Origin: a phage | Reading direction: 5' to 3' (one strand) | Length of the DNA stretch: 51,438 bases | Sequence record: PZ754631.1 | Part shown: piece by piece, positions 1-51,438 of the stretch | Layout: every line of letters starts with the position of its first letter | How positions within the stretch are numbered: the first letter of the stretch is position 1 | Translations under genes and position numbers: made by a program | The notes under the pieces: generated by a model | What the model was told of the DNA's origin: nothing | Seen by the model: only the letters and a program-made list of their open reading frames with translations | Database searches by the model: none

Positions 1-522
1 ATGGCTAAAAACGTTGAGCCAGCAGTAAAGGCTTGCAATTTTAAAAAACTATATAATAAGCAATATGGCGATATTGCAAAAATGACAAAGGCGCACAAGT
101 ACACGCCGGAACAGGTATTTGATCTGGCTGTACGTTACTTTACGTGGGCGGAGGAAAACCATATACAGGCTGCGGAAACGGCATCCTTTCAGGGTGACGT
201 ATACGAAAGCAAGATTCACAAGCCGCGAGTGTTCACCTTAAACGGATTCCGATTATTCGCTGGCCTTTCTGCTTCCGTACTTGAAAAATGGCGACGTGAG
301 CCAGGATTCAGCGAGGTTATGGACTTTATCGACGGCGTTGTTTACGAGCAAAAATTCCAGCTTGCCGCAAACAATATTGTTAACGCCGGATTCATTGGTA
401 AAGAGATCGGCATTGAAAAGCCAGCTACCGTTACCATTGAGAATAACACAAGCGCCAGCGTTGACGCTGTAACGGCGGAGGAAGTCAAAGAGGCGGTAAT
501 TGACATTCTGGAGAAGATATAA
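1..522 (+). CDS. terS: terminase small subunit
   Basis: 173 aa directly upstream of and overlapping (ATAATG) the large terminase; HTH-like N-terminal region; RBS AGGAGG lies at the window end, implying circular closure. Confidence 0.6.
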   Translation: MAKNVEPAVKACNFKKLYNKQYGDIAKMTKAHKYTPEQVFDLAVRYFTWAEENHIQAAETASFQGDVYESKIHKPRVFTLNGFRLFAGLSASVLEKWRREPGFSEVMDFIDGVVYEQKFQLAANNIVNAGFIGKEIGIEKPATVTIENNTSASVDAVTAEEVKEAVIDILEKI

Positions 523-2090
523 TGCTGATTTGGGAAGACTTAACAGCGGCGCAAAAACGCGCCATTAAGGAAATGAGCGAATATTCATTCGAAAAGATGA
601 TCCGCATTTGGTTTCAACTTCTCCAGGGGCAAAGGTTCTTAGGAAACTGGCATTTCAGTTACCTATGCAGCGAAGTTGAAAAAATAATCAAAGGCGAGTC
701 ACAGAACGTAATTTTCAACATAACGCCAGGCAGTGGTAAAACAGAGATATTCTCGATCCACATGTCACCTTATGCGTCATTGAAAAGTAAGAAGGTGAGA
801 AATCTTAATTTGTCGTTTAGTGATGGCCTTGTACAGCAGAATAGCAACCGCATCAAAGAGATTATTGGTTCTCCAGAGTGGCAGGAGCTATGGCCTGGAA
901 AGCTGGCAAAGGCGAGCGCAAAGGATTTGATTGTAACCGATGGCGGCAAGGTTAAATTACAAGTTAACTCGCGCTCTATCGGAGGTCAGGTTACTGGTCT
1001 GCGTGGCGGCTACATGGACGATGGTTTTACTGGTATGTTGGTTCTTGATGATCCAGACAAGCCGGATGACATGCTTTCTAAGGTGAAGCGCGAAGCCGGA
1101 CACATGCGCCTAAAGAACACGGTGCGATCGCGTCGAATGAAGGACACCACGCCAATCGTAATGGTCCAGCAACGGCTACACGTCAATGATTCAACATGGT
1201 TCATGACAAACGGCGGCATGGGCGGCATCCAGTTTAAGGTGGTTAGTATTCCTGCGCTCGTTACTAAGGAATATCGCGAAACGCTTCCTGACTGGTTAAA
1301 GCCTGAGTTTGATCGCGATGTTTTGTCCAGTAAGCCGGTGATGATTGATGGTGTTGCTCATTATTCGTTCTGGCCTGCTAAGGAAAGCGCGGAGGAATTA
1401 CTTGCACTTCGAAATGCTGATCCGTACACATTCGCTAGTCAGTATCAGCAACAGCCTGTTGCGCTTGGCGGTAACGTGTTTAAAACAGAGTGGTTTCAGT
1501 ATTACGGCAGCAGCGAGAAATGCACGCTACCAAAACCGGATCGCTTTGAATATACATTTATCACTGTTGATACCGCACAGAAAACAGGGGAGCTTAACGA
1601 CTACTCAGTGATCTGTTATTGGGGGATGTATAAAGATCGTGTCTACTTCATTGATGGCGTTCGCGGAAAATGGGAAGCACCGGACCTTGAGACGAATTTT
1701 GTTGCATTCGTTAATCAGTGCTGGAAGCGCAATAAAGAATGCGGAACGTTGCGAAGGATTCATGTTGAAGATAAGTCATCTGGCACTGGCTTGATTCAGA
1801 GTGCAGCGAAAAAAATCATGATCAAGATCAATCCCGTTCAGCGCGATAAAGACAAGGTTACTCGCGCAATGGACGCAGCGCCAGTAATGCGCGCCGGACG
1901 CGTAGCACTTCCAGAATCACATCCTATGCTGGCTGAGATACTAGCTGAAGTTGCGGCGTTTACATTCGATGATAGCCATCCTCATGATGATATTGTTGAT
2001 AACATCATTGATGCGGTTAACATTGAAATGAACATGGCAGATGATCCGGTTGGAAGAATGAAAAAATTGGCAGGTTTGCGGAACAAATAG
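522..2090 (+). CDS. terL: terminase large subunit
   Basis: 522 aa; Walker A-like PGSGKT and Walker B-like VLDDPD ATPase motifs, C-terminal nuclease-like region; position before portal. Confidence 0.85.
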   Translation: MLIWEDLTAAQKRAIKEMSEYSFEKMIRIWFQLLQGQRFLGNWHFSYLCSEVEKIIKGESQNVIFNITPGSGKTEIFSIHMSPYASLKSKKVRNLNLSFSDGLVQQNSNRIKEIIGSPEWQELWPGKLAKASAKDLIVTDGGKVKLQVNSRSIGGQVTGLRGGYMDDGFTGMLVLDDPDKPDDMLSKVKREAGHMRLKNTVRSRRMKDTTPIVMVQQRLHVNDSTWFMTNGGMGGIQFKVVSIPALVTKEYRETLPDWLKPEFDRDVLSSKPVMIDGVAHYSFWPAKESAEELLALRNADPYTFASQYQQQPVALGGNVFKTEWFQYYGSSEKCTLPKPDRFEYTFITVDTAQKTGELNDYSVICYWGMYKDRVYFIDGVRGKWEAPDLETNFVAFVNQCWKRNKECGTLRRIHVEDKSSGTGLIQSAAKKIMIKINPVQRDKDKVTRAMDAAPVMRAGRVALPESHPMLAEILAEVAAFTFDDSHPHDDIVDNIIDAVNIEMNMADDPVGRMKKLAGLRNK

Positions 2091-2120
2091 CACGAATCGA
2101 CAAACCAATATATAATCAAA

Positions 2121-2146
2121 GGCTGGAAAATCCAGCCTTTTTTATT
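2121..2146 (+). terminator. intrinsic terminator-like hairpin after terL
   Basis: GGCTGG-loop-CCAGCC followed by T-run. Confidence 0.5.
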
Positions 2147-2158
2147 GGAGGAAAGATA

Positions 2159-3439
2159 ATGAGTAAATCACGAATCGTTAAGGCTGACGGCTACAACGAG
2201 ATCTTTAAAGGCGAAAATTGCAAATCGCGAGTAGAGCAACCATTCTACATGCAATCAATGCCATACAAGACACTTGCTGACTTTTACGAAAAAGACGGCC
2301 TAGCAAAAAGGGTTATTGACGTAGTACCAGAGGAAATGGTTTCCCCTGGCTTCACGGTTGACGGCGTGGCAGACGAGGCAGCATTCCGTTCTTTGTGGGA
2401 TGAGAAGCGATTGAATGCAAAAATTATTGATGCGCTTTGCTGGTCGCGTTTGTTTGGCGGATCTGCAATCATTGCTCTTGTTCAGGATGGGCGGGCGCTC
2501 AAATCACCTGTAAAGCCTGGGGCCATGCTGGAAGATGTGCGCGTTTATGATCGTTATCAGATTCGCGTTGAAGCGCGCGAAACTAATCCACGCAAGGTTC
2601 GCTATGGCGAGCCAGTGCTTTACACTGTAACGCCGGGCGGAGACTTGCCGGAATACCAGGTACACTACACGCGCGTTTGCATTATCGACGGTGAGCGGAT
2701 ACCTAACGCAAAGCGACGCAGCAATGATGGCTGGGGTGAGTCAGTTCTTAACAAGCGACTTGTTGAGGCTATTGTTGATTATAACTATTGTGAAACGTTG
2801 GCAACGCAATTATTGCGGCGGAAGCAACAGGCTGTATGGAAGGCTAAAGGACTCGCTGACTTGTGCGATGATGAGGAAGGTGTTAGCGCGGCACGCCTGA
2901 GACTTGCGCAGGTTGACGACGAGGGCGGTGTTGGCAAAGCAATTGGTATTGATGCTGAGGATGAGGAATATGATGTTCTTAATTCTGACATCAGCGGCGT
3001 TGATTCTTTCTTGGAAAAGAAAATGGATCGCATCGTTTCCCTTTCAGGTATTCATGAAATCATCCTGAAAAATAAAAACGTTGGCGGCGTTAGCGCAAGC
3101 CAAAACACGGCGCTTGAAACATTCTATAAGCTGATTGAACGAAAACGAGTTGAGGATTACAAGCCTATTCTTGAATTTCTATTGCCGTTCATCATTAGTG
3201 AGCAGGAGTGGAGCATTGAGTTTTCACCTTTGAGCGTACCTAGCGATAAAGATCAGGCTGAAATTCTGAATAAGAATATAGACTCAATCAGCAAGGCTAT
3301 TGATGGTCAGTTCCTTGATGTTGAAGAAGCGCGAGACACGTTGCGAGCAATCGCCCCAAGCGTTAAACTAAAGGAAACTAATAAAATCAAGCTGCCGGAG
3401 CCGACTGAGCCGGAGCCAGGCACACAGGGGAATGAGTAA
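2159..3439 (+). CDS. portal protein
   Basis: 426 aa between terminase and head-morphogenesis gene; strong RBS GGAGG. Confidence 0.75.
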   Translation: MSKSRIVKADGYNEIFKGENCKSRVEQPFYMQSMPYKTLADFYEKDGLAKRVIDVVPEEMVSPGFTVDGVADEAAFRSLWDEKRLNAKIIDALCWSRLFGGSAIIALVQDGRALKSPVKPGAMLEDVRVYDRYQIRVEARETNPRKVRYGEPVLYTVTPGGDLPEYQVHYTRVCIIDGERIPNAKRRSNDGWGESVLNKRLVEAIVDYNYCETLATQLLRRKQQAVWKAKGLADLCDDEEGVSAARLRLAQVDDEGGVGKAIGIDAEDEEYDVLNSDISGVDSFLEKKMDRIVSLSGIHEIILKNKNVGGVSASQNTALETFYKLIERKRVEDYKPILEFLLPFIISEQEWSIEFSPLSVPSDKDQAEILNKNIDSISKAIDGQFLDVEEARDTLRAIAPSVKLKETNKIKLPEPTEPEPGTQGNE

Positions 3440-4203
3440 TGAAAGTGAAAGGCGTTGTTAAACAATGGCGCTTTCCTGAAGCAAGCGAGCGGCAATTTAG
3501 CCGCTCAATTCAGGAGGCAATTAGAGATCTGGTGGTCATCATGCGCAAGCGAACAAAAGCGATGAAGTTTGACGCAACAGATAATGAGATCAACAGCGCA
3601 GAAGATGAAATTAACAACCTGGCAACTGACCTTATAGCTGGCATTGTTTCAACTCTTCCCGCAATCGCGTTGACAATTTATAAATTCAATGCGAAGCAGT
3701 TTATCAATGTTGCCAAGTCAACTGGCGGAAAGGATAATACGGCGGTAATTGTTTTGATCGCGGTTGGCGCTAACGCTAACGAGGACTGGTATCAGACGCT
3801 ATACGGTCAATGGCACGGGCTTACAGAATCATCGCTAAGGAAGTTATTCACAAACATTGTTTCTGATTGGTCAACAAACATTCGAAATGCAAACTTTCGC
3901 GGAAGCAATGATAAACAGGTTAACGATCTTGCAGAAAAGAGATTTGCTGTTTATAGCTCTTGGGGTAAAACGAGATCAGAAAACATTATCGGCGCGTGGA
4001 ATAGTCGCCTGATGCGCCAGCGCCTTTATGATGCTAAGGTGACTCATTATTTCTGGCATGGAATGTTAGATGATAGAGAGCGATTGCAGCATGTGTTATG
4101 GGAAGGTAAAAGAATAGCGCTTGATGCAATTCATGATTTCCCTGGTGAGCCGTGGGGTTGCCGTTGCTGGGCGATTCCAGATTGGAATAATAAAGGAGAG
4201 TAA
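3439..4203 (+). CDS. head morphogenesis protein (Mu F / SPP1 gp7-like)
   Basis: 254 aa following portal with overlapping start; C-terminal conserved PGEPWGCRC region typical of the family. Confidence 0.7.
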   Translation: MKVKGVVKQWRFPEASERQFSRSIQEAIRDLVVIMRKRTKAMKFDATDNEINSAEDEINNLATDLIAGIVSTLPAIALTIYKFNAKQFINVAKSTGGKDNTAVIVLIAVGANANEDWYQTLYGQWHGLTESSLRKLFTNIVSDWSTNIRNANFRGSNDKQVNDLAEKRFAVYSSWGKTRSENIIGAWNSRLMRQRLYDAKVTHYFWHGMLDDRERLQHVLWEGKRIALDAIHDFPGEPWGCRCWAIPDWNNKGE

Positions 4204-4206
4204 TTA

Positions 4207-5319
4207 ATGAAGGCAAAACAAAGATTTGATAGCGTCCAGGTTAAGGCGCATTTTGATGATAATGGCTTTTTAGTAGATCGCCCAATTGTGGCGCGAATTG
4301 GTTTGCAGGAGTACCGCACACCGTATGGAATCAGACGAGAGTTCCGACCAGCGTCAGAAGTGTTTAAGGCGGATTCGCTTGCTACGTTCGCAGGCAAGCC
4401 GATCACTATCGGTCACGTCACAGTGACGCCAGATAATGCGGATCAGGTTGTTGTTGGTTCATGCGCTGGTGCTGGTGTTCCAAATGGTGTTGGCGTTGAA
4501 GTTCCGTTAAGTATTTACTCAAAGCGAGCAATTGAGAGCGCAAAAAAGAAAGACACGGCGGAAATTTCAGTTGGTTACACATCAATTGATATTGATAAAC
4601 CAGGTTGGGGCAATAATAAAACTGGCGATTACTTGTTTGAGGAAGACATTAAGGAAGACTGGAAGCCTGACTCCCCTGATTGGGTTAAATTTGACGCCAT
4701 TCAGACGAATATCCGTGTTAATCACATTGCGCTCGTCTTTCGTGGTCGCGCTGGAATTGCCAAATTAAATCTTGATAGTGAACAGGATTTTCCGTATAGT
4801 GACGAGGTTCTAAATGACAAAGGAGATGAGGAAATGACAGTAAAAATTAAACTTGATGGCGCGGTAGAATTTGATGTTCCAAAGGCCGTTGCTGATCATA
4901 TTGAGGCGTTAAAGGCAGATGCAAAAGCTGCAACCGAAAAGGCTGATGGCCTTGAGGCCGAGCGCGACGCCCTGAAAACTAAAGTCGATGGCATTCCGAC
5001 GCAGATTGCAGAAGCTGTTAAGAAGGCAAAGACTGACGCAGAAGAACACGCCAAGCTAGTTGCAGATGCAACTGAAATTGGCATCAAGTGTGACGGCTTG
5101 GACGCTAAAGCGATCAAAGTTGCTTACGTCAAAGAAGTCACTGGCGCTGATATTTCAGAAAAAGCCGATGCATATATTGAAACAGCTTTTGACCTTGCGA
5201 AGCAGTCTGATAAAATGGCGGCGCAGCGTAAATCTGTTAAGGGCGATTCTTTCGAGTCTGGCAAGAGTGAAAAAACCGACTCCCTTGATCCGACTGCGCG
5301 TTTGAAAAAACTTAAATAA
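4207..5319 (+). CDS. head scaffolding protein (possible protease-scaffold fusion)
   Basis: 370 aa; C-terminal half is Ala/Lys/Glu/Asp-rich predicted coiled coil; located between morphogenesis gene and capsid. Confidence 0.55.
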   Translation: MKAKQRFDSVQVKAHFDDNGFLVDRPIVARIGLQEYRTPYGIRREFRPASEVFKADSLATFAGKPITIGHVTVTPDNADQVVVGSCAGAGVPNGVGVEVPLSIYSKRAIESAKKKDTAEISVGYTSIDIDKPGWGNNKTGDYLFEEDIKEDWKPDSPDWVKFDAIQTNIRVNHIALVFRGRAGIAKLNLDSEQDFPYSDEVLNDKGDEEMTVKIKLDGAVEFDVPKAVADHIEALKADAKAATEKADGLEAERDALKTKVDGIPTQIAEAVKKAKTDAEEHAKLVADATEIGIKCDGLDAKAIKVAYVKEVTGADISEKADAYIETAFDLAKQSDKMAAQRKSVKGDSFESGKSEKTDSLDPTARLKKLK

Positions 5320-5331
5320 GGAGAAATAAAC

Positions 5332-5844
5332 ATGGCTACAATTGGAGCAAGTTATTTTGCTGTAATGTCTCGTGCGTTACCTGGTCAGGTTTCTGACACT
5401 TCAGCTTATAATATTGATGGCGCTTGTGTTCTTGAGAATGCGGCAGGCAATCAGAATAAGTCTGTTTTTGTTGGTGTGGCGGTCCAGCATGGCGGCGTTG
5501 ATGCGATGGGTAATAAACTGATCAAGCCTATGGCGGCAAGCGGCAAGGCTTACGGCGTTGCAATTCGATCTCACTTTCAGACAACTTCGTCTGACGGTCG
5601 AATGATTTATGAATCTGGCGGCGGAATCAACGTAATGACTGAGGGGCGTGTTTGGATGTTGGCTAAAGACGCCACCGCGCCAGCGTTCGGCACTACAATC
5701 AAGCTGTCTGATGATGGTCAGGTTGATACAGGGTCTGGCACTATCGAAACAAACTGGATCGCAACTGGTGACTTTACCGAGTTTCAAGGCTTGAAGCTGG
5801 TAGAGGTTCAGGTGCAAAAAGTTCCGGCAGTTTCTGCTAGTTAA
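5332..5844 (+). CDS. head-associated structural protein, paralog 1 (decoration/cement-like)
   Basis: 170 aa; shares pattern GVAVQ..G.VWML..G..I.L..DG with the next gene; followed by intrinsic terminator. Confidence 0.5.
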   Translation: MATIGASYFAVMSRALPGQVSDTSAYNIDGACVLENAAGNQNKSVFVGVAVQHGGVDAMGNKLIKPMAASGKAYGVAIRSHFQTTSSDGRMIYESGGGINVMTEGRVWMLAKDATAPAFGTTIKLSDDGQVDTGSGTIETNWIATGDFTEFQGLKLVEVQVQKVPAVSAS

Positions 5845-5851
5845 TAAATAT

Positions 5852-5876
5852 GGCGCTCACTGAGCGCCTTTTTTAT
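5852..5876 (+). terminator. intrinsic terminator
   Basis: GGCGCTCA/TGAGCGCC stem plus TTTTTT. Confidence 0.6.
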
Positions 5877-5889
5877 ATTTGGAGTTATC

Positions 5890-6324
5890 ATGAGTGATTA
5901 TTCAGTCATTGTTGGCGCTGAGTCGCCAGGGTGCATGGTCGATTCTTCAATAATGGTGATTAACGGATCTTTCGTGTGCGGAGATGAATTTATTGCGCCA
6001 GGTAAGATTGTGCGACTATCACATATAACAAATGGATACAAAATAGCAAGTGTTAATGGGGATCTAGTTATTGGCGTGGCAGTAAGGCCGCCGGACTCGT
6101 GCATATATGAGGAGGGTGATACCGTTAATGTGGTTAGTAGAGGTAGTGTGTGGTGCTTAACTTCTGAGAGCGAAGCGCCAGAATATGGAGATAAAGTATT
6201 TGTAACTCAAGATGGAGATGCGGCATACAGTGAAGGAGACTTGCTGATTGGTTGGATCTTTACTGGCGAACATGTAAAGGTTGATCATGATTCATATATT
6301 GTCGGGGTAAGCATTAGCGCATAA
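5890..6324 (+). CDS. head-associated structural protein, paralog 2
   Basis: 144 aa; same motif order as 5332-5844 (IGVAVR..G.VWCL..G.KVFV.QDG); immediately upstream of major capsid gene. Confidence 0.5.
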   Translation: MSDYSVIVGAESPGCMVDSSIMVINGSFVCGDEFIAPGKIVRLSHITNGYKIASVNGDLVIGVAVRPPDSCIYEEGDTVNVVSRGSVWCLTSESEAPEYGDKVFVTQDGDAAYSEGDLLIGWIFTGEHVKVDHDSYIVGVSISA

Positions 6325-6407
6325 CACAAAATTATGTTGCACGTTTAACAAAAAATGCTATCATTGGGGCGTTACATACTAACGGCCTTTATATATGGAG
6401 GAAGAAA

Positions 6408-7382
6408 ATGGAAAAAGAAAAATTTGATCAGCTAGATGCGGATATTGTTTCTAGCTATCTAGCTACTCGCGGCGTTAAGGGTGATGCTTCTGATATGGGT
6501 ATCTGGACGGCGCAAGAGCTTCACAAGATCCGCTCAACTGCTTACGAGAAAGAGTATCCGGCAGGTTCGGCACTTCGTGTGTTCCCTGTAACTAATGAGC
6601 TTTCTGATACTGATAAAACTTTTGAATACCAGATGTTTGATAAAGTTGGTTACGCAAAAATTATTGCTGATTACACCGACGATCTGCCGACCGTTGACGC
6701 GCTGATGTCTAGCGAATTTGGTAAAGTGTTCCGCTTGGGTAACGCGTTCTTGATCTCCATTGACGAAATCAAGGCTGGTCAGCGTACTGGTAAGAGCCTT
6801 TCCACTCGCAAGGCAAACGCAGCGCAAAACGCTCATGATCAGGAAGTTAACCGCCTGGTGTTTAAGGGTTCAAAGCCGCATAAGATTCTTTCGGTGTTTG
6901 AACACCCTAACCTGACAAAGATCGTGTCAACTGGCTGGTTAAGTGCTGATGAAAACACTAAGTTCCCGCAGGCAGCATCTGATGAACTGGAAAAGGCTAT
7001 TGAAACCATTCAGACCATCACCAATGGTCAGCACCGAGCAACCAACATCCTGATTCCGCCGTCTATGCGCAAGGTTCTTTCCGTTCGAATGGAAAACACC
7101 ACTGAAAGTTATCTGGAATACTTCCAGAAACAAAACAGCGGAATCACCATTGACTCAATCGCAGAGCTTGAGGATATTGATGGCGCAGGAACGAAAGGTT
7201 GCCTGGTATATGAGAAAGACCCGATGAACATGTCGATCGAAATTCCAGAAGCATTTAACATGCTTCCTGCGCAACCAAAAGATCTGCATTTCAAAGTTCC
7301 GTGTACTTCAAAATGTACTGGCCTGACGATTTACCGTCCGTTTACGCTAGTGCTTATTACTGGCTTGAAAAAATCAGGTTAA
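6408..7382 (+). CDS. major capsid protein
   Basis: 324 aa; strong RBS GGAGG; flanked by intrinsic terminators (hallmark of highly expressed capsid gene); position in head module. Confidence 0.8.
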   Translation: MEKEKFDQLDADIVSSYLATRGVKGDASDMGIWTAQELHKIRSTAYEKEYPAGSALRVFPVTNELSDTDKTFEYQMFDKVGYAKIIADYTDDLPTVDALMSSEFGKVFRLGNAFLISIDEIKAGQRTGKSLSTRKANAAQNAHDQEVNRLVFKGSKPHKILSVFEHPNLTKIVSTGWLSADENTKFPQAASDELEKAIETIQTITNGQHRATNILIPPSMRKVLSVRMENTTESYLEYFQKQNSGITIDSIAELEDIDGAGTKGCLVYEKDPMNMSIEIPEAFNMLPAQPKDLHFKVPCTSKCTGLTIYRPFTLVLITGLKKSG

Positions 7383-7395
7383 TCGTATAACATTG

Positions 7396-7425
7396 GGGAA
7401 TCCTTAACTGGATTCCCTTTTTTAT
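7396..7425 (+). terminator. intrinsic terminator after major capsid gene
   Basis: GGGAATCC-loop-GGATTCCC stem plus TTTTTT. Confidence 0.65.
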
Positions 7426-7438
7426 TGGAGGTTATGAA

Positions 7439-7711
7439 ATGGCTAAAGAAAAAACTGTAACGCTAAAGGTTTCCGGCGTGTGCCTTATCATTGTTGATGG
7501 TGAGCATTATCATCCAGGCAAAGAGTTTGACGTAGAAGAATCAAAATTGAAAACAAGCGCGTTTGAATATCTAATTGCAAAAGGCGATCTGGAGGTTAAA
7601 GACAACTCCGCATTGAACGAAGAAATCAAACAGAGCGCAGCAAGCAAACGTAAAAAAGATCCGCGAGAGGGCAAGAGCAAAGCCGAACTTGAAGACGGCG
7701 GCATCTATTAA
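7439..7711 (+). CDS. hypothetical head-module protein
   Basis: 90 aa ORF with RBS GGAGG between two hairpin terminators. Confidence 0.5.
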
Positions 7712-7758
7712 TAAAGAGGGCGCTTATAGCGCCCTTTGTCATATCTGGAGGAAACACA

Positions 7759-8175
7759 ATGGTTGATGAATTTTTCACTGACGCAGAAATCACGCAGCAA
7801 ATCGTGAAATTAGCTCCACCGATGAAACAGATTGATCCAGATTTAATGGTGGCATGGATTGATCTGGCAAAGGAATTTGTTTGCAAGAAGCGGTTTAAAG
7901 AATCATATCCCAAAGCGGTTGCTCTTTATACGTTGCACCTTATGACGCTTGACGGAGCCATGAAGCAAGAGGGGGAAAGCGTAGAAAGTTACTCGCGGCG
8001 AGTTGCGTCATTTTCCCTGACTGGTGAATTTAGCCAGACATTTGATCGCGTGTCCGGCGATTCAAGCGGAAAAGAGATTAGACAAACTCCGTGGGGCAAA
8101 ATGTATGAGACGTTAAATAGAAAAAAAGGCGGTGGATTTGGCCTTGTGACTGGATTTCGGAGGCGCTGCAAATGA
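7759..8175 (+). CDS. head-tail connector/adaptor-like protein
   Basis: 138 aa; position between capsid and neck genes; RBS GGAGG. Confidence 0.45.
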
Positions 8176-8543
8176 ACTATAACGAGATCGCAAGAATGGC
8201 AACCGAAGGAATTAACTTCTTTAGTGATGGCAACGGTGAGTTTAAGTGCATAACGCAGCGTGGAAGCGTTGAAATCATCGGAGGCGAAGAAGTAGAAAAG
8301 CCAGAGATTAGTGTAATGATTAATGGTTTAATTAGATCACCCAAAGTCCGAGAGGTTGACGGCGAGACAATACGAGTAACCGATAAGTTGGGAGTTTTTA
8401 ACAATAAAGTTGAAATTAAGAACGGGTATCATATTGATGTTGATGGTGAATTATATGTTGTAGTTGAAGCAAGACCAATCAGGCAAACCAATGTCACTGT
8501 TGCTTATCGGCCTATTTTGAGAAGGATTTCTGTACATGGCTAA
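8172..8543 (+). CDS. head-tail joining (neck) protein
   Basis: 123 aa; translationally coupled (ATGA overlap) to neighbours in neck module. Confidence 0.45.
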
Positions 8544-8979
8544 AAACTACACGATAAGGGAATTTCACGGCAACATTGATGCGTGGATAAACGCCATTGA
8601 TAATGGCCTGAAAGATTGCGTTGAGTTGTTCGCCGAAAAAGTGCATACAGATCTTGTTAAGCGTTCTCCGGTTGATACTGGGCGTTACCGTGCAAACTGG
8701 CAGGTAACAGCAAACAAGCCGCCATTGTATGCGCTTAACCAGTACGATAAGCACGGAGACAAAACGATCGCGGAAGGCAAGCGCGCCATATACGCGATTT
8801 TACGAGGTGGCGGCGCAGTAAGAGCCATTTATTTTTCTAACATGCTTATTTATGCTAACGCGCTTGAGTACGGTCATTCAAAACAAGCGCCAGCGGGTGT
8901 GCTTGGTATTGTTGCCGTGAAATTGCGTTCATATATGGCTGAGGCAATAAAAGAGTCGAGGGCAAAAAATGCACTATGA
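8536..8979 (+). CDS. HK97 gp10-like neck/tail component
   Basis: 147 aa; contains SPVDTGRYRANW resembling the HK97 gp10 family signature. Confidence 0.6.
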   Translation: MAKNYTIREFHGNIDAWINAIDNGLKDCVELFAEKVHTDLVKRSPVDTGRYRANWQVTANKPPLYALNQYDKHGDKTIAEGKRAIYAILRGGGAVRAIYFSNMLIYANALEYGHSKQAPAGVLGIVAVKLRSYMAEAIKESRAKNAL

Positions 8980-9367
8980 ATTAATGCTATCGGCGCGTAA
9001 GGCGCTGGCGACTGAATACGAAAGCAGATTCATGATCGCTTATGAAAACGTAGAGTTTACGCCACCTGGTGACGGTTCGCCGTGGTTGAAGTTTGACTAT
9101 TCCGAAGTTGACACAGAATACTTGTCATTAGATCGCAAATGCGTTTCTTATATCGGAATGATTCAGGTTGGCATTGTGTTTCCACCAGGTTACGGAACTG
9201 ACAGGCCGCGCGTTCTCGCTAAAGAGATTGCGAAATTCTTTTACGATGGTAAAATGTTGGAGCATGGTTATATATATGAGGGTGCAAGAGTTCACAAGCC
9301 GCTCAAGAGTGAAAGCGGTTGGATTCTCCCAATAAGGTTTTATGTTCGAATTGAAACAAAGGAGTAA
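8969..9367 (+). CDS. tail completion / tail terminator-like protein
   Basis: 132 aa immediately upstream of major tail protein; overlapping start. Confidence 0.4.
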   Translation: MHYELMLSARKALATEYESRFMIAYENVEFTPPGDGSPWLKFDYSEVDTEYLSLDRKCVSYIGMIQVGIVFPPGYGTDRPRVLAKEIAKFFYDGKMLEHGYIYEGARVHKPLKSESGWILPIRFYVRIETKE

Positions 9368-9372
9368 AAATT

Positions 9373-10035
9373 ATGCATTTACCAAATGGATCGCAAATTT
9401 TCGTTGAGAGCAATCGAGACAGCGAAATCCAAGCAACAGCAGTGTCAAACGCCAAAGATCCTGTTTTCACTGTTGCATCTGGCGGCGCTGCGTACAAGAA
9501 AGGTGATTATGTGATCATCACTGCGTCTTCTTGGGGTAAGCTGATTGATCGTGTTATGCGTGTAAAGGCTAACGGTGAAGAAACAAGCGTAACGCTTGAG
9601 GGCGTTGATACGTCTGATACTAACGCGTTCCCTACTGGCGGCACAGCGTCTTTTGCAAAAATCAGCGCATGGACTGAGATCCCTTGCATTCAGGATTTGT
9701 CGCAGGAAGGAGGCGAACAGCAATACTATACTTATCAGTGTTTGGCAGACGACCAGGAACAGCAGTTACCTACCTATACGAGCGCCGTTTCTCTGACCTA
9801 CACTTTTGCGCACGAATACGATAACGCGATCTATCCGTTACTTCGTACAGCAGATGAATCAAACGCTGTAACAGCGCTTCGCATGTATATACCAAAAGCA
9901 AAAGAGATGCGTTGCTGGGCTGGTGTCCTTTCGTTTAACGAAATCCCGCAGACCACAGTTAACGAAATGGAAACTGTTTCCCTGTCTGTATCCCTGAAAG
10001 GTCGATTCACCTTTCTACCTTCTCAAGTAGCATAA
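9373..10035 (+). CDS. major tail (tube) protein
   Basis: 220 aa; position before chaperone/frameshift pair; followed by strong intrinsic terminator. Confidence 0.75.
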   Translation: MHLPNGSQIFVESNRDSEIQATAVSNAKDPVFTVASGGAAYKKGDYVIITASSWGKLIDRVMRVKANGEETSVTLEGVDTSDTNAFPTGGTASFAKISAWTEIPCIQDLSQEGGEQQYYTYQCLADDQEQQLPTYTSAVSLTYTFAHEYDNAIYPLLRTADESNAVTALRMYIPKAKEMRCWAGVLSFNEIPQTTVNEMETVSLSVSLKGRFTFLPSQVA

Positions 10036-10040
10036 TCACA

Positions 10041-10064
10041 AGGGGCGTTGCGCCCCTTTTTTTG
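10041..10064 (+). terminator. intrinsic terminator after major tail gene
   Basis: AGGGGCG-TTG-CGCCCCT plus T7. Confidence 0.7.
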
Positions 10065-10134
10065 TTACTGTACAATCATGATACACGATTCATAATCAAT
10101 TCTTTTAACAAAAAGTGCTATCAAGGAGAAAGAA

Positions 10135-10452
10135 ATGTCAAAAATGAAATTGACGATTGGGCCGCTTCCTGACTTTAAATTACCAGTGAAATTTGCAATG
10201 CCTAACGGAGAAGATCAAACAATTATCTTCACAGTTCGCCACCGCAAAACAAGTGAGATTCACGAGCGCTACACGTCAGATACTCCAATGAGCGATGTTG
10301 AAATGATCACCTTCCTTGCTTCTGGTTGGAATCTTGATGATGAATTTAACGAAGAAAATATTAAACAGCTTCTTGATTACTACCCAGCAACAGCAATCGG
10401 ATTAACTAGCGCATACATGAAAGCGCTTGCTGGGCAGCGAGTAAAAAACTAA
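10135..10452 (+). CDS. tail assembly chaperone (lambda G-like)
   Basis: 105 aa; ends at stop directly after slippery heptamer AAAAAAC; position before tape measure. Confidence 0.8.
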   Translation: MSKMKLTIGPLPDFKLPVKFAMPNGEDQTIIFTVRHRKTSEIHERYTSDTPMSDVEMITFLASGWNLDDEFNEENIKQLLDYYPATAIGLTSAYMKALAGQRVKN

Positions 10453-10763
10453 AAAGGGCGGTTTACCTGTTTTATCAGAAACCGCCGACAGATGCAGAGC
10501 TTGAGGCTGTTGGCCTTACAAGGGCAGACTATGAAGGAGAAGATCCGCCAGAGGTTATATTTGATGAAAGCATGATGCAATCATGGGATATATTTTGCGC
10601 AATGCAAACGCAATGGAGATGTTCAGGCGGTGGCGCTTACGGATTTGATTATAATGTCTTGCCTATGCTTTTTGAGATTTACAAGGTTGAGGATCGCGAG
10701 ATGGCGCTAAACGACTTGCGAATCATGGAGCAAAAAGCACTTGAAATGATGCATTCAAAATAA
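10135..10763 (+). CDS. tail assembly chaperone -1 frameshift fusion (lambda G-T like)
   Basis: -1 frame is open from the slippery site at 10443-10449 through 10763 with no stop; downstream stem-loop. Confidence 0.7.
10443..10488 (+). other. programmed -1 ribosomal frameshift site: slippery A_AAA_AAC + stop + stem-loop
   Basis: heptamer AAAAAAC 10443-10449, in-frame TAA 10450-10452, 8-bp stem GGCGGTTT/AAACCGCC at ~10457-10486. Confidence 0.7.
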
Positions 10764-10785
10764 GCGCCTACGGGCGCTTTTTTAT
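10763..10785 (+). terminator. intrinsic terminator before tape measure gene
   Basis: AGCGCC-TACG-GGCGCT plus T-run. Confidence 0.6.
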
Positions 10786-10802
10786 TACCTGGAGGATTAA
10801 TA

Positions 10803-13475
10803 ATGTCAGAACAATACGCAGGCTTGACGCTTGGGGTTGATGTTTCTCAACTCAACAATGCTGTAAAGTCTTTGCAGCAATTCAAGAAGGCAAACGACGA
10901 CGCAAAGGGAAGCGTTGAGAGTTTTGTTGATTCAGAGGTTGTTGCAAGACAAAGAGCCAAACAACTGGCTGAGGAATTGGCAAAGCAGAAGCAAGAATTT
11001 AAAGCAATTCAGTCGGCAATAGATCCGACAGCAAGCAAAATGGATAAGTTGCGCCAGGCTGCGACACAGCTTGATGCGCTTTGGAAAAAAGGAATTGTGC
11101 CGGATGATACATTCTTTGAGTTAGGATCAATTCTTGAGACGCAGCAAAATAAACTGATCGCAACTAAGAAGGCGTTAACTGAAGAAGGCCGCGCGGCGCT
11201 TGAGGAAGCAAAAAATAAGGCAAGGGCAGAGGCTGAGGCAAGAAAGTTCATTGCGGCATTGCAGGCGCAAGCTGACGCAGCGGAAAAAACAAAATCAGAG
11301 CTTGTCGAAATGAGAGCCGCACAACTTGGAGTTAGTGCAGAGGCAGCGCCATTTATTGCAAAAATGAAGGAGCAGGAAAAACAAGCCTCAAAACTTGGCG
11401 TTTCTATGGGGCAGTACAAGCAAGCAATGGCACAATTGCCAATGCAGATCACTGACGTTGTTACTTCTCTTGCTTCAGGTATGCCAGTATGGATGATCGC
11501 AATCCAGCAGGGTGGGCAAATCAAGGACTCATTCGGCGGTGTTGCTAATACGTTTAAAGCGCTAATGACATTTGTCACGCCTTTAAGTGTAGGAATGACG
11601 GCGCTGACTGGTGCTCTTGGTTATGCTGCATATAATGCATACAAAGCAAATGCACAATTGAAGGAGATCACAAAAACCGTTCAGGAGGCAACAGGTCTTT
11701 CCGGTGAGTTTGCAGAGCGGATCGCAACTGGAATCCAGGCGCTATCTGACAAGACAGGAGAGAGCGCAGACAATATCGCAAAGGCTTATATAAGCACTAA
11801 GGATGGAGCAAGCGAGGCTATACAAAAACTCGTCGATGTTGGATTTACCTATGACGAAGCAAAGGCAAAAGTAAACGAATACAAAAACGCATCAAGTTTT
11901 GTAAGTCTTAACAATGAAATTGCTGATCATAAAAACAAAGTTCTTGAGCTTGGCGATTCATGGTATGCGGTCTTAAAAGCAAAACGTGATTATGCTTCAC
12001 CGTCCGGCGGGCTGTTGGGGAAAGAACTTGGTTATGTGAATCCAATGCTGCAATTTGCGAAGAACACCTATGAGGATATAAGGAAGATCGTAAAAGATGC
12101 GAATAAGGATATGGCGGAACGAGCAGCACGCATCGACAGAGAAAACCTTTCCTTAAACAGAGTTCGAGCGGCGCAAGAGGCTTTAAACAAAGCCATAGAG
12201 GATCAGAAGAACGTAGCAAGGACAGCAGACGAAGAGTTGAAAAAACGAGCGGCTGAGAACGTGGAGTTCAGGCGAAAAGAGCTTGAAGAGGCGAAGAAGG
12301 CGCAGCAGCAAAAGGAAAAAGTTGGTGGAGTTGTAAAAGCACCAACAGAGCAGCTTGATAAGGAGCTATATGTTCTCAAAGCGCAACTTGAAACACTAAA
12401 AGAGCACCGAACTGTAAATGATGTTATTTCACGCCAGAGGCAATCTTTGTGGAGCATTGAAAAGCAGATCCAGATCCTGGAGGAAGCGCAAAGCAAACGC
12501 AAGCTGACAAAGGCTGAACAGGCGTTACTAAACGAGCAAAAAACAGTTATTGCTATGGCAAAAGAAAAGGCCGAGATAGGCGATCAGATTGTTTTGCAAC
12601 AGAGAAAGAACAAGCAATACCAGGAAGGGCTAAAGTTCATTCAGCAAACTTCAGATGCCATTGATGCTATGAACTTGCGACAGTCTGGAGCTACAGATCT
12701 GCAAATCCAGCGAGAGCTTGAGTTGAAGAAGTTGCGAACTGATTATGTTGCTGGCGGCGGTAGTATCGACGATGAAATTTATCAGCAGATGGAAGCAAAG
12801 CTGAAGGAGTATTACGCCACTGAGGATCAGCTTAGAAATAACTGGATTGCAGGAGCAAAAAACGCATGGGAGGTTTACGGACAAGATGCAATGGATATGT
12901 ACGGCAACGTGCAAGATATTGCAAGCGAGGCGCTCAGCGGTCTAACCAACCAAATGGCTACATTCCTTGCAACAGGAAAGGCAAACTTTAAGAGCTTCGC
13001 AACGTCAATCATCCAAATGATTATCCAGATGATCACGAAGATGGTTATCTTTAATGCCATATCTGGTGCGATTGGAGGTGACACTTGGACGATTGGAAGC
13101 CTTCTTAAAAATGTTGGATTTGCAACTGGTGGATACACTGGCGACGGCGGGAAGTATGAGCCAGCAGGTGTTGTCCATAAAGGCGAGTTTGTCATGACGA
13201 AGGAGGCAACGAAGCGGATCGGAGTTGGAAATCTTTACAAAATGATGCGCGGTTATGCAAATGGCGGCGTTGTTGGCGGCACTTCATACACTGGCGGCGG
13301 AGTTTCATCTGGAGCAACAAATCTTAATATTGGCGGGATCAGCGTTGATATTAACAACGGAAACGATCCGAAAGGATTGGAGACTGGCGTAAAAATGATT
13401 TTCACTGATATGATTAAGCGTTCCTGTACGCAGGGTGGGGAAGTTTACGAATTTGTTATGTCTAAGCGGGGGTGA
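10803..13475 (+). CDS. tape measure protein
   Basis: 890 aa, long coiled-coil-rich ORF downstream of G/GT chaperones; Gly-rich C-terminal segment. Confidence 0.85.
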
Positions 13476-13531
13476 TAGTGAAACTTGAGCAATTCAAATG
13501 GTGTACGCAAACGCAAGGAGGCGGCGGCACT

Positions 13532-13828
13532 ATGACCACATCAAATAACGACAGGGAAATCTCATTTGGTAATGGTTACACGCAGGTTGCGTCAGGAGGG
13601 TTTAACACGGTACGCAGGGAGTTTTCCATTGTCTATGTTGGCAAGGATTACAGAAACGTTGTTGACTTCCTGAATGGACACAGGCTGAAGCCGTTTTTAT
13701 GGTTTATGCCTGACGGTCAACCTGGTCTATTCAGGGTAAAATCTGGTAGCGTTGGATTAACTCCAATATCAGCAACCGTTCAGGAAGTGAAAGCAACATT
13801 TACTGAGCAATTTACATCGATGCAATAA
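13532..13828 (+). CDS. minor tail protein (lambda M-like)
   Basis: start moved to ATG with RBS AAGGAGG (track GTG start at 13472 rejected); position after tape measure. Confidence 0.6.
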   Translation: MTTSNNDREISFGNGYTQVASGGFNTVRREFSIVYVGKDYRNVVDFLNGHRLKPFLWFMPDGQPGLFRVKSGSVGLTPISATVQEVKATFTEQFTSMQ

Positions 13829-13832
13829 TTCA

Positions 13833-13857
13833 AGCCGCCTTTGTGCGGCTTTTTTAT
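13833..13857 (+). terminator. intrinsic terminator
   Basis: AGCCGC-loop-GCGGCT plus T-run. Confidence 0.6.
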
Positions 13858-13889
13858 TGATGATACAATGCACGAAAGGAGGTGCAATT

Positions 13890-14651
13890 ATGGCTAATGA
13901 AACAACAGGTCGCGCGGATCTTGAAAATTGTCTGCAAAGCCTTTACCCTGGCGAGATTATCACGCTAATTGAGATTGACGGCACAAAGTTTGGCGCAAAC
14001 ATTTACCGCATACACAATGAGAACATCTCATACACTGCGGAAGAATTGTTGCAGGCGCGAGAAACTGGAGTTCTTCCGCCGAAAGAGATTACATTCCGTG
14101 GTGAGGTTTACGGCGCGCGCCCGTTCGGAATATCTGGAATCAACTTCACAAGCAACGGAAAGGCTGATAAGCCACAATTGATACTATCAAACCTTGACAG
14201 CCAGGTGAGCGCGATGATTCGCAACTTTAACGGCATGATGCAAGCTAAGGTTACAATCTGGATCACGCCAGCGGAATTAATGGGTAAAGATGGCAACATT
14301 AAAGATGGAGCCTCAAGAAAGCTGGTTTACTACATTGAGCGCCCAAGCCATTACAATAGGATGATGGCAAAATTTGATCTGACATCGCCTTATGATATGG
14401 ATGGAATAATGATTCCTCCGCGAATAACTCAAAGCGTTTGTTATTGGGCGCAGCGTGGATGGTATCGAAGCGGAAAAGGTTGCGGATACAATGGATCGCG
14501 AATGTTTGACAAAGACAACAATCCTGTAACCGATCCATCTCAAGACTTTTGCGCCGGAACTGTAACAGCGTGCAAACTTCGTTTTGGTGCAGATAAGCAG
14601 CTTGATTTTGGCGGCGCACCAGTAGCAAGCCTGTTAAGGAGAAATCAGTGA
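13890..14651 (+). CDS. minor tail protein (lambda L-like)
   Basis: 253 aa; start at ATG with RBS AGGAGG; C-terminal Cys pairs; position. Confidence 0.65.
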   Translation: MANETTGRADLENCLQSLYPGEIITLIEIDGTKFGANIYRIHNENISYTAEELLQARETGVLPPKEITFRGEVYGARPFGISGINFTSNGKADKPQLILSNLDSQVSAMIRNFNGMMQAKVTIWITPAELMGKDGNIKDGASRKLVYYIERPSHYNRMMAKFDLTSPYDMDGIMIPPRITQSVCYWAQRGWYRSGKGCGYNGSRMFDKDNNPVTDPSQDFCAGTVTACKLRFGADKQLDFGGAPVASLLRRNQ

Positions 14652-15382
14652 TGATTAGTGCAAAGATAAAACTTGAAATAATGCAGCACGTAAAAGATGA
14701 ATACCCGCGCGAGGCGTGCGGGGTTATCACTCAAAAGTCGCGGGTACAGAAATATCACCGCATAACAAACGTGCATGATGATCCTGAAAATCATTTTGAG
14801 ATGGGCGCAACTGAATACGTTGAGGCGTGTGAAAGCGGTGAGCTTATTGCTGTTGTGCATAGCCACACAGGAGACGGGGCAAGTACAATTCCAAGCGCCC
14901 ATGACACATGCATGTGTGATGAAATGGGTGTTTCATGGGTTATTGTGTCATGGCCCGAAGGTGATATGAGAATAATTGAGCCTGAATCTCGTCCTCTGAT
15001 TGGTCGCCCGTGGTCGCTTGGGGCGTATGATTGCTGGGGGCTTATTATGGCATGGCACAAGCAACATGGCGTTATCCTGAATGATTTCAGGAAACCATAT
15101 GAATGGTGGAAGCCTGAGCACGGCGAAAATCTTTACCAGGAAAATTATCTGAAAGAGGGTTTTGTTGAAACAGGAGAGCCGCCAAAACCTGGTGATATGG
15201 TTATCTTTCAGCTTTCCGCGCCAGTGTGGAATCATGCAGGCATTTATCTTGGAAACAATCAGTTGCTTCATCATGCCTTTGGCAAGTTGTCAAGGGTTGA
15301 TTTGTATTCTGGATGGTATCAGGAACATGCAAAAATGGTTTGTAGACATAAGGATCTGAAATATGACTTTGAAGGTAATTAA
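14651..15382 (+). CDS. tail assembly protein (lambda K-like; JAB/MPN + NlpC/P60)
   Basis: JAMM-like motif HSHTGDGAS..D and a Cys/His peptidase-like C-terminal half; TGATG coupling to upstream gene. Confidence 0.7.
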   Translation: MISAKIKLEIMQHVKDEYPREACGVITQKSRVQKYHRITNVHDDPENHFEMGATEYVEACESGELIAVVHSHTGDGASTIPSAHDTCMCDEMGVSWVIVSWPEGDMRIIEPESRPLIGRPWSLGAYDCWGLIMAWHKQHGVILNDFRKPYEWWKPEHGENLYQENYLKEGFVETGEPPKPGDMVIFQLSAPVWNHAGIYLGNNQLLHHAFGKLSRVDLYSGWYQEHAKMVCRHKDLKYDFEGN

Positions 15383-15959
15383 ATTATCTGGATCTTTAGG
15401 CCGAAGATTTGGAGTATTTCATAAGCTGGCTGTTGATTCATACCCCGAAGCAATACGCGCACTATCTTCGCAGGTGGAAGGATTCAAGGACTACATGCAA
15501 AGCGAAGTAGGATCGCGAATGCGTTACGCTGTATTTGTTGACGGTAATAATGTAGGGCAGCACGATGAAAAAGCGTGGCAATGTGCAAAGGAAGTGAGGA
15601 TTATTCCAATCCCAACAGGTTCAAAGTCTGGCGGGTTGTTTCAGGTTGTTCTTGGCGCGGTTATTATGGCGACTGCATTTTTCACTGGCGGCTCTTCACT
15701 TGCTTTGATGGGCGCTTTTGCATCTTCTGCCTTCATGATGGGTGGAGCAATGGTACTTGGCGGAGTAATGCAAATGATCTCACCGCAGCAAGGAGGATCA
15801 AGATTGTCATCCCAATCAGCAGAAAACAAGCCGTCTTATGCTTTCGGTGGCGCTGTTAACACAACGGCAGCAGGATACCCAATACCATTGCCATATGGTC
15901 AAAGGACCGTCGGCGGAGCTATCTGGTCGGCTGGCAGCTATGCAGAGGATAAGGCTTAA
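15363..15959 (+). CDS. tail assembly protein (lambda I-like)
   Basis: 198 aa with hydrophobic Gly/Ala-rich C-terminal half; position between K-like and J-like genes. Confidence 0.6.
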   Translation: MTLKVIKLSGSLGRRFGVFHKLAVDSYPEAIRALSSQVEGFKDYMQSEVGSRMRYAVFVDGNNVGQHDEKAWQCAKEVRIIPIPTGSKSGGLFQVVLGAVIMATAFFTGGSSLALMGAFASSAFMMGGAMVLGGVMQMISPQQGGSRLSSQSAENKPSYAFGGAVNTTAAGYPIPLPYGQRTVGGAIWSAGSYAEDKA

Positions 15960-15967
15960 TATAAAAG

Positions 15968-15994
15968 AGTCGCGCGTTGCGCGGCTTTTTTTTT
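15968..15994 (+). terminator. intrinsic terminator before J-like gene
   Basis: 8-bp GC stem plus T9; TATAAT box follows at ~16000. Confidence 0.65.
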
Positions 15995-16039
15995 GCCCGT
16001 ATAATTCAACAAATCAAATAGCACAAAAGGTGAAAAAGC

Positions 16040-19000
16040 ATGGCTGAAAATATGATAACGGGCAGTAAGGGTGGATCATCAAAACCTTATGTGCCGAAAG
16101 AGATGGAAGATAACCTGATCTCAATCAACAAAATCAAAATCCTTCTTGCCGTTTCCGATGGTGAGTGCGATCCATATTTCACGCTTCGCGATCTGTATCT
16201 CGATGATGTTCCGGTAATTGCAGATGATGGAACTGTTAACTATCAGGGTGTGAAAGCTGAATTTCGACCTGGAACGCAGACGCAAGATTACATCCAGGGG
16301 TTTACTGACACATCAAGCGAAGTGACGCTGGCGCGTGACATTACTACATCAAATCCTTATGTAATTTCTGTAACCAACAAAACATTGTCGGCTATCAGAA
16401 TAAAAATGCTAATGCCAACAGGCATTAAGCAAGAGGATAACGGCGATCTTGTAGGTGTTAAGGTCACTTATGCTGTTGATATGGCTGTTGACGGAGACTC
16501 TTACAAAGAAGTATTGCGAGACACCATCGAAGGTAAAACACGTTCAGGTTACGACAGAAGCCGAAGGATTGACCTTCCGGCATTTAATGATCGTGTATTA
16601 CTTAGGGTTAGAAGGGTTACGGCAGACAGCGCATCTTCTCGCGTTACTGATCTGATTAAGCTACAAAGTTACGCTGAGGTTATTGATGCAAAATTCCGTT
16701 ATCCTCTGACTGGTCTTGTATACGTTGAATTTGACAGTGAGTTGTTCCCTAACCAGATCCCTAACATTTCAATCAAGAAGAAATGGAAGTTGATTAATGT
16801 TCCGAGCAATTACGATCCGGTAATGCGAGAGTATCACGGTTCATGGAATGGTACGTTCAAGAAAGCGTGGTCGAACAATCCGGCGTGGGTACTTTATGAC
16901 ATTATCACAAACCAGCGATACGGATTAGATCAGCGAGAACTTGGTGTGCAGGTTGACAAATGGAGTCTTTACGAAGCGGCGCAATACTGCGATCAGAAAG
17001 TACCGGACGGAAAAGGCGGCACAGAGCCGCGTTATCTATGTGATGTTGTTATTCAGAGTCAGATTGAGGCTTATCAGCTTATTCGTGACATTTGCTCTAT
17101 CTTCCGTGGAATGAGCTTTTGGAATGGCGAGAGCTTGTCAATCGTTATTGATAAGCCGCGCGATCCGTCGTACATCTTCACCAATGACAACGTTGTTGAT
17201 GGTGATTTTCAGTACACAACAGCAAGCGAAAAGAGCATGTACACGCAGTGCAACGTGACGTTTGACGACGAACAAAACATGTATCAACAGGACGTAGAGG
17301 GCGTATTCGACACAGAGGCCGCATTGCGCTTTGGATACAATCCGACAAGCATAACAGCGATCGGATGTACACGCAGGAGTGAGGCTAATCGGCGCGGTCG
17401 ATGGATACTAAAAACCAACTTGCGCAGCACTACGGTAAACTTTGCTACTGGACTGGAAGGCATGATCCCATCAATAGGTGATGTGATTGCTATTGCTGAC
17501 AACTTTCACAGCAGCAACCTGAAGTTAAACCTATCAGGGCGCGTGATGGAAGTTTCCGGCTTACAGGTATTCGTTCCGTTTAAGATTGATGCTAGACCAG
17601 GTGATTTCATTATCATCAACAAGCCGGACGGAAAGCCAGTTAAGCGCACAATCTCAAAAGTAAGCGGTGACGGAAAAACCATTGAGCTAAACATCGGGTT
17701 TGGATTTGAAGTTAAACCGGACACGGTTTTTGCAATCGACCGCGCCGATATTGCTTTGCAGCAATACGTTGTAACGAGTATCGGCAAAGGTGATGATGAT
17801 GATGAATTTACATACTCCATCACGGCTGTTGAATATGACCCGAACAAATACGACGAGATTGATTATGGAGTAAACATTGACGACAGGCCAACCTCAATTG
17901 TCCAGCCTGACACAATGGCAGCGCCTGAAAATGTGCAAATATCCTCATACTCGCGAATTGTCCAGGGTGCAAGCGTTGAAACAATGGTTGTGTCGTGGGA
18001 TAAAGTACCTTACGCATCGCTGTATGAAATGCAATGGCGAAAAGGTGATGGCAACTGGCTGAATACACCACAGACTGCAAACAAAGAAATTGAGGTTGAA
18101 GGTATTTATTCAGGAAACTACCAGGTAAGGGTTAGATCTGTTTCCGCTTCAGGTTCTACGTCTCCGTGGTCCAGAATTGTGACAGCATCACTGACTGGTA
18201 AGGTGGGAGAGCCAGGCGCGCCAGTTAACTTAACCGCATCCGACAATGAAGTGTTTGGCATTCGTGTTAAGTGGGGGATGCCAGAAGGGAGCGGAGATAC
18301 GGCATACATTGAGCTTCATCAGTCGCCGGATGGAACGGCTGAAAACTCAAGCCTGCTAACGCTGATCCCGTATCCACAATATGAATACTGGCACGGTACG
18401 CTTCCGGCTGGTCATGTTGTCTGGTATAGAATCCGCAGCGTTGACAGAATCGGCAACGTTTCCGGCTGGACTGATTTTGTTAGAGGCATGGCTTCAGATG
18501 ATGTGGAGGCTGTTTTAGGTGATATTCTTGATAAGATTTTTGATACAGAAGCAGGCAAGGATCTGAAAGAGAACGCCATTGACAGTGCAAACAAGATAAA
18601 GGACCAGGCGCAAGCAATCATCCAGAATGCCCTTGCTAATGATGCTGATATTAAGTGGACGCGAGTACAAAACGGAAAGAGAAAGGCTGAATATGGTCAC
18701 GCTCTTGAGCTTATAGCCACAGAGACTGAGGCGCGAGTGACGCAGATTGAAGAGTTGAGGGCGTCAATCGACGAGGATATTGTTTCAAGCATAAAGACAG
18801 TGCAGGAGGCTATCGCCACAGAATCTGAAACGCGAGCAACTCAAATAAATGCTTTGGATTCAAAATTTACAACTGAAATTGACGGCGTAAAACGCAATAC
18901 AGCAGCAAGCATTAATCAGGTGAATCAAACCATTGCTAATGAGTCAGAAGCGCGCGCGCAGGCCGTTAACGCTCTTGATGCGAAGTTCACAAAGGAGATC

Positions 19001-19618
19001 GAAGATTTAAATGGAGTTATTAAGACTGAGGTTGAGGCTAACATCTCTGAAGTGAAACAGGCTATCGCTAACGAGACAGAGGCAAGGGTGCAGGCTGACC
19101 AGGCGTTAACAGCTAAGTTTGGAGACGTTGAATCTGCATTGTCGCAAAAACTTGATTCATGGGCTGGTGTGTCTTCTGTTGGTGCTAAATACTCAATGAA
19201 ACTTGGGTTAACTTACAACGGGCAGAAGTACAGCGCAGGAATGGTAATGCAGCTTTCGCAGAGTTCATCCGGCCTTATCTCGCAAATCTTGTTTGACGCG
19301 AACAGGTTCGCGATCATGACAAGTTCGACTGGCGGAACGTTTACTTTGCCTTTTGTTGTTGAAAACAACCAAGTTTTCATTAATAGCCTGTTAGTTAAAA
19401 ACGGTTCAATCACAAATGCTATGATCGGTAATTATATTCAGTCGAATAACTTTGTTGCCAATCAGCAGGGTTGGAGGCTGGATAAAAGCGGAAGATTTGA
19501 GAACTACGGTTCTACATCTGGAGAAGGGGCCATGAAGTTGACAAATGAAACGATAAGTGTACGAGACGCAAACGGGCGCTTGCGTGTTCAGATTGGTAGG
19601 CTTACTGGTACGTGGTAA
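16040..19618 (+). CDS. tail tip host-specificity protein (lambda J-like)
   Basis: 1192 aa; size and position; FN3-like central segments; preceded by terminator and -10 box. Confidence 0.8.
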   Translation: MAENMITGSKGGSSKPYVPKEMEDNLISINKIKILLAVSDGECDPYFTLRDLYLDDVPVIADDGTVNYQGVKAEFRPGTQTQDYIQGFTDTSSEVTLARDITTSNPYVISVTNKTLSAIRIKMLMPTGIKQEDNGDLVGVKVTYAVDMAVDGDSYKEVLRDTIEGKTRSGYDRSRRIDLPAFNDRVLLRVRRVTADSASSRVTDLIKLQSYAEVIDAKFRYPLTGLVYVEFDSELFPNQIPNISIKKKWKLINVPSNYDPVMREYHGSWNGTFKKAWSNNPAWVLYDIITNQRYGLDQRELGVQVDKWSLYEAAQYCDQKVPDGKGGTEPRYLCDVVIQSQIEAYQLIRDICSIFRGMSFWNGESLSIVIDKPRDPSYIFTNDNVVDGDFQYTTASEKSMYTQCNVTFDDEQNMYQQDVEGVFDTEAALRFGYNPTSITAIGCTRRSEANRRGRWILKTNLRSTTVNFATGLEGMIPSIGDVIAIADNFHSSNLKLNLSGRVMEVSGLQVFVPFKIDARPGDFIIINKPDGKPVKRTISKVSGDGKTIELNIGFGFEVKPDTVFAIDRADIALQQYVVTSIGKGDDDDEFTYSITAVEYDPNKYDEIDYGVNIDDRPTSIVQPDTMAAPENVQISSYSRIVQGASVETMVVSWDKVPYASLYEMQWRKGDGNWLNTPQTANKEIEVEGIYSGNYQVRVRSVSASGSTSPWSRIVTASLTGKVGEPGAPVNLTASDNEVFGIRVKWGMPEGSGDTAYIELHQSPDGTAENSSLLTLIPYPQYEYWHGTLPAGHVVWYRIRSVDRIGNVSGWTDFVRGMASDDVEAVLGDILDKIFDTEAGKDLKENAIDSANKIKDQAQAIIQNALANDADIKWTRVQNGKRKAEYGHALELIATETEARVTQIEELRASIDEDIVSSIKTVQEAIATESETRATQINALDSKFTTEIDGVKRNTAASINQVNQTIANESEARAQAVNALDAKFTKEIEDLNGVIKTEVEANISEVKQAIANETEARVQADQALTAKFGDVESALSQKLDSWAGVSSVGAKYSMKLGLTYNGQKYSAGMVMQLSQSSSGLISQILFDANRFAIMTSSTGGTFTLPFVVENNQVFINSLLVKNGSITNAMIGNYIQSNNFVANQQGWRLDKSGRFENYGSTSGEGAMKLTNETISVRDANGRLRVQIGRLTGTW

Positions 19619-19661
19619 AATCAAAGCGGGGCATTTGCCCCGCATTTATGGAGGTTTAATA

Positions 19662-19967
19662 ATGGCTGAATATGGTGTTTCAACGTGGGATGCTAACGGG
19701 AAGTATAACAACTACGGAATCAAGCCAGTTTCCGTTGTTGGTGTCATTAGCCTTGCGGCTGGTCAGACAAGCGGATCGTGGAGCTTTAGCATTCCAAGTG
19801 GTTTTAAGGTTGGGTATGTTGTTTCGCTTGATGAGGGTGCTAGAGGGGTTGGAAGGGAAATAGTAGCATCTGGAAACACAATAAGAATCAGTCCTACATC
19901 TTCAGTTGGTGCAAATAGATATTCTTCTTCAAAGTGTGAGTTAGTTGTTTTTCTTGAGAGGGCTTAA
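19662..19967 (+). CDS. hypothetical protein, MAEYG paralog 1 (tail-tip-associated?)
   Basis: RBS GGAGG; starts MAEYGVSTWDANGKY; shares YG..WDA(N/S)GK module with next gene. Confidence 0.55.
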   Translation: MAEYGVSTWDANGKYNNYGIKPVSVVGVISLAAGQTSGSWSFSIPSGFKVGYVVSLDEGARGVGREIVASGNTIRISPTSSVGANRYSSSKCELVVFLERA

Positions 19968-19968
19968 A

Positions 19969-20610
19969 ATGGCTGAATATGGAGCAATGTTATCTTTATC
20001 AAATGGGAATCCATTTATCACACCAAAATCAACGCCATTTTGCTTATATGGCAAGTACACTTATTCATCTTCTGGCACTTCTGCCTATCATAGCGCAAGC
20101 GCAAATATACCATTGAATCAATCTTATCCATGTATGGCATTTATAAAAACAACAAACACACAGCAGCCAACTGCATTAATAGCTTACAGGAATGGTGGCA
20201 ACATTTATGTAAACGGAGGCAATCCATACGGGCAATCATTTACAATGACTGTTTATATATTTGCCATATTCCCTCAAACTCTACCCAAATATGGTATGGC
20301 TATATGGGATGCAAGCGGCAAGTTGGTTTTAACTAATGAAAGCAGGGTGCTAACAGATCTTGTTACAATTGGTACTCCTGGTTCTTCAGGTGGAACGAAT
20401 ATAGATCAAACGTTATCTGGTTCTTATGCCGTTTGCCCTTCAAGGCTTGGTGCGGTTGTAGGCATGGGTGCTTCTGATATATACACATCATGCAGGTATA
20501 ATGGTTCAAGCACAAGGATAGGTGCAGCAAGGACAACGCCAGGAACAGGATCTATAACAAATAACGGAAATTCAATAATTGCAATAAAGACTGATATTTA
20601 CGACCAATGA
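19969..20610 (+). CDS. hypothetical protein, MAEYG paralog 2 (tail-tip-associated?)
   Basis: starts MAEYGAML; contains second copy of module (KYGMAIWDASGK); Ser/Gly/Thr-rich; followed by bidirectional terminator. Confidence 0.55.
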   Translation: MAEYGAMLSLSNGNPFITPKSTPFCLYGKYTYSSSGTSAYHSASANIPLNQSYPCMAFIKTTNTQQPTALIAYRNGGNIYVNGGNPYGQSFTMTVYIFAIFPQTLPKYGMAIWDASGKLVLTNESRVLTDLVTIGTPGSSGGTNIDQTLSGSYAVCPSRLGAVVGMGASDIYTSCRYNGSSTRIGAARTTPGTGSITNNGNSIIAIKTDIYDQ

Positions 20611-20640
20611 AAAAAGGGGCTTACGCCCCTTTATTTTTAT
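20611..20640. terminator. bidirectional intrinsic terminator between convergent genes
   Basis: A-run, AGGGGC-TTAC-GCCCCT, T-run. Confidence 0.7.
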
Positions 20641-20868
20641 TTACAGACTGCAATCAGCGTTTTTAAAGTTATCAATGCTTACCCACTGAAAATTAAACGG
20701 ATAGCCAGCCTTAACAAGAGTGTGTTCGCCAACTCGTTTTACTCCAAAAATAGCAACTGAATACTGCATTCCGCTATTTTCATAAATAGCCGAGCATTCA
20801 CGCTTAGGCATATTTGCACATCCAGTCAGTGCAACGGTGGCAATCAAAACGGCGATTAACTTTTTCAT
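20641..20868 (-). CDS. small outer-membrane lipoprotein, candidate superinfection-exclusion factor (Cor/Llp-like)
   Basis: 75 aa; signal peptide plus lipobox LTGC; own promoter module upstream; located just past receptor-binding genes on opposite strand. Confidence 0.55.
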   Translation of the reverse strand: MKKLIAVLIATVALTGCANMPKRECSAIYENSGMQYSVAIFGVKRVGEHTLVKAGYPFNFQWVSIDNFKNADCSL

Positions 20869-20899
20869 TTTTGTGTCTCCTTAGTTGTTGTTGGTTGCA

Positions 20900-20943
20900 A
20901 CTATACACGATCTTGCGGTGGGCGTTTAGCAAAAAGTGCTATT
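20900..20943 (-). promoter_or_regulatory. early promoter cassette (minus) driving Cor-like lipoprotein
   Basis: on minus strand AATAGCACTTTTTGCTAAA, 19-bp spacer, TATAGT. Confidence 0.5.
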
Positions 20944-21038
20944 CTTGTTCTTTTTGTTATCCGGTGTTCTCAAATCTGCGGAGTCTTAAATTTAGCTCAA
21001 AAAGTGAACAACAATAGAGCGCAATACATACAGATAAA

Positions 21039-21120
21039 TATATACATACATATAAATCAATAAGTTAGTAGTATATATGTTTATATTTGTTTTTCTTGTT
21101 ATCTATGTTTTGTGTGATTT
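21039..21120 (+). repeat. ~75 bp AT-rich element with IHF-consensus core, copy 1
   Basis: exact 16-mer AAATCAATAAGTTAGT (21054-21069) matching WATCAANNNNTTR, followed by TATATATGT..TTATATTTGTTT..CTTGTT shared with copy 2. Confidence 0.6.
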
Positions 21121-21311
21121 TGTGTGTCTGGTGATTTTTTATGTGGTTGTGTATGTGTCAGTGTCTGTGTGTGTCTATATATCTATATCCGGCGCAAATT
21201 GAGGAACAAGAGAACAAAAAGACAACAAAGATATTTATCAATCACTTACATGTAAGTTTTGTTATCAAAGCTGGACAGAACGTTGCTAGAACAGAAAAAA
21301 CAAAACAACTA

Positions 21312-21339
21312 TTGACTAAACGCATCAAATAGCTACAAT
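21312..21339 (+). promoter_or_regulatory. sigma70-type promoter for recombination module
   Basis: TTGACT, 16-bp spacer, TACAAT; ATG about 30 nt downstream. Confidence 0.55.
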
Positions 21340-21368
21340 GCAGGCATACCAACCAACGAGGGCAAATC

Positions 21369-22430
21369 ATGAATAAGTTTATGGCGTACACCAGCGAAGA
21401 AATGAGTAACGAGCTTTATCACGATCCAGAAGCGTGGACGGCTGATTATGTTAGCGGCTCAAGCCTGGCAGAGATTTACAGCACATGCCCGGCAGCGTGG
21501 AAGTTCAAGCCGCGTGACGACAAGAGCAAGGCGCTAGTTTTTGGTACGCAGTCGCATACCAACTTTGAAAGCAGTGAGCTTTTCGAAAAAACCTATCGCC
21601 GTGCGCCAGCGCCAGAAGACTTTAAGGATCTGATAACCAGCCAAACGGCGCTTGCTGCAAAGCTAAAATCATTTGGCCTGAAAGGTACAACAGGAAAGAC
21701 TTACCCTGAACTTATAAAAATGTTGGTTGACTGCGGAGAAGACCTTAACGTTATGTGGTTAATCGACATGATCGCAGAAAGCCAGGCCATGGCCGATGGG
21801 GTTCAGTTAATCGAAGCTAAAGATTACGATGCGTGCGTGGCAATGCGCCAGGTTCTGGAATCAATACCGGAACATAACGCATGTATGAATAGCAAGACGG
21901 CACAACGTGAATTATCGTTGTTCGGTGAAATCAACGGCGTAAAAGTCAAAGTGCGATGCGATCACGTTGACGTAACAAAGAACGTCACCGCAACGCTGAT
22001 TGATGGTTACGATGAAAAAGGTCAGCCAATTTGCCGCGATATTATTTATCCAGAGGCCATTGTGATCACAGACTACAAAACCACAATGAGCGCGAATCCG
22101 GCTGAGTTTATGCGCCTGGCTTACAATCACGGCTATTATTTGAAAATGGCGTTGCAATGTGATTTATTCAGAAAAGCGTATCCAGAAGAAAAGCGACCTA
22201 TAGTTGTGCGACTGTTAGCGCAAGAGAAGAAAGAGCCTTATTTGCCGTTGGCTTTCCGCATGAACAGCGAGCAATTGAAGATCGGGCGCATTCAGTACAT
22301 GAGCGTAATTAACCAGTTTGCCATGTGCCAGCAACATAACGTTTGGCCTTCGTATTCAAACGGCGAGCCGGAGGTTTGCCTTGATACTCCTGATTGGGTG
22401 CGACGCCAGTTTAAGCAATATCTTATTTAA
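21369..22430 (+). CDS. RecB/Cas4-family (PD-(D/E)XK) exonuclease
   Basis: 353 aa; motifs CDHVD and ITDYKTT typical of RecB-like nuclease core; upstream of Erf and SSB. Confidence 0.65.
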   Translation: MNKFMAYTSEEMSNELYHDPEAWTADYVSGSSLAEIYSTCPAAWKFKPRDDKSKALVFGTQSHTNFESSELFEKTYRRAPAPEDFKDLITSQTALAAKLKSFGLKGTTGKTYPELIKMLVDCGEDLNVMWLIDMIAESQAMADGVQLIEAKDYDACVAMRQVLESIPEHNACMNSKTAQRELSLFGEINGVKVKVRCDHVDVTKNVTATLIDGYDEKGQPICRDIIYPEAIVITDYKTTMSANPAEFMRLAYNHGYYLKMALQCDLFRKAYPEEKRPIVVRLLAQEKKEPYLPLAFRMNSEQLKIGRIQYMSVINQFAMCQQHNVWPSYSNGEPEVCLDTPDWVRRQFKQYLI

Positions 22431-22511
22431 ACAGCACAAATAGCTAAACAAATGAAAAATGCGGTGTTATAATTCACCGCATAAGTTAACAACAAGCGTA
22501 AGGAAATAAAC

Positions 22512-22790
22512 ATGGAAAACAAACAAGTGTCAGAGGTAGCAATTCATATCAATAATTTTGCAACTGGCATAGCTATGTTGCTTCGTGACTTTGTTGCGCC
22601 GCTTGATCCAACGGCAGGCGCAGAAGAAATGGAGTACATCAGAAAAGTAATGGATGCAGTCGATAACGTCGTACTTGTTGCAACAATGAGCGAAGACAAC
22701 GAGGAAGCAATCAAGGCAGTAAAAGAAAGTTCTGATCGCATGATGGAAAATCTAATTAAATTACACACCAAAGAAGAAACAAAACATTAA
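22512..22790 (+). CDS. hypothetical protein
   Basis: 92 aa acidic ORF with RBS and own -10 box. Confidence 0.5.
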   Translation: MENKQVSEVAIHINNFATGIAMLLRDFVAPLDPTAGAEEMEYIRKVMDAVDNVVLVATMSEDNEEAIKAVKESSDRMMENLIKLHTKEETKH

Positions 22791-22835
22791 CAGTAACAAG
22801 GCGGCGAAAGCCGCCATTAATTACGGGAATTAATC

Positions 22836-23492
22836 ATGAAACTATCAGAGCAATTCGACAAGGTTTTACCAGCACTGCACAAGGCGCGCAGTTTGTTTGT
22901 AAAGGTTAAGAAGGATAAACAAAATACACACTTAAAAAACCGTTACGCTACACTTGATGCCGTTCTTGATGCAATCACTCCAGCATTGAACGATAACGAG
23001 CTAATGTTGATGCAGGATATGATTGAAAGCGAACAACCTAACCGCATCAAAGTTGAAACAACAGTTCTTCATGTTTCCGGTCAGTGGGTGAAATTCTATG
23101 CTGAATTACCAATCGTTAAAAACGATCCTCAAGGCGTCGGATCTGCATTCACATACGCGCGTCGTTATGCAGCCGCAGCAGCATTTGGCTTAAGCCAGGC
23201 AGACGATGACGCACAGATTGCCGTTAAATCTGCAAACGACTGGAAGCGTGACATTGAGAAATGCGAAAGCGTAAACGAATTGCAAGAAGTGCTTAAATCA
23301 GCATGGAAGGCAAGCGATCCGGCAAGCAAGCAGGTAATTAAAGAGCATTACGAGAAGCGCAAGGCAGAGCTTGAGATCGGCAAAGCACGAGGATTTAATC
23401 CAGCGCAACCAAAGCAAAATCTCGCCTCGCCAGAAGTTGACACAAAAAACGACGAGCAAGTAAAATCACAAAGTATCACTGATTTTGAATAA
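22836..23492 (+). CDS. erf: ERF-family single-strand annealing protein
   Basis: 218 aa; [13 protein letters not shown] region resembling ERF family; between exonuclease and SSB. Confidence 0.7.
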
Positions 23493-23536
23493 TTGACATG
23501 GGGCGCTTGCGCCCCTTTCTTACAGGAGAATAAATA

Positions 23537-23989
23537 ATGCATATTATTACTGGTGAGATCCGAAAAGAGCCGCGAGTAAAGCAAATGCCTAACGGCAGCA
23601 CACTTTATGTAGTTGAACTTTCAGAGCGATACAAAGATAAAGATGGAAACTGGCAATATACAAACTACAGTTTCTTTTTTAATGCGAAAACTGACGGACT
23701 TAATGGTTGGTATGCTGAGGCGTTCCAGGTTGGCAAGGTTATTTCTGTTTCTTGTGACACGCTGCGCATTGAAACGCGCGAATATAACGGAAAGATGTAT
23801 TCAAGTTTAATGCCAGGCGGATTTGCAAATCTTATCTTCAGTCAGCGCGGGGAAAGCCAGCAACAATATCAGCAGCGAACGCAAGGAGGATGGGGGCAGC
23901 CACAACAACAGAATCAACCGCAACAACCGCAACAGCCAAGACAAAGCAATCAGCCTCCTATGGACTTTGACGACGACATTCCTTTCTGA
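23537..23989 (+). CDS. ssb: single-stranded DNA-binding protein
   Basis: 150 aa; OB-fold-like N-terminus, Gln/Pro-rich linker and acidic C-terminal tail DFDDDIPF. Confidence 0.85.
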   Translation: MHIITGEIRKEPRVKQMPNGSTLYVVELSERYKDKDGNWQYTNYSFFFNAKTDGLNGWYAEAFQVGKVISVSCDTLRIETREYNGKMYSSLMPGGFANLIFSQRGESQQQYQQRTQGGWGQPQQQNQPQQPQQPRQSNQPPMDFDDDIPF

Positions 23990-23994
23990 TCAAC

Positions 23995-24018
23995 AAAGGG
24001 GCATTACGCCCCTTTTTC
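23995..24018. terminator. bidirectional terminator between ssb and leftward cluster
   Basis: GGGGC-ATTAC-GCCCC flanked by A- and T-runs. Confidence 0.6.
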
Positions 24019-24261
24019 ACTTTCAGCCATCCCAAGCACGGCAATAACCTTAACAGCAATTCGCTTTGCAAGTTCAGTTTGATGAGCGTTAAGTTTTCCA
24101 GTGGTCATTATTGACAACATTCCGCTCATACTTCCAAGCCCGTTAAAATCTGACATTGCCGATTTCATGATTGAAATTGGTGAGTGACCTTCATCAGCTA
24201 TTGTGTGCGCTCTCTCTGACAGGTCTTTAACTACCTGATCAATTCCTTCACTTTTCGTCAT
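24004..24261 (-). CDS. hypothetical protein
   Basis: 85 aa; last gene of leftward tail-fibre-downstream cluster; ends at bidirectional terminator. Confidence 0.45.
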   Translation of the reverse strand: MTKSEGIDQVVKDLSERAHTIADEGHSPISIMKSAMSDFNGLGSMSGMLSIMTTGKLNAHQTELAKRIAVKVIAVLGMAESEKGA

Positions 24262-24739
24262 TTGCTTTTCCTTCAGGAGTTGATTGCTGTTCTGGCATTA
24301 CAGGCCACGGGCTAATTGATTCCCTTTCTGCTACTGGCTTTTCAGGTTCAATTCCTAAAAACTTTCCTACAAACTCACCAACAAAATTTGAGCTATCGCT
24401 TACATAAACATGCATCCTGTCTAGATCTGCAACCGTAACGCTATTTGGTGCGATCATGATCCTCTGTTGGTGAAAACCGATATACATCACATTAGCCGGA
24501 CGCTCAAGAGTCCCCATATTTGGCGCAATTACGCCCATTATCCAACAATAATGAATGTTGCCATCAAGCGGCTCACATCCAGCGTTAAGCCAGTTTACTT
24601 TCTGGTGAGGAAACGCCATTGATGAATCAGTAGCATCACGCCGTAACGACCATTTAACGCCGCCAATCTCAATGATTTGTTTCGGCCTCATTCCGTTGAA
24701 TTGAGTCACGCCAGCGCCATTTTGATTAATGTTTTGCAT
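24248..24739 (-). CDS. hypothetical protein
   Basis: 163 aa; overlaps neighbours by a few nt (translational coupling). Confidence 0.5.
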   Translation of the reverse strand: MQNINQNGAGVTQFNGMRPKQIIEIGGVKWSLRRDATDSSMAFPHQKVNWLNAGCEPLDGNIHYCWIMGVIAPNMGTLERPANVMYIGFHQQRIMIAPNSVTVADLDRMHVYVSDSSNFVGEFVGKFLGIEPEKPVAERESISPWPVMPEQQSTPEGKANDEK

Positions 24740-24753
24740 ATCGGTTAACCTTT

Positions 24754-25077
24754 TTACATTGATTTCATTTTACGCAATGCGCAGATACAAGCGGCAGCAA
24801 GATCGGTTAATTCTTTCTCAATGCCATGATGCGAGCCGTCTGCCTTTTCGGTCATTAGCTCTTTGTATTCCATTTCTACAATCGACATTAAGCCGCCTGG
24901 CTTGTCAATGTGCGCGTCCCAGGTTTTAGGATGGTGCTTAGTTCTTTCAATAACACTTCCCATAACTGAATCATGTTCATGATCTCGATCATAATCTCCA
25001 TCATGGTCCTTTCCTCCAATTACTACTCGCGGCAAATGCACGCGCGGTAAATGATAGCCAGCGACACGAATTTTCAT
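24754..25077 (-). CDS. hypothetical His-rich protein
   Basis: 107 aa with many His/Asp (HDGDYDRDHEHD, HH pairs); RBS AAGGGGA after a terminator. Confidence 0.5.
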   Translation of the reverse strand: MKIRVAGYHLPRVHLPRVVIGGKDHDGDYDRDHEHDSVMGSVIERTKHHPKTWDAHIDKPGGLMSIVEMEYKELMTEKADGSHHGIEKELTDLAAACICALRKMKSM

Positions 25078-25093
25078 GAGTATATCCCCTTAT

Positions 25094-25117
25094 AAAAAAG
25101 CGCCCCGAAAGGCGCTT
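25094..25117 (-). terminator. intrinsic terminator (minus strand) inside leftward cluster
   Basis: on minus strand AGCGCC-loop-GGCGCT followed by T-run. Confidence 0.55.
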
Positions 25118-25123
25118 GATTTA

Positions 25124-25828
25124 TTAGCAACCGCAGCAGCCAGTCGGCGGAGTCGCCGGAGTAGGCAACTTGAAGTTTACCAATTGCTCTACATGGTTGA
25201 TTTTGCAATTCAGTGCGGCGGTCTGGTTTGCCTGAGAAAGAGCAAAACGCGCTTCCTGCAACTGAGCTTTCATATCGCAAATCAAAACAGCCTGAGAATC
25301 AGCAAACTGTTGACGAATCAGATCTCGCGTTGCGTTACCTTGTCGCTCAATGTTCAGGTTAGTCTCGCAGCAACATCTCTCCGCTGCAATCTGCGCTTGA
25401 TAGGAACGCTCAAGAGCATTAACATCAGCAGCATTAATCGCAGCAACCGTCTGGTTAGTACCGCTAACAATCGCGGTATTCAGTCCGGCGAAACCTTGCA
25501 CCGATGCAAGCAGGTTTTGCGTATTCTGGCTGGTAATGCCGTTAAAGGTTGATGCGGCGGAGCGCTCAACGGCAAGGTTTGTGGAATTTTGACCTTGCAG
25601 AGTTTGCAGCCCCAGGTTGTTTACACCTGTCTGGATGTTATTAATACCATCAAGAACAGCGTTAGCACCGACGGCAACAGCAGCGCCATCACCACCATAG
25701 CCACCACGACCATTAAAGCCGTTACCAAACCATGACCCAATCAGGCCGCCAACAGCACCGCCAAGACCAGCCGCGCCAGCTTCGCCACCAAAACCACCAC
25801 CAGTAGGGAGTAAAGTCATATCTGACAT
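25124..25828 (-). CDS. Gly-rich protein with C-terminal Cys clusters
   Basis: start at MSDM with RBS AGAGGA; N-terminal poly-Gly region, central Gln/Asn/Thr-rich coiled region, CCC and CCGC clusters. Confidence 0.55.
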   Translation of the reverse strand: MSDMTLLPTGGGFGGEAGAAGLGGAVGGLIGSWFGNGFNGRGGYGGDGAAVAVGANAVLDGINNIQTGVNNLGLQTLQGQNSTNLAVERSAASTFNGITSQNTQNLLASVQGFAGLNTAIVSGTNQTVAAINAADVNALERSYQAQIAAERCCCETNLNIERQGNATRDLIRQQFADSQAVLICDMKAQLQEARFALSQANQTAALNCKINHVEQLVNFKLPTPATPPTGCCGC

Positions 25829-26006
25829 AGTAAATTCCTCTTTGACGTTAAAAAAATTAAAAAAAGTTTGCAACATTTATGTTACGACAAAGAGTATGCG
25901 CCAAATTACCAGGAATAGATATAAAACATTTGTAAGCGATATGTCAGCAAATGGCATAAAGACGAAAAAAGGCGCAGCCGTAGCCGCGCCTTGTGATTAT
26001 TTTTTG

Positions 26007-27977
26007 TTAACTCTCAAGAGTTGTGGGCTTGTTGATCAATGCAGAAACAGCCGCCTTCAGTTCTTCAACCTCCTTTTCAAGTTTTGATATTCTTTCTTTG
26101 TTTTCAACATCACGCGCACGTAGAGCCTTTATTGCAGCCAAGCCATCAAGAAGCATCGGAGTTTGGTCAAGATGCCAAAAACCCCCAACATCCTTAACAT
26201 ATTCTCGGTCGATCTGCTTAATTTGCTGTGATATAACCCCTCTTCTTGTTGCGCCTCTGATTTCTTTAGTATGATGCTCATCTTTAAACTTGAATAGCTT
26301 AAACTCCATTCTATCTATGTTTGATAGCGCGCATTCAACGTCAAGATTTCCTAGTACATCATTCATTCTTTCATCAGACACCGCCGACGTCGTTACTTGC
26401 GCCCATGCAGACCACGAAGAAGCATTTGTCTGTATCCTTGTATAAATGCGGTTAGATGTGTCGTAGAATCTCTGTTGGTTCCACCTGCCATTAACACCTT
26501 GTGATGCAGTTTTTCCTTGAGATAATCCTTGCGTTGTTTGTGTAAATAGAGAACCATACGCATTACCAGAATAAGGTGCGTTTGAGTAAGCCCCACCAAT
26601 ATTAAGCCATCCTTGAGGAACAACATTAAAATCCTTTACATCACCAATACCAAGTATATTTGAATTTCCGTTAGGAGAAAGACCACCATCAAACGATACA
26701 TACATCCTCAGTGTTGAGTCTGGCCTTGGTATAGTAACTATGTTTCTTCCAGTGCTGTTATTCCCATTCGCAAAGAACACATTTAAAGCAGTTGACCTGT
26801 CATTCTCAAAGGATATTCTTCTTCCTATTGTGCTGTCATCAACCTGACTAGTTTTTAATGTTATAGCAGGCCAGGTTGTATGTACTGTCATACCAGCAAA
26901 AGTAGGTGAGTGTTGACTATTAAGCCCGATATTGTTACGAATCCCATTTGCATCTTTCGCACCTGTTCCACCTTTATCTATTGGTAAAGCTATACCACTA
27001 TTTGATGTAGAATCCCATGCACCCCAATCGCCATTATTTTTTACGAAAATTCGCTTTGTTCCATCAGCACTTAAAACGAAAGTTTCACCAGATTCTTCAG
27101 TTGTCTGCTTCAATCTGTCTACGCTTAGGTTTTTTCTTGCCTCACCTTTATCTGCAACATCGCTAAGGTTGTTGTTTTTGTTAAGCATATTTGCCGGATT
27201 TATGCTATCCGCATATTCTTTCGCCTTATCTTCAGAAGCCTTAGCGGCATTTTTTGAAGCCAGAGCATCAGAAGCAGATCTGGCAGCTTCGCTTTTGCTT
27301 GTACTCGCCGCGATTTCTGAATTTTTGGCATTTGTCTCGGACGTCTTTGCTGCATTCTGAGAAGCGAGCGCAGCATCCTGAGAATTTTTAGCGGCAATCT
27401 TGCTTTCATTGGCTGCATTCTCTGAATTTTTGGCATTTGTCTCCGACGTCTTTGCTGCGATCTTGCTCGCGTTGGCTGCGTTTTCTGACTCTTTGGCATT
27501 AGTCTCTGACGCTTCTGCTTCGTTCTTTGAATTAAGCGCATCAGCAGCAGATCTTGCCGCGGCATCCTTACTTTGATTCGCAGACGCTGCGTTTTCTTCC
27601 ACCTGTTTAGCCAAATCCTGATAATGCTTCCAATCAAACGTCTTAAAAAATTCCAGCGCTTCCCCGATCTCTGATTCTTTACTCTGATAGTAGCGCAATG
27701 TTTCAGCTACATCTTGAGCAAGCCCATCAACAGTTATTGAGTCATGAAGCAAGATCGCGTAATTTGAGCGAGTAACTACCGCGCCACCAGTTGTAATTGC
27801 ACGAATGCTTGTATCGTTAATAACTTCAGTTATCACGGCAATCTGCAACGGCTGAGTTAAAAATACAATAGTTGCACCAGGGCGAATGAGCGTTAGTTGC
27901 TCTCGCCATTTCGTGTCGTATCCAGTGATATAACCTTGAGCGTCCATTGACGCTTGTCCGGTTCTGTAAATTGCCAT
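26007..27977 (-). CDS. tail fibre protein with C-terminal intramolecular-chaperone-like domain
   Basis: 656 aa (start at MAIYRTG with RBS AGGAGA); Ala/Ser/Asn/Lys/Glu-rich tandem repeats; C-terminal SDERMN segment resembling S74 self-cleaving chaperone domains. Confidence 0.7.
   Translation of the reverse strand: MAIYRTGQASMDAQGYITGYDTKWREQLTLIRPGATIVFLTQPLQIAVITEVINDTSIRAITTGGAVVTRSNYAILLHDSITVDGLAQDVAETLRYYQSKESEIGEALEFFKTFDWKHYQDLAKQVEENAASANQSKDAAARSAADALNSKNEAEASETNAKESENAANASKIAAKTSETNAKNSENAANESKIAAKNSQDAALASQNAAKTSETNAKNSEIAASTSKSEAARSASDALASKNAAKASEDKAKEYADSINPANMLNKNNNLSDVADKGEARKNLSVDRLKQTTEESGETFVLSADGTKRIFVKNNGDWGAWDSTSNSGIALPIDKGGTGAKDANGIRNNIGLNSQHSPTFAGMTVHTTWPAITLKTSQVDDSTIGRRISFENDRSTALNVFFANGNNSTGRNIVTIPRPDSTLRMYVSFDGGLSPNGNSNILGIGDVKDFNVVPQGWLNIGGAYSNAPYSGNAYGSLFTQTTQGLSQGKTASQGVNGRWNQQRFYDTSNRIYTRIQTNASSWSAWAQVTTSAVSDERMNDVLGNLDVECALSNIDRMEFKLFKFKDEHHTKEIRGATRRGVISQQIKQIDREYVKDVGGFWHLDQTPMLLDGLAAIKALRARDVENKERISKLEKEVEELKAAVSALINKPTTLES
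27250..27560 (-). repeat. in-frame tandem repeats inside tail fibre gene (~105 bp period with sub-repeats)
   Basis: near-identical 38-mers TCTGAATTTTTGGCATTTGTCTC(G/C)GACGTCTTTGCTGC at ~27316 and ~27421; protein-level NAK(N/E)SENAAN(A/E)SKIAAK repeats. Confidence 0.6.
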
Positions 27978-28035
27978 GCGTTTTCTCCTATGTTGCATGT
28001 TAATGTCAATGCAGATAATAGCATTTGCTAAGGCC

Positions 28036-28058
28036 AAAAAAAACCCCGCAATGCGGGG
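28036..28058 (-). terminator. intrinsic terminator (minus strand) between primase and tail fibre
   Basis: CCCCGC-AAT-GCGGGG with run of T on minus strand. Confidence 0.6.
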
Positions 28059-28075
28059 TAAATTAGCAGTGACAT

Positions 28076-29008
28076 TTAGAGAATTGATTCAGGTTTGAAA
28101 ACCCTCCTCTCTATCCCTTGCCTGTAATTATCATTAATCGGCATCATAATTTCAAGTCCTCTTTCCTCGGCAGCAATGATCGCGTCACGATCTGTGCTCT
28201 TACAGACAACTCGCATTCTTCTGTTGCCTTTGTACCTGTAAGCTACAATCTCAATGTTAGTTGCATCAAAACAGGCCCAAACCTCCTGACCAGTTGCAAG
28301 ATGAATATGTTGCGCATCAATCCAGTCAACGCAAAGATAGATCGTCTTATCTGTACTTCCTGTTCTCACAACCGATCCGCGCGTGTAGTCCTTTGCGAGA
28401 AAAGACTGTTTACCTTCTTCATCAATGAAAAGCACATTGCACATTTCATCATCAACATCATCGGAATGTACCAGGTAACATGGGAGCGCGTGAATGTATC
28501 GACCATCTTTAACGCCGCAATCATAATGACCATCTTCAGGCGGGTATATTCCTTCATATGTGCTTAACGGCGTGCGATCAAATTTTAATGTTTTTGACAT
28601 AACGCGCTCGCAGCATTCATGGCTTGCCTGCTTCCCAAACGAATAACCAGAATCACGAGACACTCGCTTATTTGCCTTGATTCTATAGTCCTGCGGAACT
28701 TTTCCAAGAAAGCGGCCCAAAATATTGATCACTTCGCTGTAAGGTTCTCCGGTTAGCTTCATGATCCAACCAATTCCAGTATCATTACCGCACACGTTGC
28801 AGATCGCACCGCCATCGCCTTTTTTATCGCCAAGTTTATCTGTCCACCTGAATCGATCCTTTCCGCCGCAGTGGGGGCAAGATTGATGCTTGCCGTTAAA
28901 AACTTCATTTGGAAGACCGCAAATACTTTGTAGCGCCTCACGCCACAATCCTTGCATATATGGGAGAACATCTTCCTTTTGGTAAACCATAAAGTTTTCG
29001 TTGTTCAT
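28076..29008 (-). CDS. DNA primase-like protein (zinc-ribbon)
   Basis: N-terminal CPHCGG...CNVCG zinc ribbon; between HTH protein and tail fibre on leftward unit; start choice uncertain. Confidence 0.6.
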   Translation of the reverse strand: MNNENFMVYQKEDVLPYMQGLWREALQSICGLPNEVFNGKHQSCPHCGGKDRFRWTDKLGDKKGDGGAICNVCGNDTGIGWIMKLTGEPYSEVINILGRFLGKVPQDYRIKANKRVSRDSGYSFGKQASHECCERVMSKTLKFDRTPLSTYEGIYPPEDGHYDCGVKDGRYIHALPCYLVHSDDVDDEMCNVLFIDEEGKQSFLAKDYTRGSVVRTGSTDKTIYLCVDWIDAQHIHLATGQEVWACFDATNIEIVAYRYKGNRRMRVVCKSTDRDAIIAAEERGLEIMMPINDNYRQGIERRVFKPESIL

Positions 29009-29062
29009 ATGCACCTCAAACAAAAAGCCTGACAGATGATAACATCATGCCAGGCATTGTTT

Positions 29063-29536
29063 TTAGCAATTAGTGCTTTCAGGTTTATACAGGAATCCGC
29101 CAGGTTCATAATCTGACATTCTTACCACTCGCAACATTTCACGCTTATCACATCTCTTTGTGAGCGGTTTACCATTGGAATCAAATCGCAGGTCTGGACG
29201 GCAGAATGAAGCGCGATAGCCTTGACAGCCATATTTTTTGTAATCGTTATGCACCTTTTGAGCGCCAGCGGCTGAAATCATACCGCGAACGCGCCACTGA
29301 TTTACAGTTTGCTGGCTAACGTTAAGACGCTTTGCCATTGCTGACACGCTGCCGTAATACTCAATAAGAATGTCAAGCCGTGCTTTTAGTCCGGCGCGCA
29401 CTTCATCTTTTAAAACATAGTATCCTGTAGGGCGCTTGCGCTTCTTCTTATCCTTCCCTCGTCGAGTTCCGTTGTTTCCATTAATTGTGCGCTTGTCAAT
29501 CTTGCCAGTTGATACTGCGATTCGCTGTTCTTTCAT
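29063..29536 (-). CDS. HTH DNA-binding protein (Cro/CI-type)
   Basis: 157 aa; basic N-terminus and HTH-like segment MAKRLNVSQQTVNQWRVRGMIS. Confidence 0.6.
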   Translation of the reverse strand: MKEQRIAVSTGKIDKRTINGNNGTRRGKDKKKRKRPTGYYVLKDEVRAGLKARLDILIEYYGSVSAMAKRLNVSQQTVNQWRVRGMISAAGAQKVHNDYKKYGCQGYRASFCRPDLRFDSNGKPLTKRCDKREMLRVVRMSDYEPGGFLYKPESTNC

Positions 29537-29548
29537 TATTCATTCTCC

Positions 29549-29592
29549 AATAGCATTTTTTGTTAAACGATGATTTAATGATTGTGTATTAT
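29549..29592 (+). promoter_or_regulatory. early promoter cassette driving helicase operon
   Basis: AATAGCATTTTTTGTTAAAC, 18-bp spacer, TATTAT. Confidence 0.5.
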
Positions 29593-29625
29593 ACACGCCA
29601 AATGGCATTACTCAAAGGTTTTAGA

Positions 29626-31671
29626 ATGATTCCAAACATTGAAAAGCAAATATCAGCACTTGGTGAAGCGGTAATTAAATCCATTCAGGAGCGATTCACT
29701 GTTGGCGAGATTGTGCCTTACCCTTACCAGTGCGTTGCATACGCTGAGATCGCAAAGCGTATGAAAAATTATGAGCATCCATTCTTTGTTAAAGCGTCCG
29801 TATCGGCTGGCAAAACATTGATGTTTGCAATGGTTGCTCACCAGTGCCGGAAAATGGGATTGAAAATGATGGTCCTTGCTCGCCAGGCTGAGATTGTGGA
29901 TCAGGATTCTGAAGAGATAACAAATCTTGGTGTGCCGAACTCCATCTATTGTGCAGGACTGAAGACAAAAAGCGCATACTTTCCGATCGTTGTTGGTTCT
30001 GAGGGAACTGTAGTTAATGGACTGTTTAAAGCGCTTGGCGACTATGTTCCGCACGTTATCGGGATTGATGAATGTCACCAGGTGGATTGGGAAGACCTTG
30101 CCGACGCAATAGAGAAAGACGAATCATTTTTACAAATGACAACGAAGAAAGGCGAAAAAGTACCAAATCCAGATTATGACATAACAAAGGGAAGCAGGAA
30201 CAGAAATACAGAGTTCCTGATTGGTGAGGATGGCTTGCCAATGGAGGGAACAGGCCGCACACAATACACTGTCATCATCATGGAAATGATGCGACGTTGC
30301 AGGAAAGCATATGGCCATGAACTGCGCATATTTGGCATGACTGGATCGGAGTTTCGCGGCGTAGTCCCAATCCTGGTAGAAGACAAAAAACAGAAAGGAT
30401 TCTGGCGAGAACAGGTTACTAATATTGACACCAACTACCTTATCAAGTTTGGCTCGGTTGTTCCTACAAATTTTGGAGACGTTGGCGATCTAGGGTATGA
30501 CCTTTCAGAGTTTGAGGCATCCAGTGAGGATGGCGTTGCAGACTTTGACGCTAAAACGCTTCGCAGGATGGAACAAAAAATTCATGAAGAAGCGACCATG
30601 ACAAAGCGCATCATGGCGAAAGTTCACGAGATCTGTAAAAACCGCAACGGCGTACTTGTGACATGTGCAGGAGAAAGGCATTGCAAAGAGGCAGCGGCAG
30701 CGTTGCCACCTGGAACTACTTACAGGATAATTACTGGCAAGACTGGCGACAATCAGCGCAAGGAGTGGCTGAGGGAAGCATACGAGGGGAAGGTTAAATA
30801 CATCTTCCAGGTGCAGGCGCTAACAACTGGCGTTAACGTGCCGTTTTGGGATACGTCTGTTATTCTGCGTAAGATTGGATCGCTAACTTTGCTGATTCAG
30901 CTTTTAGGACGCGGAATGCGACTTCTTAAGAAATGGCATAAGGAACAAGGCTTCAAGAAAGATGATCACCTGGTTATGGATTTTTCAGGAACGATGGACG
31001 AGTTAGGTGAGCTTTATTTTGATCCGATACTGGAACAGGCGCAACATCAGAAGCGATTCAGGAACGGTAAAGATCCGAAGCCTTGCCCTATTTGCGGAAC
31101 TCTTAACAGCTATTACGCTCGTCGTTGTATGCACGTAGACGAAAACGGAAACAGATGCGAGTGGTTCTTTAAATTCAGGACGTGTGATGATCAGATTGAC
31201 CCGCGCACTAAAAAGATTATTCAGCGCGGCTGTGGAACTAAAAATGATATTGCGGCCAGGGTATGCAGACATTGCGACATGTCATTGATTGACCCTAACG
31301 AGAAGTTAAGCGGAAAGCACTACACAAAAAACGACTGGTTCCAGGTGCAATCTTTCTCGGTTGACATGACGAAAAACCAGAAAGGGATAATATTTAATTA
31401 TGAGCTTTCCGATGGCATAGACACTTTCAGGGCGAGAGAGATATTTTTCCCTGAGTCTGAGAGCCAAATTTGCCGCGCAAAATGGCGAAGCGTTGCTCTT
31501 AAGCACATACCGGATCTCCGTGTTGCTGGCATGGTGGCGAGCTATCGTAACGCACGAAAAATAATGCAATATGTTAATCACATCATGCCACCATCGCGCG
31601 TGACTCACCGCAAGACTAGCAAGGGTGAAGATAATTTGTACAAGAAGGACTTTAATTATGGCAATGACTGA
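29626..31671 (+). CDS. superfamily 2 DEAH-box helicase with C-terminal Cys-rich zinc-finger region
   Basis: Walker A-like VSAGKT, DEAH-like GIDECHQ, multiple CxxC pairs C-terminally; start at ATG after promoter module (alternative leaderless ATG ~29602). Confidence 0.7.
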   Translation: MIPNIEKQISALGEAVIKSIQERFTVGEIVPYPYQCVAYAEIAKRMKNYEHPFFVKASVSAGKTLMFAMVAHQCRKMGLKMMVLARQAEIVDQDSEEITNLGVPNSIYCAGLKTKSAYFPIVVGSEGTVVNGLFKALGDYVPHVIGIDECHQVDWEDLADAIEKDESFLQMTTKKGEKVPNPDYDITKGSRNRNTEFLIGEDGLPMEGTGRTQYTVIIMEMMRRCRKAYGHELRIFGMTGSEFRGVVPILVEDKKQKGFWREQVTNIDTNYLIKFGSVVPTNFGDVGDLGYDLSEFEASSEDGVADFDAKTLRRMEQKIHEEATMTKRIMAKVHEICKNRNGVLVTCAGERHCKEAAAALPPGTTYRIITGKTGDNQRKEWLREAYEGKVKYIFQVQALTTGVNVPFWDTSVILRKIGSLTLLIQLLGRGMRLLKKWHKEQGFKKDDHLVMDFSGTMDELGELYFDPILEQAQHQKRFRNGKDPKPCPICGTLNSYYARRCMHVDENGNRCEWFFKFRTCDDQIDPRTKKIIQRGCGTKNDIAARVCRHCDMSLIDPNEKLSGKHYTKNDWFQVQSFSVDMTKNQKGIIFNYELSDGIDTFRAREIFFPESESQICRAKWRSVALKHIPDLRVAGMVASYRNARKIMQYVNHIMPPSRVTHRKTSKGEDNLYKKDFNYGND

Positions 31672-32077
31672 TAAAGGCGATTATCTGGAGTTTTACGAAA
31701 GAGATCCGACGGATACGCTAAAAGAGGAATCTCACCAGATCGGGGCGTTTCAATGGTTAACTTATGCTCATCCTGAATTTCTTGCCTGGCATACTAAAAA
31801 TGAGGGTGACAAGGGGATCGCCACGGCAATGATGGATCAGCAAGCCGGACTAGTTAAGGGCGTAAGTGATTTTATCATCCTGATTGGATTAAAAGGCCGT
31901 TACCCTTTCGCGGCTATTGAGATGAAACGCGTCAATAAGTCTGGCAAGGGTAAGGCTTCACCAGTCAGCAAGGAGCAAAAAGCCTTCTTGCGCCGTGTGC
32001 GTGAGCTTGGCGGATTCGCTGCCGTAACATACGGATATAAGCAATTCATGATCGCAGTAGAATACATGATGAAATAG
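31658..32077 (+). CDS. VRR-NUC domain nuclease
   Basis: PD-(D/E)XK-like GVSDFIIL...AAIEMK motif; stop TAG embedded in promoter module. Confidence 0.6.
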   Translation: MAMTDKGDYLEFYERDPTDTLKEESHQIGAFQWLTYAHPEFLAWHTKNEGDKGIATAMMDQQAGLVKGVSDFIILIGLKGRYPFAAIEMKRVNKSGKGKASPVSKEQKAFLRRVRELGGFAAVTYGYKQFMIAVEYMMK

Positions 32078-32117
32078 CACTTTTTGTTAAAACAGGCGCG
32101 AAGGATTGCGCCATAAT
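32072..32117 (+). promoter_or_regulatory. early promoter cassette (stop codon embedded)
   Basis: AAATAGCACTTTTTGTTAAAAC, 19 bp with GC hairpin, CATAAT. Confidence 0.5.
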
Positions 32118-32151
32118 AACACCAGTTCAACAAGCAACAGGTAATTAAGAA

Positions 32152-32853
32152 ATGAGTAAAGAAACTGAAGTGACATTTGAACAAATAGAACGAGAAACAT
32201 TCATTGGCAATGCTCTTGCTACTGGAGGCCATTACCAGGCCGTTAAACCAAATCAATATTATAAAGTCACTGGCAACCGCTATAACGGCAGCAATACGCC
32301 GGACGTTGTGCGAGATTTGTGGTCTACGCCGTCTGAGCTTGTCGCATGGATGGAAATCGAATACGGTGATTATGACATCGACGCGGCGGCAAGCAAAGAA
32401 AATGCTGTATGTGAAAAATTCTACAGCAAGGAAACAAATTGCTTAAAGCGTTGGTGGGGTAGTAATAAGCATATATGGCTGAATCCACCGTACAGCAATA
32501 TTACGCCATTTGTTAAGAAGGCGATTGAGCAAATGGAGCACAACAACCAGATCGACATTCTGTTACCTTGCGACACATCAACAGGATGGTTTTATGAGGC
32601 GCAACAGCACGCAGCGGAAATAATCTGGATCACTGGAGAAGTTTACCAGGAGGACGGAACAGAATATTCCCGTACCGGACGCCTGGCGTTCACTTCAGCG
32701 CTTACAGGCAAACCAGTGCAGGGTAACAATAAAGGAAGCGTTATTTTCATCATGCGCGAACTTAAAGAAGGCGAGCAGCAGAAAACGCGATACGTTAAGA
32801 TCAGCGACATTTGCCCTTCAGTGGCAGAGCGTCGCGCACGGAAACGGAGCTAA
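32152..32853 (+). CDS. dam: DNA N6-adenine methyltransferase (phage Dam-type)
   Basis: 233 aa with catalytic NPPY motif (LNPPYSN). Confidence 0.7.
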   Translation: MSKETEVTFEQIERETFIGNALATGGHYQAVKPNQYYKVTGNRYNGSNTPDVVRDLWSTPSELVAWMEIEYGDYDIDAAASKENAVCEKFYSKETNCLKRWWGSNKHIWLNPPYSNITPFVKKAIEQMEHNNQIDILLPCDTSTGWFYEAQQHAAEIIWITGEVYQEDGTEYSRTGRLAFTSALTGKPVQGNNKGSVIFIMRELKEGEQQKTRYVKISDICPSVAERRARKRS

Positions 32854-32857
32854 AACC

Positions 32858-33115
32858 ATGCAGAAAGAAAGAAGAGTTTTACTTAATGAAGATGGCGAAT
32901 TTCTTTTGTATCGCGCTATGGTATGCGATGCACTTGATAAAAACCCTAACGTGAAAAAGATGATTGATTGCGATCCGTGGGAATTTTCAAGCGCATTAGA
33001 TATGAGCTTTGAGGAGACAAAAAAACTCCCGCTTGAAAAATGGCACGAACAAATCAGAAATGACATGCAAGAATTTGTCGATTCCTGGAATTTTCAGAAC
33101 GGAATGATCCAATAA
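32858..33115 (+). CDS. hypothetical protein
   Basis: 85 aa ORF coupled to dam; followed by promoter module. Confidence 0.5.
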   Translation: MQKERRVLLNEDGEFLLYRAMVCDALDKNPNVKKMIDCDPWEFSSALDMSFEETKKLPLEKWHEQIRNDMQEFVDSWNFQNGMIQ

Positions 33116-33158
33116 TAGCACTTTTTGTTAAAACGCCCGGCCTTGTGTCGGGCATAAT
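33114..33158 (+). promoter_or_regulatory. early promoter cassette
   Basis: AATAGCACTTTTTGTTAAAAC, 19 bp hairpin spacer, CATAAT. Confidence 0.5.
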
Positions 33159-33190
33159 TATTTCATCAAAACGAACAAGAGGAAAATAAA

Positions 33191-33370
33191 ATGGTTGTTT
33201 ACGATCCACGCGCTTTTAAAATTGCTCAAGAAGTTTCACGCGAATCTGTTGCTGGCGGTTCTGTTAACGGCTATCAGTTTGATTGGTCGGCAGCAATGAC
33301 CCTGCTTAAGGTTGCATATGGTCACGCGCCAATTGAAACAGCGGAGGAATATTATAAGCATGAAGGTTGA
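33191..33370 (+). CDS. hypothetical small protein (59 aa)
   Basis: below track threshold; RBS AAGAGGAA, promoter module upstream, ATGA coupling to next ORF. Confidence 0.45.
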   Translation: MVVYDPRAFKIAQEVSRESVAGGSVNGYQFDWSAAMTLLKVAYGHAPIETAEEYYKHEG

Positions 33371-33602
33371 ACAAGGTAGGCAGGCCGTATGGGATCACGC
33401 AAAGGAGTGCGGGATCTCTGAAGACATAGCCAGGATAGCAAAATATTTTGATATTGCTGACATAAGCATTATCAGCGGCGACAAAATGACATTTCTCAAT
33501 GAACGACCGCGCAAGATGCATCGCGTACCAGCAATACCAACAAAGATTGATTTTAAAGAGGCTATGGCGAAAATTCGCGAGCCGCGCAAATACTACAAAT
33601 GA
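33360..33602 (+). CDS. hypothetical protein
   Basis: 80 aa from internal ATG overlapping upstream stop. Confidence 0.45.
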   Translation: MKVEQGRQAVWDHAKECGISEDIARIAKYFDIADISIISGDKMTFLNERPRKMHRVPAIPTKIDFKEAMAKIREPRKYYK

Positions 33603-33613
33603 GGATTATTATC

Positions 33614-33688
33614 ATGTGGCGTTTGTTACTTTTGCCCTTACCTGTTATGATGGCGATCTCTATTGTATACGTTGTCATAATGAGATAA
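33614..33688 (+). CDS. possible 24-aa hydrophobic micro-peptide
   Basis: MWRLLLLPLPVMMAISIVYVVIMR with RBS GAGGA; very small, speculative. Confidence 0.25.
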   Translation: MWRLLLLPLPVMMAISIVYVVIMR

Positions 33689-33700
33689 GGAGAATTTTTG

Positions 33701-34816
33701 ATGAAGCAAATCAAAATCACAGATGAACAATTTATCAATGAGCGCAAGCAGGGAAAGACATATAAGCAGATCGCTAATGAGTATGGCATGAACGTTCGCA
33801 GCATTGAGCGCCGCGCGGCACGATTAGCAAAGCAAGGTAAAGTTACAACCATCGGATCACCTGGTTTTGGTGTTACTGGAGAATCAAAGCTAATTGATAA
33901 AGATGGCAATGTGGTTATGACATGGATTAAGACAAGTAAGGACCGCGAACAGTTAGAAGCATTAATGCAGGCCGCTATGGATGCATTTAGCGAAGAAGTT
34001 CCTAGACTTGATCCACAGCCAGAATCACAAAAGGATTATAGCGAGACGTTATCACTGTATCCGATCTTTGACATGCACTTGGGCGCAATGGCGCATAAGC
34101 ATGAATGCGGCGAGAATTGGGATACAGCAACAGCAGAGCGCGTAATGAATAATTTCATTGATTATTCCATCCAGTGCGCGCCGGATAGTGAAAAAGCTGT
34201 TTTGCTGATTGGTGGTGATATGCTTCACAGCGACGGACTGGAAGCGGTGACACCTGCAAGCGGTCACGTATTGGATCAAGATAGTAGATATGCAAAACTT
34301 GTTTATGTTGCCATCCGGTCAGTGCGTCGAGCAATTACAAAGCTGTTATCAAAACACAAAAACGTCGAGATTCAGATCATTGAAGGCAACCACGACCAAA
34401 GCGGCATGATCTGGTTGCGCGCAGCAATGGCGGCAGCATATGAGAATGAGCCACGAGTGCATGTTGATGTGTCTCCGCGAGTAGTTCATCACACACAATA
34501 TGGCAAAACGTTCCTGGCATACCATCACGGGCATACTATCCGCAAACCTGAAACATTGCTAATGATGTGCGCGGCAGACTGGCGCGAAGACTTCGGCAAT
34601 TCAAAAATGATGTATGCTCACGTAGGGCACTGGCATCATCAAACAGTAACTGAAACAAGCCTGGGAATTGTTGAAGTGCATAGCACTATGGCGGCAAAAG
34701 ATGCATATGCGGCGCGCGGTGGATGGCGTTCTCGTCGCCGTGCGGCTGTTATTGTTTATGATAAAGAATACGGAGAAGTCGGGCGATTTATGCATTATCC
34801 AGAAATGGCTGGTTGA
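33701..34816 (+). CDS. HTH-domain metallophosphoesterase (calcineurin/Mre11-like fold)
   Basis: N-terminal HTH-like segment (TYKQIANEYGMNVRSIERRAARL); motifs D-x-H (FDMHLG), GD (GGDMLH), GNHD, HHGH, GHWHH in canonical order. Confidence 0.65.
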   Translation: MKQIKITDEQFINERKQGKTYKQIANEYGMNVRSIERRAARLAKQGKVTTIGSPGFGVTGESKLIDKDGNVVMTWIKTSKDREQLEALMQAAMDAFSEEVPRLDPQPESQKDYSETLSLYPIFDMHLGAMAHKHECGENWDTATAERVMNNFIDYSIQCAPDSEKAVLLIGGDMLHSDGLEAVTPASGHVLDQDSRYAKLVYVAIRSVRRAITKLLSKHKNVEIQIIEGNHDQSGMIWLRAAMAAAYENEPRVHVDVSPRVVHHTQYGKTFLAYHHGHTIRKPETLLMMCAADWREDFGNSKMMYAHVGHWHHQTVTETSLGIVEVHSTMAAKDAYAARGGWRSRRRAAVIVYDKEYGEVGRFMHYPEMAG

Positions 34817-34859
34817 ACTTTTAATCATTGAAATATAAATATAAATCATCAATTTAATT

Positions 34860-34891
34860 GGGCGTGGCATTTTGCTTCGCCCTTTTTTTAT
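34860..34891 (+). terminator. intrinsic terminator upstream of lysis cassette (approximate)
   Basis: GGGCG...CGCCC stem followed by long T-run. Confidence 0.5.
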
Positions 34892-34962
34892 TCCTTTTTG
34901 TGCGTTCAATGGTTAGGATACAATCAATTAATTGTTGACTTTTATATACAGGAGATCTAATC

Positions 34963-35178
34963 ATGAAAGATTTTTTAAACGCTGCAACTTCCGGCACTGG
35001 CGGCGCGTCAATCACTGGCGCTGTAACTGGTCAAACAACCATTGCAATAGCCAGCTTCGTTTTGATGGCTGCATTTGGTATGTGGGGCGCTTATCTTCGC
35101 TGGCGTGATAGTAAGGCGCTACGTGACGCGCTTGAATGCGGTGATATTAAGAAAGCTATTGAGATCAGAGGTAAATAA
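34963..35178 (+). CDS. holin (probable pinholin)
   Basis: 71 aa; hydrophobic TM segment(s) and charged C-terminus; directly upstream of SAR endolysin. Confidence 0.7.
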
Positions 35179-35666
35179 TGAGTATAAAACAAAGAGTGAC
35201 CGCTGCGGCTTTTGGCGTTGCTCTTGCCCTTACTTCTCCGCTACTGGAGGAAATAGAAGGAGTAAAACATAAGCCTTACAAAGATATTGCTGGGATATGG
35301 ACGGTTTGCGCCGGAATAACTGGACCTGACGTAATACCAGGCAAAACGTACACACAAAGAGAGTGCGATGCGCTACTGGCAAAGCATATCAAGATCGCAA
35401 AGGATGAAGTTGATAAACGTGTGAAGGTTGACATTCCTGATACAATGCGCGCGGCGATGTATTCATTCACATACAATGCTGGCACTGGTGCTTTTAGAAA
35501 TTCAACTATGCTTAAGCTGATTAATAACGGTCGTTATATGGAAGCGTGCAATCAGTTATGGCGATGGACAAAATACACCAATCCAAAAACAGGAAAGAAA
35601 GAAACGTCTAAAGGACTGCGTAACCGCCGCGCGGTGGAATTTAAATATTGCATTAAGGATCTGTAA
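35178..35666 (+). CDS. SAR endolysin (lysozyme, E-x8-D-x5-T catalytic triad)
   Basis: weakly hydrophobic Gly/Ala-rich N-terminal SAR-like segment; [16 protein letters not shown] triad spacing. Confidence 0.8.
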
Positions 35667-35668
35667 TC

Positions 35669-36055
35669 ATGAGAAAGTTATCAGCAATCGCGATCGCTGT
35701 TATTTTGTCTGGATGTTCAAGCGTTACGCCACTGACCGGATTGATAGGAAGCAAGCCTGAGATAACAGCACAGGCAGGAGCAGAGAACGTAAAGCAGACC
35801 GTTGGCGTTACCGCAAAGCAGGACACCAGTACAAAACAGGAAACTACAATAAAGGAATCTGCGGTTGATAAGGTGGACACGTCCAGCAAGAAGGATTTCA
35901 CTACATCAACCATTCAGGCTAACACCATCAAGGCTGATAAAATCCAGGTCGTGCAAGGTAATAACGGCAGATGGTACGACCCCATAATCATATGCGTGGT
36001 TGTGCTCATTGTGCTGATTTGGCTTTACTGGAGGGAAAAGAAAAAGGAGGCTTAA
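35669..36055 (+). CDS. unimolecular spanin (T1 gp11-like)
   Basis: N-terminal lipobox LSGC plus C-terminal TM helix (IIICVVVLIVLIWLYW); last gene of lysis cassette. Confidence 0.75.
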   Translation: MRKLSAIAIAVILSGCSSVTPLTGLIGSKPEITAQAGAENVKQTVGVTAKQDTSTKQETTIKESAVDKVDTSSKKDFTTSTIQANTIKADKIQVVQGNNGRWYDPIIICVVVLIVLIWLYWREKKKEA

Positions 36056-36068
36056 CGCCTCCTTTGTT
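36041..36068. terminator. bidirectional terminator after spanin gene
   Basis: GGAGGC-TTAAC-GCCTCC flanked by A-run and T-rich tail. Confidence 0.6.
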
Positions 36069-36261
36069 ATTCAATACGCTTTACAGTAACCAACAAAACG
36101 CCGTCCTCATCACACAAATTATGCTCTGATATATCAAACGCTCGCATGTCAGAATGAATGAGCGTTAACATTGCGTGCATGAAATCGTCATGTGAGATTG
36201 AACTTACGGCGCAGAACTTCAATATTTTGTCTATTAGCATTTGACGTAAACAATTCTTCAT
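36067..36261 (-). CDS. hypothetical small protein
   Basis: 64 aa ORF overlapping upstream gene end by 74 nt; start uncertain. Confidence 0.3.
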   Translation of the reverse strand: MKNCLRQMLIDKILKFCAVSSISHDDFMHAMLTLIHSDMRAFDISEHNLCDEDGVLLVTVKRIE

Positions 36262-36580
36262 CGCTCATTTCTCCGATCCGTAAAACATCCCTTACCCATT
36301 CGTTTTGCATACCTTCAAGGCTGTAAAGTTCAAACGAGAAAGGGCGATTTGCCGATCCTTTCTTACACCAGAACTTTCCACCAACTCCATCAAGATAACC
36401 AGCGGTCATCATTCTTGCGCAAAACTCTTTTGAAACAGCAGTCGCAAACATTCTCGGCGTAAATCCTGCGGCCCTTGCGAGCCGCTCACATTCTCTATGC
36501 TGAAATATAAATTTTGCGATATGTTGACGTGTAAACCATTCGAATGACTCACACCAGCGATACAGATCCAGAAGAAACAT
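36188..36580 (-). CDS. hypothetical protein
   Basis: 130 aa; start overlaps stop region of ATPase gene (coupled). Confidence 0.5.
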   Translation of the reverse strand: MFLLDLYRWCESFEWFTRQHIAKFIFQHRECERLARAAGFTPRMFATAVSKEFCARMMTAGYLDGVGGKFWCKKGSANRPFSFELYSLEGMQNEWVRDVLRIGEMSDEELFTSNANRQNIEVLRRKFNLT

Positions 36581-36582
36581 AA

Positions 36583-38166
36583 TTACCCCAGCAATGTTGG
36601 ATTTACGAAAACAACGCCATTAATCACGCAAATATAGTTTCTTTCCTCAAGCATCGGAAGCAGTTGCGTTTCCATGCGCTTCATTACGCCAGCCTGACCA
36701 ACAAACGGCTTAACTTTTCGTGCAGCCTCATATATGGCGCGAACATTCAAGATTCCCTTATTAGCCTTTCCGTGTCGAGTGATAATCTCGATTAGTTTAC
36801 CCATTTCAGCATCATCACCAGCGTAGCCAGAAGCGTTGGCGGCGCTAATGTATGTTTTGCTCAACTCGCTAAACATCAGCAGTGCTTCCTGAACGGTTTC
36901 AACCTCAATCTCTTTCGACTTTTGAGGGTATCCACCAGGATTAAACCAATTGCGGATAGTGTGCAAAACTGAAGCAATCCTGATCACCTGCTTATCCATT
37001 TTGCCAAGCGCACCGCGCAGCATTGTATGCGAATACTTTCCTCCATCAGCAAGGTGCGGCTCCATCTCCTGACGAGCCATGTTAAGAACTCGCATTGCTG
37101 ATTTGCTGATCTTAAGCTGGATGTTTGATTCACTCATGATGTTATGGATCAGCTTAAAATATTGACTTTTCAGTTCTCCATCAACAGGCTCATAAGTCGA
37201 ATCACCGTTATCATCAACAAACTTTCTACGGCCTAAAAATGATTCCTCACGCACAAGCAAATAACGCTCACTTACACCGATACCGCGCGATCCTGCATCC
37301 ATGATGGCATTGATTGTTTCATCCTGGGCAATTACCGCCATACAGCCAAGAGCTTTAAAACTCATATTGTTGTCAGCGTTTGCACGAGCTATAGAAACAT
37401 GACCATGATCCCATGCTTTCAGCACAAGTTCGCTGTTGGTTTTACGTTCGCTATTGGCATATGTCAGACCTAAAAGGCTGTTAATACTCGTTGCCTCGTC
37501 TGAAATCACAGCAAAGTTACCCTGGCGATTGTTGATTCTTGCAAGTCCTTCCGGCGTGGTGTCGGACACAGGGAAAACGATGTCACACATCTTTTCCAGC
37601 TTTTCTTCCAGATCTTCTTTCTCCTGGTACAGAGATTCCATATCAGCGCCGGAACGCTCGCTTTTCATCTCTTTTGCAAGACCTGCCAACTTTGCCTGAA
37701 TCTTTTTTCTTTCCTTCTTTCGCTGATCGTTAATTCTTTCCACTTCCGCAACCATTGGAGCAAGTGCCAGGCTGTTAACGGCAGATTTACCAGTTGAAGG
37801 AGGCTGGCTTGTGACAACATAAAGAGCGGTCGGCTGATCCGTTCCGTGATACTCAACCGTGAAGCGTCCAAGCATTGCAGCAGACACGCAGCCGATAAAA
37901 TGCATATATGCCGATGATTCAGGGAACTGAACTGATCGAGCAATGTTGCGCGCCAACTTTCCAACAACATCAACATCATTGCCAAGAGAAATTACAGGGT
38001 AGCGATCGTTTCCGTTATTAACATCATTAACCTCACCCCAAAAGCTGGACGATTGACGGTATCCGTTTGCCTGAATGGACACGCGCACCGGAGACAATCC
38101 TTGTGCATCAGCTAATTCGATAATTTGTTTTGGTGTTAGTTTATTGGTTTCAAACGAAAAATTCAT
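36583..38166 (-). CDS. P-loop NTPase (primase-associated/D5-like ATPase candidate)
   Basis: 527 aa from MNFSFETNK (RBS AAGGAG); Walker A-like PPSTGKS and Walker B-like FAVISDE; Lys/Glu coiled-coil insert; own promoter module. Confidence 0.6.
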   Translation of the reverse strand: MNFSFETNKLTPKQIIELADAQGLSPVRVSIQANGYRQSSSFWGEVNDVNNGNDRYPVISLGNDVDVVGKLARNIARSVQFPESSAYMHFIGCVSAAMLGRFTVEYHGTDQPTALYVVTSQPPSTGKSAVNSLALAPMVAEVERINDQRKKERKKIQAKLAGLAKEMKSERSGADMESLYQEKEDLEEKLEKMCDIVFPVSDTTPEGLARINNRQGNFAVISDEATSINSLLGLTYANSERKTNSELVLKAWDHGHVSIARANADNNMSFKALGCMAVIAQDETINAIMDAGSRGIGVSERYLLVREESFLGRRKFVDDNGDSTYEPVDGELKSQYFKLIHNIMSESNIQLKISKSAMRVLNMARQEMEPHLADGGKYSHTMLRGALGKMDKQVIRIASVLHTIRNWFNPGGYPQKSKEIEVETVQEALLMFSELSKTYISAANASGYAGDDAEMGKLIEIITRHGKANKGILNVRAIYEAARKVKPFVGQAGVMKRMETQLLPMLEERNYICVINGVVFVNPTLLG

Positions 38167-38193
38167 TGGTGATAACTCCTTTTTGATGCGGCA

Positions 38194-38239
38194 ATAATAC
38201 CGCACCAATGCTACCCGCATTTAACAAAAAATGCTATTT
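38194..38239 (-). promoter_or_regulatory. early promoter cassette (minus) driving P-loop ATPase gene
   Basis: minus strand AAATAGCATTTTTTGTTAAAT, ~19 bp, TATTAT. Confidence 0.45.
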
Positions 38240-38455
38240 GATCCGCTCTATGCTAACTAAGATTTTTTCTGGTTCCCTTGCGCTATTGCAATGCGCGGTT
38301 ACAGAATCAGCAAAATCAAAGTAAAGTGATTTGTGATATGATAATCCAATCAGCCACCCAACCATTGTTTTCTTTATTGGCCTGACTATATCGCCAGGCT
38401 TGAAGGTTTTTGTTGCTGAATGAGTCACCTTATAGCGATATTCAGCCTTGATCAC
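38234..38455 (-). CDS. hypothetical protein
   Basis: 73 aa; stop TAG embedded in promoter motif. Confidence 0.5.
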   Translation of the reverse strand: MIKAEYRYKVTHSATKTFKPGDIVRPIKKTMVGWLIGLSYHKSLYFDFADSVTAHCNSAREPEKILVSIERIK

Positions 38456-38838
38456 TTATACATAGCCTCAAACAAATGACATCCACCAGCGGAAAATCCA
38501 ACTTCTTCGCGGTATAGCGTCCAGCGGTCGCCAGCCTCATCAAACACATAACCAGCAACAGCGCCAAGCGCGCGGCCTTGCTCAATCTGGTAGCGCTTTC
38601 CTTCTTTGAAATGCTTTTTGCACGGAATCTTGTGATCTACAAAGGTGCATTTAATTGTTTTTGTTTTGATATGACGATAGTCAGACTCAACAGCGTTTTG
38701 CCACTTGCTACCCTTTGTAATGTTCTTTACCTGGAATTGCTCCAACTCGATCACATCATTGCTACCAGCAATTTTTTCGTATACAGCTTTATAACGACCG
38801 TTCATCAAAACGTTGGTTTTATTGCAGATAACTTTCAT
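38452..38838 (-). CDS. hypothetical protein
   Basis: 128 aa; RBS AAGGAG; preceded by promoter module. Confidence 0.55.
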   Translation of the reverse strand: MKVICNKTNVLMNGRYKAVYEKIAGSNDVIELEQFQVKNITKGSKWQNAVESDYRHIKTKTIKCTFVDHKIPCKKHFKEGKRYQIEQGRALGAVAGYVFDEAGDRWTLYREEVGFSAGGCHLFEAMYK

Positions 38839-38869
38839 CGTTTATTTCTCCTTTCGTTTCGGTGAGTTG

Positions 38870-38915
38870 ATTATGCCAGGCTTTTACACCTGGCTTTTAA
38901 CAAAAAGTGCTATTT
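38870..38915 (-). promoter_or_regulatory. early promoter cassette (minus)
   Basis: minus strand AAATAGCACTTTTTGTTAAAA, 19 bp hairpin (GCCAGG..CCTGGC), CATAAT. Confidence 0.5.
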
Positions 38916-39620
38916 TGCGTTTGCTTCAAAGACTGCGCGAGCAAAACCGCGCGGAGTGAGGGAGCGGATCATCTTTGTGCGAGATGATTTTCCGCCAGTT
39001 TTGGCCCAACCTGGATTATCCTTGTCGCCATCTTTAGGAATGATTGTTGCGCGCGGAGGAATAACAAATCCGTTTCCAGTCCAAAGGCATGTTTTCTTAA
39101 AGTACCGATCCCGCGCCGGAATAATATCAGGGAAGTCGGGATGCTTATCATCTTCCGGCAGATAGCCAGCATAATCGCACGGATGGAACGTATAATCAGG
39201 CTTTCGCCATAACGTTGACAACTTGCCAACCGGATTTTCGATCATGTAAGGAACACCGAAATAATCAGCTATATCAGCCGCGATCCTGCAAGTGTCGGCG
39301 GCCTCATCCTGGAATGATGGATTCTCAAGGCGCTTTTTGGCCCAATGGCGAGATCCGCTATTTGCAAGGTCGGTGCACGGCGGAAATGCCATAATAAAGT
39401 CAGGAATACCCCATTCCTCACAGCGCGCGCGGTGGTAAAATATTTCATCAATCCAGACGTTAACGTATTCGATATTCTCATGCTGTATGCGCACTGAGTG
39501 GTAATCACCGTGATCAGCATCATCGTAATTAAAGCAAATGCATTTATATCCAGCACCAGCCCAATCTTTAACGGCTTTACCAGATCCATCAAACAAAGAG
39601 AAAATTAAACCCTTATACAT
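38910..39620 (-). CDS. compact C5-cytosine methyltransferase-like protein
   Basis: motif I-like LFDGSG, motif IV-like FPPCTDLANSG (Cys present, Q replaced by T), motif VI-like ENPVG, motif IX-like LTPRGFARAV; 236 aa, no obvious target-recognition domain. Confidence 0.55.
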   Translation of the reverse strand: MYKGLIFSLFDGSGKAVKDWAGAGYKCICFNYDDADHGDYHSVRIQHENIEYVNVWIDEIFYHRARCEEWGIPDFIMAFPPCTDLANSGSRHWAKKRLENPSFQDEAADTCRIAADIADYFGVPYMIENPVGKLSTLWRKPDYTFHPCDYAGYLPEDDKHPDFPDIIPARDRYFKKTCLWTGNGFVIPPRATIIPKDGDKDNPGWAKTGGKSSRTKMIRSLTPRGFARAVFEANAK

Positions 39621-39629
39621 TTCATCACC

Positions 39630-39854
39630 TCAAAACGGAAAGCATCGTGGGCAGTTAGGATCGAAGTTGCAGCCGCAATCATTTACAATCATGGTTGGAT
39701 CTGCAAATGCAGCGCCGCATTCGTGATCCATATCCATTTCACCAAGCGCATCATCAAGCTTTCTGATCTTATATGCAACTTCAAGAGCGGCCTCTTTATT
39801 CAGCCCAGCATCTTCCGCTTTTTGCAGTCGCTCAAAAAATCCGTCCTGGCTCAT
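39630..39854 (-). CDS. hypothetical Cys-rich small protein
   Basis: 74 aa; C-terminal CGCNFDPNCPRC cluster. Confidence 0.5.
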   Translation of the reverse strand: MSQDGFFERLQKAEDAGLNKEAALEVAYKIRKLDDALGEMDMDHECGAAFADPTMIVNDCGCNFDPNCPRCFPF

Positions 39855-39973
39855 TTCATAAACTCCTTCATAAACTCCTTGATAACAATCAGAATAATAG
39901 CAATACCAGCAGTGACAACTAAAAGACCAACAAGGCCAATCATCACACCAAATAAAATATCAAGAAATTTCAT
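39851..39973 (-). CDS. small single-TM membrane peptide (~40 aa)
   Basis: below track threshold; RBS AGGTGA; hydrophobic core GVMIGLVGLLVVTAGIAIILIVI; TGA overlaps next ATG. Confidence 0.4.
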   Translation of the reverse strand: MKFLDILFGVMIGLVGLLVVTAGIAIILIVIKEFMKEFMK

Positions 39974-40022
39974 CATTATTATCACCTTTATTTAAAGGGA
40001 GGCGAAACCTCCCGTTTATTAA

Positions 40023-40250
40023 TTAGATAGCCTTCCAGCTTTCAATAAACATGCTGTTTTCTTCCAGCAGTTTAATCAATTCTTCGCGCGTATATTTGCG
40101 AATTTTACTACCTGGATGTGAGCCAACAACAAACACACCTTTACCACTCGTGATGGTTAACTGGTTGATTCCGCAAGATTTATCCATCTTGATGGCGACG
40201 CGGTGATGTGCATCAACAGTGTGCATTATGTTAGTGACTTTAGCTTTCAT
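40023..40250 (-). CDS. hypothetical protein
   Basis: 75 aa from MKAKV (RBS GAGGA, promoter module upstream); followed by hairpin. Confidence 0.5.
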   Translation of the reverse strand: MKAKVTNIMHTVDAHHRVAIKMDKSCGINQLTITSGKGVFVVGSHPGSKIRKYTREELIKLLEENSMFIESWKAI

Positions 40251-40281
40251 TATGCGATCCTCGTTCGTTGTCGATGCGCTT

Positions 40282-40326
40282 AATATACCAATCAGGCGCA
40301 TACCGGTTTTAACAAAAAGTGCTATT
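40282..40326 (-). promoter_or_regulatory. early promoter cassette (minus)
   Basis: minus strand motif, 19 bp, TATATT. Confidence 0.5.
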
Positions 40327-40612
40327 CAACAACAGATCCAGTTAAAGAGATAAGTGCTCTTGTGATCTTGTGTCTGCGATACTGCCGCGCAACAACCGGA
40401 AGATTTTCACCGCTTTGATGACCGAAGCAGATCGGCAACTCACCTTCAAGAGAGCGGAAGCCGCCAAATTCAAGATCCCGCACTGGCTTTGAGCGCCACG
40501 CTTCAATAAATCCGCGTTCGTCACGCGTGATATAGCGGTATATGTTCGGGAGGGGCAATTGTATCCCCTCAAAATCCACGGTATCGGTATAGCTGTAAAA
40601 CTTAGAACTCAT
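40322..40612 (-). CDS. hypothetical protein
   Basis: 96 aa; stop TAG in promoter motif. Confidence 0.5.
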   Translation of the reverse strand: MSSKFYSYTDTVDFEGIQLPLPNIYRYITRDERGFIEAWRSKPVRDLEFGGFRSLEGELPICFGHQSGENLPVVARQYRRHKITRALISLTGSVVE

Positions 40613-40754
40613 AGTCAACAACTCCAAATTCGTTTACGATTTGCGCCTTATAGAAGCCGCCATTTTTCGCCAGGTTATAACATGCCGCTACAGTTTCAAA
40701 TTCGCGCACTTCCGGCTGGCTGTTTTCGTGTTCCCAGGTAATCAGAGTAACCAT
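40602..40754 (-). CDS. hypothetical small protein
   Basis: 50 aa from MVTL; track start rejected because it covers the promoter -10. Confidence 0.4.
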   Translation of the reverse strand: MVTLITWEHENSQPEVREFETVAACYNLAKNGGFYKAQIVNEFGVVDYEF

Positions 40755-40787
40755 TTTCAAATCCTCGCATTCGTTTTCGATGTGTGT

Positions 40788-40831
40788 AATGTACAGGAAC
40801 ACGAGGATTGAGTTTTAACAAAAAGTGCTAT
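40788..40831 (-). promoter_or_regulatory. early promoter cassette (minus)
   Basis: minus strand motif, 19 bp, TACATT. Confidence 0.5.
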
Positions 40832-41098
40832 TTAGTCCAGGAATTCGATTTCACGTTCTCCAGTTGAAGGATTTACAAGCCAGAATCCGAGCGGTTCGCC
40901 GTAAATACCGCCATAGAATCCAAGCGCCGCCAGATCTTCACCGTTAACAAAGGCCAGATTCCCGCTACGGCTTACGTGCGACACGTTGACGATAGCCGGA
41001 AAGGTGCGTTTTTTAAAATCAGGCCGCAGGGCGTAACATCCATTGTTAAGCAGTCGTGCTTTGCGTTTTACTGGAATAGGTGCATTGATTCGCGCCAT
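40832..41098 (-). CDS. hypothetical protein
   Basis: 88 aa; RBS AAGGAGA. Confidence 0.55.
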   Translation of the reverse strand: MARINAPIPVKRKARLLNNGCYALRPDFKKRTFPAIVNVSHVSRSGNLAFVNGEDLAALGFYGGIYGEPLGFWLVNPSTGEREIEFLD

Positions 41099-41113
41099 CT
41101 TTATTTCTCCTTA

Positions 41114-41386
41114 TTAATCATCTTCAAGCGGATCGTAATCATCAACCACAAAATCAAGCGGGGAATAGTTATCAACCTCAAAGTCAATACATTTTGCCTG
41201 TTCATCACAGTTAGATGTTTCAATCAAATATTCACCGTAATGATCTGGATCATCAAGCCTGGTAACAATGACGCGCGTCATGTGTCGCCCACATCCGTAA
41301 CGATCTGCAAGGTGATCTCGCTGTACGCTAAATCCGTTTTTATATGCGCGTTCAAGCGCGTTTCGTAATGCTTCGTGCTTAACCAT
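41114..41386 (-). CDS. hypothetical protein with acidic C-terminus
   Basis: 90 aa from MVKHEAL; C-terminal DFVVDDYDPLEDD. Confidence 0.5.
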   Translation of the reverse strand: MVKHEALRNALERAYKNGFSVQRDHLADRYGCGRHMTRVIVTRLDDPDHYGEYLIETSNCDEQAKCIDFEVDNYSPLDFVVDDYDPLEDD

Positions 41387-41618
41387 GTTTAACGATCTCC
41401 AGAACATCACAGGACTCGTTAATGAATTTAGCCATACGTTTATCATCACCAACAGGGATTAGCGCATTACACTCGCGTTTGCTACTGAATACCGTCACTT
41501 TATGAAACGATGCGAACGGCATCGACGGGAACTCGACTGTTTTCGTCAAGATCCGCAATCCAATCTTTTTGGCCCTTACCTGGGCCTCTGCAAGTTCAAA
41601 ATCCACTTCATCAATCAT
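41379..41618 (-). CDS. hypothetical protein
   Basis: 79 aa; ATGA coupling to upstream gene. Confidence 0.5.
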   Translation of the reverse strand: MIDEVDFELAEAQVRAKKIGLRILTKTVEFPSMPFASFHKVTVFSSKRECNALIPVGDDKRMAKFINESCDVLEIVKHG

Positions 41619-41887
41619 TTCTTGATCTCCTCAGCAATAAACTTCAGGACTTTGCGCAAAAACACTTCATTATTGATGGTCGCTGGCAATTCCTCTTTCA
41701 CTTCTTGCGGCAGATAGATATTGCCGTGCCAGGTTAAGCAATCGTAATTGATGCGATAAGAGCAAAGCCACTCGCAATCGTTATCCGCTTCCCAAATGCA
41801 GAGTTGCAGAACATCGCCAAAATTCTCAACAGTCAGGTCCAGACCATGACGCTTGGCGAAATTGAAAGTGGTTTTGCTGATGTTCAT
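41615..41887 (-). CDS. hypothetical protein (first gene of leftward early arm)
   Basis: 90 aa; RBS AGGAGAAAG; promoter module immediately upstream. Confidence 0.55.
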   Translation of the reverse strand: MNISKTTFNFAKRHGLDLTVENFGDVLQLCIWEADNDCEWLCSYRINYDCLTWHGNIYLPQEVKEELPATINNEVFLRKVLKFIAEEIKK

Positions 41888-41925
41888 TTGCTTTCTCCTG
41901 ATGGGTATCTCGTTTCGATGTGTCT

Positions 41926-41971
41926 AATGTACCCGATCAGGATGATTCAGTTTTAACAAAAAGTGCTATTT
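41926..41971 (-). promoter_or_regulatory. early promoter cassette (minus), first of leftward arm
   Basis: minus strand motif, 19 bp, TACATT; RBS and ATG of gene 41887. Confidence 0.5.
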
Positions 41972-41982
41972 CTCAACTGGCG

Positions 41983-42024
41983 ATTATTCCAACTATTCCA
42001 TTAATCAGGAATAACAAGAATAAC
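41983..42024. promoter_or_regulatory. operator-like nested inverted repeat in non-coding hub
   Basis: ATTATTCC-AAC-TATTCC-ATTAATCA-GGAATA-ACAA-GAATAAC; half-sites TATTCC/GGAATA duplicated around an ATTAAT centre. Confidence 0.4.
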
Positions 42025-42249
42025 TCATTCGCGATCACCTGGATTGTGAGACTTTGAGTTTGGTCAATTTTAATCAAGTGATTAACTTTTTGTGTGGAGG
42101 GGATAGAGAAACGCGGTCCTCTTGCATCCTTTCCGGCATTCCTGGCGCGCAACATGTTCATTATGTTTCCAGCCGTTCACGCAAATAAGCCTCCGCAGTT
42201 CTTCTACGTTTCATGCCGTCATGCACACAAAAGAAACAAAGTAAAATCT

Positions 42250-42325
42250 ATATAAATACACATTAAATCAATAAGTTAGTTATATATGTATTTATATTTG
42301 TTTCTTATTGTTCTTGTTGTGTGAT
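42250..42325 (+). repeat. ~75 bp AT-rich element with IHF-consensus core, copy 2
   Basis: same 16-mer at 42265-42280 and ~80% identity over flanks to copy 1, same orientation. Confidence 0.6.
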
Positions 42326-42569
42326 GGTTATTGGTATATGTTGCGATTTTTGTTTTGGTGGATATTGATTGTTTATTGTTCGATTTGGTTGGTGATCATG
42401 ATTGCTCATGGTCGCGTATGATTCTTGATGTATTTATGTATATATCCGCGAAAATTCGTGAACAGCCACACAGCCAAAAAACATGACGAGGATTCTTTTA
42501 AAATCATGCGCTTAAGTGTGAATTTTGTTTCCGCGCAATCTCCACACGTATAGCAAACAATTAGAACGC

Positions 42570-42599
42570 TTGACATAGACACGACGCGGTGGCAACATT
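42570..42599 (+). promoter_or_regulatory. candidate rightward early promoter (consensus -35)
   Basis: perfect TTGACA followed 17-18 bp later by weak AACATT; ~40 nt upstream of gene 42638. Confidence 0.35.
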
Positions 42600-42637
42600 G
42601 CAATCACCAACAAACAAGGCAAATAGGAGTTACACTC

Positions 42638-43096
42638 ATGACTATGACAAGTAAAGAATTTTGCGATATGTTGCGAGTCAATGCAGCCTCACTAGCTAAC
42701 GGTGATGTTAGCGAACTGCAAATCAAGGAGCTTGACTTGCAATGTAATATTGCGCCGGAAGACTTGAGGAAAATTAACGCCTCATACATCAGAACGATTA
42801 TGAATCGAACGCCGGAGGTGAAGGCTGTTGGCGCGGTGAAGGTTGAACGCGTTCGAGGTGATGCGGATATTCCTGATTGTTATCGCGTAACCATTAACAA
42901 GAATCCAAAGCGCCGCTTGCTGACAGATGAAGAATTGCCAAAACTTGAAAGCAAGTGGCGAGCAAAGTTTATTGCTCAACTGCTTAAAACACAGCCGCGA
43001 ATCAGCGATCTGGAAGGTGAGCGCCTGGAAGGTGCAGCAATCGCACTTGAGCGAATGAATGAAATGCTTAACGAGATGGTAAAGATGGAGGATTAA
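42638..43096 (+). CDS. hypothetical protein (first gene of rightward early arm)
   Basis: 152 aa; RBS AGGAG; downstream of consensus TTGACA box. Confidence 0.55.
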   Translation: MTMTSKEFCDMLRVNAASLANGDVSELQIKELDLQCNIAPEDLRKINASYIRTIMNRTPEVKAVGAVKVERVRGDADIPDCYRVTINKNPKRRLLTDEELPKLESKWRAKFIAQLLKTQPRISDLEGERLEGAAIALERMNEMLNEMVKMED

Positions 43097-43098
43097 TT

Positions 43099-43362
43099 AT
43101 GGTTATGATGAAAATTCGCAAAGCAACAGATGATTTCATTCGCAGTAATGCGGAAAGCGGTCGCCTGTATGTTGCATTCGTGGAACGCAAGAGAAAGCGC
43201 GGAAAGATCGTTGCGACTGAGCGGTTATTCAAGATGAAGCCGAGAAATGAATGCGAATGCAAAAAGGATTCCGGTTTTTACTTCGGATGCTGTTGCAGCA
43301 CGATAGAAAACGCGCGAATGCTTATAGATGAAGGAAAAGTATACTTCAATCCGGCAGAATAG
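43099..43362 (+). CDS. hypothetical Cys-rich protein
   Basis: 87 aa; CECKK...GCCCS cluster; stop TAG embedded in promoter motif. Confidence 0.5.
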   Translation: MVMMKIRKATDDFIRSNAESGRLYVAFVERKRKRGKIVATERLFKMKPRNECECKKDSGFYFGCCCSTIENARMLIDEGKVYFNPAE

Positions 43363-43402
43363 CACTTTTTGTTAAAACGCCAGGCGCAAAGCCTGGCATA
43401 AT
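43358..43402 (+). promoter_or_regulatory. early promoter cassette (stop codon embedded)
   Basis: AATAGCACTTTTTGTTAAAAC, 19 bp hairpin GCCAGG..CCTGGC, TG-n-CATAAT. Confidence 0.55.
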
Positions 43403-43434
43403 AGCCTCATCGAAACGAGATTGAGGAAAACAAA

Positions 43435-43620
43435 ATGGCACGTCGCATCACCAAAGACCTTAAAGTTCTGAACAAAGAAAACGTAGTTAAAATCCTGGTC
43501 ATCTGGGGATACAACGAAGAAACAGCAAAGCAGAAGGTAGAGGCAGGTTATGACCTGGCTGTAAAAGCAATGCCAAACGACGACGCCAAAGGCATTGCAA
43601 ACTATGTAGCTTTCTTTTAA
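43435..43620 (+). CDS. hypothetical protein
   Basis: 61 aa; promoter module and RBS GAGGA upstream. Confidence 0.5.
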   Translation: MARRITKDLKVLNKENVVKILVIWGYNEETAKQKVEAGYDLAVKAMPNDDAKGIANYVAFF

Positions 43621-43635
43621 TTAGCAGGTGAATAA

Positions 43636-43821
43636 ATGAAAACGAAATTAGTCCATAAATCAGAAATCAAGATCGGCGATACTGTAATTCACAACGGCGA
43701 GCTTAGAACTGTTGGCAAAGAGTCAATAAGCCACGATGAATTTATGGGGATCTTGTTGTTCGGTGACTCTTATCGGTTGGGCTATAAAATGGTTGAGCTT
43801 GTGGAAGAGGTCAAATTCTAA
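43636..43821 (+). CDS. hypothetical protein
   Basis: 61 aa; RBS AGGTGA. Confidence 0.5.
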   Translation: MKTKLVHKSEIKIGDTVIHNGELRTVGKESISHDEFMGILLFGDSYRLGYKMVELVEEVKF

Positions 43822-43865
43822 ATAGCACTTTTTGTTAAAACGCCAATCTGAAAACCTGGCATAAT
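43820..43865 (+). promoter_or_regulatory. early promoter cassette
   Basis: AATAGCACTTTTTGTTAAAAC, 19 bp, CATAAT. Confidence 0.5.
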
Positions 43866-43906
43866 GCATCACATAGGGCGGCACGGGCCGCAGTAACGAG
43901 GATAAT

Positions 43907-44092
43907 ATGATGAAATGCTTCACCACAAAAACAGAATGCGAAACCTATATCAAATCCCAATATGGGGAATGTGCCTTTCAGGTTGGCGTAATATTCGCCT
44001 ATCGCGTCAAGCCAATCGAAGCGAAGGCTTTTGGCGACCTGGTTGAAGGTTCATACATGGCCAGTAACGAGTTCGACGAGGTAACGCGTTGA
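43907..44092 (+). CDS. hypothetical protein
   Basis: 61 aa; promoter module upstream. Confidence 0.5.
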   Translation: MMKCFTTKTECETYIKSQYGECAFQVGVIFAYRVKPIEAKAFGDLVEGSYMASNEFDEVTR

Positions 44093-44301
44093 TGAACTAC
44101 ATCCCAAAATGCCTCAGGGGGACACCTAAGGCAAAAACGAAGCCGCGCAGGCAGGCGATAAAGGAAGCCCAAGTGGCGGCGTTCAATCAGGCAATTAGCG
44201 TCGTGCTGGACAAGTGCCGAATTGAAAAATCTGAAAGAATGAAAGCGAACATGTACGCCGCAGTAAGCGAAATAGCGCGACTGCGAGACAGTGTTAAATA
44301 G
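44089..44301 (+). CDS. hypothetical basic protein
   Basis: 70 aa; coupled start; followed by GC hairpin. Confidence 0.5.
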   Translation: MMNYIPKCLRGTPKAKTKPRRQAIKEAQVAAFNQAISVVLDKCRIEKSERMKANMYAAVSEIARLRDSVK

Positions 44302-44356
44302 CCAACCATGCCCCACTTCACGTGGGGCCAATAACTAATAACAGAGGTAAAATCCT

Positions 44357-44402
44357 GAATAGCATTTTTTGTTAAAACTCAAAAACGATAACCAGGCATA
44401 AT
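44357..44402 (+). promoter_or_regulatory. early promoter cassette
   Basis: GAATAGCATTTTTTGTTAAAAC, 19 bp, CATAAT. Confidence 0.5.
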
Positions 44403-44456
44403 AAATCACATAGGGCGGCACGGCGTCGCCCACAAAACCAATCAGGAGAAAGCACC

Positions 44457-45362
44457 ATGTTAAAACTTGCTAACATTAAATTCCCGATCACTTTCCAATC
44501 TCGCGGCGTTGGTCACTTCATGTTTTCAGACGAAAATACATGCACTAAGTTTAACGAATACGGCAAGCCTGATGTTTCAACAATGGAGATTGAGCACTTC
44601 ATTGATGCGCATAACAGGCACTACAACTCACTCAAAGACTACGGCTATGCAATGCCAGGCTACACTTGCTTGCACTATAAGCCATACAGGGGCCAGGTGT
44701 TACCAGTTCGCTCACCAGAACGCGCAGAGATTCCGGCGGTCGAGATGAAAACCTGCGACTATAAAAAATTGTGGTGCTTAAGCGTGGATAACATCAAGTA
44801 TCCGATCGTATTCCACACTGTTGGTTACTCAACGATTCGTTATACGTCACCAGACAACGGCGTTTATAGCGATGGTCAGAAATCAGATTTTAAAGTTGAT
44901 TTCTTTGTTGATGCTCATAACAAATTCAATCCGCACAACGAAAAGGATAAAGTGTATTACGTGGAAGATATTACTAAACACTTGTTTGGAGAAACTCCAT
45001 TCGGCGGCGGGAAGACGTCTATTGCTCAGGCTATAGATAACGTTGCGCGACGTATTGGTGAGCAGATTCACAGTCAAACAATTAAGGCGTCCGGAGGCTG
45101 GCGTATTGATAAGAGCGGCATTGCCTGTCAAGAAATCGTAACGCAGGGCGCGATTGAAGACATGCCGCTTGGCGCCACGCTAAAAGGCGTCCAAATTGCG
45201 GATGGCACATGGTTTGAATTAACGGCTAAGCCAAAGACGATCGAGATTCATGATGACGTTGTTATTCTTCTTCTTCACTATGGCAGCGCGAAAAACCGGA
45301 CTGTTGCAGGTGAGATAAGCATCAAGCGCGGAACGATGGTTAAGTGGAACGTCAAAGTGTAA
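44457..45362 (+). CDS. hypothetical protein with internal tandem domain duplication
   Basis: 301 aa; N-terminal and central segments are homologous (NIKFPITF...FIDAHNRHYN vs NIKYPIVF...FVDAHNKFNP). Confidence 0.6.
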   Translation: MLKLANIKFPITFQSRGVGHFMFSDENTCTKFNEYGKPDVSTMEIEHFIDAHNRHYNSLKDYGYAMPGYTCLHYKPYRGQVLPVRSPERAEIPAVEMKTCDYKKLWCLSVDNIKYPIVFHTVGYSTIRYTSPDNGVYSDGQKSDFKVDFFVDAHNKFNPHNEKDKVYYVEDITKHLFGETPFGGGKTSIAQAIDNVARRIGEQIHSQTIKASGGWRIDKSGIACQEIVTQGAIEDMPLGATLKGVQIADGTWFELTAKPKTIEIHDDVVILLLHYGSAKNRTVAGEISIKRGTMVKWNVKV

Positions 45363-45405
45363 ATAGCACGAATTGTTAAAACTCAAATGTGGGGTCAGGT
45401 ATAAT
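45361..45405 (+). promoter_or_regulatory. early promoter cassette
   Basis: AAATAGCACGAATTGTTAAAAC, 18 bp, TATAAT. Confidence 0.5.
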
Positions 45406-45434
45406 GGCCTCACTTTCAACGAAGGGGATAAACG

Positions 45435-45680
45435 ATGATTATTGAACAGCATTTTCTTTGCGTTAAGAGCAATAGACCATTCTTCACACCTGGCAAGGTG
45501 TACCAGGGCAAGAAGAATGGCAAGGACGGTCATTCTTATCACGTCCATTGCAATAACGGTAGCAAGTTCTACCTGAATGGATGCGGCGGCACTAAGATTA
45601 TGGCATTTGATCACGTAATTGCTGAATTTGAGCAAATCACCGACGCTGAATTTGAGGAAGTGAAAGATGGAAACAAATAA
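45435..45680 (+). CDS. hypothetical protein
   Basis: 81 aa; promoter module and RBS upstream. Confidence 0.5.
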   Translation: MIIEQHFLCVKSNRPFFTPGKVYQGKKNGKDGHSYHVHCNNGSKFYLNGCGGTKIMAFDHVIAEFEQITDAEFEEVKDGNK

Positions 45681-45888
45681 TCGCGTTAAGCACAAGTTTA
45701 TTGATAATCATGGCGATGCACTTGAGGTATATAAGTTTGGCGATCGCGTGTTTATTGATGGCACGTTTGAAGGTGGGCGCAGGCCGGATTTTAGGTCGAT
45801 ACTCACTATTGACCAGGTGCGCAAGCTGGCGGATAAGTTAAATGATCTGGCAGATGAAATCGAATACAAGCAAATTCATTTTAATTGA
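45667..45888 (+). CDS. hypothetical protein
   Basis: 73 aa; overlapping start. Confidence 0.5.
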   Translation: METNNRVKHKFIDNHGDALEVYKFGDRVFIDGTFEGGRRPDFRSILTIDQVRKLADKLNDLADEIEYKQIHFN

Positions 45889-45899
45889 TAGGTTTGATA

Positions 45900-46541
45900 A
45901 TGAAAAAATACGAATTTGAACTTTTGGGCAGCAAATACCATTTTTCCACGAGCAAGCCGATTGTTATCGTTGACCTGGACGGAACGTTATCAGACGGAAC
46001 GCATCGCTTGCACCTGCTTCCGACAGAAGATTTGCACCTTACAGAAAGTTGGTCTGAGTTCAATAAGGCGGCTGTTGGCGATTCGCCGATTAAGAGCACG
46101 GTTGCAGTGGTTAACGGATTGTGGATGTCGGGATTTGCTATCGTTATCCTGACCGGACGCAGCGATGAAGTGATGGCGGATACCTGCAAATGGCTTAACG
46201 AAAACGGCATCAAGCACGATGCGTTAATCATGCGCCGCAAGGAAGACAACCGAAAAGACACAATCATCAAAGAAGAAGTCTTGCGCGCTATTGGACTGGA
46301 AAACATTGTGTGCGCTTTTGATGATTCGCCAAACGTGGTTAAGCACTTCCGAAGCCTGGGAATCACAACCTATCAGGTCACGGAATACGACAAGCCACAC
46401 GCTCACCTGAAATCTCACGGCGTGGATGAATTGAAGCCAAAAATCGAATGCGAAGGAGAGCACTGTTTTAGTGTGGTTGATGGTAAATGTTTGCGTTGCG
46501 GCGTGGAGGAATTGAAAAATGATGCAATCAACAGTGATTAA
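45900..46541 (+). CDS. HAD-family phosphatase with C-terminal zinc ribbon (PNK 3'-phosphatase-like)
   Basis: HAD motif I VIVDLDGTL; C-terminal CEGEHC...CLRCG. Confidence 0.6.
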   Translation: MKKYEFELLGSKYHFSTSKPIVIVDLDGTLSDGTHRLHLLPTEDLHLTESWSEFNKAAVGDSPIKSTVAVVNGLWMSGFAIVILTGRSDEVMADTCKWLNENGIKHDALIMRRKEDNRKDTIIKEEVLRAIGLENIVCAFDDSPNVVKHFRSLGITTYQVTEYDKPHAHLKSHGVDELKPKIECEGEHCFSVVDGKCLRCGVEELKNDAINSD

Positions 46542-46698
46542 ATTCCTGGGTAGTGACTGCGAGGAAGTCAACGAATGTTTCACCGCTGGCAAGCGTTATC
46601 ATGCCGATGTGTCGAGTGCTGGCAATTACTTTGTGTACGACGACCACGGCAGCACCTGGGCCATTGATCCAGATGATGATGATTTTTCGGTTGAATAG
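46519..46698 (+). CDS. hypothetical small acidic protein (59 aa)
   Basis: below track threshold; RBS GGAGG; stop TAG embedded in promoter motif, as for other early genes. Confidence 0.45.
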   Translation: MMQSTVIKFLGSDCEEVNECFTAGKRYHADVSSAGNYFVYDDHGSTWAIDPDDDDFSVE

Positions 46699-46738
46699 CA
46701 CTTTTTGCAAAAACAGATTATCGGGCTTGCGGTATAGT
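46695..46738 (+). promoter_or_regulatory. early promoter cassette
   Basis: AATAGCACTTTTTGCAAAAAC, 19 bp, TATAGT. Confidence 0.5.
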
Positions 46739-46769
46739 AAGCCCATCAACAACAAACGAGGATTAAATC

Positions 46770-47033
46770 ATGGTTAATAAAGTTGAGTTTTTCAAAGCGG
46801 TAGACAAGATTGACGGCGAGCCAAGTTTCTTTGCTATCCATTCCATTGACCGAGAAGACGTTGCATACAACGTGATTAATAAAAAAGGTATATCAAAACT
46901 TAGTGACCTGGTTGGTTATATTGTGGCAAACGGGAAATGTGCATGGCCCGATTCTCCACGAGAGCCGCGCCGCCGCGACATGCAAAATCCAGTTCTGCTT
47001 TACACGCTGGTAATTGAAGGAGTCAACAAATGA
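46770..47033 (+). CDS. hypothetical protein
   Basis: 87 aa; promoter module and RBS upstream. Confidence 0.5.
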   Translation: MVNKVEFFKAVDKIDGEPSFFAIHSIDREDVAYNVINKKGISKLSDLVGYIVANGKCAWPDSPREPRRRDMQNPVLLYTLVIEGVNK

Positions 47034-47215
47034 TTTGGTTACTTGTATTTTTAGTGGTTTTCTTTTATATTTCAGGATTATTCATCTTCCGCGCATTGGT
47101 TAAAGAGTGTGATTGCACTGATAAAGATCAGCCTCTTGTTCTGATATTCTGGTTTGTGTGGTTTTGGGTGGCGTTTTACCAGATTGTGCGGGATGAAAGC
47201 GGCTTTAAGTGGTGA
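47030..47215 (+). CDS. small membrane protein (2 TM)
   Basis: 61 aa, two hydrophobic segments; ATGA coupling. Confidence 0.5.
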   Translation: MIWLLVFLVVFFYISGLFIFRALVKECDCTDKDQPLVLIFWFVWFWVAFYQIVRDESGFKW

Positions 47216-47270
47216 TTCTTACTATAGCGCATTCATGCAGTGCGCTATGTTGATATAACAACAGGAGATC

Positions 47271-47408
47271 ATGAAGATGCGAAACTTCGAAAAAATCGTA
47301 ACCAAGAAGAAGCGCTACAGCTATGACGAGCACCGCGAGATGAATCAACGCTATCGCAAAAAGCGCCAGCGCCCAGGTAAAAACTCAAGTCGATATGGAG
47401 GCAACTAA
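47271..47408 (+). CDS. small basic protein (45 aa)
   Basis: below track threshold; RBS AGGAGA; Lys/Arg-rich; stop adjacent to kinase start. Confidence 0.4.
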   Translation: MKMRNFEKIVTKKKRYSYDEHREMNQRYRKKRQRPGKNSSRYGGN

Positions 47409-47409
47409 T

Positions 47410-48000
47410 ATGAAACGCGACATTATCATTCTTAACGGACCGCCAGGAGTTGGCAAAGATACGCTTGCGGCATACTTAACGGGTCATCGTTACGCAGCGG
47501 TTAAAGCGTCATTTAAACAGCCTATGTTCGATATTGCATTCTCCATGCTTGGCGTTTTCCGATATGACGAGTTCATTGATCTGTATAACGACCGTGAGCA
47601 GAAAGAAAAGCCTCAAGCAATCTTGCAAGGTAAGTCTCCGCGACAATTCATGATCTGGATTAGCGAAGAAGTCATGAAGCCAGCTTTTGGCGAGCAATAT
47701 TTTGGGAATCGCATGGTTGAGCAAGTACACGAGATGTACAGAGATTTAGCTGTTGTAATTAGTGATGGCGGATTCCCTGAAGAAATCAAGCCGCTCGTTA
47801 AGGCGGGCCATGAAGTTCACATTTGCCGACTGCATCGCGAAGGATTCACGTTTGATGGCGATTCGCGAAACTATATTGACCTGAGCGGATACCATCACCG
47901 CGTCAAGCATTACGACTTCACAATGACTGATGGCGAGCCAGAAAAGACTGTTGACGAGATCATCAAAACTGTCCAGTGGAAACACATTAAGATCAAATAG
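47410..48000 (+). CDS. P-loop kinase (dNMP kinase-like)
   Basis: N-terminal IIILNGPPGVGKDT P-loop resembling phage deoxynucleoside monophosphate kinases; RBS GGAGG. Confidence 0.6.
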   Translation: MKRDIIILNGPPGVGKDTLAAYLTGHRYAAVKASFKQPMFDIAFSMLGVFRYDEFIDLYNDREQKEKPQAILQGKSPRQFMIWISEEVMKPAFGEQYFGNRMVEQVHEMYRDLAVVISDGGFPEEIKPLVKAGHEVHICRLHREGFTFDGDSRNYIDLSGYHHRVKHYDFTMTDGEPEKTVDEIIKTVQWKHIKIK

Positions 48001-48040
48001 CACGAATTGCTAAAAGCGGGGCGCAATGCCTCGCTATAAT
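47995..48040 (+). promoter_or_regulatory. early promoter cassette
   Basis: AAATAGCACGAATTGCTAAAAG, 19 bp hairpin, TATAAT. Confidence 0.5.
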
Positions 48041-48071
48041 GCAAACACCAATCAACGAGAGGGCTTGGAAC

Positions 48072-48473
48072 ATGTTAGAACTTAACGACATTCGCGTTGG
48101 AACAAAATTTCGCGTAACCTGGGCAGATAAATATTGCGGCGTTAGCAAGGGCCAGGTTGTTACTGTGGATAGTATTTATCGCGGATGCAGCAAAGACTTT
48201 CGCCGCCCACGCATCAAGAATGGCTATATCATTACTCGCCGTTTTGGATTTGATCATTATTGCGTAGTGTCAACTCAAGGCGCTTTGATTGAGCTTAAGC
48301 GAATAAGCGATCATCGCGGCTGTCATGTTAAGACAATGAAAACACCATTTCAGCGAGCGCGATACGATGCGCGACGGATGCGCCGACTTGCTCGAAATGC
48401 GATCAAGTTCAAAAATCCTGGCAGTAATTTTTACAGAATGTACAAAGGGATTGCGCGAAATGCTGGGAAATAA
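48072..48473 (+). CDS. hypothetical basic protein
   Basis: 133 aa from MLELND; track start at 48039 rejected because it overlaps the promoter -10. Confidence 0.5.
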   Translation: MLELNDIRVGTKFRVTWADKYCGVSKGQVVTVDSIYRGCSKDFRRPRIKNGYIITRRFGFDHYCVVSTQGALIELKRISDHRGCHVKTMKTPFQRARYDARRMRRLARNAIKFKNPGSNFYRMYKGIARNAGK

Positions 48474-48591
48474 CAACAACGCAACCAATCCAAAGCCGCC
48501 ATTTGATTTTCATGAAATCATGATTGTGTTATTCTTGATTCTCTTAGTTGTTTATTCAGTGAGGGCCGCAATATGGTTTTTAATGCACTAA
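48460..48591 (+). CDS. small membrane peptide (43 aa)
   Basis: internal ATG overlapping upstream stop; hydrophobic IMIVLFLILLVVYSV segment; weak RBS. Confidence 0.35.
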   Translation: MLGNNNNATNPKPPFDFHEIMIVLFLILLVVYSVRAAIWFLMH

Positions 48592-48836
48592 AACGAATCT
48601 TTAAACCTGAATACCGGATCGTTGCTTGCACAGAATGCAAGATTTATTATCTGCAACGCCGCCGCGTTATTAGTGGGGATTGGGAATATCTGACGGATGA
48701 TGCTTTCGGCTTTTGGGCTATGGAGTTCAATAGCTACAGCGAAGCGCGTGAGTACGCTAAAAAGTTGCACAAGTTCAGACCTTACAAGCTACGTTTGCTG
48801 GTTGTCAAAAAATGCGATGTGTGGGATCACGAATGA
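48573..48836 (+). CDS. hypothetical protein
   Basis: 87 aa ORF in early arm. Confidence 0.45.
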   Translation: MVFNALKRIFKPEYRIVACTECKIYYLQRRRVISGDWEYLTDDAFGFWAMEFNSYSEAREYAKKLHKFRPYKLRLLVVKKCDVWDHE

Positions 48837-49012
48837 AAAGAGTAATTATCATTTTTATTGCCCTTATCGCTGGTTGCTACCTGGCATATAATTATAGCGG
48901 CATTGTTGAGTCAATCGGCGGGTTGATTATCTTCATGGCTGGCGGGTATGCTGGCTATTGTGATGGATTCGAAAACGGAAAGCGTTACATGCTGACCGGA
49001 AAAAAGAAGTAA
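48833..49012 (+). CDS. small membrane protein
   Basis: 59 aa from MKRVIII; two hydrophobic segments; ATGA coupling. Confidence 0.45.
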   Translation: MKRVIIIFIALIAGCYLAYNYSGIVESIGGLIIFMAGGYAGYCDGFENGKRYMLTGKKK

Positions 49013-49054
49013 TGTTAACCGCGCCGCTTAGGTGGCGCTAAAAGGAGGAAACAA

Positions 49055-49342
49055 ATGGCTAAAAGCAATCGTAAAATGTTGATTAACGCATTCGAAAAGG
49101 CAGCGCTTGAGCGTGGTTGGAATGACTCATTTCACACAGCAAACTGTATCCGCCGTTACGGATTCAAGAATTGCCGATCCTGGGCGCGTCAAATGGCTTC
49201 ATGGTATGATCTTGATGCGCATTACCTTGATATGGATTGCGCCCTGGTTGAAATGATTGAGCAGGCCGCATTAGAGGATCGACCATTAACGCAATCTGAT
49301 TTTGACGATTTTGTGCGCGATGAAATCTATTACATGAGCTAA
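49055..49342 (+). CDS. hypothetical protein
   Basis: 95 aa; RBS AGGAGG; stop adjacent to promoter motif. Confidence 0.5.
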   Translation: MAKSNRKMLINAFEKAALERGWNDSFHTANCIRRYGFKNCRSWARQMASWYDLDAHYLDMDCALVEMIEQAALEDRPLTQSDFDDFVRDEIYYMS

Positions 49343-49385
49343 TAGCACTTTTTGTTAAAACTTCCGCGAGGGCATTTGTTAAAGT
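49341..49385 (+). promoter_or_regulatory. early promoter cassette (weaker -10)
   Basis: AATAGCACTTTTTGTTAAAAC, 19 bp, TAAAGT. Confidence 0.4.
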
Positions 49386-49417
49386 GTCCTCATTGAAGCG
49401 AAACAGAGGAAATAAAA

Positions 49418-49630
49418 ATGAAAATTCGAATCACCAGGGTTGACATTGACCGTAACGACGGAATCATTACCCTTGAGCAATGCGGATTCAAAGTTGGTGA
49501 CATTGTAGAGGTTGACGGATTCTTTCGCGATGGTTCTTACTGCGTGTTAGCAATACGAAACACAGAAGAAATTCGAATCGGTGATAACATCGGCGTAAAC
49601 CATGACGAATGCGAGGTAGTAGAAGAATGA
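49418..49630 (+). CDS. hypothetical protein
   Basis: 70 aa; RBS GAGGAAA. Confidence 0.5.
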   Translation: MKIRITRVDIDRNDGIITLEQCGFKVGDIVEVDGFFRDGSYCVLAIRNTEEIRIGDNIGVNHDECEVVEE

Positions 49631-49860
49631 TCACGATTAACCTGTCAGAGCAGCAAGCAGCACAGATTATGCGTCATATTTCCGTAATGGGTATTGATGG
49701 TGATTTCTCTGAAGTGGTGAAGCAGATTTATCGCCAACTTGCGCCAGCATCAACAATGGCGTCTGAGGTTGCAGTATGGCGTCACGAGGCAGGATACACG
49801 CAAAGGATGATTGAAGACTGGAAGCGCAAAAACGAGACTGCGGAGGATGCAGGATTATGA
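49627..49860 (+). CDS. hypothetical protein
   Basis: 77 aa from MITINL; ATGA coupling. Confidence 0.45.
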   Translation: MITINLSEQQAAQIMRHISVMGIDGDFSEVVKQIYRQLAPASTMASEVAVWRHEAGYTQRMIEDWKRKNETAEDAGL

Positions 49861-50171
49861 TTTACATTCACTACTACCAGATCGGGACAAACGAAAACAA
49901 GCATGATCGCAGAGCAATTTGTGACACGTTCGAAGATGCGAAAGCACAGCAACGCGTTTTGGGTGGTGTAATTCAGGCTTTTGAGCCAGTGGAAGACATA
50001 GAGCACAGAGAGCATTTGAAAGAGATTGTTGTTGATGAAATTTCATCACTAATCGACGACATGACAAATCACGGTCCTGGTTCTCCGTGGGAAGAAGCTG
50101 GATCGACGGAGTGGGATTGCGCTAAAGTTGCAACGCTTAACAACTTTCGTGATTTGCTCGACGATTTTTAA
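49857..50171 (+). CDS. hypothetical acidic protein
   Basis: 104 aa, Asp/Glu-rich; followed by intrinsic terminator. Confidence 0.5.
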   Translation: MIYIHYYQIGTNENKHDRRAICDTFEDAKAQQRVLGGVIQAFEPVEDIEHREHLKEIVVDEISSLIDDMTNHGPGSPWEEAGSTEWDCAKVATLNNFRDLLDDF

Positions 50172-50180
50172 TTAAAATTG

Positions 50181-50227
50181 AATGCCTCATACAGAGAACA
50201 GGACGCATTTTGACGAGGCATTTTTTA
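50181..50227 (+). terminator. terminator-like hairpin plus T6
   Basis: AATGCCTC...GAGGCATT 8-bp stem (long loop) followed by TTTTTT. Confidence 0.45.
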
Positions 50228-50241
50228 GGTAAGGTGATTCA

Positions 50242-50370
50242 ATGGGTAGCTACATAAAACCGTCGCAGTGGTGCGCACAGAAGCAAGAGGAAGCACTAGA
50301 ACGCGGCGACACTGAAACAGCAATGCACTATTTCGAAATGTACAACTTGTGGAAGAGTAGAGGTCTGTAA
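50242..50370 (+). CDS. hypothetical small protein (42 aa)
   Basis: below track threshold; RBS GGTGA after terminator; TAATG coupling to next gene. Confidence 0.4.
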   Translation: MGSYIKPSQWCAQKQEEALERGDTETAMHYFEMYNLWKSRGL

Positions 50371-50600
50371 TGTTTGGAATGAACGAGGCGCAATTCAACG
50401 CTGCAAAACGCCAGGCTAAGAAGTGCGGCGAGGCAATGAAGGCGGATGTTGAAAAGCGCGGGAAGTATGTTGATGAGGTTATGAAGGGCATTATTGCCGA
50501 ACATTATCAGCCAGTTGCGCCAATGCTGACAATTACTCAATTCATCTGGTTGTGTGGTTATCTTCGTGGGAGATGGGGAAACGCATTTGACCGCGAATGA
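50370..50600 (+). CDS. hypothetical protein
   Basis: 76 aa ORF. Confidence 0.5.
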   Translation: MFGMNEAQFNAAKRQAKKCGEAMKADVEKRGKYVDEVMKGIIAEHYQPVAPMLTITQFIWLCGYLRGRWGNAFDRE

Positions 50601-50746
50601 TTGACAACGATTTCCTGATTGGTTAGCATATTCAACGTTTACATAAGAGCGGCATTAGTGCCGAACGGGTGGCGCGGTTGCCACGCAACAACGGCGATAT
50701 GCAGGTTTTTACCGTAAGACGTATCGCCTTTTTTATAGGTGAATAT

Positions 50747-50980
50747 ATGGAAAAGTACAAATTAACAATTCTTTTTGGCGGTCTTGTTTTTCATCCTTTC
50801 AATGGCTACCACTGCAACAGTTTTACCGTAACTGTATCCGAGGACGACATTGATGATGATGGCAAATTCATTCGAATTGGTGAATGCTTGTACCCAGTGC
50901 ACAATATCAATTGCATCAAGCGCGAGATCGTAAAAGATGATGTACAAGGTAAGGTTGACGATCAGACGGATGGGGCGTAA
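50747..50980 (+). CDS. hypothetical protein
   Basis: 77 aa from MEKYKL with RBS GGTGA. Confidence 0.45.
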   Translation: MEKYKLTILFGGLVFHPFNGYHCNSFTVTVSEDDIDDDGKFIRIGECLYPVHNINCIKREIVKDDVQGKVDDQTDGA

Positions 50981-51122
50981 TTGCTCGTCATGCAAACAAA
51001 GTTTTGAATGTGAGGTTGAAGCGCGCGGAGAGCTTGAGGCAGCAGCAAGAGCAAAAGAGTTGTCCGGCGCTAATCAAGACACTCACCAGTTTTCAATAGA
51101 TCTTGTAAGGAAAATGTCATGA
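50937..51122 (+). CDS. hypothetical Cys-containing protein
   Basis: 61 aa; overlaps upstream gene by 44 nt; ATGA coupling to downstream gene; start uncertain. Confidence 0.35.
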   Translation: MMYKVRLTIRRMGRNCSSCKQSFECEVEARGELEAAARAKELSGANQDTHQFSIDLVRKMS

Positions 51123-51358
51123 GTTCTGTAATTATTGGTTTGGTTGCTTTAATCATTGGTGTTCTAATCGGCTTTGTTGCTGTATCTTTCGTGGTGGCTG
51201 TTGGTGTTCGCTATAAGTCAAAAAAGGGTGAATTTGCTTTAGCGTTTTGGGATGAAGATCAGAAAGTTTGGCAGGTTCGCGGTCACTACTTATCAATCGG
51301 TGGCAGGATTCACAGCACTATGAAGACAAATCCAGAAAAAGTAAAATACAAGTATTGA
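51119..51358 (+). CDS. small membrane protein
   Basis: 79 aa with N-terminal TM helix; followed by intrinsic terminator. Confidence 0.5.
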   Translation: MSSVIIGLVALIIGVLIGFVAVSFVVAVGVRYKSKKGEFALAFWDEDQKVWQVRGHYLSIGGRIHSTMKTNPEKVKYKY

Positions 51359-51366
51359 ACAACTAC

Positions 51367-51389
51367 CCGCCAAATGGCGGGTTTTTTAT
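51367..51389 (+). terminator. intrinsic terminator before the packaging genes (wraps to position 1)
   Basis: CCCGCC-AAAT-GGCGGG plus TTTTTT; TATAAT at 51406-51411 and RBS AGGAGG follow. Confidence 0.65.
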
Positions 51390-51438
51390 TGTCTGCAATT
51401 TGTCTATAATGAGTCTTTGTTATAAAGGAGGGCGCATT

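Follow-up and report, generated by a model that had tools for sequence, protein, structure and literature searches.

Why should a phage keep two similar small head genes side by side, separated by a transcription terminator, just upstream of its major capsid protein (MCP) gene, and what would each product do in the particle? The question is raised by positions 5332-6324 of the window, by which we mean the whole 51,438-nucleotide stretch of phage DNA (record PZ754631.1) that was analysed.

Two full-length paralogues lie between the protease and major capsid genes

A preliminary description of this DNA had pointed out two adjacent paralogous ORFs of about 150 aa upstream of the major capsid gene. 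Both the pair and its location were borne out, the length being approximate: ORF1 (5332-5844, plus strand) encodes 170 aa and ORF2 (5890-6324, plus strand) encodes 144 aa. The 5' neighbour of ORF1 is the prohead protease gene (4207-5319; DUF2213, phrog_530), which has portal and MuF-like genes upstream of it. On the other side, ORF2 is followed by the MCP gene (6408-7382, plus strand), whose HK97-fold product (Pfam Major_capside, E 2e-54; phrog_264) is 76% identical to T1 gp47 and, by analogy, would be the binding partner of cement trimers. Escherichia phage JakobBernoulli (Bas07; Drexlerviridae, Tempevirinae, Hanrivervirus) shares 97.8% identity with positions 4200-7800, and pSf-1, grams, G29-2 and others share 96-98%. 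These matches place the source phage among the T1-like siphophages, in the genus Hanrivervirus. Two minus-strand ORFs in the same region (5401-5817 and 5898-6104) matched no PHROG and were set aside as mechanical ORFs.

Direct comparison of the two proteins by BLASTP gave an E-value of 4e-12, with 34% identity over 59 aa in the C-terminal third. In an alignment of eight sequences (ORF1, ORF2, their T1 and PaulSarasin counterparts and two database relatives), 20 invariant collinear columns covered the whole domain, among them P17, G18, D22, I28, G30, V33, G105, V107, W108, P117, W142 and G146. Profile-profile comparison with hhalign, using 24 first-position and 23 second-position proteins, returned a probability of 99.9% and an E-value of 2.9e-33 over 151 columns. 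The similarity is therefore far beyond chance. Both proteins also exceed the curated gathering cut-off (27 bits, whole-protein score) of the same two Pfam families, PF22758 Phage_cement (ORF1 91.7 bits, ORF2 55.6 bits) and PF23982 XM1_gp53_minor_capsid (ORF1 65.8 bits, ORF2 93.3 bits), and both match phrog_1989. ORF1 and ORF2 are full-length paralogues. Public records of near relatives call ORF1 'capsid decoration protein' or 'hypothetical'; for ORF2 the entry is almost always 'hypothetical', and homologues of ORF2 elsewhere are mislabelled 'scaffolding protein'.

Both proteins belong to the T1 cement family

We searched ORF1 with phmmer against the PDB and found the 158-aa cement chain of entries 9kmg, 9kmh and 9kzj (E 1.9e-44, residues 1-162). 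This chain, deposited as 'decoration protein / cement protein II', is identical to T1 gp49. ORF1 shares about 51-53% identity with gp49 and keeps the gp49-type N-terminal arm, with its conserved motif MA.I.ASY...MA.ALPG; it is the gp49 orthologue and is predicted to be the major trimeric cement (decoration) protein. In T1, cryo-EM has resolved a T=7 shell of 415 MCP subunits, on which 80 trimers consist of gp49 alone and 60 combine two gp49 with one gp48, for a total of 360 gp49 and 60 gp48 per head (PMC11945409). Both T1 proteins have a beta-tulip fold; gp49 has its N-terminus inserted beneath the shell, whereas gp48 is attached to the surface only, and the Ig domain of gp48 projects outward and is proposed to aid adsorption (PMC11945409).

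ORF2 matched the 158-aa gp49 chain with an E-value of 8e-11 and, at about 1e-9, a 255-aa PDB protein deposited as 'BIG2 domain-containing protein / decoration protein gp29'. The latter is T1 gp48, whose gene lies directly 3' of gp49; ORF2, a putative minor cement-protein paralogue, occupies the T1 gp48 position. An AlphaFold2 model of ORF2, built with 59 homologues, was all-beta with a mean pLDDT of 88 and a pTM of 0.84; its N-arm, 4 residues shorter than that of ORF1, was disordered. With this model as query, the best Foldseek matches were the T1 and FCWL1 cement chains (9kzj_H/I, 9kmg/9kmh; E 2e-10 to 7e-9, TM 0.75-0.80), followed by Pam3 8hdt_G (E 3e-5) and XM1 7kmx_a (E 6e-5). Weaker matches were the Borrelia BB1, HFTV1, phi29 gp8.5 and TW1 decoration proteins. 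The ORF2 model thus has the solved gp48/gp49 cement fold.

Pfam detected no Big_2 domain in ORF2, which ends at the domain boundary. The 90-aa DUF7444 gene after the MCP gene was considered as a detached Ig domain of ORF2 and rejected, because T1 carries both an Ig-bearing gp48 and a DUF7444 gene. Two-piece tblastn matches of ORF2 that resembled an insertion likewise turned out to be ORF1 and ORF2 matches joined together. Estimates of dN/dS were 0.08-0.13 for ORF1 and 0.08-0.30 for ORF2, values that indicate a functional ORF2 gene under purifying selection similar to that on ORF1.

The tandem pair is the rule in related loci

We compared 25 related loci, collected in part by a search with ORF1 alone: 19 from IMG/VR (58-96% ORF1 identity), T1, PaulSarasin, three close relatives and one metagenomic contig. 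In all 25 the genes run protease, cement 1, cement 2, MCP, with an intact second reading frame, and the 90-aa DUF7444 gene comes after the MCP gene wherever the sequence reaches far enough. The preliminary description had called such a duplication uncommon. This did not hold within Drexlerviridae-type loci, where the tandem pair was found in every case, and the protein families are already in Pfam.

The two positions differ in how far they have diverged. Mean identity was 66% among first-position proteins, 42% among second-position proteins and 30% between the two classes, and the pace of evolution is about twice as high at the second position. Second-position proteins vary in length between 143 and 269 aa. 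Those of T1, PaulSarasin, L022 and P0023 carry a Big_2 Ig domain, and that of P0026 carries it doubled; the domain is absent from ORF2 and from the tested homologues in L010, L011, L013 and L019, and the L018 protein is similarly short. The closest relatives of ORF2 outside Hanrivervirus include the Ig-less protein of P0022 (53% identity) and the Ig-bearing protein of P0023 (49%), which indicates that the Ig domain was lost or gained repeatedly. In public databases, the T1-type Ig domain is detected in about 141 phage records, compared with about 841 that carry cement 1, and an Ig-less second paralogue appears to be the common state in Drexlerviridae.

A simple neighbour-joining tree, in which a single ancient duplication was sought, placed T1 gp48 and the L010 protein outside the main second-position clade. 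ORF2 is about 31% identical to the N-domain of T1 gp48 and equally distant from gp49. From these comparisons, the orthology of ORF2 and gp48 is positional rather than clearly phylogenetic, and a one-to-one relationship is not established.

A conserved terminator-like hairpin and a conserved predicted promoter bracket the second gene

The preliminary description had placed a terminator and a ribosome-binding site between the two ORFs, and both are there as sequence features. The 45-nt spacer contains an intrinsic-terminator-like hairpin (5852-5874, plus strand), GGCGCTC-ACT-GAGCGCC (stem-loop 5852-5868) followed by a T6 run (5869-5874), with a 7-bp stem, 6 G-C pairs and a 3-nt loop. The hairpin alone has a dG of -11.6; the whole spacer folded as RNA reaches -14.8 kcal/mol (z = -3.75), and none of 200 shuffled sequences folded as well. 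The Shine-Dalgarno sequence of ORF2 is a short GGAG (5881-5884, plus strand), placed 5 nt 5' of the start codon (ATG at 5890).

A hairpin with a T-run follows cement 1 in all 24 related loci whose spacer was read, with a dG between -11.6 and -16.5 in the 23 that were measured. The sequence of the stem is by no means fixed. At least five distinct stems occur among the 24 loci (GGCGCTC/GAGCGCC, GGCACTC/GAGTGCC, GGCCGGA/TCCGGCC, AGGCACTCT/AGAGTGCCT and, in T1, GGGACTATCC/GGATAGTCC), and in an alignment of 11 sequences 5 of 9 stem pairs showed compensatory changes on both sides. Depositors had annotated a terminator at this site in the G29-2 and T1 records. An Rfam scan of positions 4000-8000 gave a single hit, below threshold: the 'Histone3 stem-loop' model aligned with the terminator hairpin on the minus strand at 20.6 bits (E 0.03), short of its gathering score of 34. 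We take it as a chance match to a hairpin of a generic kind.

Downstream of ORF2, a predicted sigma-70-like promoter with an extended -10 element (6337-6364, plus strand; TTGCAC, 16 nt, TGcTATCAT) lies upstream of the MCP gene. One copy of the 18-nt repeat of this family lies within it. The site is the sole full match in the window, is nearly invariant in the 24 related loci with a spacer read, T1 included, and is listed as a 'predicted promoter' in the T1 record. This predicted promoter would restart transcription before the MCP gene. Directly 3' of its -10 element is a second hairpin (6366-6388, plus strand), found in nearly all relatives with compensating variants in the stem and degraded in four of the closest. 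The T1 record annotates this hairpin as a terminator; its T-tail is variable, with 0-6 T in 8 positions, and it is not a canonical terminator everywhere. It is probably a protective 5'-terminal stem-loop of the MCP mRNA, a weak terminator in some phages, or both.

In a promoter scan, no promoter-like site was detected between about position 5216 and ORF2, the interior of ORF1 included, and only 21 nt separate the terminator stem from the start of ORF2. ORF2 should therefore be transcribed by read-through only. Several features of ORF2 itself point in the same direction in this phage. Its Shine-Dalgarno duplex is the weakest compared in the window, at -5.9 kcal/mol versus -9.3 kcal/mol for the MCP gene and for ORF1, where AAGGAG (5318-5323, plus strand) pairs with the 16S 3' end and is conserved in all loci compared. 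Its GC3 (35%) and codon-adaptation-like index (0.58, versus 0.75 for ORF1) are the lowest among the head genes. We rejected a conserved weak ribosome-binding site as the ratio device, since the Shine-Dalgarno duplex of the second gene spans -5.4 to -10.6 kcal/mol across the family.

Such a layout would give high cement 1, low cement 2 and high MCP, which matches the 360:60:415 of T1. It is plausible that the hairpin lowers ORF2 expression by attenuation and in this way sets the stoichiometry, as the preliminary description had proposed; the conservation of hairpin and T-run, with compensating substitutions in the stem, speaks for it. Our literature search found no Drexlerviridae transcriptome and no Hanrivervirus virion proteome; in the genome papers of T1 and TLS, the only account given is of 'transcriptons' with terminators at their boundaries.

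The strongest competing explanation, which we nevertheless consider unlikely, takes the hairpin after ORF1 as ordinary operon punctuation or as a stabiliser of the mRNA 3' end, with the ratio in the particle being set by binding to capsid sites. Terminator-like hairpins follow almost every gene of the head block, and similar hairpins with T-runs stand 3' of the MCP gene, where the terminator is strong (7395-7418), and of the next small gene. Cement proteins of the lambda gpD type attach to the shell only once it has expanded, and only where its geometry provides a site, so that any excess cement protein would stay unbound. Most genes in the late region of T1 end in hairpins too, the boundaries of the 'transcriptons' (PMC11447400). 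Against this stands the setting of ORF2: in each of the 24 loci with spacers read, a conserved terminator precedes it and a conserved promoter-like site follows, and no promoter-like site of its own was detected. Bracketed in this manner, ORF2 must depend on read-through for its transcript level, whether or not read-through is the main device that sets the ratio.

Predicted placement of the two proteins on the capsid

Taking these results together, we consider it probable that ORF1 and ORF2 form a two-component cement system of the T1 type, in which ORF2 is the minor trimer subunit and its expression is lowered by the terminator. ORF1 would be the abundant subunit, with trimers on the three-fold and quasi-three-fold positions of a T=7 HK97-type shell, clamping neighbouring capsomers. 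ORF2, the faster-evolving paralogue of the same fold, would most likely replace one ORF1 subunit in a minority of trimers. On the side of expression, the long head operon that runs up to and includes ORF1 would stop behind it at a strong intrinsic terminator, ORF2 would be reached by read-through only and, in the source phage, be translated from a weaker ribosome-binding site with poorer codon usage, and the conserved promoter would then restore high transcription for the MCP gene. The expected outcome is roughly 360 ORF1 and 60 ORF2 to 415 MCP per head.

Where the mixed trimers might sit can be worked out from the geometry of the shell. Each hexon of a T=7 shell has six corners: two are adjacent to pentons, three are quasi-three-fold positions between hexons only, and one is a strict three-fold. 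A figure legend of the T1 paper states that the six trimers round one hexon are four homotrimers and two heterotrimers, and in the T1 model each icosahedral asymmetric unit holds one gp48, as part of a heterotrimer (PMC11945409). Two heterotrimers per hexon, combined with the T=7 geometry, lead us to infer that the T1 heterotrimers are at the 60 penton-adjacent sites, a step that is ours and is not made in the paper. ORF2-containing trimers in the source phage would, by the T1 numbers, be found at the same 60 vertex-proximal penton-hexon-hexon sites. By homology, then, ORF1 and ORF2 would occupy distinct capsid sites. The idea of distinct sites, raised in the preliminary description, is right and is not new, being supported by the 2025 structure of T1.

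The deposited FCWL1 structures fit this picture less easily. A gp48 homologue is present only in the portal-vertex entry 9kmh, as 5 chains, and there is none in the icosahedral entry 9kmg; the structure paper behind 9KMG/9KMH is reportedly that of Cai et al. 2025 (Structure 33:663). This pattern suggests that the copy number and location of gp48-type proteins may differ from the T1 account. ORF2 could accordingly be in the virion and yet form no 2:1 heterotrimers at 60 sites, either as homotrimers of its own on one class of three-folds, for example the 20 strict icosahedral three-folds, which would also give 60 copies, or at the portal vertex only, with about 5 copies. The wide divergence of ORF2 from T1 gp48, its lack of the gp48 Ig domain and the roughly twofold faster evolution of second-position proteins (42% versus 66% mean identity) would all agree with such an arrangement. 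We nonetheless hold it to be improbable, as the T1 paper places gp48 in heterotrimers, one per asymmetric unit (PMC11945409), and the core motifs common to both paralogues are compatible with mixed trimers.

It is very improbable that ORF2 is a gene in decay since its Ig domain was lost, or that its product assists assembly and stays out of the mature virion: the 'hypothetical' and 'scaffolding protein' labels of ORF2-type proteins, a GC3 and a codon-adaptation-like index below those of every other gene in the head block and a TLS SDS-PAGE band assigned to the first cement protein only would suit it, whereas the frame is intact in all loci with a dN/dS of 0.08-0.30, the cement fold is confidently predicted by AlphaFold2 and Foldseek, Ig-less second proteins are apparently the majority (the T1-type Ig domain being in some 141 of some 841 records) and the T1 homologue gp48 is present in the virion (PMC11945409).

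The main value of the two-component cement reading lies in annotation, since ORF2 can now be named as an Ig-less minor cement-protein paralogue. It also bears on what the second protein is for. The T1 paper suggested that it mainly displays an adhesion domain (PMC11945409). Ig-less second paralogues being common, this idea cannot be general; more probably, the protein has a structural function at particular sites on the capsid. A terminator and a promoter bracketing a single low-copy structural gene further provide a natural test case for transcription matched to capsid stoichiometry. Phages of the T1 type have exceptional particle stability, and cement clamps may underlie it.

We tentatively entertain a broader version for the whole family, although we would not yet bet on it. 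Here, the second paralogue would in essence be a vertex-specific adaptor subunit, fitting the three-fold clamp to the penton-hexon-hexon (and portal-hexon-hexon) environment, with the Ig domain as an optional add-on that was repeatedly lost or gained. The terminator-gene-promoter sandwich would act as a hard-wired transcriptional divider, giving about 6:1:7 throughout the family. Cysteines specific to the second position, C15/C30 with or without C71/C89, might provide cross-linking at the vertices, by redox chemistry or through a metal.

Comparison with known systems

The closest known system is the gp49/gp48 pair of T1 (9KZJ), found again in the T1-like phage FCWL1 (9KMG/9KMH). In the T1 locus, as here, the protease gene is followed by cement 1, terminator, cement 2, promoter and hairpin, and MCP; in T1 and FCWL1 alike, a second paralogous cement gene lies directly 3' of cement 1 and before the MCP gene; and in T1, as here, the first paralogue has an N-terminal arm and the second does not. 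ORF2 differs from gp48 in having no Big_2 Ig domain of about 100 aa, a feature that is variable in the family and hence hardly defining. In T1 the 2:1 heterotrimers are known from cryo-EM; for ORF1 and ORF2 they are predicted.

More distant are the cement proteins of Pseudomonas phage E217 (gp24) and cyanophage Pam3 (gp6), represented by PF22758, and of Vibrio phage XM1, represented by PF23982; as reported above, ORF1 and ORF2 exceed the thresholds of both families. E217, Pam3 and XM1 are myoviruses and, to our knowledge, have a single cement gene each, compared with the two tandem paralogues found here. Lambda gpD, TW1 gp56 and the base of phi29 gp8.5 resemble the proposed system as trimeric clamps at three-fold sites of HK97-type shells, and the T1 paper classes gp48 and gp49 with beta-tulip decoration proteins of that kind (PMC11945409). 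These beta-tulip proteins differ in having no sequence similarity to ORF1 or ORF2. In structure, the resemblance of the ORF2 model to them is weak (TW1 5wk1_K, E 0.096, TM 0.61; phi29 gp8.5, E about 7e-3), and lambda gpD was not among the Foldseek matches of this model.

A further parallel is the herpesvirus triplex (Tri1:Tri2 = 1:2), another heterotrimer at local three-fold positions in which a minor subunit joins two major ones. Unlike an add-on clamp, the triplex is indispensable for shell assembly. The comparison of the heterotrimer with it was made in the T1 paper (PMC11945409) and is an analogy only, with no homology claimed. Within this range of systems, the family matches and gene order assign the ORF1/ORF2 pair to known Pfam cement families and to the gp49/gp48 system of T1, from which it differs by its Ig-less minor paralogue.

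Conserved cysteines of the second-position cement protein

ORF2, the second-position cement paralog (5890-6324), carries the cysteines C15, C30, C71 and C89. Within the ORF2 subgroup, C15 and C30 occur together in every one of the 18 sequences and C89 in most, while C71 is limited to the closest clade. First-position cement proteins, the group of ORF1 (5332-5844), never carry a cysteine at any of these columns and have an invariant one of their own, C32, located on the same strand but two residues off. The ORF2-type cysteines are possible candidates for a disulfide or metal site.

Public records of the cement genes

Among the related loci, we noticed that the cement genes are scrambled in Shigella phage 2019SD1 (L024, positions 2507-3845, protein P0001), an IMG/VR contig flagged 'UNVERIFIED_ASMBLY'. 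There, ORF1 is split or duplicated, and ORF2 reaches 176-202 aa with its C-terminal half repeated internally. This arrangement is probably an assembly artefact and no real variant.

Hanrivervirus-like sequence is also present in 19 public records named 'Campylobacter phage' with C. jejuni as the stated host, for instance MG065665 ('Campylobacter phage A131'), MG065640 and MG065649. Among the records listed, two show an ORF2 identity of 93-95% and a third a lower value. This looks like mislabelling, or like preparations contaminated by coliphage. Separately, several GenBank records give ORF2 homologues the name 'scaffolding protein', 'scaffolding protein SbcC-like' or 'major capsid protein', and in many others one gene of this block goes by 'putative zonula occludens toxin'. 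The scaffolding, major capsid and zonula occludens toxin labels appear to be propagated misannotations.

The major capsid gene and its flanks

Residues 27-33 of the major capsid protein (MCP; gene at 6408-7382, + strand) read ASDMGIW (6486-6506). The same heptapeptide was identified by Edman sequencing as the N-terminus of the mature capsid protein of phage TLS (PMC11447400), and the T1 MCP model likewise begins at residue 27 (PMC11945409). Removal of 26 MCP residues by the prohead protease is therefore probable in this phage.

Directly 3' of the MCP gene lies a 90-aa ORF (7439-7711; Pfam DUF7444, phrog_2716), flanked by terminator-like hairpins at 7395-7418 (+ strand) and 7717-7735. The DUF7444 gene follows the MCP gene in all loci long enough to show its position, including T1, where it is orf46. 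The T1 structure does not include the orf46 product among its modelled head proteins (PMC11945409).

Upstream of the MCP gene, 6337-6388 comprises a promoter-like sequence, TTGCAC-16-TGcTATCAT, with a hairpin directly 3' of it. The T1 record annotates this site as a promoter and a terminator. Across genera, the stem of the hairpin co-varies while the T-tail is often missing, which suggests a 5'-terminal stabilising stem-loop of the MCP mRNA, instead of or besides a terminator.

A repeat in two orientations

Scanning the window for an 18-nt repeat with the consensus TTTAACAAAAA[A/G]TGCTAT returned 18 matches with at most three mismatches, 14 of them exact, against 1.6 expected. Copies lie on the + strand at 6344, 10104 and 20925, on the - strand at 29550, 32074 and 33115, again on the + strand at 38220, 38896, 40308, 40814 and 41952, and on the - strand at 43359, 43822, 44359, 45363, 46695 and 49342. 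In the early and middle regions, the repeat occupies very short gaps between genes and, followed along the local ORF direction, reads ATAGCAC..TTGTTAAA; here it often supplies the TAG stop of the upstream gene and adjoins the next ATG. The inverse orientation is seen in the four late-region or same-strand copies, among them the copy ahead of the MCP gene. These two classes appear not to have been reported before. The repeat itself is the '21-nt direct repeat aaATAGCACnnnTTGnTAAAA' of phage TLS, for which roles as a stoperator, an enhancer or an UP element have been proposed (PMC11447400).

Follow-up and report, generated by a model that had tools for sequence, protein, structure and literature searches.

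The closest described counterparts of the element studied here are the 21-nt direct repeats DR1-DR18 of phage TLS (consensus aaATAGCACnnnTTGnTAAAA), which are the same element and also occur in T1, Rtp and Rogue1 (PMC11447400). The TLS repeats were stated to run along the direction of transcription, and their function was left open, with a stoperator, an enhancer site or an UP element proposed (PMC11447400).

A second set of relevant systems comes from Escherichia coli, where the binding site of MarA, SoxS and Rob, the marbox, has the published pattern gcannwwntgnnaaa (PMC12052159). The rob gene is repressed by MarA and SoxS (PMC12282887). At pbpG a marbox in the spacer represses, and the single marbox of lpxC overlaps promoter P1 while serving as a class II activating site for P2 (PMC12052159). 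At flgBP2, MarA activates by distorting base pairing (PMC12781870).

We have analysed PZ754631.1, a stretch of 51,438 nt (hereafter the window) from a T1-like phage (Drexlerviridae, Hanrivervirus). We describe two reversed copies of the repeat, a -10 at a fixed 20-nt gap and a match to the marbox; a reversed copy, the gap and the match are all undiscussed in the TLS paper (PMC11447400).

The repeat and its match to the marbox

With up to three mismatches, the 21-mer occurs 15 times in the window, against 0.01 expected from shuffles. Its ATAGCA..TAAAA reading is co-directional with the local genes in every copy except those at 6343, 10103 and, in a divergent region, 29548. The first two are reversed copies that are both real and conserved: GTTTAACAAAAAATGCTATCA at 6343-6363 (plus strand) is the reversed 21-mer with no mismatch, and TTTTAACAAAAAGTGCTATCA at 10103-10123 (plus strand) has one. 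An earlier note on this DNA had reported both, starting each one base early (6342 and 10102). The 6343 copy, before the major capsid gene, is kept in 75 of 77 related loci whose capsid proteins are 53-100% identical, and its homologue in TLS is DR7 (minus strand, 15044..15024). The 10103 copy is kept in about half of the closer relatives, T1 included (T1 position 18833).

By sequence, the repeat is a match to the E. coli marbox, an identity that had been missed earlier. The published pattern has 20 exact matches in the window against 1.9 expected; 19 of the 20 are the repeat, and both reversed copies match the 15-bp pattern exactly. Copies of the repeat are identical to the ChIP-seq marbox consensus gcactaattgctaaa at 12 to 15 of 15 positions. 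The 19-mer AYnGCACnnWnnRYYAAAY, which we take to be the marbox consensus, finds 19 sites with at most one mismatch (1.2 expected). The repeat also has the non-palindromic bipartite form of such a site, in which one helical turn separates a GCAC from a YAAA element. One match to the pattern, at 47175, is probably due to chance. We looked for a MarA-like gene encoded by the phage and found none.

A sigma-54 promoter (-24/-12) was considered and rejected: the consensus is TGGCAC-N5-TTGC with fixed spacing, and the motif here, TAGCAC-N3-TTG(C/T), lacks the GG and is 2 nt too short. Stoperators of the mycobacteriophage L5 type are asymmetric repressor sites that lie within transcribed regions, are oriented with transcription and occur in phages that encode the repressor; the repeat does show the orientation bias. 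However, all copies save that at 6343 and the probable chance match sit 19-20 nt from a -10, which indicates a promoter arrangement and no roadblock; the phage is virulent, and its sole recognisable regulator is Cro-like.

Forward copies have the geometry of class II promoters

At E. coli micF, GCACTGAATGTCAAA is followed after 20 nt by TAGAAT and the box is centred at -41. The canonical phage copies share this geometry: a forward box with GCAC and YAAA elements, a 20-nt gap, TAnnnT, a centre at about -41 and no -35, the -35 position being occupied by AAAAnn. Four phage genomes together hold 75 exact boxes; TAnnnT follows 42 of these at a gap of 20 and 7 at a gap of 19. The forward boxes in the window are as follows.

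20925-20939, minus strand: canonical forward box, leftward cor gene, -10 at gap 19
29062-29076, minus strand: forward box GCACTAATTGCTAAA before the primase gene, TATCAT at gap 20
32077-32091, plus strand: canonical forward box, CATAAT at gap 20
33118-33132, plus strand: canonical forward box, CATAAT at gap 20
38220-38234, minus strand: canonical forward box, TATTAT at gap 20
38896-38910, minus strand: canonical forward box, CATAAT at gap 20
40308-40322, minus strand: canonical forward box, TATATT at gap 20
40814-40828, minus strand: canonical forward box, TACATT at gap 20
41952-41966, minus strand: canonical forward box, TACATT at gap 20
43362-43376, plus strand: canonical forward box, CATAAT at gap 20
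43825-43839, plus strand: canonical forward box, CATAAT at gap 20
44362-44376, plus strand: canonical forward box, CATAAT at gap 20
45366-45380, plus strand: canonical forward box, GAATT type, TATAAT at gap 19
46698-46712, plus strand: canonical forward box, TATAGT at gap 20
48000-48014, plus strand: canonical forward box, GAATT type, TATAAT at gap 20
49345-49359, plus strand: canonical forward box, TAAAGT at gap 20
2090-2104, plus strand: degenerate forward box (1 mismatch), end of the large terminase gene

The box before the primase gene is identical to the ChIP-seq consensus at 15 of 15 positions. About 17 copies would form promoters of class II geometry that lack a -35, ahead of early and middle genes; the E. 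coli examples belong to a host stress regulon, these to a virulent phage. The box at 2090 is different. It is followed by 6 nt, TATAAT and a terminator, all ahead of the portal gene, and in most relatives it is exact; its gap of 6 is a geometry outside both placement rules and counts against the explanation that we prefer.

The capsid copy lies inside a conserved predicted promoter

The 6343 copy has the following surroundings.

6322-6336, plus strand: A-rich tract upstream of the -35, UP-element-like, its AAAAA block near-invariant in 54 unique sequences
6337-6342, plus strand: predicted -35 TTGCAC of a rightward capsid promoter, 16-nt spacer
6343-6363, minus strand: reversed 21-mer before the major capsid gene, with the marbox 15-mer GCATTTTTTGTTAAA at 6344-6358 (minus strand)
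6357-6364, plus strand: TG (6357-6358) and -10 TATCAT (6359-6364)
6366-6396, plus strand: hairpin (6366-6388) and U-rich tail, from fold prediction
6408-7382, plus strand: major capsid protein gene

The copy provides the spacer and the TG of a predicted rightward sigma-70 promoter, a feature overlooked in the earlier note. TGn and the first half of the -10 both come from the TGCTAT end of the reversed box. This promoter (TTGCAC, TG, TATCAT; 16-nt spacer) is conserved in 75 of 77 related loci, and the A-tract, TTG, 16-nt spacer, TG and TATnnT are all conserved across the 54 unique sequences. In relatives the -35 reads TTGACC, TTGACG or TTGAAC, with TTG invariant in nearly all sequences, and the -10 reads TATCAT, TATATT, TATTCT or TATTAT. 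The sixth T of the -10 is always retained, at a position that is variable in the early copies, and substitutions within the box are confined to degenerate positions. The A-rich tract may act as an UP element.

The hexamer that a leftward promoter would use at this site is TATGCG, so the class II arrangement is absent here. Nor does the copy lie just upstream of the ribosome-binding site (RBS), as had been claimed for both: the hairpin and about 35 nt intervene. The homologous hairpin is annotated in TLS as terminator T35. The predicted capsid start (about 6371) falls inside its 5' arm, and in closer relatives the hairpin begins 2-3 nt past the -10; transcripts from the capsid promoter would bypass this terminator.

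A close parallel is the E. coli rob promoter, which carries CAAAAAATGC directly followed by TATTAT. In both promoters a reversed box lies between a sigma-70 -35 and -10 with its GCA end adjoining the -10, the register is the same (in the phage, TTGCAC, g, reversed 15-mer, TATCAT), and a 13-mer, CAAAAAATGCTAT, is identical. We take the position of the rob box to be that of Schneiders and Levy (2006). The two boxes differ in quality: the phage one is exact, but that of rob has 3 mismatches in a poor distal half. The phage promoter has, besides the A-tract, a better -35. At flgBP2, too, a reversed spacer box adjoins the -10 element (PMC12781870), but flgBP2 is a sigma-28 promoter that is activated, and its box lies at -16 to -30, that of the phage being 3 bp nearer the start at -13 to -27.

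The copy before the chaperone gene lies at two interlocked predicted promoters

At the second reversed copy, two predicted promoters face in opposite directions.

10040-10065, plus strand: terminator after the major tail gene
10071-10076, plus strand: rightward -10 TACAAT, 17 nt past TTGCGC
10078-10083, minus strand: leftward -10 TATCAT, 20 nt from the 15-mer box, the canonical gap
10103-10123, minus strand: reversed 21-mer before the tape-measure chaperone gene, with the marbox 15-mer GCACTTTTTGTTAAA at 10104-10118 (minus strand)
10135-10452, plus strand: tape-measure chaperone gene

Here the earlier note was right that the copy lies just upstream of the RBS and that a TATCAT stands 19 nt from the 21-mer, with only TATGCG at the same distance from the 6343 copy. 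Its proposal of leftward antisense promoters is supported at 10103, where the leftward TA...T is invariant in 18 unique sequences across genera while the middle bases vary; it finds no support at 6343. By sequence, the 10103 copy is a predicted leftward promoter of class II type (gap 20, centre about -41, AAAAnn at the -35 position), interlocked with a conserved rightward TTGCGC-N17-TACAAT whose -10, abutting the leftward one, had escaped notice. The rightward -35, TTGCGC (10048-10053), is predicted to lie within the loop and 3' arm of the terminator; the TTG of the loop is conserved and the stem covaries. The rightward -10 is kept as TA[ACG]AAT or TAATAT in 17 unique sequences with the box and in 12 without it.

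Both predicted late promoters have sigma-70 elements spaced at 16-18 bp and conserved among relatives. A generic promoter scan of the window listed neither, because TTGCAC and TTGCGC each score 3/6.

Discussion

We propose that the 21-mer is a marbox-type activator box and that the two reversed copies are the same box acting on late promoters, a reading to which we give about even odds (roughly 0.5). The sequence match, the geometry and the conservation are direct observations; we infer that a protein binds, which protein it is, whether it activates or represses, and that its loss or titration releases the late promoters. The monomeric two-HTH proteins MarA, SoxS and Rob (RamA in Klebsiella) bind bipartite, non-palindromic sites, and the box would be one of this kind. 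Of the three roles suggested earlier for the reversed copies, a binding site for a switch factor fits best, the motif being a bipartite asymmetric box at defined promoter positions.

At 6343 the box would occupy the spacer of a strong rightward sigma-70 promoter, its GCA end adjoining the -10 in the register of rob; a bound protein would therefore affect RNA polymerase at the capsid promoter. Repression seems the more likely outcome than activation by DNA distortion, though the same placement could activate because a reversed box adjoining the -10 does so at flgBP2. The copy is not essential, given that in the Webervirus Sweeny clade the capsid-promoter box is lost (3 mismatches) while the early boxes are perfect.

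At 10103 the box would drive a leftward class II-type promoter, yielding RNA antisense to the major tail gene. Since the leftward -10 adjoins the -10 of the rightward chaperone/tape-measure promoter, polymerase recruited leftward should exclude rightward initiation. The logic of one box and two promoters would be that of pbpG and lpxC P1/P2; at the phage site, however, transcription would run in opposite directions from two adjacent -10 hexamers. If the factor were lost or titrated, the late promoters would be released. Opposite outcomes from one protein, set by the position of its site relative to the promoter, are known for lambda CI at PRM/PR and for phi29 p4. Here, by contrast, the candidate protein would be host-encoded and monomeric, and there is no lysogeny.

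Alternatively, the box could be the operator of a phage protein, most probably the Cro-like regulator, its likeness to a marbox being coincidence or mimicry. We regard this as unlikely, although several features of the regulator locus favour it.

29063-29536, minus strand: Cro-like regulator gene (T1 gp23 family), candidate phage-encoded binder
29553-29567, plus strand: forward box of the helicase promoter, reversed directly before the regulator RBS on the other strand
29588-29615, minus strand: putative sigma-70-like promoter of the regulator and primase genes, TTGAGT (29610-29615), N16, TATAAT (29588-29593), the -10 overlapping the helicase -10 on the opposite strand

A dimer of the regulator would bind the pseudo-dyad TAGCA-N5-TG(C/T)TA, activating early and middle promoters from about -42, where the dyad centre falls, a classic class II position, and occupying the late ones. 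The protein is conserved family-wide and has a predicted Cro-like fold (best structural matches Xfaso1 and N15 Cro; pLDDT 84.7). Its gene lies in a divergent promoter region, with a box directly before its own RBS, as is often the case for autoregulated phage regulators. Set against this, conservation of the box is asymmetric: C4 and A14-A16 are retained where a dyad needs G and TATT, TGTTA breaks the dyad in most window copies, and when sites are anchored on the left half and the -10 alone, the right side TTGnTAAAA is still conserved. Moreover, chance would hardly account for both the agreement with a host consensus derived independently and a gap that equals the micF gap to the base, and the regulator, as its gene lies mid-genome, could act as activator only if it were produced ahead of nearly all early genes.

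The marbox reading is itself weakened, insofar as it calls for a host factor, by two Drexlerviridae phages. Vc1, recorded on Vibrio cholerae, and Motto, recorded on Pseudomonas aeruginosa PAO1, have 12 and 17 exact boxes, the capsid copy included; both also encode the Cro-like regulator, and the persistence of the boxes in phages recorded on non-enterobacterial hosts favours an operator of that protein. To our knowledge, neither of these hosts has MarA, SoxS or Rob. It follows that the binder is something other than a host MarA-family protein, that the boxes are dispensable or that the host labels are unreliable; E. coli does encode rob.

It is improbable that no dedicated factor is involved and that RNA polymerase itself reads the motif, the forward copies being upstream A/T-rich elements and the reversed copies ordinary promoter sequence that resembles the repeat by chance (TGn plus half a -10 in the case of the capsid). 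The reversed TGCTAT end does automatically yield an extended -10 (TGn and TAT), the TG is still conserved where the capsid box has decayed, an UP-element role was weighed by the TLS authors (PMC11447400), and E. coli class II marbox promoters may retain factor-independent activity (PMC12052159). Yet conservation extends to the distal half-box (TTTAAC or TTTAGC, -27 to -22), for which no sigma-70 contact is known and where only degenerate marbox positions are substituted. The T-run required of an UP element is missing from copies of the GAATT type, the motif lies at -33 to -52 rather than the -38 to -59 of an UP element, and the 10103 copy, read in the rightward sense, has no -35 and no sixth-position T.

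It is very improbable that the reversed copies act in RNA, as leader elements or pairing targets controlling translation or stability of late messages (the partner being the complementary 21-mer on early mRNAs, just before terminators), for although the 10103 copy lies in a predicted leader directly before the Shine-Dalgarno sequence and early transcripts reaching hairpins nested in the next promoter would bear the complement, folding of the two leaders gives no structure signal (z-scores -0.31 and -0.82), an Rfam search of them returned no match at the gathering score, the 6343 copy would lie upstream of the start of the proximal capsid promoter, what is conserved is the degenerate marbox pattern and not exact complementarity, and the conserved leftward -10 at 10103 points to a function in DNA; the leader-RNA role suggested earlier is thus disfavoured.

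T1-like phages are common in gut and sewage, are frequent laboratory contaminants and candidates for therapy, and time their gene expression without a polymerase or sigma factor of their own. For a repeat that was left without an assigned function (PMC11447400), the marbox reading is a concrete and cheaply testable hypothesis. It predicts which host proteins are relevant (Rob, MarA, SoxS, RamA), which bases matter, and that infection is altered by salicylate, paraquat, dipyridyl and bile salts. In this way the capsid and tail promoters of the phage may be coupled to a stress regulator of the host, and the reversed copies would be where the circuit reaches the late genes that are expressed most strongly. 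More doubtful is the broader proposal that Drexlerviridae timing as a whole is run by such regulators, through class II early and middle promoters, a rob-type capsid operator and box-driven antisense opposing the tail promoter. If that were true, the switch from early to late expression would be brought about when the unstable regulators MarA and SoxS decay or when replicating phage DNA titrates Rob, and infection would respond to bile salts, oxidants or antibiotics. Were the binder instead the phage Cro-like protein, the anatomy would still define a regulon: a single box, about 20 promoters and three rules of placement.

The repeat and its proposed binding-site identity

The phage is a T1-like siphovirus. 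In the late region that was queried (5800-10500), it is colinear with and about 97% identical to Escherichia phage KarlJaspers (Drexlerviridae, Hanrivervirus). The plus strand carries the late genes over roughly 1-20 kb; early and middle blocks on both strands come next. A 21-mer recurs through the window, with 15 copies at ≤3 mismatches against 0.01 expected. Two copies are reversed and precede late genes:

6343-6363, reversed copy before the major capsid gene, 0 mismatches
10103-10123, reversed copy before the tape-measure chaperone gene, 1 mismatch

All other copies read ATAGCA..TAAAA in the direction of the local genes, in the order 21-mer, 19 nt, -10-like hexamer, RBS and start codon. The element is already published: the genome paper of phage TLS reports 21 copies of aaATAGCACnnnTTGnTAAAA, with similar repeats in T1, Rtp and Rogue1; for the function, which it leaves open, it suggests a stoperator, an enhancer site or a UP element (PMC11447400). 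One copy, DR7, the homologue of the 6343 copy, appears without comment in the supplementary table, on the minus strand directly 5′ of the capsid gene (PMC11447400). What appears to be new is the identity of the repeat as a marbox, together with the architectures of two late promoters. We found no literature linking marboxes to T1-like phages.

The degenerate marbox gcannwwntgnnaaa, the binding site of E. coli MarA, SoxS and Rob (PMC12052159), has 20 exact matches in the window where 1.9 are expected; all but one of the 20 are the repeat. Identity to the ChIP-seq consensus gcactaattgctaaa is 15/15 at 29062, 14/15 for copies of the GAATT type and 12/15 for those of the TTTTT type. One exact match, GCACAATCTGGTAAA at 47175-47189 on the minus strand, has neither the ATA prefix nor a -10 at the canonical gap and is probably one of the roughly two expected by chance.

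The geometry agrees as well. In E. coli micF, the class II promoter used for the cryo-EM complexes of Rob and SoxS, exactly 20 nt separate the 15-mer from TAGAAT, which centres the box at -41. The canonical phage copies, those reading forward before early and middle genes, share this arrangement: among 75 exact boxes in the window, KarlJaspers, T1 and Klebsiella phage Sweeny, TAnnnT follows the 15-mer at a gap of 20 nt in 42 and of 19 nt in 7, and most of the remaining window copies have CATAAT at gap 20. A missing -35 is characteristic of class II marbox promoters, in which the box covers that position, and the canonical copies likewise have AAAAnn there. When sites were anchored on ATAGCA and the -10 alone, the right half TTGnTAAAA was still kept; such asymmetric conservation is what a monomer with two helix-turn-helix motifs should leave. 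We rejected a symmetric dimer site, since the flanks and position 14 are asymmetric around a pseudo-dyad core.

The proposed capsid promoter

The earlier note suggested that the reversed copies could be leftward antisense promoters, switch-factor sites or leader RNA elements. Its account of the leftward hexamers is borne out, with TATCAT at 10078-10083 but only TATGCG at the 6343 copy. At the capsid gene, the antisense option finds no support in relatives: hexamers at the canonical gap read TATGCG, TAGGCG, TAGCAC and similar, and the sixth T is not conserved.

The conserved signals point the other way. The reversed copy lies 62-79 nt 5′ of the capsid start codon in 75 of 77 IMG/VR loci, whose capsid proteins share 53-100% identity. 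An alignment of 54 unique sequences conserves an A-tract, TTG(C/A)(A/C)N, a 16-nt spacer, TG and TATnnT, the sixth T always being kept. From its sequence, we take this region to be a sigma-70 promoter that points rightward and has an extended -10. The 16-nt spacer is one base plus the reversed 15-mer, and the reversed TGCTAT supplies TGn and the first half of the -10. Lineage substitutions inside the box fall only at degenerate marbox positions in these 54 sequences (for example, AAAAA to ATTCG), a pattern that, in the distal half, promoter function alone would not explain.

This arrangement recurs in the E. coli rob promoter, where an identical 13-mer, CAAAAAATGC, is followed by TATTAT. Schneiders and Levy are said to have placed the rob box, in 2006, between the two hexamers in backward orientation. 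The rob gene is repressed by MarA and SoxS (PMC12282887), and a box in the spacer of pbpG likewise represses (PMC12052159). A reversed box abutting the -10 of flgBP2, a sigma-28 promoter, activates via distorted base pairing (PMC12781870), so a protein bound in the capsid promoter might either repress or activate it. In the Sweeny clade of Klebsiella phages the capsid box has been lost (3 mismatches) while the early boxes are perfect, which argues that the 6343 copy is a dispensable add-on, not an essential promoter part. A co-variation check in this clade found canonical early boxes and no changed early motif tracking the decayed capsid box.

The proposed chaperone promoters

At 10103 the leftward reading fares better. 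The copy has a class II arrangement with a 20-nt gap to TATCAT, and in 18 unique sequences from several genera, including T1, the T, A and final T of this hexamer are invariant while its middle bases vary. Directly adjoining this leftward -10 is a rightward TA(A/G/C)AAT, 17 nt downstream of TTGCGC; this -35 sits within the loop of the major-tail terminator, where the loop is constant and the stem covaries. The terminator was detected on the plus strand only. Lineages that carry the box (17 unique sequences) and lineages that lack it (12) both keep the putative rightward promoter, so the box and the leftward -10 form an add-on of about 45 nt. Starts are predicted near 10083 rightward and 10071 leftward, close enough that the open complexes should be mutually exclusive, and RNA from the predicted leftward start would enter the major tail gene in antisense.

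Two other candidates were rejected here. A rightward promoter within the 10103 copy would lack a -35, and neither TATCAA nor its variants carry T at the sixth position. A promoter-scan match, TGTACA-N16-CATAAT at 10069-10096, is not conserved in relatives.

A divergent region of the same design, but with real genes on both sides, lies elsewhere in the window:

29548-29615, both strands, putative bidirectional module: leftward TTGAGT-N16-TATAAT for a Cro-like regulator and primase; rightward box-dependent promoter for a helicase

Within GTGTATTATACAC, the -10 hexamer of one strand overlaps that of the other.

Candidate proteins for binding the box

Leader RNA elements find no support: neither 10084-10150 nor 6343-6420 showed a folding signal, and Rfam gave no match. 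Sigma-54, UP element, IHF, Fis and CRP sites misfit in spacing or key bases, judged by eye against their consensus sequences. The sequence and geometry of the box favour host Rob, MarA or SoxS as the binder. A search for a phage MarA homologue by tblastn, with MarA, SoxS and a verified Rob sequence as queries, and by a three-sequence profile gave a best E of 0.6, so no MarA-like protein of the phage could be recognised.

The main rival is a phage regulator, conserved in the family and related to T1 gp23. A box adjoins its gene, and its Cro-like central domain contains one helix-turn-helix:

29063-29536, minus strand, Cro-like regulator of the T1 gp23 family

Upstream of the Cro-like domain, this protein has an invariant basic N-terminal segment, DKR..NGNNGT.RG.D...R (low-confidence model), and downstream a conserved GYRASFCRPDLRFD..NGKP segment; neither has a known-domain match.

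Host range bears on the choice. Vc1, recorded on Vibrio cholerae, has 12 exact boxes and Motto, recorded on Pseudomonas aeruginosa PAO1, has 17, the capsid copy included. On the recorded host labels alone, this counts against a strictly enterobacterial factor, and it weakens the host-factor reading unless the labels are wrong or the hosts have an equivalent protein. Both phages have about 45% G+C, with boxes and promoters of enterobacterial type, and the Motto paper puts their identity, with each other or with a Salmonella phage, at 82-88%. Either their host range is unusually broad or the labels deserve checking.

Hairpins, leaders and other placements

GC-rich hairpins, frequently capped by a GAAA loop (such as CCCGGCGAAAGCCGGG), often occupy the 20-nt gap between box and -10, and the -10 that comes next is U-rich. 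Examples, besides other canonical copies, are:

38830-38915, window, gap hairpin
38956-39001, T1, gap hairpin
39498-39560, Sweeny, gap hairpin

In the T1 record these hairpins are annotated as rho-independent terminators, and one gene's terminator thus appears nested in the next gene's promoter. Downstream of early-promoter -10s, a leader block CATCGA(A/C)AACGA, then GGAG, is conserved (for example, at 38840-38870, minus strand). This block is common to E. coli, Klebsiella and 'Pseudomonas' family members, including T1, Sweeny and Motto; it might act as an initial transcribed sequence or enhance translation.

A forward box also precedes the portal gene:

2087-2158, box over the large terminase stop codon, 6 nt, then a perfect TATAAT

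This box is degenerate in the window and exact in most relatives (where it lies near -4320, counted from the capsid start); its predicted centre near -26 makes it a putative third geometry. A terminator hairpin starts 1-2 nt after the TATAAT. More generally, at the capsid (6359-6396) and portal (2111-2148) promoters a terminator-like hairpin begins 1-3 nt after the -10, which puts the predicted start within the 5′ arm. RNA begun at either promoter would thus be missing the full stem and escape termination, whereas read-through from upstream would stop.

Several early copies, when read in reverse, give extended -10-like sequences (TGnTATTAT, TGnTATTTT, TGnTATTCT) pointing against the genes:

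20924-20947, reverse extended -10-like
33113-33136, reverse extended -10-like
38895-38918, reverse extended -10-like
43354-43377, reverse extended -10-like

They could be weak antisense starts; their sixth position is not conserved overall.

A model for the reversed copies

The two reversed copies are real, conserved and explicable. We propose that early and middle promoters would gain RNA polymerase through recruitment by a box-binding protein. This protein would also occupy the spacer of the capsid promoter and, at the chaperone promoter, would divert polymerase leftward; its loss or titration would then free the late promoters. Both the marbox identity and the late-promoter architectures are testable.

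What the first reader, a model, noticed from the sequence alone, without database searches (positions are those of the whole stretch)
10443..10488. Textbook -1 frameshift cassette in the tail chaperone pair
Slippery heptamer A_AAA_AAC, immediately followed by the in-frame TAA stop and an 8-bp stem-loop 7 nt downstream; the -1 frame stays open for a further 105 codons to 10763. This is strongly supported by the sequence and is needed for correct annotation of a G-T-like fusion product.
Basis: seen in the sequence. Interest (0 to 1): 0.35.

Follow-up and report, generated by a model that had tools for sequence, protein, structure and literature searches.

The report
Tail chaperone -1 frameshift site
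This is the ordinary, already-described programmed -1 ribosomal frameshift that lets a T1-like phage make a short and a long tail-assembly chaperone from one message; its main value is to correct gene annotation in this phage genus.

Summary
The window is a T1-like coliphage (Drexlerviridae, Hanrivervirus). Between the major tail gene and the tape-measure gene lies a 105-codon chaperone gene (10135-10452, Pfam Phage_TAC_4). It ends GTA AAA AAC TAA, so A_AAA_AAC (10443-10449) is in the right phase. A 7-nt spacer and an 8+3 bp hairpin (10457-10486, -15.1 kcal/mol) follow. The -1 frame stays open for 104 more codons to 10763 (Pfam DUF1799).

The heptamer alone is no commoner than chance, but the combination is strongly conserved:
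- The heptamer plus an adjacent stop recurs in 34 distinct junction sequences, out to phages with about 30-40% protein identity.
- 93 of 98 related loci keep the two-frame -1 layout.
- Synonymous-site variability across the G-T region is lowest at the site.
- Only 0.2% of synonymous recodings fold as stably as the native hairpin.

Phage Stevie, of the same subfamily, carries the same site. Its record annotates the joined product and its paper calls the frameshift conserved. The closest relatives do not annotate the join, and the exact 209-aa fusion is absent from a 15-billion-protein collection.

Verdict: real, correctly interpreted, already known in kind. Low scientific surprise, useful for annotation.

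The parts
10124..10128 (+). Shine-Dalgarno-like AGGAG, 6 nt upstream of the chaperone start codon
   Evidence: Read from the sequence. The equivalent position is annotated as a ribosome binding site in Stevie and Shelby.
10135..10452 (+). Short tail assembly (tape-measure) chaperone gene, 105 aa; the lambda gpG analogue and T1 gp40 homologue
   Evidence: ORF. Pfam Phage_TAC_4 PF08748, E 7.1e-30, 104 bits against a cutoff of 21.1. The exact protein is deposited as 'tape measure chaperone' / 'TfmS' in Hanrivervirus records.
10443..10449 (+). Slippery heptamer A_AAA_AAC in X_XXY_YYZ phase (GT[A AAA AAC] TAA)
   Evidence: Conserved in 33 of 34 distinct junction sequences; the 34th has G_GGA_AAC. 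It is the same heptamer as the proven IS1 frameshift site (PMC4066793).
10450..10452 (+). Zero-frame TAA stop immediately 3' of the heptamer
   Evidence: A stop (TAA or TGA) directly abuts the heptamer in all 34 distinct related junctions.
10457..10486 (+). Predicted stimulatory RNA hairpin: 8 bp (10457-10464 with 10479-10486), a 2-nt bulge, 3 bp (10467-10469 with 10476-10478) and a 6-nt loop; it starts 7 nt after the heptamer
   Evidence: MFE -15.1 kcal/mol, z -2.56. Only 0.22% of 5000 synonymous recodings of the encoded peptide fold as stably. 82% of cells are paired across 34 relatives against 36-53% in slid controls, but covariation is weak.
10449..10763 (+). -1 frame extension (104 aa plus stop), the lambda 'T' analogue, carrying DUF1799; with 10135-10449 it gives the fusion CDS join(10135..10449,10449..10763), 209 aa, junction ...GQRVKN-LKRAVYL...
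   Evidence: Pfam DUF1799 PF08809, E 3.5e-12, residues 127-206 of the fusion. phrog_17368 covers both halves. The protein alignment is conserved from the first codon after the slip site.
10572..10763 (+). The truncated 63-aa ORF that GenBank relatives annotate in place of the fusion; probably not a separate product
   Evidence: It starts 20 residues inside the DUF1799 match. The 41 codons upstream of it are conserved at protein level.
9373..10035 (+). Major tail tube protein gene (context, upstream neighbour)
   Evidence: Pfam Phage_tail_3, 1.4e-63; phrog_584.
10040..10068 (+). Terminator-like hairpin plus T-run between the major tail gene and the chaperone gene
   Evidence: Annotated as a terminator at the homologous place in T1, Stevie and Sip.
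10762..10787 (+). Terminator-like hairpin plus T-run just after the -1 frame stop
   Evidence: Annotated as a terminator in T1, Stevie, Shelby and Sip.
10803..13475 (+). Tape measure protein gene (context, downstream neighbour)
   Evidence: Pfam TMP_2 3.6e-35 and Tape_meas_lam_C 6.9e-22; phrog_24.

Best explanation
This is a programmed -1 ribosomal frameshift. Most ribosomes translating the chaperone gene (10135-10452) decode AAA-AAC and terminate at TAA, giving the 105-aa chaperone. A minority slip one base back on A_AAA_AAC, with the Lys and Asn tRNAs re-pairing on AAA-AAA. They then read CUA at 10449-10451 and continue for 104 codons to 10763. The result is a 209-aa fusion (junction ...RVKN-LKRAVYL...) with the chaperone domain at the N-terminus and a DUF1799 domain at the C-terminus. 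The hairpin 7 nt downstream, and probably the slowly decoded stop codon next to the site, raise slippage on a motif that is intrinsically weak in E. coli. That fixes a low long-to-short ratio.

By analogy with lambda gpG/gpGT, both forms coat the tape-measure protein, the C-terminal domain recruits the major tail protein, and neither remains in the virion.

Shown here: the sequence anatomy, the family assignments, and conservation of the site and the two-frame layout. Inferred: that slippage occurs, its efficiency, the role of the hairpin and stop, and the assembly function.
For: Anatomy and phase.

Gene order (tail tube, TAC, -1 ORF, tape measure) with curated family hits. One PHROG profile spans both halves.

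Two-frame architecture: 1144 phage records match the fusion, 1077 cover at least 80% of it, and every row shown is in two pieces. 93 of 98 fetched loci are in the -1 relation.

The heptamer plus adjacent stop is conserved across Tempevirinae, Tunavirinae, Braunvirinae (Rtp), Dhillonvirus BF9, PHB10 and Ralstonia phage Dina, which has G_GGA_AAC TGA.

The T-frame protein is conserved from its first codon, 41 codons before any start codon.

Third-codon-position entropy: the only 5-codon windows below 35% of the regional mean (lowest 0.22, mean 1.23) start at 10440-10446 and span 10440-10460, and entropy stays depressed through the hairpin.

Hairpin: z -2.56; 0.22% of synonymous recodings are as stable; 82% pairing in relatives.

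A_AAA_AAC is a proven, low-efficiency -1 site in E. coli (IS1) (PMC4066793, PMC5009743).

The joined CDS is annotated in Stevie, which has the same heptamer, stop and hairpin, and in Shelby. The literature says the same: PMC4319613, PMC6763657.
Against: There is no direct evidence here for the fusion protein; everything is comparative and computational.

A_AAA_AAC is among the poorer heptamers in E. coli (PMC4066793).

The hairpin is not universal. It is lost or replaced in Rtp, L052, L056, L074/L081 and PHB10. Covariation is no better than a control slid by one column. Its arms also encode conserved R-A-V and P-P residues, so part of its conservation is protein-driven.

Most Webervirus relatives lack a heptamer and keep only an A_AAA tetramer, so the exact signal is not fixed across the family.

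In one search the loci were selected for having the heptamer, so the entropy minimum at the three heptamer third positions is partly by construction. The positions just downstream are not affected.
Confidence: 0.9

Rival explanations
1. There is no recoding. The downstream ORF is translated on its own from ATG 10572 as a 63-aa protein, as most GenBank relatives annotate it, and the open -1 frame upstream of that ATG is incidental.
For: Annotated this way in KarlJaspers, JLBYU09, Poky, Sip and T1. A GAGG lies about 15 nt upstream of the ATG. Some relatives have other possible starts nearer the junction: Rtp rtp36 and BrunoManser bas12_0016.
Against: The DUF1799 match begins 20 residues upstream of that ATG. 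The 41 upstream codons are conserved as protein down to 33% identity. The positions of candidate start codons are not conserved, and V is GTT here rather than GTG. A heptamer or tetramer slip site sits at the end of G in every lineage examined. phrog_17368 models the fused protein.
Confidence: 0.04
2. The cause is transcriptional slippage rather than ribosomal slippage. RNA polymerase adds one A in the A6 run, giving an mRNA subpopulation that encodes an in-frame G-T fusion with the junction ...VKK-LKR...
For: A homopolymeric A6 run is present. Inserting one A would put T in frame. Transcriptional slippage is used by some IS elements and bacterial genes (PMC5009743).
Against: Six A's is, to my own knowledge, shorter than the runs usually needed for efficient slippage (not checked in a paper here). 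Ralstonia phage Dina has G_GGA_AAC, with only three A's, and Webervirus has A_AAA_G; neither can support polymerase slippage, yet both keep the architecture. The conserved C, the adjacent stop and a hairpin at 7 nt are features of ribosomal, not polymerase, slippage.
Confidence: 0.04
3. It is a coincidence or an artefact. The heptamer and hairpin are chance features, and the two ORFs result from a sequencing indel in one real gene.
For: The bare heptamer occurs at the chance rate. Four related assemblies differ by one A in this run.
Against: The same two-frame layout appears in over a thousand independent phage records. The 6-A form is present in 34 distinct junction sequences. The 5-A forms occur in assemblies with other frame breaks, one of them flagged UNVERIFIED_ASMBLY.
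Confidence: 0.02

Closest known systems
Tape-measure chaperone frameshift of T1-like phages (Citrobacter phage Stevie CPT_Stevie15/16; Klebsiella phages Shelby and Skenny)
   Same: Homologous genes (Stevie T part 88% identical). Stevie has the identical AAAAAAC TAA and a GGCGGTTT...AAACCGCC hairpin. The joined CDS is annotated. The papers describe it as a conserved translational frameshift (PMC4319613, PMC6763657).
   Different: The window's genus (Hanrivervirus) and T1 itself do not annotate the join. Webervirus members use a non-heptamer A_AAA site instead.
Lambda gpG/gpGT and the conserved tail-chaperone frameshift class (Levin 1993; Xu, Hendrix and Duda 2004, 2013, 2014, as summarised in PMC5009743)
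   Same: Same gene position between the major tail and tape-measure genes. Same -1 direction. Same logic of a short abundant product and a rare C-terminally extended one.
   Different: Different Pfam families: Phage_TAC_4 and DUF1799 here, Phage_TAC_2 and Phage_tail_T in lambda. There is no detectable T-domain homology (hhalign probability 0.7%). Lambda uses G_GGA_AAG six codons before the stop. Here a weaker A_AAA_AAC abuts the stop and is followed by a hairpin.
IS1 insA-insB' frameshift
   Same: The identical A_AAA_AAC heptamer works as a low-efficiency -1 site in E. coli and produces a rare fusion protein (PMC4066793).
   Different: It is a transposase, not a structural chaperone. IS1 has no established stimulator (PMC4066793), whereas a downstream hairpin is predicted here.
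Haloarchaeal siphovirus HCTV-2 g-t frameshift
   Same: A_AAA_AAC is reported as the g-t shift site (PMC5009743).
   Different: The host is archaeal and the proteins are unrelated. This comparison was not examined here.

Membership tests
Tail assembly chaperone G/GT-type programmed frameshift (Xu-Hendrix-Duda class) | Two ORFs located between the major tail protein gene and the tape-measure gene | tested here: met
   Gene order 9373-10035 (Phage_tail_3), 10135-10452, 10449-10763, 10803-13475 (TMP_2, Tape_meas_lam_C).
Tail assembly chaperone G/GT-type programmed frameshift (Xu-Hendrix-Duda class) | The second ORF overlaps the end of the first in another frame and lacks a conserved start of its own | tested here: met
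   It is in the -1 frame. The first start codon is 41 codons downstream of the junction. The upstream codons are conserved as protein. Candidate starts are not conserved among relatives.
Tail assembly chaperone G/GT-type programmed frameshift (Xu-Hendrix-Duda class) | A slippery sequence in the correct phase within the overlap | tested here: met
   A_AAA_AAC at 10443-10449, in phase.
Tail assembly chaperone G/GT-type programmed frameshift (Xu-Hendrix-Duda class) | The architecture is conserved among diverged relatives | tested here: met
   93 of 98 loci are in the -1 relation. All tblastn rows shown are in two pieces, down to 28% identity.
Tail assembly chaperone G/GT-type programmed frameshift (Xu-Hendrix-Duda class) | The fusion protein is made at a low ratio and is needed for tail assembly | not testable with these tools
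   This needs protein detection and genetics. Only GenBank annotation in relatives and statements in papers are available.
Canonical -1 PRF cassette | X_XXY_YYZ heptamer, a 5-9 nt spacer and a stable downstream RNA structure | tested here: met
   The heptamer is in phase and the spacer is 7 nt. The hairpin is -15.1 kcal/mol and more stable than 99.8% of synonymous recodings.
Canonical -1 PRF cassette | The downstream structure is supported by covariation | tested here: inconclusive
   82% of cells are paired against 36-53% when slid, and 6 pairs have double changes. But the covariation score is 0.114 against 0.115 at slide -1, and the hairpin is absent in Rtp and some others.
Pfam Phage_TAC_4 (PF08748) | Score above the curated gathering threshold | tested here: met
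   104.2 bits against 21.1; residues 1-104 cover profile positions 1-123 of 124.
Pfam DUF1799 (PF08809) | Score above the curated gathering threshold | tested here: met
   46.8 bits against 26; residues 127-206 of the fusion cover profile positions 2-80 of 80.
Lambda G (PF06894 Phage_TAC_2) and T (PF06223 Phage_tail_T) sequence families | Detectable sequence or profile similarity to lambda G and T | tested here: not met
   The fusion has no hit to either family at E <= 0.01, while the lambda proteins hit them. hhalign of the T alignment against lambda T gives probability 0.7%.

The most novel reading that the evidence does not exclude
The strict adjacency of a weak heptamer to the stop codon is kept from E. 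coli T1-like phages to a Ralstonia phage, always with a 7-nt spacer including the stop before a structure. This may mean that the long-to-short ratio is set by competition between release-factor action and slippage. The site would then be a termination-coupled frameshift whose output tracks host RF or tRNA status, rather than a plain tandem slip.
Probability: 0.2. Interest if true: 0.35.

Novelty: already known. Interest (0 to 1): 0.15.

Why it matters
Biologically it adds nothing new in kind. Tail-chaperone frameshifting has been known since lambda and is already described for T1-like phages.

Its practical value is annotation:
- In this genus, and in T1's own RefSeq record, the long product is missing.
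- A truncated 63-aa ORF stands in its place.
- The chaperone ORFs are often mislabelled 'tail length tape measure protein'.

The correct CDS is join(10135..10449,10449..10763). [quoted passage not shown]

Tried and rejected
- **Heptamer enrichment.** The heptamer is not enriched (21 copies against 22 expected), so it cannot carry the argument alone.
- **Whole-window scan for similar configurations.** Two other sites turned up. TTTAAAA at 1479 lies in a spurious ORF nested in gene 522-2090. A_AAA_AAA at 8121 merely precedes the next gene's own ATG and is not conserved in T1 or Shelby. Both were rejected.
- **Homology to lambda.** None was found for G or T.
- **Solved structures and NCBIfam.** There was no meaningful match.
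- **Covariation as proof of the hairpin.** The result was inconclusive.
- **A Drexlerviridae-plus-frameshift paper (LAPAZ).** It concerned a host mutation and was irrelevant.
- **One literature search** failed on a term that was too short, and one returned nothing.
- **The 5-A variants in four relatives** were considered as natural alternatives. I judged them homopolymer or assembly errors.
- **Upstream Shine-Dalgarno-like stimulator.** None is evident by eye in the 20 nt before the heptamer.
- **Structure prediction and large protein-database searches** were not run, because the family assignments were already decisive.

Full report
**What is there**

The region reads ...CAG CGA GTA AAA AAC TAA AAA GGG CGG TTT ACC TGT TTT ATC AGA AAC CGC CGA.... 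The ORF 10135-10452 (105 aa, ending ...GQRVKN) is preceded by AGGAG six bases before its ATG.

- In that frame the last base of GTA plus AAA AAC forms A_AAA_AAC at 10443-10449, in the X_XXY_YYZ phase. TAA follows at once.
- Seven bases later GGCGGUUU (10457-10464) pairs with AAACCGCC (10479-10486). An inner CUG/CAG helix follows a 2-nt bulge.
- The 51-nt segment folds at -15.1 kcal/mol. Shuffles average -8.3, z is -2.56, and 3 of 200 shuffles are as stable.
- From 10449 the -1 frame reads LKRAVYLFYQKPPTD... for 104 codons, to the TAA at 10761-10763.
- That frame has no ATG, GTG or TTG before 10572.

The stated '105 codons' includes the stop.

**Is it more than chance?**

The heptamer alone is not: there are 21 copies on both strands against 22.3 expected. 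I scanned all ORFs of 80 aa or more for in-phase heptamers and measured how far the -1 frame extends past the stop. Three of 58 extend more than 100 codons.
- One sits in a spurious ORF nested in gene 522-2090.
- One (A_AAA_AAA at 8121) lies 15 codons before the next gene's own ATG and is not conserved in T1 or Shelby.
- The third is this site.

**Identity of the genes and the phage**

The window is a T1-like coliphage. The 767-bp region is 99% or more identical to Hanrivervirus genomes (KarlJaspers, haarsle, pSf-1; Drexlerviridae, Tempevirinae), at almost the same coordinates as in KarlJaspers.

Pfam gives the following:
- Phage_tail_3 for 9373-10035 (1.4e-63).
- Phage_TAC_4 for residues 1-104 of the fusion (7e-30).
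- DUF1799 for residues 127-206 (3.5e-12).
- TMP_2 and Tape_meas_lam_C for 10803-13475.
- Lambda M-like and L-like proteins downstream.

The DUF1799 match begins 20 residues upstream of the first possible start codon of the -1 ORF. PHROG 17368 is a 213-position profile. The short protein matches its positions 1-107 and the -1 part matches 109-211, so the family was built from fused proteins.

**Comparative evidence**

tblastn with the 209-aa fusion finds 1144 phage records, 1077 of them covering at least 80% of it. Every one of the 120 rows displayed is split into two pieces, from 99% down to 28% identity (Ralstonia phages).

I fetched 17 annotated loci and 80 IMG/VR loci and located the end of G and the open T frame in each.
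- 93 of 98 loci are in the -1 relation.
- The five exceptions either have one A fewer in the run, or other frame breaks in G or T, or both. One is a record flagged UNVERIFIED_ASMBLY. I read them as homopolymer or assembly errors.
- Among 34 distinct junction sequences, 33 have AAAAAAC followed directly by TAA or TGA. These include T1, Rtp, Stevie, Dhillonvirus BF9 (39% G identity) and PHB10 (33%). Ralstonia phage Dina has GGGAAAC TGA.
- Most Webervirus genomes instead end CGT GCA AAA GTT TAA, which contains only the A_AAA tetramer. One Klebsiella phage has CAA AAG CCT TAA, an A_AAG tetramer. Both tetramers are known shift-prone motifs in E. coli (PMC4066793).

The T-frame proteins align without gaps from the very first codon after the slip site (L-[KRI]-x-A..Y..P). 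The stretch between the G stop and the first ATG is therefore protein-coding.

In a 61-sequence nucleotide alignment of the whole G-T region, third-position entropy averages 1.23 bits. It is 1.5-1.7 just upstream of the site and falls to 0.22-0.40 in the windows spanning 10440-10460. These are the only 5-codon windows below 35% of the mean. Entropy recovers only gradually across the hairpin. One caveat: the loci were chosen for having the heptamer, so its three third positions are fixed by construction. The following positions are not.

**The hairpin**

I recoded the peptide synonymously 5000 times using the phage's own codon usage. Only 0.22% of recodings fold as stably as the native sequence. 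Only 3.4% of a further 2000 give any structure of -12 kcal/mol or better whose first paired base is 5-10 nt after the heptamer.

Across the 34 junctions the proposed pairs are formed in 82% of cells, against 36-53% when the 3' arm is slid. BF9 shows double compensatory changes (UU/AA to CG/CG). The covariation score, however, is no better than the slide -1 control. Rtp, L052, L056 and some others lack the hairpin. BF9 and Dina have different G+C-rich hairpins that start at the same 7-nt distance.

I conclude that the structure is probably selected and probably stimulatory in this lineage, but it is not indispensable to the family.

**Mechanism**

The best explanation is -1 programmed ribosomal frameshifting (confidence 0.9) that yields a minor 209-aa fusion with the junction ...RVKN-LKRAVYL....

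A_AAA_AAC is a poor heptamer in E. coli. It still shifts above 0.1% without stimulators, and it is the proven IS1 site. Together with G_GGA_AAC it is among the commoner motifs in IS1 and IS3 elements (PMC4066793, PMC5009743). A weak motif assisted by a hairpin and an adjacent stop fits a product needed in small amounts; in lambda the G:GT ratio is about 30:1 (PMC5009743).

The assembly role is inferred by analogy with lambda and was not tested here. In that model the chaperone domain binds the tape measure and the C-terminal domain recruits the tail tube protein.

**Rivals**

- Independent initiation at ATG 10572, as many GenBank records imply, is contradicted by the domain boundary and by the conserved upstream codons.
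- Transcriptional slippage on A6 would give a Lys instead of an Asn at the junction. It cannot explain the Dina and Webervirus sites.
- An artefact is excluded by the number of independent genomes.

**Comparison with known systems**

This is the class defined for lambda G/GT and generalised to long-tailed phages (references within PMC5009743). [quoted passage not shown] Joined CDS features are annotated in Stevie and Shelby. Stevie belongs to the same subfamily and has the same heptamer, stop and hairpin.

It is not a sequence relative of lambda G or T. The Pfam families differ, and hhalign gives probability 0.7%. Lambda's G_GGA_AAG lies six codons before the stop.

**What is missing is annotation**

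KarlJaspers, haarsle, JLBYU09, vojen, morffagbaw, Sip, Poky and T1 itself list only the short gene, a truncated downstream ORF, or both. The exact 209-aa fusion is absent from a 15-billion-sequence collection, whereas the 105-aa and 63-aa ORFs are present.

**Verdict**

This is an ordinary, already-known mechanism of low surprise. Its practical use is the corrected annotation: join(10135..10449,10449..10763).

Noticed in passing
window 10135-10763; PHROGs 569, 680 and 17368; RefSeq records of relatives: The chaperone ORFs are widely labelled 'tail length tape measure protein' in PHROG descriptions and RefSeq re-annotations, including T1 ST40 and ST39. The real tape-measure gene is the next one, so this naming error is being propagated.
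   Followed up: partly
L050, L051, L055 (Shigella phage 2019SD1) and L073, at about position 896 of each locus: Four related assemblies have GTAAAAACTAA (five A's), which puts T in the +1 frame relative to G. Three of the four (L050, L055, L073) show further frame breaks in G or T, and 2019SD1 is flagged UNVERIFIED_ASMBLY. Homopolymer sequencing errors are the likely cause, not biology.
   Followed up: yes
L009 and L011 (Webervirus, near 615-627); L016 (near 666-678); L015 (615-624): The slip signal varies across the family. Most Webervirus genomes have only an A_AAA tetramer (GCA AAA GTT TAA). Klebsiella phage K70PH128C1 has A_AAG. Ralstonia phage Dina has G_GGA_AAC TGA. Two Webervirus-like contigs (L074, L081) keep A_AAA_AAC.
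   Followed up: partly
window 8121-8127: An in-phase A_AAA_AAA lies near the end of the connector-like gene 7759-8175, and its -1 frame runs straight into the next gene (8172-8543). It is not conserved in T1 or Shelby, and only partly in Stevie, so it is probably chance.
   Followed up: yes
window 10040-10068 and 10762-10787: Terminator-like hairpins with T-runs bracket the chaperone pair, one after the major tail gene and one before the tape-measure gene. A weak promoter-like match lies at 10069-10096. Homologous sites are annotated as terminators in T1, Stevie, Shelby and Sip. This suggests transcriptional step-downs that set tail protein ratios.
   Followed up: partly
phage collection hits to window 10036-10802: About 20 records named 'Campylobacter' phage (host Campylobacter jejuni) match this enterobacterial T1-like region at DNA level. 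That is an unexpected host label for Drexlerviridae-like sequence.
   Followed up: no
window 1345-1611: This 88-aa TTG-start ORF, with an in-phase TTTAAAA, lies wholly inside the 522-aa gene 522-2090 in another frame. It is a spurious ORF, not a second frameshift candidate.
   Followed up: yes

Follow-up and report, generated by a model that had tools for sequence, protein, structure and literature searches.

Our analysis supports a model whereby two small adjacent genes downstream of a phage tail-tip gene, ORF A and ORF B, probably encode a two-subunit terminal receptor-binding module that sits non-covalently on the distal tip of a trimeric J-like fibre and recognises FhuA, with the neighbouring cor gene specifying the matching exclusion lipoprotein. 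The genes lie in a 51,438-nucleotide stretch of phage DNA (record PZ754631.1), referred to here as the window. In this model, translational coupling would lead to equal amounts of A and B, and the two would form a 1:1 heterodimer collinear with a single-chain receptor-binding protein (RBP) of ~320 aa, that is, a three-repeat protein split over two genes. Each repeat would begin with a conserved hairpin arm of the form [YW]G-x-x-h-W-D-x-x-G, and the three arms, unstructured on their own, would cluster on the tail-proximal side and dock on, or extend, three J C-termini of the same hairpin kind. At the far end, the variable sandwich bodies and their loops could contact the extracellular loops of FhuA, leading to DNA ejection, and in infected cells Cor would block FhuA.

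The locus decides which outer-membrane protein is used for DNA injection in many common coliphages, Klebsiella phages and lambdoid prophages, and it therefore matters for host-range prediction and engineering. Its function is already known, by correlation; the two proteins as such are uncharacterised. Both the locus and its association with FhuA are in the literature. What is added here is a structural rationale, namely a similarity in fold to an RBP of solved structure and the model of a three-repeat protein split over two genes, and the uncharacterised T1 gp31/gp32 family is now tied to that solved RBP.

Gene order, expression signals and relatives

The four genes follow one another in the order J (16040-19618), ORF A (19662-19967), ORF B (19969-20610) and cor (20641-20868). 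The J-like central tail fibre/tail-tip gene (plus strand, 1192 aa), the would-be trimeric platform for the receptor binder, encodes a protein that matches Pfam FNIII-A_GpJ (2.9e-38), Phage-tail_3 (4.2e-23) and Phage_Tail_Tip (4.1e-41, aa 1034-1166) as well as phrog_31, 'central tail fiber J'; its T1 homologue gp33 is trimeric by cryo-EM, with the distal end unresolved (PMC11945409). ORF A (plus strand, ATG at 19662, TAA at 19965-19967) would be the small subunit of 101 aa and ORF B (plus strand, ATG at 19969, TGA at 20608-20610) the large subunit of 213 aa. They are co-directional and in different frames, and the coordinates and reading frames given in the initial annotation are correct. Both could be extended to upstream GTG or TTG codons; we place the starts at the MAEYG-type methionine because every homologue begins there and because a GGAGG ribosome-binding site (19650-19654, plus strand), recognised from the sequence, lies 7 nt ahead of the ATG of ORF A. 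The start of ORF B follows the stop of ORF A by one base and is preceded by GAGAGGG, a spacing that is classical translational coupling.

Two further signals flank the pair. A perfect 7-bp G+C hairpin (19626-19643; centroid -16.5 kcal/mol) separates the J stop from the start of ORF A and is possibly an attenuator or an mRNA-stability element; a terminator is annotated at the equivalent site in the T1 record. We do not adopt the more specific idea of an attenuator that sets stoichiometry, given the weak U-tract on the plus strand, a fold z-score of -1.5 and the lack of the hairpin in most relatives (70 of 77, in which the J stop abuts the A start). A bidirectional intrinsic terminator (20613-20632; 8-bp stem, T-runs on both strands) is common to ORF B and cor, and an Rfam scan of 19000-21500 gave sub-threshold terminator-like matches only. 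Matches at least 99% identical in 87 Klebsiella phages proved to cover the 32-bp terminator only. The cor gene itself (minus strand) encodes a 75-aa superinfection-exclusion lipoprotein that blocks FhuA, identified by NCBIfam lamb_exclu_cor (3.5e-19; score 68.6 against a cut-off of 31 bits), phrog_1119 (9.1e-28) and the lipobox LTGC.

Escherichia phage Fulano1 matches the region at 98.6% identity and Henu8 at 96.6% (Drexlerviridae, Tempevirinae, Hanrivervirus), and judged by its sequence the window comes from a T1-like, Hanrivervirus-like Drexlerviridae phage. ORF A belongs to phrog_557 (3.8e-30, 97 of 100 positions) and ORF B to phrog_425 (4.8e-69, full length); ORF A is 58% identical to T1 gp32 (55-58% across the pair) and ORF B 56% to T1 gp31. 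By tblastn, homologues of A and B always occur together, in ~345 phage genomes that include T1, HK022, mEp lambdoids, Dhillonvirus and Klebsiella phages. In IMG/VR, the B start has an A-like ORF at a distance of -1 to +1 nt in 79 of 80 loci, and a J C-terminus lies just upstream in 77 of the 80. A full-database profile search for a naturally fused A+B protein found none among 142 family clusters. One match, P0365 (337 aa), is a chimera of a J fragment and the C-terminal part of ORF B, and P0103 is a truncated in-frame J-A fragment. A remote relative, P0425, has no counterpart among isolated phages.

Conserved arms, variable bodies and predicted folds

The initial annotation had described two tandem paralogs that begin with MAEYG and share a YG...WDA[NS]GK motif, the second with an extra internal copy and Ser/Gly/Thr-rich segments. 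Both ORFs indeed begin with MAEYG, which occurs at exactly two sites (19662 and 19969) in the six-frame translation of the whole window and in none of 50 shuffles. The motif likewise occurs at exactly two sites in the six-frame translation of the window (19671 and 20290; none in 50 shuffles), corresponding to residues 4-14 of ORF A and 108-118 of ORF B. It is therefore present in both ORFs; the supposed extra copy is the full, internal one, and the N-terminal copy of ORF B is degenerate (MAEYGAMLSLSNGN), without W-D-A. A shorter core, DA[NS]G[KR], has a third site within the last 20 residues of J (ETISVRDANGRLRVQIG, 19553-19588), and these three are the only sites in the six-frame translation of the window, compared with a shuffle mean of 0.11 and no shuffle of 100 reaching three. 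The Ser/Gly/Thr-rich stretches are present too, and most of them fall in variable parts of ORF B, the exception being GTPGSSGG (135-142) within the conserved 91-160 block.

The paralogy holds in part. BLASTP aligns ORF A with ORF B over the 14-residue motif alone (E 6e-4), and hhalign of the family profiles extends the match to the N-terminal half of ORF B at the level of remote homology (80 columns, E 4.6e-5, probability 69%), with the strands of the AlphaFold2 (AF2) model of ORF A in register with the first domain of ORF B. ORF A is a one-sandwich relative of the N-terminal domain of ORF B, a relationship that is new here. The C-terminal half of ORF B gives no significant hhalign match to the N-terminal half (E 0.22), and only the 13-residue motif, nothing more, matches ORF A; at the sequence level, the notion of three paralogous domains is therefore confined to ORF A and the first half of ORF B.

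Structure prediction, proposed earlier as a check, gave one sandwich for ORF A and two for ORF B. ORF A (mean pLDDT 87) consists of an N-terminal arm, with the first 20 residues uncertain, followed by a single six-stranded beta-sandwich (residues 24-100); ORF B, modelled with the family alignment (mean pLDDT 91, pTM 0.87), has two beta-sandwich domains with an arm ahead of each, and confidence is lower at residues 1-20 and dips at ~101-130. The fold of the ORF B model matches that of the solved LptD-binding RBP of phage Oekolampad, with which it shares the two-sandwich body. A likeness to the H-type lectin fold, the six-stranded antiparallel beta-sandwich of HPA and SLL-2, is possible. Foldseek against BFVD returned uncharacterised two-domain phage proteins only (TM 0.5-0.63); sequence searches of the PDB with the two family profiles yielded chance matches only (E 0.07-0.23), and Pfam and NCBIfam scans of the two ORFs assigned no family.

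Conservation divides the two proteins into arms and bodies. Arm 1 (19662-19730, plus strand; ORF A aa 1-23) contains YGVSTWDANGK (19671-19703) followed by the nearly invariant NNYGIKPVSVVG, and has the lowest entropy of its family and a low pLDDT of 59-73 when modelled alone. Arm 2 (19969-20040, plus strand; ORF B aa 1-24) carries the degenerate motif MAEYGAMLSLSNGNPFITPKSTPF and is conserved as well (entropy 0.76-0.89 at aa 11-30; pLDDT 60-65). The junction and arm 3 (20266-20358, plus strand; aa 100-130), with YGMAIWDASGK (20290-20322) followed by LVLTNESRVL, form the most conserved block of the family (entropy 0.3-0.9), in which P106, G109, W113, T122, E124 and L128 are invariant. By contrast, the N-terminal beta-sandwich of ORF B (20041-20265, plus strand; aa 25-99) is its most variable part (1.4-2.2 bits), and the C-terminal beta-sandwich (20359-20607, plus strand; aa 131-213) varies, with many indels, at aa 161-200; over the whole of ORF B, variability is highest at residues 31-90 and 161-200. 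The arms are thus the most conserved segments of both proteins and the least confident in the AF2 monomers, suggesting that the motif is a conserved tail-attachment element and not a variable receptor-contact element.

The Oekolampad RBP offers a further parallel. In the two window proteins numbered cumulatively, the arms start at positions 1, 102 and 206 of a total of 314 aa, compared with 321 aa for the Oekolampad chain, and they are collinear with three disordered, tail-proximal segments of that protein, likewise a new observation. Its cryo-EM map does not cover residues 1-25, 113-142 and 206-234, and order is poor on the tail-proximal side (PMC12685063). These likenesses bear on an alternative in which ORF B alone is the virion receptor binder and ORF A, absent from the particle, helps in assembly or attachment as a chaperone or factor like tail-fibre assembly proteins. 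We consider this unlikely, as ORF A is a fold relative of the first domain of ORF B and has an arm motif in common with the RBP domains and the end of J, as A plus B amounts to 314 aa against 321 aa for the single-chain RBP with coinciding arm positions, and as the most conserved element of ORF A is its arm and not a surface typical of chaperones. The results instead suggest that the small protein, previously seen as accessory, is the first third of a split RBP.

Receptor specificity and the exclusion gene

The locus corresponds to the one described for small siphoviruses as the 'bona fide RBP locus', which is associated with FhuA and whose alleles are tied to receptor specificity (PMC8594841; bioRxiv 10.64898/2026.04.02.716166); a preprint from 2026 confirmed the correlation between locus and receptor in 101 siphoviruses (bioRxiv 10.64898/2026.04.02.716166), and Wietzorrek 2006, as cited in PMC13164509, is an earlier source on this locus. 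Five BASEL phages carry both homologues by tblastn (Bas07, Bas12, Bas13, Bas15 and Bas17), and all five are listed as FhuA users in the table of Maffei 2021 (PMC8594841). The KanT1 paper reports cor and both upstream genes in 10 BASEL phages, all of them FhuA users (PMC13164509), and T1 and HK022, both with the A/B families, are reported FhuA users. By analogy with the BASEL relatives that carry both homologues, the window phage would depend on FhuA. On sequence grounds, its locus is one allele of the described locus, and the phage itself is almost the same in sequence as isolates sequenced before. A literature search for virion mass-spectrometry evidence on the A and B proteins found none, and no proteomic or structural data placing them at the tail tip came to light.

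The C-terminus of J carries a hairpin motif (ISVRDANGRLRV, 19553-19588, plus strand), the third copy of DA[NS]G[KR] noted above, which is kept in 77 related loci and in T1, Bas06, Bas07 and Bas11. A hairpin of this type closes the J proteins of FhuA-, BtuB- and YncD-type phages, and the J end of Oekolampad is more diverged; co-variation between this hairpin and the arm motifs over the 77 loci showed no pattern. Moreover, over its last 110 residues J hardly differs between the window phage, the FhuA users T1 and Bas07, and Bas06, which uses BtuB. The J tip therefore cannot discriminate FhuA from BtuB, and specificity must lie downstream of J. The initial annotation, which had placed accessory receptor-binding or host-range proteins at this position, was essentially right about receptor recognition, in line with the published locus; 'accessory' does not fit, and A and B most likely form the terminal receptor binder itself.

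Comparison with Bas07, a FhuA user of the same genus, places the divergence between close relatives. The flanks are 93-99% identical and cor ~95%, compared with 9-89%, mostly below 80%, in the block 18600-20560 that spans distal J, ORF A and ORF B. Within J, most of the differences fall in a coiled-coil repeat region with a 51-aa indel and not in the tip, and a search for tandem DNA repeats in the distal region of J found none. Among close relatives, divergence accordingly falls on the locus together with the distal third of J; the arms are conserved.

ORF A and ORF B are predicted to be soluble all-beta proteins. Neither has a signal peptide, lipobox or transmembrane segment, and the maximum 19-residue Kyte-Doolittle mean is 1.05 for ORF A and 0.93 for ORF B. 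Their MAEYG N-termini have an acidic E3 and lack a basic n-region and a hydrophobic core, in contrast to Cor, which carries MKKLIAVLIATVALTGC. The absence of a signal peptide and hydrophobic segment argues for a virion receptor binder and against both the database labels 'outer membrane / membrane associated protein' and the proposal that the pair acts in exclusion. According to that proposal, A and B would be membrane-associated accessory factors of Cor exclusion, an extended cor cassette, and not virion proteins. The linkage to cor is tight, as 78 of 79 related loci carry a Cor homologue no more than ~300 nt downstream of ORF B, 74 of them on the same strand, and an exclusion role has been put forward for the KanT1 pair by authors who obtained no Foldseek or HHpred matches (PMC13164509). 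However, the proteins lack any membrane signal, the genes are translationally coupled to J in most relatives, homologous pairs in the BtuB- and YncD-type loci examined adjoin different exclusion or signal-peptide proteins, and exclusion by T5/Llp and Rtp45 needs the lipoprotein alone (PMC9586334; PMC12685063), making this explanation highly improbable. Least probable of all is that the C-terminal domain of J is the true FhuA binder and A and B merely modulate host range or decorate the tip: the J C-terminus does carry specificity in lambda (gpJ/LamB) and in TolC- and LamB-targeting relatives, and the distal third of J does diverge along with A and B between the window and Bas07, but this divergence spares the tip, the tip is shared by FhuA and BtuB users, and receptor type follows the downstream genes.

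Comparison with other receptor-binding systems

The closest systems to the proposed two-subunit receptor binder are the loci of T1 (gp32/gp31), N15 (gp22/gp23) and HK022 (the genes after gp24), which have the same families (PHROG 557/425) in the same order J-small-large-cor. We see no essential difference between these loci and that of the window, and they are likewise linked to phages reported or tabulated as FhuA-dependent. In the genus of the window, cor is on the opposite strand and the GC hairpin separates J from ORF A, whereas in lambdoid and Dhillonvirus relatives J, A, B and cor are all co-directional and abutting.

The same architecture recurs in phages with other receptors, which is also new here. 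In the BtuB-type phage Bas06 KarlJaspers, of the same genus, a lipoprotein and proteins of 91 aa (MAYGYAIYDEQGR...) and 204 aa (MYGMQITKPDGS...HGIAFYNSAGQM...) are encoded beside an almost identical J, and in the YncD-type phage Bas11 JohannLBurckhardt proteins of 99 aa (MSGLQAWDGAGNL...) and 216 aa (MPGFEVYNNSGAMM...GVLDVFDGSGQLIW...) carry the same motifs. As in the window, the small protein is followed by the large one and the hairpin motif stands at three domain starts, so that a small protein plus a two-domain protein, with the motif leading each domain, is common to FhuA-, BtuB- and YncD-type loci. The sandwich bodies have diverged from those of ORF A and ORF B beyond BLAST alignment; profile alignment relates the BtuB-type pair to ORF A over 74 columns (E 4.4e-6) and to ORF B over 197 columns (E 4.7e-6). 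The duplication had first been read as a sign of diversification. Since the arrangement is common to the three receptor types and the motif arms are the most conserved segments, it is instead ancient and structural, not recent or ongoing diversification. The RBP genes of Bas06 and Bas11 lie on the strand opposite J, with a lipoprotein or signal-peptide gene, and that of Oekolampad is also opposite J and co-oriented with its exclusion gene; operon orientation is therefore not decisive.

This arrangement probably extends to the single-chain LptD type, represented by the Oekolampad/Rtp44 RBP (DUF6453, PF20051; PDB 9RPT/9RQI; PMC12685063), which starts with MGAGILIDYNDGRP. In place of a DUF6453-style single polypeptide of ~310-320 aa, the window has 101 and 213 aa in two ORFs; identity to the Oekolampad RBP is 14%, and the receptor of the latter is LptD and not a TonB-dependent transporter. 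Homology to DUF6453 is proposed here on the predicted fold, not on sequence. At E<=1, Pfam gave no DUF6453 match for ORF A or ORF B, and hhalign against ORF A, ORF B, the halves, A+B and B+A was marginal at best (E 0.004-0.24), with no significant match for ORF B (E 0.065), ORF A (E 0.24) or concatenated A+B (E 0.035). The sole marginal match falls on arm 3, aligning Oekolampad 203-237 with A+B 199-231 (E 0.035; 0.065 to 0.004 across runs). Within DUF6453, the arms, at entropies of 0.65, 1.01 and 0.88 bits, are more conserved than the first (2.09) and third (1.69) bodies and about as conserved as the middle one (143-205; 1.09).

The most recent preprint calls the receptor-type families 'unrelated' (bioRxiv 10.64898/2026.04.02.716166). 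It is tempting to speculate, as a possibility that we hold to be somewhat short of probable, that the FhuA-, BtuB-, YncD- and LptD-type binders are one superfamily of three-repeat proteins, encoded as a single chain (DUF6453) or split 1+2, in which the three arms form a pseudo-threefold socket that continues the beta-structure of the three D-x-x-G hairpins at the J C-termini. If so, the arm socket would explain how an asymmetric binder fits a trimeric fibre despite the 3:1 symmetry mismatch, and a portable 'plug' for re-targeting such phages would be defined. Should the model be confirmed, receptor swaps should exchange the bodies and retain the arms.

Beyond these siphovirus loci, the proposed system resembles that of T5, in which pb5, a dedicated FhuA binder, sits non-covalently on the tip of a trimeric central fibre and the lipoprotein Llp blocks FhuA from the periplasmic side (PMC9586334). 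The tail-proximal part of pb5 is disordered when the protein is isolated (PMC9586334), and pb5 shows neither sequence nor fold similarity to the window proteins. Lambda gpJ shares the J tail-tip platform and acts at the same step of infection. In lambda, however, the binder is covalently part of J, while in the window separate genes downstream of J would supply it, and phages with different receptors have the J tip in common.

The J tail fibre and its junction with ORF A

[quoted passage not shown] It is here that the window phage and its close relative Bas07, an FhuA-using phage whose J is 51 residues shorter, diverge most.

A perfect 7-bp G+C hairpin (19626-19643) separates the stop codon of J from the start of ORF A. 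It is restricted to the Drexlerviridae arrangement, and its T1 equivalent carries a terminator annotation. Of 77 loci of the lambdoid or Dhillonvirus type, 70 have the A start placed -1 or +1 nt from the J stop. Two odd relatives combine parts of these genes. P0103, on a bacterial contig, is a fragment in which an ORF A-like N-terminus follows a J C-terminus in the same reading frame (...RLTGCSDMAYGIQTW...). P0365 (337 residues) is a protein in which the last two thirds of an ORF B homologue are attached to a fragment of J with FN3 and coiled-coil sequence. Both are probably decayed prophage genes.

The terminator, cor and the gap beyond it

ORF B is followed by a 32-bp bidirectional terminator (20607-20638), of which ~87 Klebsiella phage genomes hold a 100% identical copy; in those phages it is overlain by genes with a spanin annotation and is distant from their ORF A/B homologues. 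The Klebsiella matches at '≥99% identity' are all explained by this terminator alone.

The product of the superinfection-exclusion lipoprotein gene cor (20641-20868, minus strand) has a counterpart in the lipoprotein encoded at the BtuB-type locus of the BtuB-using phage Bas06 (L007 5546-5815). The two signal peptides match almost exactly (MKKLIAVLIAAVALTGC in Bas06 versus MKKLIAVLIATVALTGC in Cor), whereas the mature parts differ, a sequence pattern suggesting that exclusion proteins have their bodies swapped behind a constant export signal. The 500-bp gap that separates cor from the exonuclease VIII gene (20869-21368) is non-coding and has TA- and TG-rich low-complexity runs, for example gtgtatgtgtcagtgtctgtgtgtgtctatatatctatat, and a good promoter-like site at 21312-21339.

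Distribution of the module and of the ORF B fold

GenBank records MG065636-MG065687, labelled as Campylobacter jejuni phages ('Campylobacter phage A13a, A14a, A16a...'), are 95-97% identical to window 19400-21000 and contain the FhuA-type module; they look like T1-like coliphage sequences that are mislabelled or contaminants.

At the level of structure, a Foldseek search of BFVD with the ORF B model returned uncharacterised two-domain phage proteins of ~220-260 residues with the same fold (E 1e-7 to 1e-4, TM 0.5-0.63), among them proteins of Xanthomonas phage phiL7 (p23), Pectobacterium phage DU_PP_V and Acinetobacter phage B09_Aci02-2. The hosts of such phages include Xanthomonas, Acinetobacter, Pectobacterium, Proteus and Pseudomonas. 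These model-based matches hint that receptor-binding proteins of the ORF B type range far more widely than the enterobacterial siphoviruses.

Follow-up and report, generated by a model that had tools for sequence, protein, structure and literature searches.

The T5 lipoprotein Llp binds the periplasmic face of FhuA, upon which extracellular loops 7 and 8 of the receptor fold inwards allosterically (PMC9586334). Cor and Llp are regarded as one family, with a common fold and disulphide, and are probably alike in action (PMC9586334; PMC13164509; bioRxiv 10.64898/2026.03.26.714494), and the molecular mechanism of Cor itself has not yet been elucidated (bioRxiv 10.64898/2026.03.26.714494). The Cor alleles assayed for exclusion are, to our knowledge, those of temperate phages, namely phi80, N15, HK022, and mEp167 (including the assays in bioRxiv 10.64898/2026.03.26.714494). 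Among the BASEL phages, a three-gene cor cassette tracks FhuA use, the full cassette being found in the FhuA-dependent phages only (KanT1 study, PMC13164509), and in the work of Maffei et al. each receptor corresponded to particular allelic variants of the locus behind gpJ. The T1 cryo-EM paper leaves the distal tip unresolved and is hence silent on the two small genes that follow J. Within the genus Hanrivervirus, JLBYU41 was found by experiment to be FhuA dependent (PMC10373560). With regard to gene control, the authors of the TLS paper described a repeat, aaATAGCACnnnTTGnTAAAA, located about 76 nt before start codons and present also in T1, Rtp, and Rogue1; they left its function open between a stoperator, an enhancer site, and an UP-like element.

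We analyzed the corresponding locus in a phage sequence of 51,438 nucleotides (PZ754631.1), the whole of which we call the window. The window phage is a virulent, T1-like Hanrivervirus (Drexlerviridae, Tempevirinae). The 2 kb around the gene considered here are 97.8% identical to Escherichia phage vB_EcoD_Fulano1 and 94 to 96% identical to G29-2, herni, Henu8, JLBYU41, and others, all of them members of Hanrivervirus. We are highly confident that this gene (minus strand, 20641..20868) is cor, the gene for superinfection exclusion in this virulent T1-like phage, probably shutting down FhuA by an Llp-like mechanism. The gene as such is already known: the annotations of sister genomes have it as Cor, a curated family model includes it, and both its arrangement and the upstream repeat are found in the literature. 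In the Hanrivervirus relatives, cor is 88 to 95% identical and annotated as "Cor superinfection exclusion protein" or "super-infection exclusion protein."

The reading frame opens with ATG, closes with TAA at 20643..20641, and encodes 75 aa, translated as MKKLIAVLIATVALTGC, the N-terminus of the product, followed by ANMPKRECSAIYENSGMQYSVAIFGVKRVGEHTLVKAGYPFNFQWVSIDNFKNADCSL. At the N-terminus, the basic n-region MKK and a hydrophobic core of 11 residues precede the lipobox L-T-G-C; the signal peptide comprises residues 1 to 16, the codon of Cys17 lies at 20820..20818, and the mature protein of 59 aa contains Cys25 and Cys73. An initial annotation of this DNA had proposed a 75-aa minus-strand lipoprotein with LTGC, and its coordinates, length, and lipobox are all correct. 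The lipobox suggests lipidation on Cys17, and the Pfam model LPAM_1 scores 19.8 bits against the protein, marginally below its cut-off of 20. Under the established Lol sorting rule, residue +2 is used to predict the location of a lipoprotein, and the Ala at this position in Cor predicts the outer membrane. A Shine–Dalgarno sequence, AAGGAG, lies on the minus strand at 20877..20882 (read 20882..20877), 8 nt 5' of the ATG, and is invariant in five related phages. At the other end, the gene is followed by an intrinsic terminator (20607..20632, minus strand) with an 8-bp G+C-rich stem and a 4-nt loop, the hairpin at 20632..20613 starting 8 nt past the stop codon and running into the U6 tract UUUUUU. 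The hairpin is bidirectional and on the plus strand also ends the convergent tail-gene transcript; in G29-2 and T1, a terminator is annotated at the equivalent place.

Across six Hanrivervirus alleles of cor, pairwise dN/dS ranges from 0.04 to 0.26, as is expected of a real gene under purifying selection. Diversifying selection was considered and ruled out, as dN/dS stays below 0.3. The replacements among these alleles cluster within the signal peptide and at a few positions, three or four, of surface type. No other protein of the module changes as fast as Cor, which has 95% identity to JLBYU41 versus 99% for both upstream proteins, and the window allele is alone among the seven Hanrivervirus alleles compared in having T11, S26, and H48.

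The initial annotation had called the product Cor/Llp-like, and its assignment can be narrowed: by family profiles and similarity to described proteins, the gene is a true Cor orthologue and not merely Cor/Llp-like. The NCBIfam equivalog NF047972, "phage exclusion lipoprotein Cor," scores 68.6 bits (cut-off 31) and aligns profile positions 1 to 76 of 78 to residues 1 to 73. The match to phrog_1119, "Cor superinfection exclusion protein," covers the full length with an E of 9.1e-28, and identity over 97 to 100% of the length amounts to 53% with T1 Cor, 37% with phi80 Cor, and 32% with N15 gp24. A Pfam search returned no family, just the lipid-attachment site below its cut-off; since Pfam is without a Cor family, a reading from Pfam alone goes no further than lipid attachment, and the family assignment came from PHROGs and NCBIfam. 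The number of homologues likewise depended on the search, with 7 close relatives from a first word-index search and 217 database homologues from a profile built on the T1, phi80, N15, and T5-like sequences. Among 121 aligned family members, Cys17 and Cys25 never vary, and Gly16, Cys73, and each residue of AGYPF (A54, G55, Y56, P57, and F58) are conserved in at least 90% of the sequences.

In the AlphaFold2 model of Cor (mean pLDDT 86.7, from the 121-sequence alignment), the signal peptide forms a helix, after which comes a small beta-rich domain. Of 350,542 PDB chains, the one that matches this model best is T5 Llp with FhuA (8A60_B), with a TM score of 0.51 normalized to the query and 0.61 to the target and an rmsd of 2.9 Å over 59 columns at 19% identity; the probability of this match is 1.00, with a Foldseek E of only 0.082, and small Tudor-like barrels rank close behind. 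The best matches among predicted viral structures are a Cor protein and lipoproteins of T5-like phages.

The tail-tip side of the locus is made up of three plus-strand genes. J encodes the central tail fibre or tip attachment protein of 1192 aa (16040..19618; Pfam FNIII-A_GpJ, Phage-tail_3, and Phage_Tail_Tip; phrog_31). The 101-aa gene at 19662..19967 is of the T1 ST32/N15 gp22 type (phrog_557, E 1e-29), is 60% identical to T1 ST32, and goes by the legacy name "outer membrane protein"; the 213-aa gene at 19969..20610 is of the T1 ST31/N15 gp23 type (phrog_425, E 5.6e-69), is 56% identical to T1 ST31, and goes by the legacy name "membrane associated protein." Neither small gene found a match in Pfam or NCBIfam searches. 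The order in the window, J, the two small genes, the terminator, cor in reverse, and exonuclease VIII, is that of T1. Placement on the opposite strand after the tail-tip genes, as proposed in the initial annotation, is thus borne out, with cor following J and the two small genes in convergent orientation; its wording "receptor-binding genes" holds for the position behind the tail-tip gene J and has to be softened for the two small genes, which are putative receptor-binding loci and may instead act in exclusion. Both small proteins start with MAEYG, and the pattern YG(V/M)(S/A)(T/I)WDA(N/S)GK is common to the two, at the N-terminus of the 101-aa product and near residue 108 of the 213-aa product. 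Database matches to window positions 19500-21500 and 16040-19618 included 18 unannotated GenBank MG0656xx "Campylobacter phage" records (host Campylobacter jejuni) that are 94 to 96% identical to the coliphage region, and the Cor of "Pseudomonas phage Motto" is 68% identical to that of the window; the host labels of these records look doubtful.

The J-to-cor module is near-identical to that of the FhuA-dependent JLBYU41, with 95% identity for Cor, 99% for both small proteins, and 96% nucleotide identity over the full length of the J gene, and FhuA is therefore the expected receptor of the window phage and, specifically, the expected target of its Cor. The two Cor proteins differ at 4 of 75 residues, one in the signal peptide and the other three, S/T, E/D, and H/R, being conservative or near-conservative. 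Among the receptors named for testing in the initial annotation, FhuA is accordingly the one to be expected from the identity of the module, and BtuB and LptD are not. The link between Cor-type proteins and FhuA does not hold for all lineages, since some Tempevirinae with a Cor-like gene use BtuB (PMC13164509), and one may ask whether the protein blocks another outer-membrane transporter, for example BtuB, after a receptor switch in the lineage. Such a switch would be in keeping with the occurrence of Cor-like genes in BtuB-using Tempevirinae and Markadamsvirinae (KanT1 study, PMC13164509), with the dependence of Warwickviruses near JLBYU41 not on FhuA alone (PMC10373560), and with the four differences from JLBYU41 Cor. 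However, the BtuB-type Tempevirinae are without the ST32-like gene (PMC13164509) and the window has both small genes, these and J are as close to the genes of the FhuA-dependent JLBYU41 as given above, and the four differences amount to a signal-peptide residue and three mild exchanges. We consider a different receptor quite improbable. Still further from the evidence is a function unrelated to the receptor, as an outer-membrane spanin subunit or a generic lipoprotein moron (e.g., of the Bor type): a small lipoprotein with Ala at +2 resembles o-spanins and Bor, and Pfam offers no family beyond lipid attachment, but the score against the Cor equivalog is more than twice the cut-off, the mature protein is not proline-rich, and the gene sits in the conserved J-to-cor module. 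The spanin reading is excluded by a complete lysis cassette 14 kb away (34963..36055), with holin, endolysin, and a 128-aa Rz-like spanin, and the generic-moron reading was rejected on the equivalog score and the J-to-cor context, leaving this whole class of explanations with hardly any probability.

Upstream of cor, a 21-nt direct-repeat box, AATAGCACTTTTTGCTAAACG, is found on the minus strand at 20923..20943; read as 20943..20923, it agrees with the end coordinate, 20944, of the initial annotation. The box is the cor copy of a genome-wide cassette: AATAGCACTTTTTGTTAAAAC is present in the window in 16 copies with at most 3 mismatches, compared with 0 expected from 100 shuffles. Other cassette copies are at 29549, 32073, 33114, 38238, 38914, 40326, 40832, 41970, 43358, 43821, 44358, 45362, 46694, and 49341. 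The box occupies the equivalent place upstream of cor in six Hanrivervirus genomes, and the exact 21-mer recurs in viral contigs, with at least 120 stretches containing it; almost all of these contigs are 25 to 53 kb long, which is a T1-like size. A full-text search of the literature with the repeat string matched unrelated papers only. At cor, a -10-like hexamer, TATAGT, lies on the minus strand at 20900..20905, 17 nt 3' of the repeat, and almost all copies of the cassette have, 17 to 18 nt past the box, a hexamer whose second position is A and whose sixth is T (CATAAT, TATAAT, TATAGT, or TACATT; the weak copy at 6362 is ambiguous). The hexamer is followed by a related short leader and a Shine–Dalgarno sequence, the conserved leader CATCGAAACGA...GAGGA preceding the start codons at the cassette copies. 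The distance from the start of the box to the ATG is 75 nt for cor, 72 to 78 nt in 11 of 14 copies (75 to 78 nt in most cases), and 72 to 86 nt in all but one, where it is 99 nt.

The cassette copies also vary. A minority have GAA for TTT in the middle of the box, like the subgroups in TLS, and G+C-rich inverted repeats, differing in sequence, are found in several spacers (e.g., those at 32073, 33114, 38914, and 43358). A spacer hairpin as a general feature of the cassette was nevertheless dropped, because only some copies have one and that of the cor copy is weak. Two boxes lie within the plus-strand late operon in the opposite direction. The box at 6342-6362 (minus) falls in the gap that precedes the major head gene (6408..7382), and the box at 10102-10122 (minus) in the gap that follows the major tail gene (9373..10035). 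The latter box has TATCAT 18 nt further on and would read antisense into the major tail gene, and a nearby hairpin is without a U tract on the minus strand. The cassette serves the genes of two helicases and of a DNA methyltransferase, along with many small ORFs in the 38- to 50-kb region, and no structural or lysis gene on the sense strand is served by a copy. Given these genes, early or middle timing is a reasonable inference.

The initial annotation had described this element as an early promoter cassette. The 21-nt repeat, its 16 copies, and the -10-like hexamer are real, whereas its role as a promoter and its early timing are better worded as probable. The distribution of changes at cor argues for function: the box, the hexamer with its leader, and the Shine–Dalgarno sequence are all invariant in five relatives, including AAGATCGTGTATAGTTGCAACCAACAACAAC at the -10-like hexamer, and the spacer that separates TATAGT from the box on its 5' side is variable, a pattern that fits functional elements. 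The protein may nonetheless be Cor with the repeat serving as a regulator-binding or "stoperator"-type site and cor being transcribed otherwise or not early, in line with the options listed by the TLS authors. Such a role would agree with the spacing of the motif TTG(T/C)TA, which is 21 to 22 nt from the hexamer across copies (TTGCTA at 21 nt from TATAGT in the cor copy and TTGTTA at 22 nt in others) and thus outside normal sigma-70 geometry. A sigma-70 consensus scan of the minus strand upstream of cor called no promoter, the cassette being detected by repeat analysis only, and the two boxes antisense inside the late operon also fit such a role. Weighed against this are the regularity of the hexamer 17 to 18 nt after almost every box, the near-constant distance to the start codons with its single outlier, and the conservation of box and hexamer around a variable spacer. 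The sequence between the repeat and the cor ATG offers no alternative promoter candidate, and at the corresponding place T1 cor carries a canonical TTGCAA-17-TACAAT. We regard a purely regulatory site as unlikely, though deserving of more weight than the alternatives for the protein, and it leaves the identity of the protein as Cor unchanged. Returning to the cassette as a putative promoter, the box is too far from the hexamer for a normal sigma-70 promoter, so it could, as a tentative possibility, mark a promoter class needing a phage-encoded or host factor, with cor in the replication and host-takeover regulon. If this is true, the copies at 6362 and 10122 would additionally drive antisense transcription into the late operon.

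The long divergent intergenic regions at 20945-21368 and 42162-42637 have a common core of about 45 nt, TAAATCAATAAGTTAGT..ATATAT..TTTATATTTGTTT, with 90% identity over 40 nt. Within this core, the IHF consensus WATCAANNNNTTR is matched perfectly. Both regions are rich in TG and TA repeats, and the former carries a sigma-70-like TTGACT-16-TACAAT at 21312-21339, 5' of the exonuclease VIII gene. An Rfam scan of the whole window found no RNA family.

The following sequence of events would account for the action of the gene. A monocistronic cor transcript would start just 3' of TATAGT, probably early in infection, and end at the bidirectional terminator. The pre-protein would leave the cytoplasm through Sec and receive its lipid on Cys17, signal peptidase II would remove the signal peptide, and the mature lipoprotein would be sorted to the outer membrane, with a disulphide forming between Cys25 and Cys73. 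By analogy with Llp, its 59-residue beta-rich domain would then bind the periplasmic face of the TonB-dependent transporter FhuA and inactivate it allosterically, the extracellular loops folding inwards as seen for the T5 protein. FhuA-dependent phages, among them the window phage itself, T1, T5, and phi80, would be blocked in adsorption or injection, and Cor may also spare progeny from loss on the debris of lysed cells.

The window phage thus carries a standard FhuA-type host-recognition and exclusion module, and the import of the analysis lies mainly in the correct annotation of it. The module predicts that the phage needs FhuA and that infected or cor-expressing cells resist T1, T5, and phi80. 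Such phages would exclude one another, which makes the finding useful for the design of phage cocktails, and it is also of use for receptor prediction from sequence alone. The cassette, in turn, bears on how a 21-nt repeat found throughout the family may drive or control transcription in T1-like phages.

Among the described systems, T1 is the closest. Its Cor (ST30, YP_003915) likewise has 75 aa, with the same lipobox position, Cys25 and Cys73, and AGYPF, and the 53% identity extends over the full length. In T1, cor is also on the opposite strand after J, ST32, and ST31 and before exonuclease VIII, with a bidirectional terminator in common with the tail genes and a long intergenic region between cor and exonuclease VIII. 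The two differ in the control region, where T1 has its canonical TTGCAA-17-TACAAT, whereas the window has the Tempevirinae-type 21-nt box and TATAGT at a noncanonical distance. The Cor proteins of the temperate, FhuA-dependent phages phi80, N15, HK022, and mEp167 belong to the same NCBIfam equivalog at 32 to 37% identity and, unlike the window protein, have a 3-residue insertion before Cys25. In phi80 and N15, cor likewise follows J and homologues of gp22 and gp23. In the temperate phages, however, cor is on the strand of the tail genes and expressed from the prophage, whereas it is inverted in the window and T1, and the window gene, unlike its temperate counterparts, carries a cassette in common with the helicase, methyltransferase, and small-ORF genes.

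T5 Llp (8A60 chain B) is a small outer-membrane lipoprotein encoded beside the receptor-binding function of a virulent, FhuA-dependent siphophage, as is predicted for the window Cor. The identity between the two is about 19 to 28%, and phmmer gave a nonsignificant E of 0.19 to 8A60_B in a sequence search of PDB; with tblastn, the window Cor matched a "receptor-blocking protein" of Epseptimavirus at 33% identity with an E of 8e-4. At these levels of similarity, the window Cor is a distant relative of Llp and not a member of the Llp subfamily. A solved structure places Llp on the periplasmic face of FhuA, whereas for Cor such binding comes from modelling only (PMC13164509). The surroundings differ, too: Llp adjoins the pb5 gene, and SE3, a T5-like phage, has its lipoprotein gene divergent from that of a 593-aa "receptor-blocking protein," likely of the pb5 type, whereas the window locus has no pb5 homologue and the neighbors are J and the two T1-type small genes. 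The initial annotation had likened the arrangement to those of Cor in T1 and phi80 and Llp in T5; this is exact for T1, holds for phi80 as to the genes but with cor on the same strand, and extends to Llp in the proximity to the receptor-binding function but not in the neighboring gene, which for Llp is pb5. The 21-nt repeats of TLS, finally, agree with those of the window in consensus, in their orientation with transcription, and in their distance of ~76 nt to the start codons. TLS uses TolC and according to Maffei et al. is without the small-gene locus after J, which the window has, and the copy of the box before cor is therefore a feature of the FhuA-type genomes.
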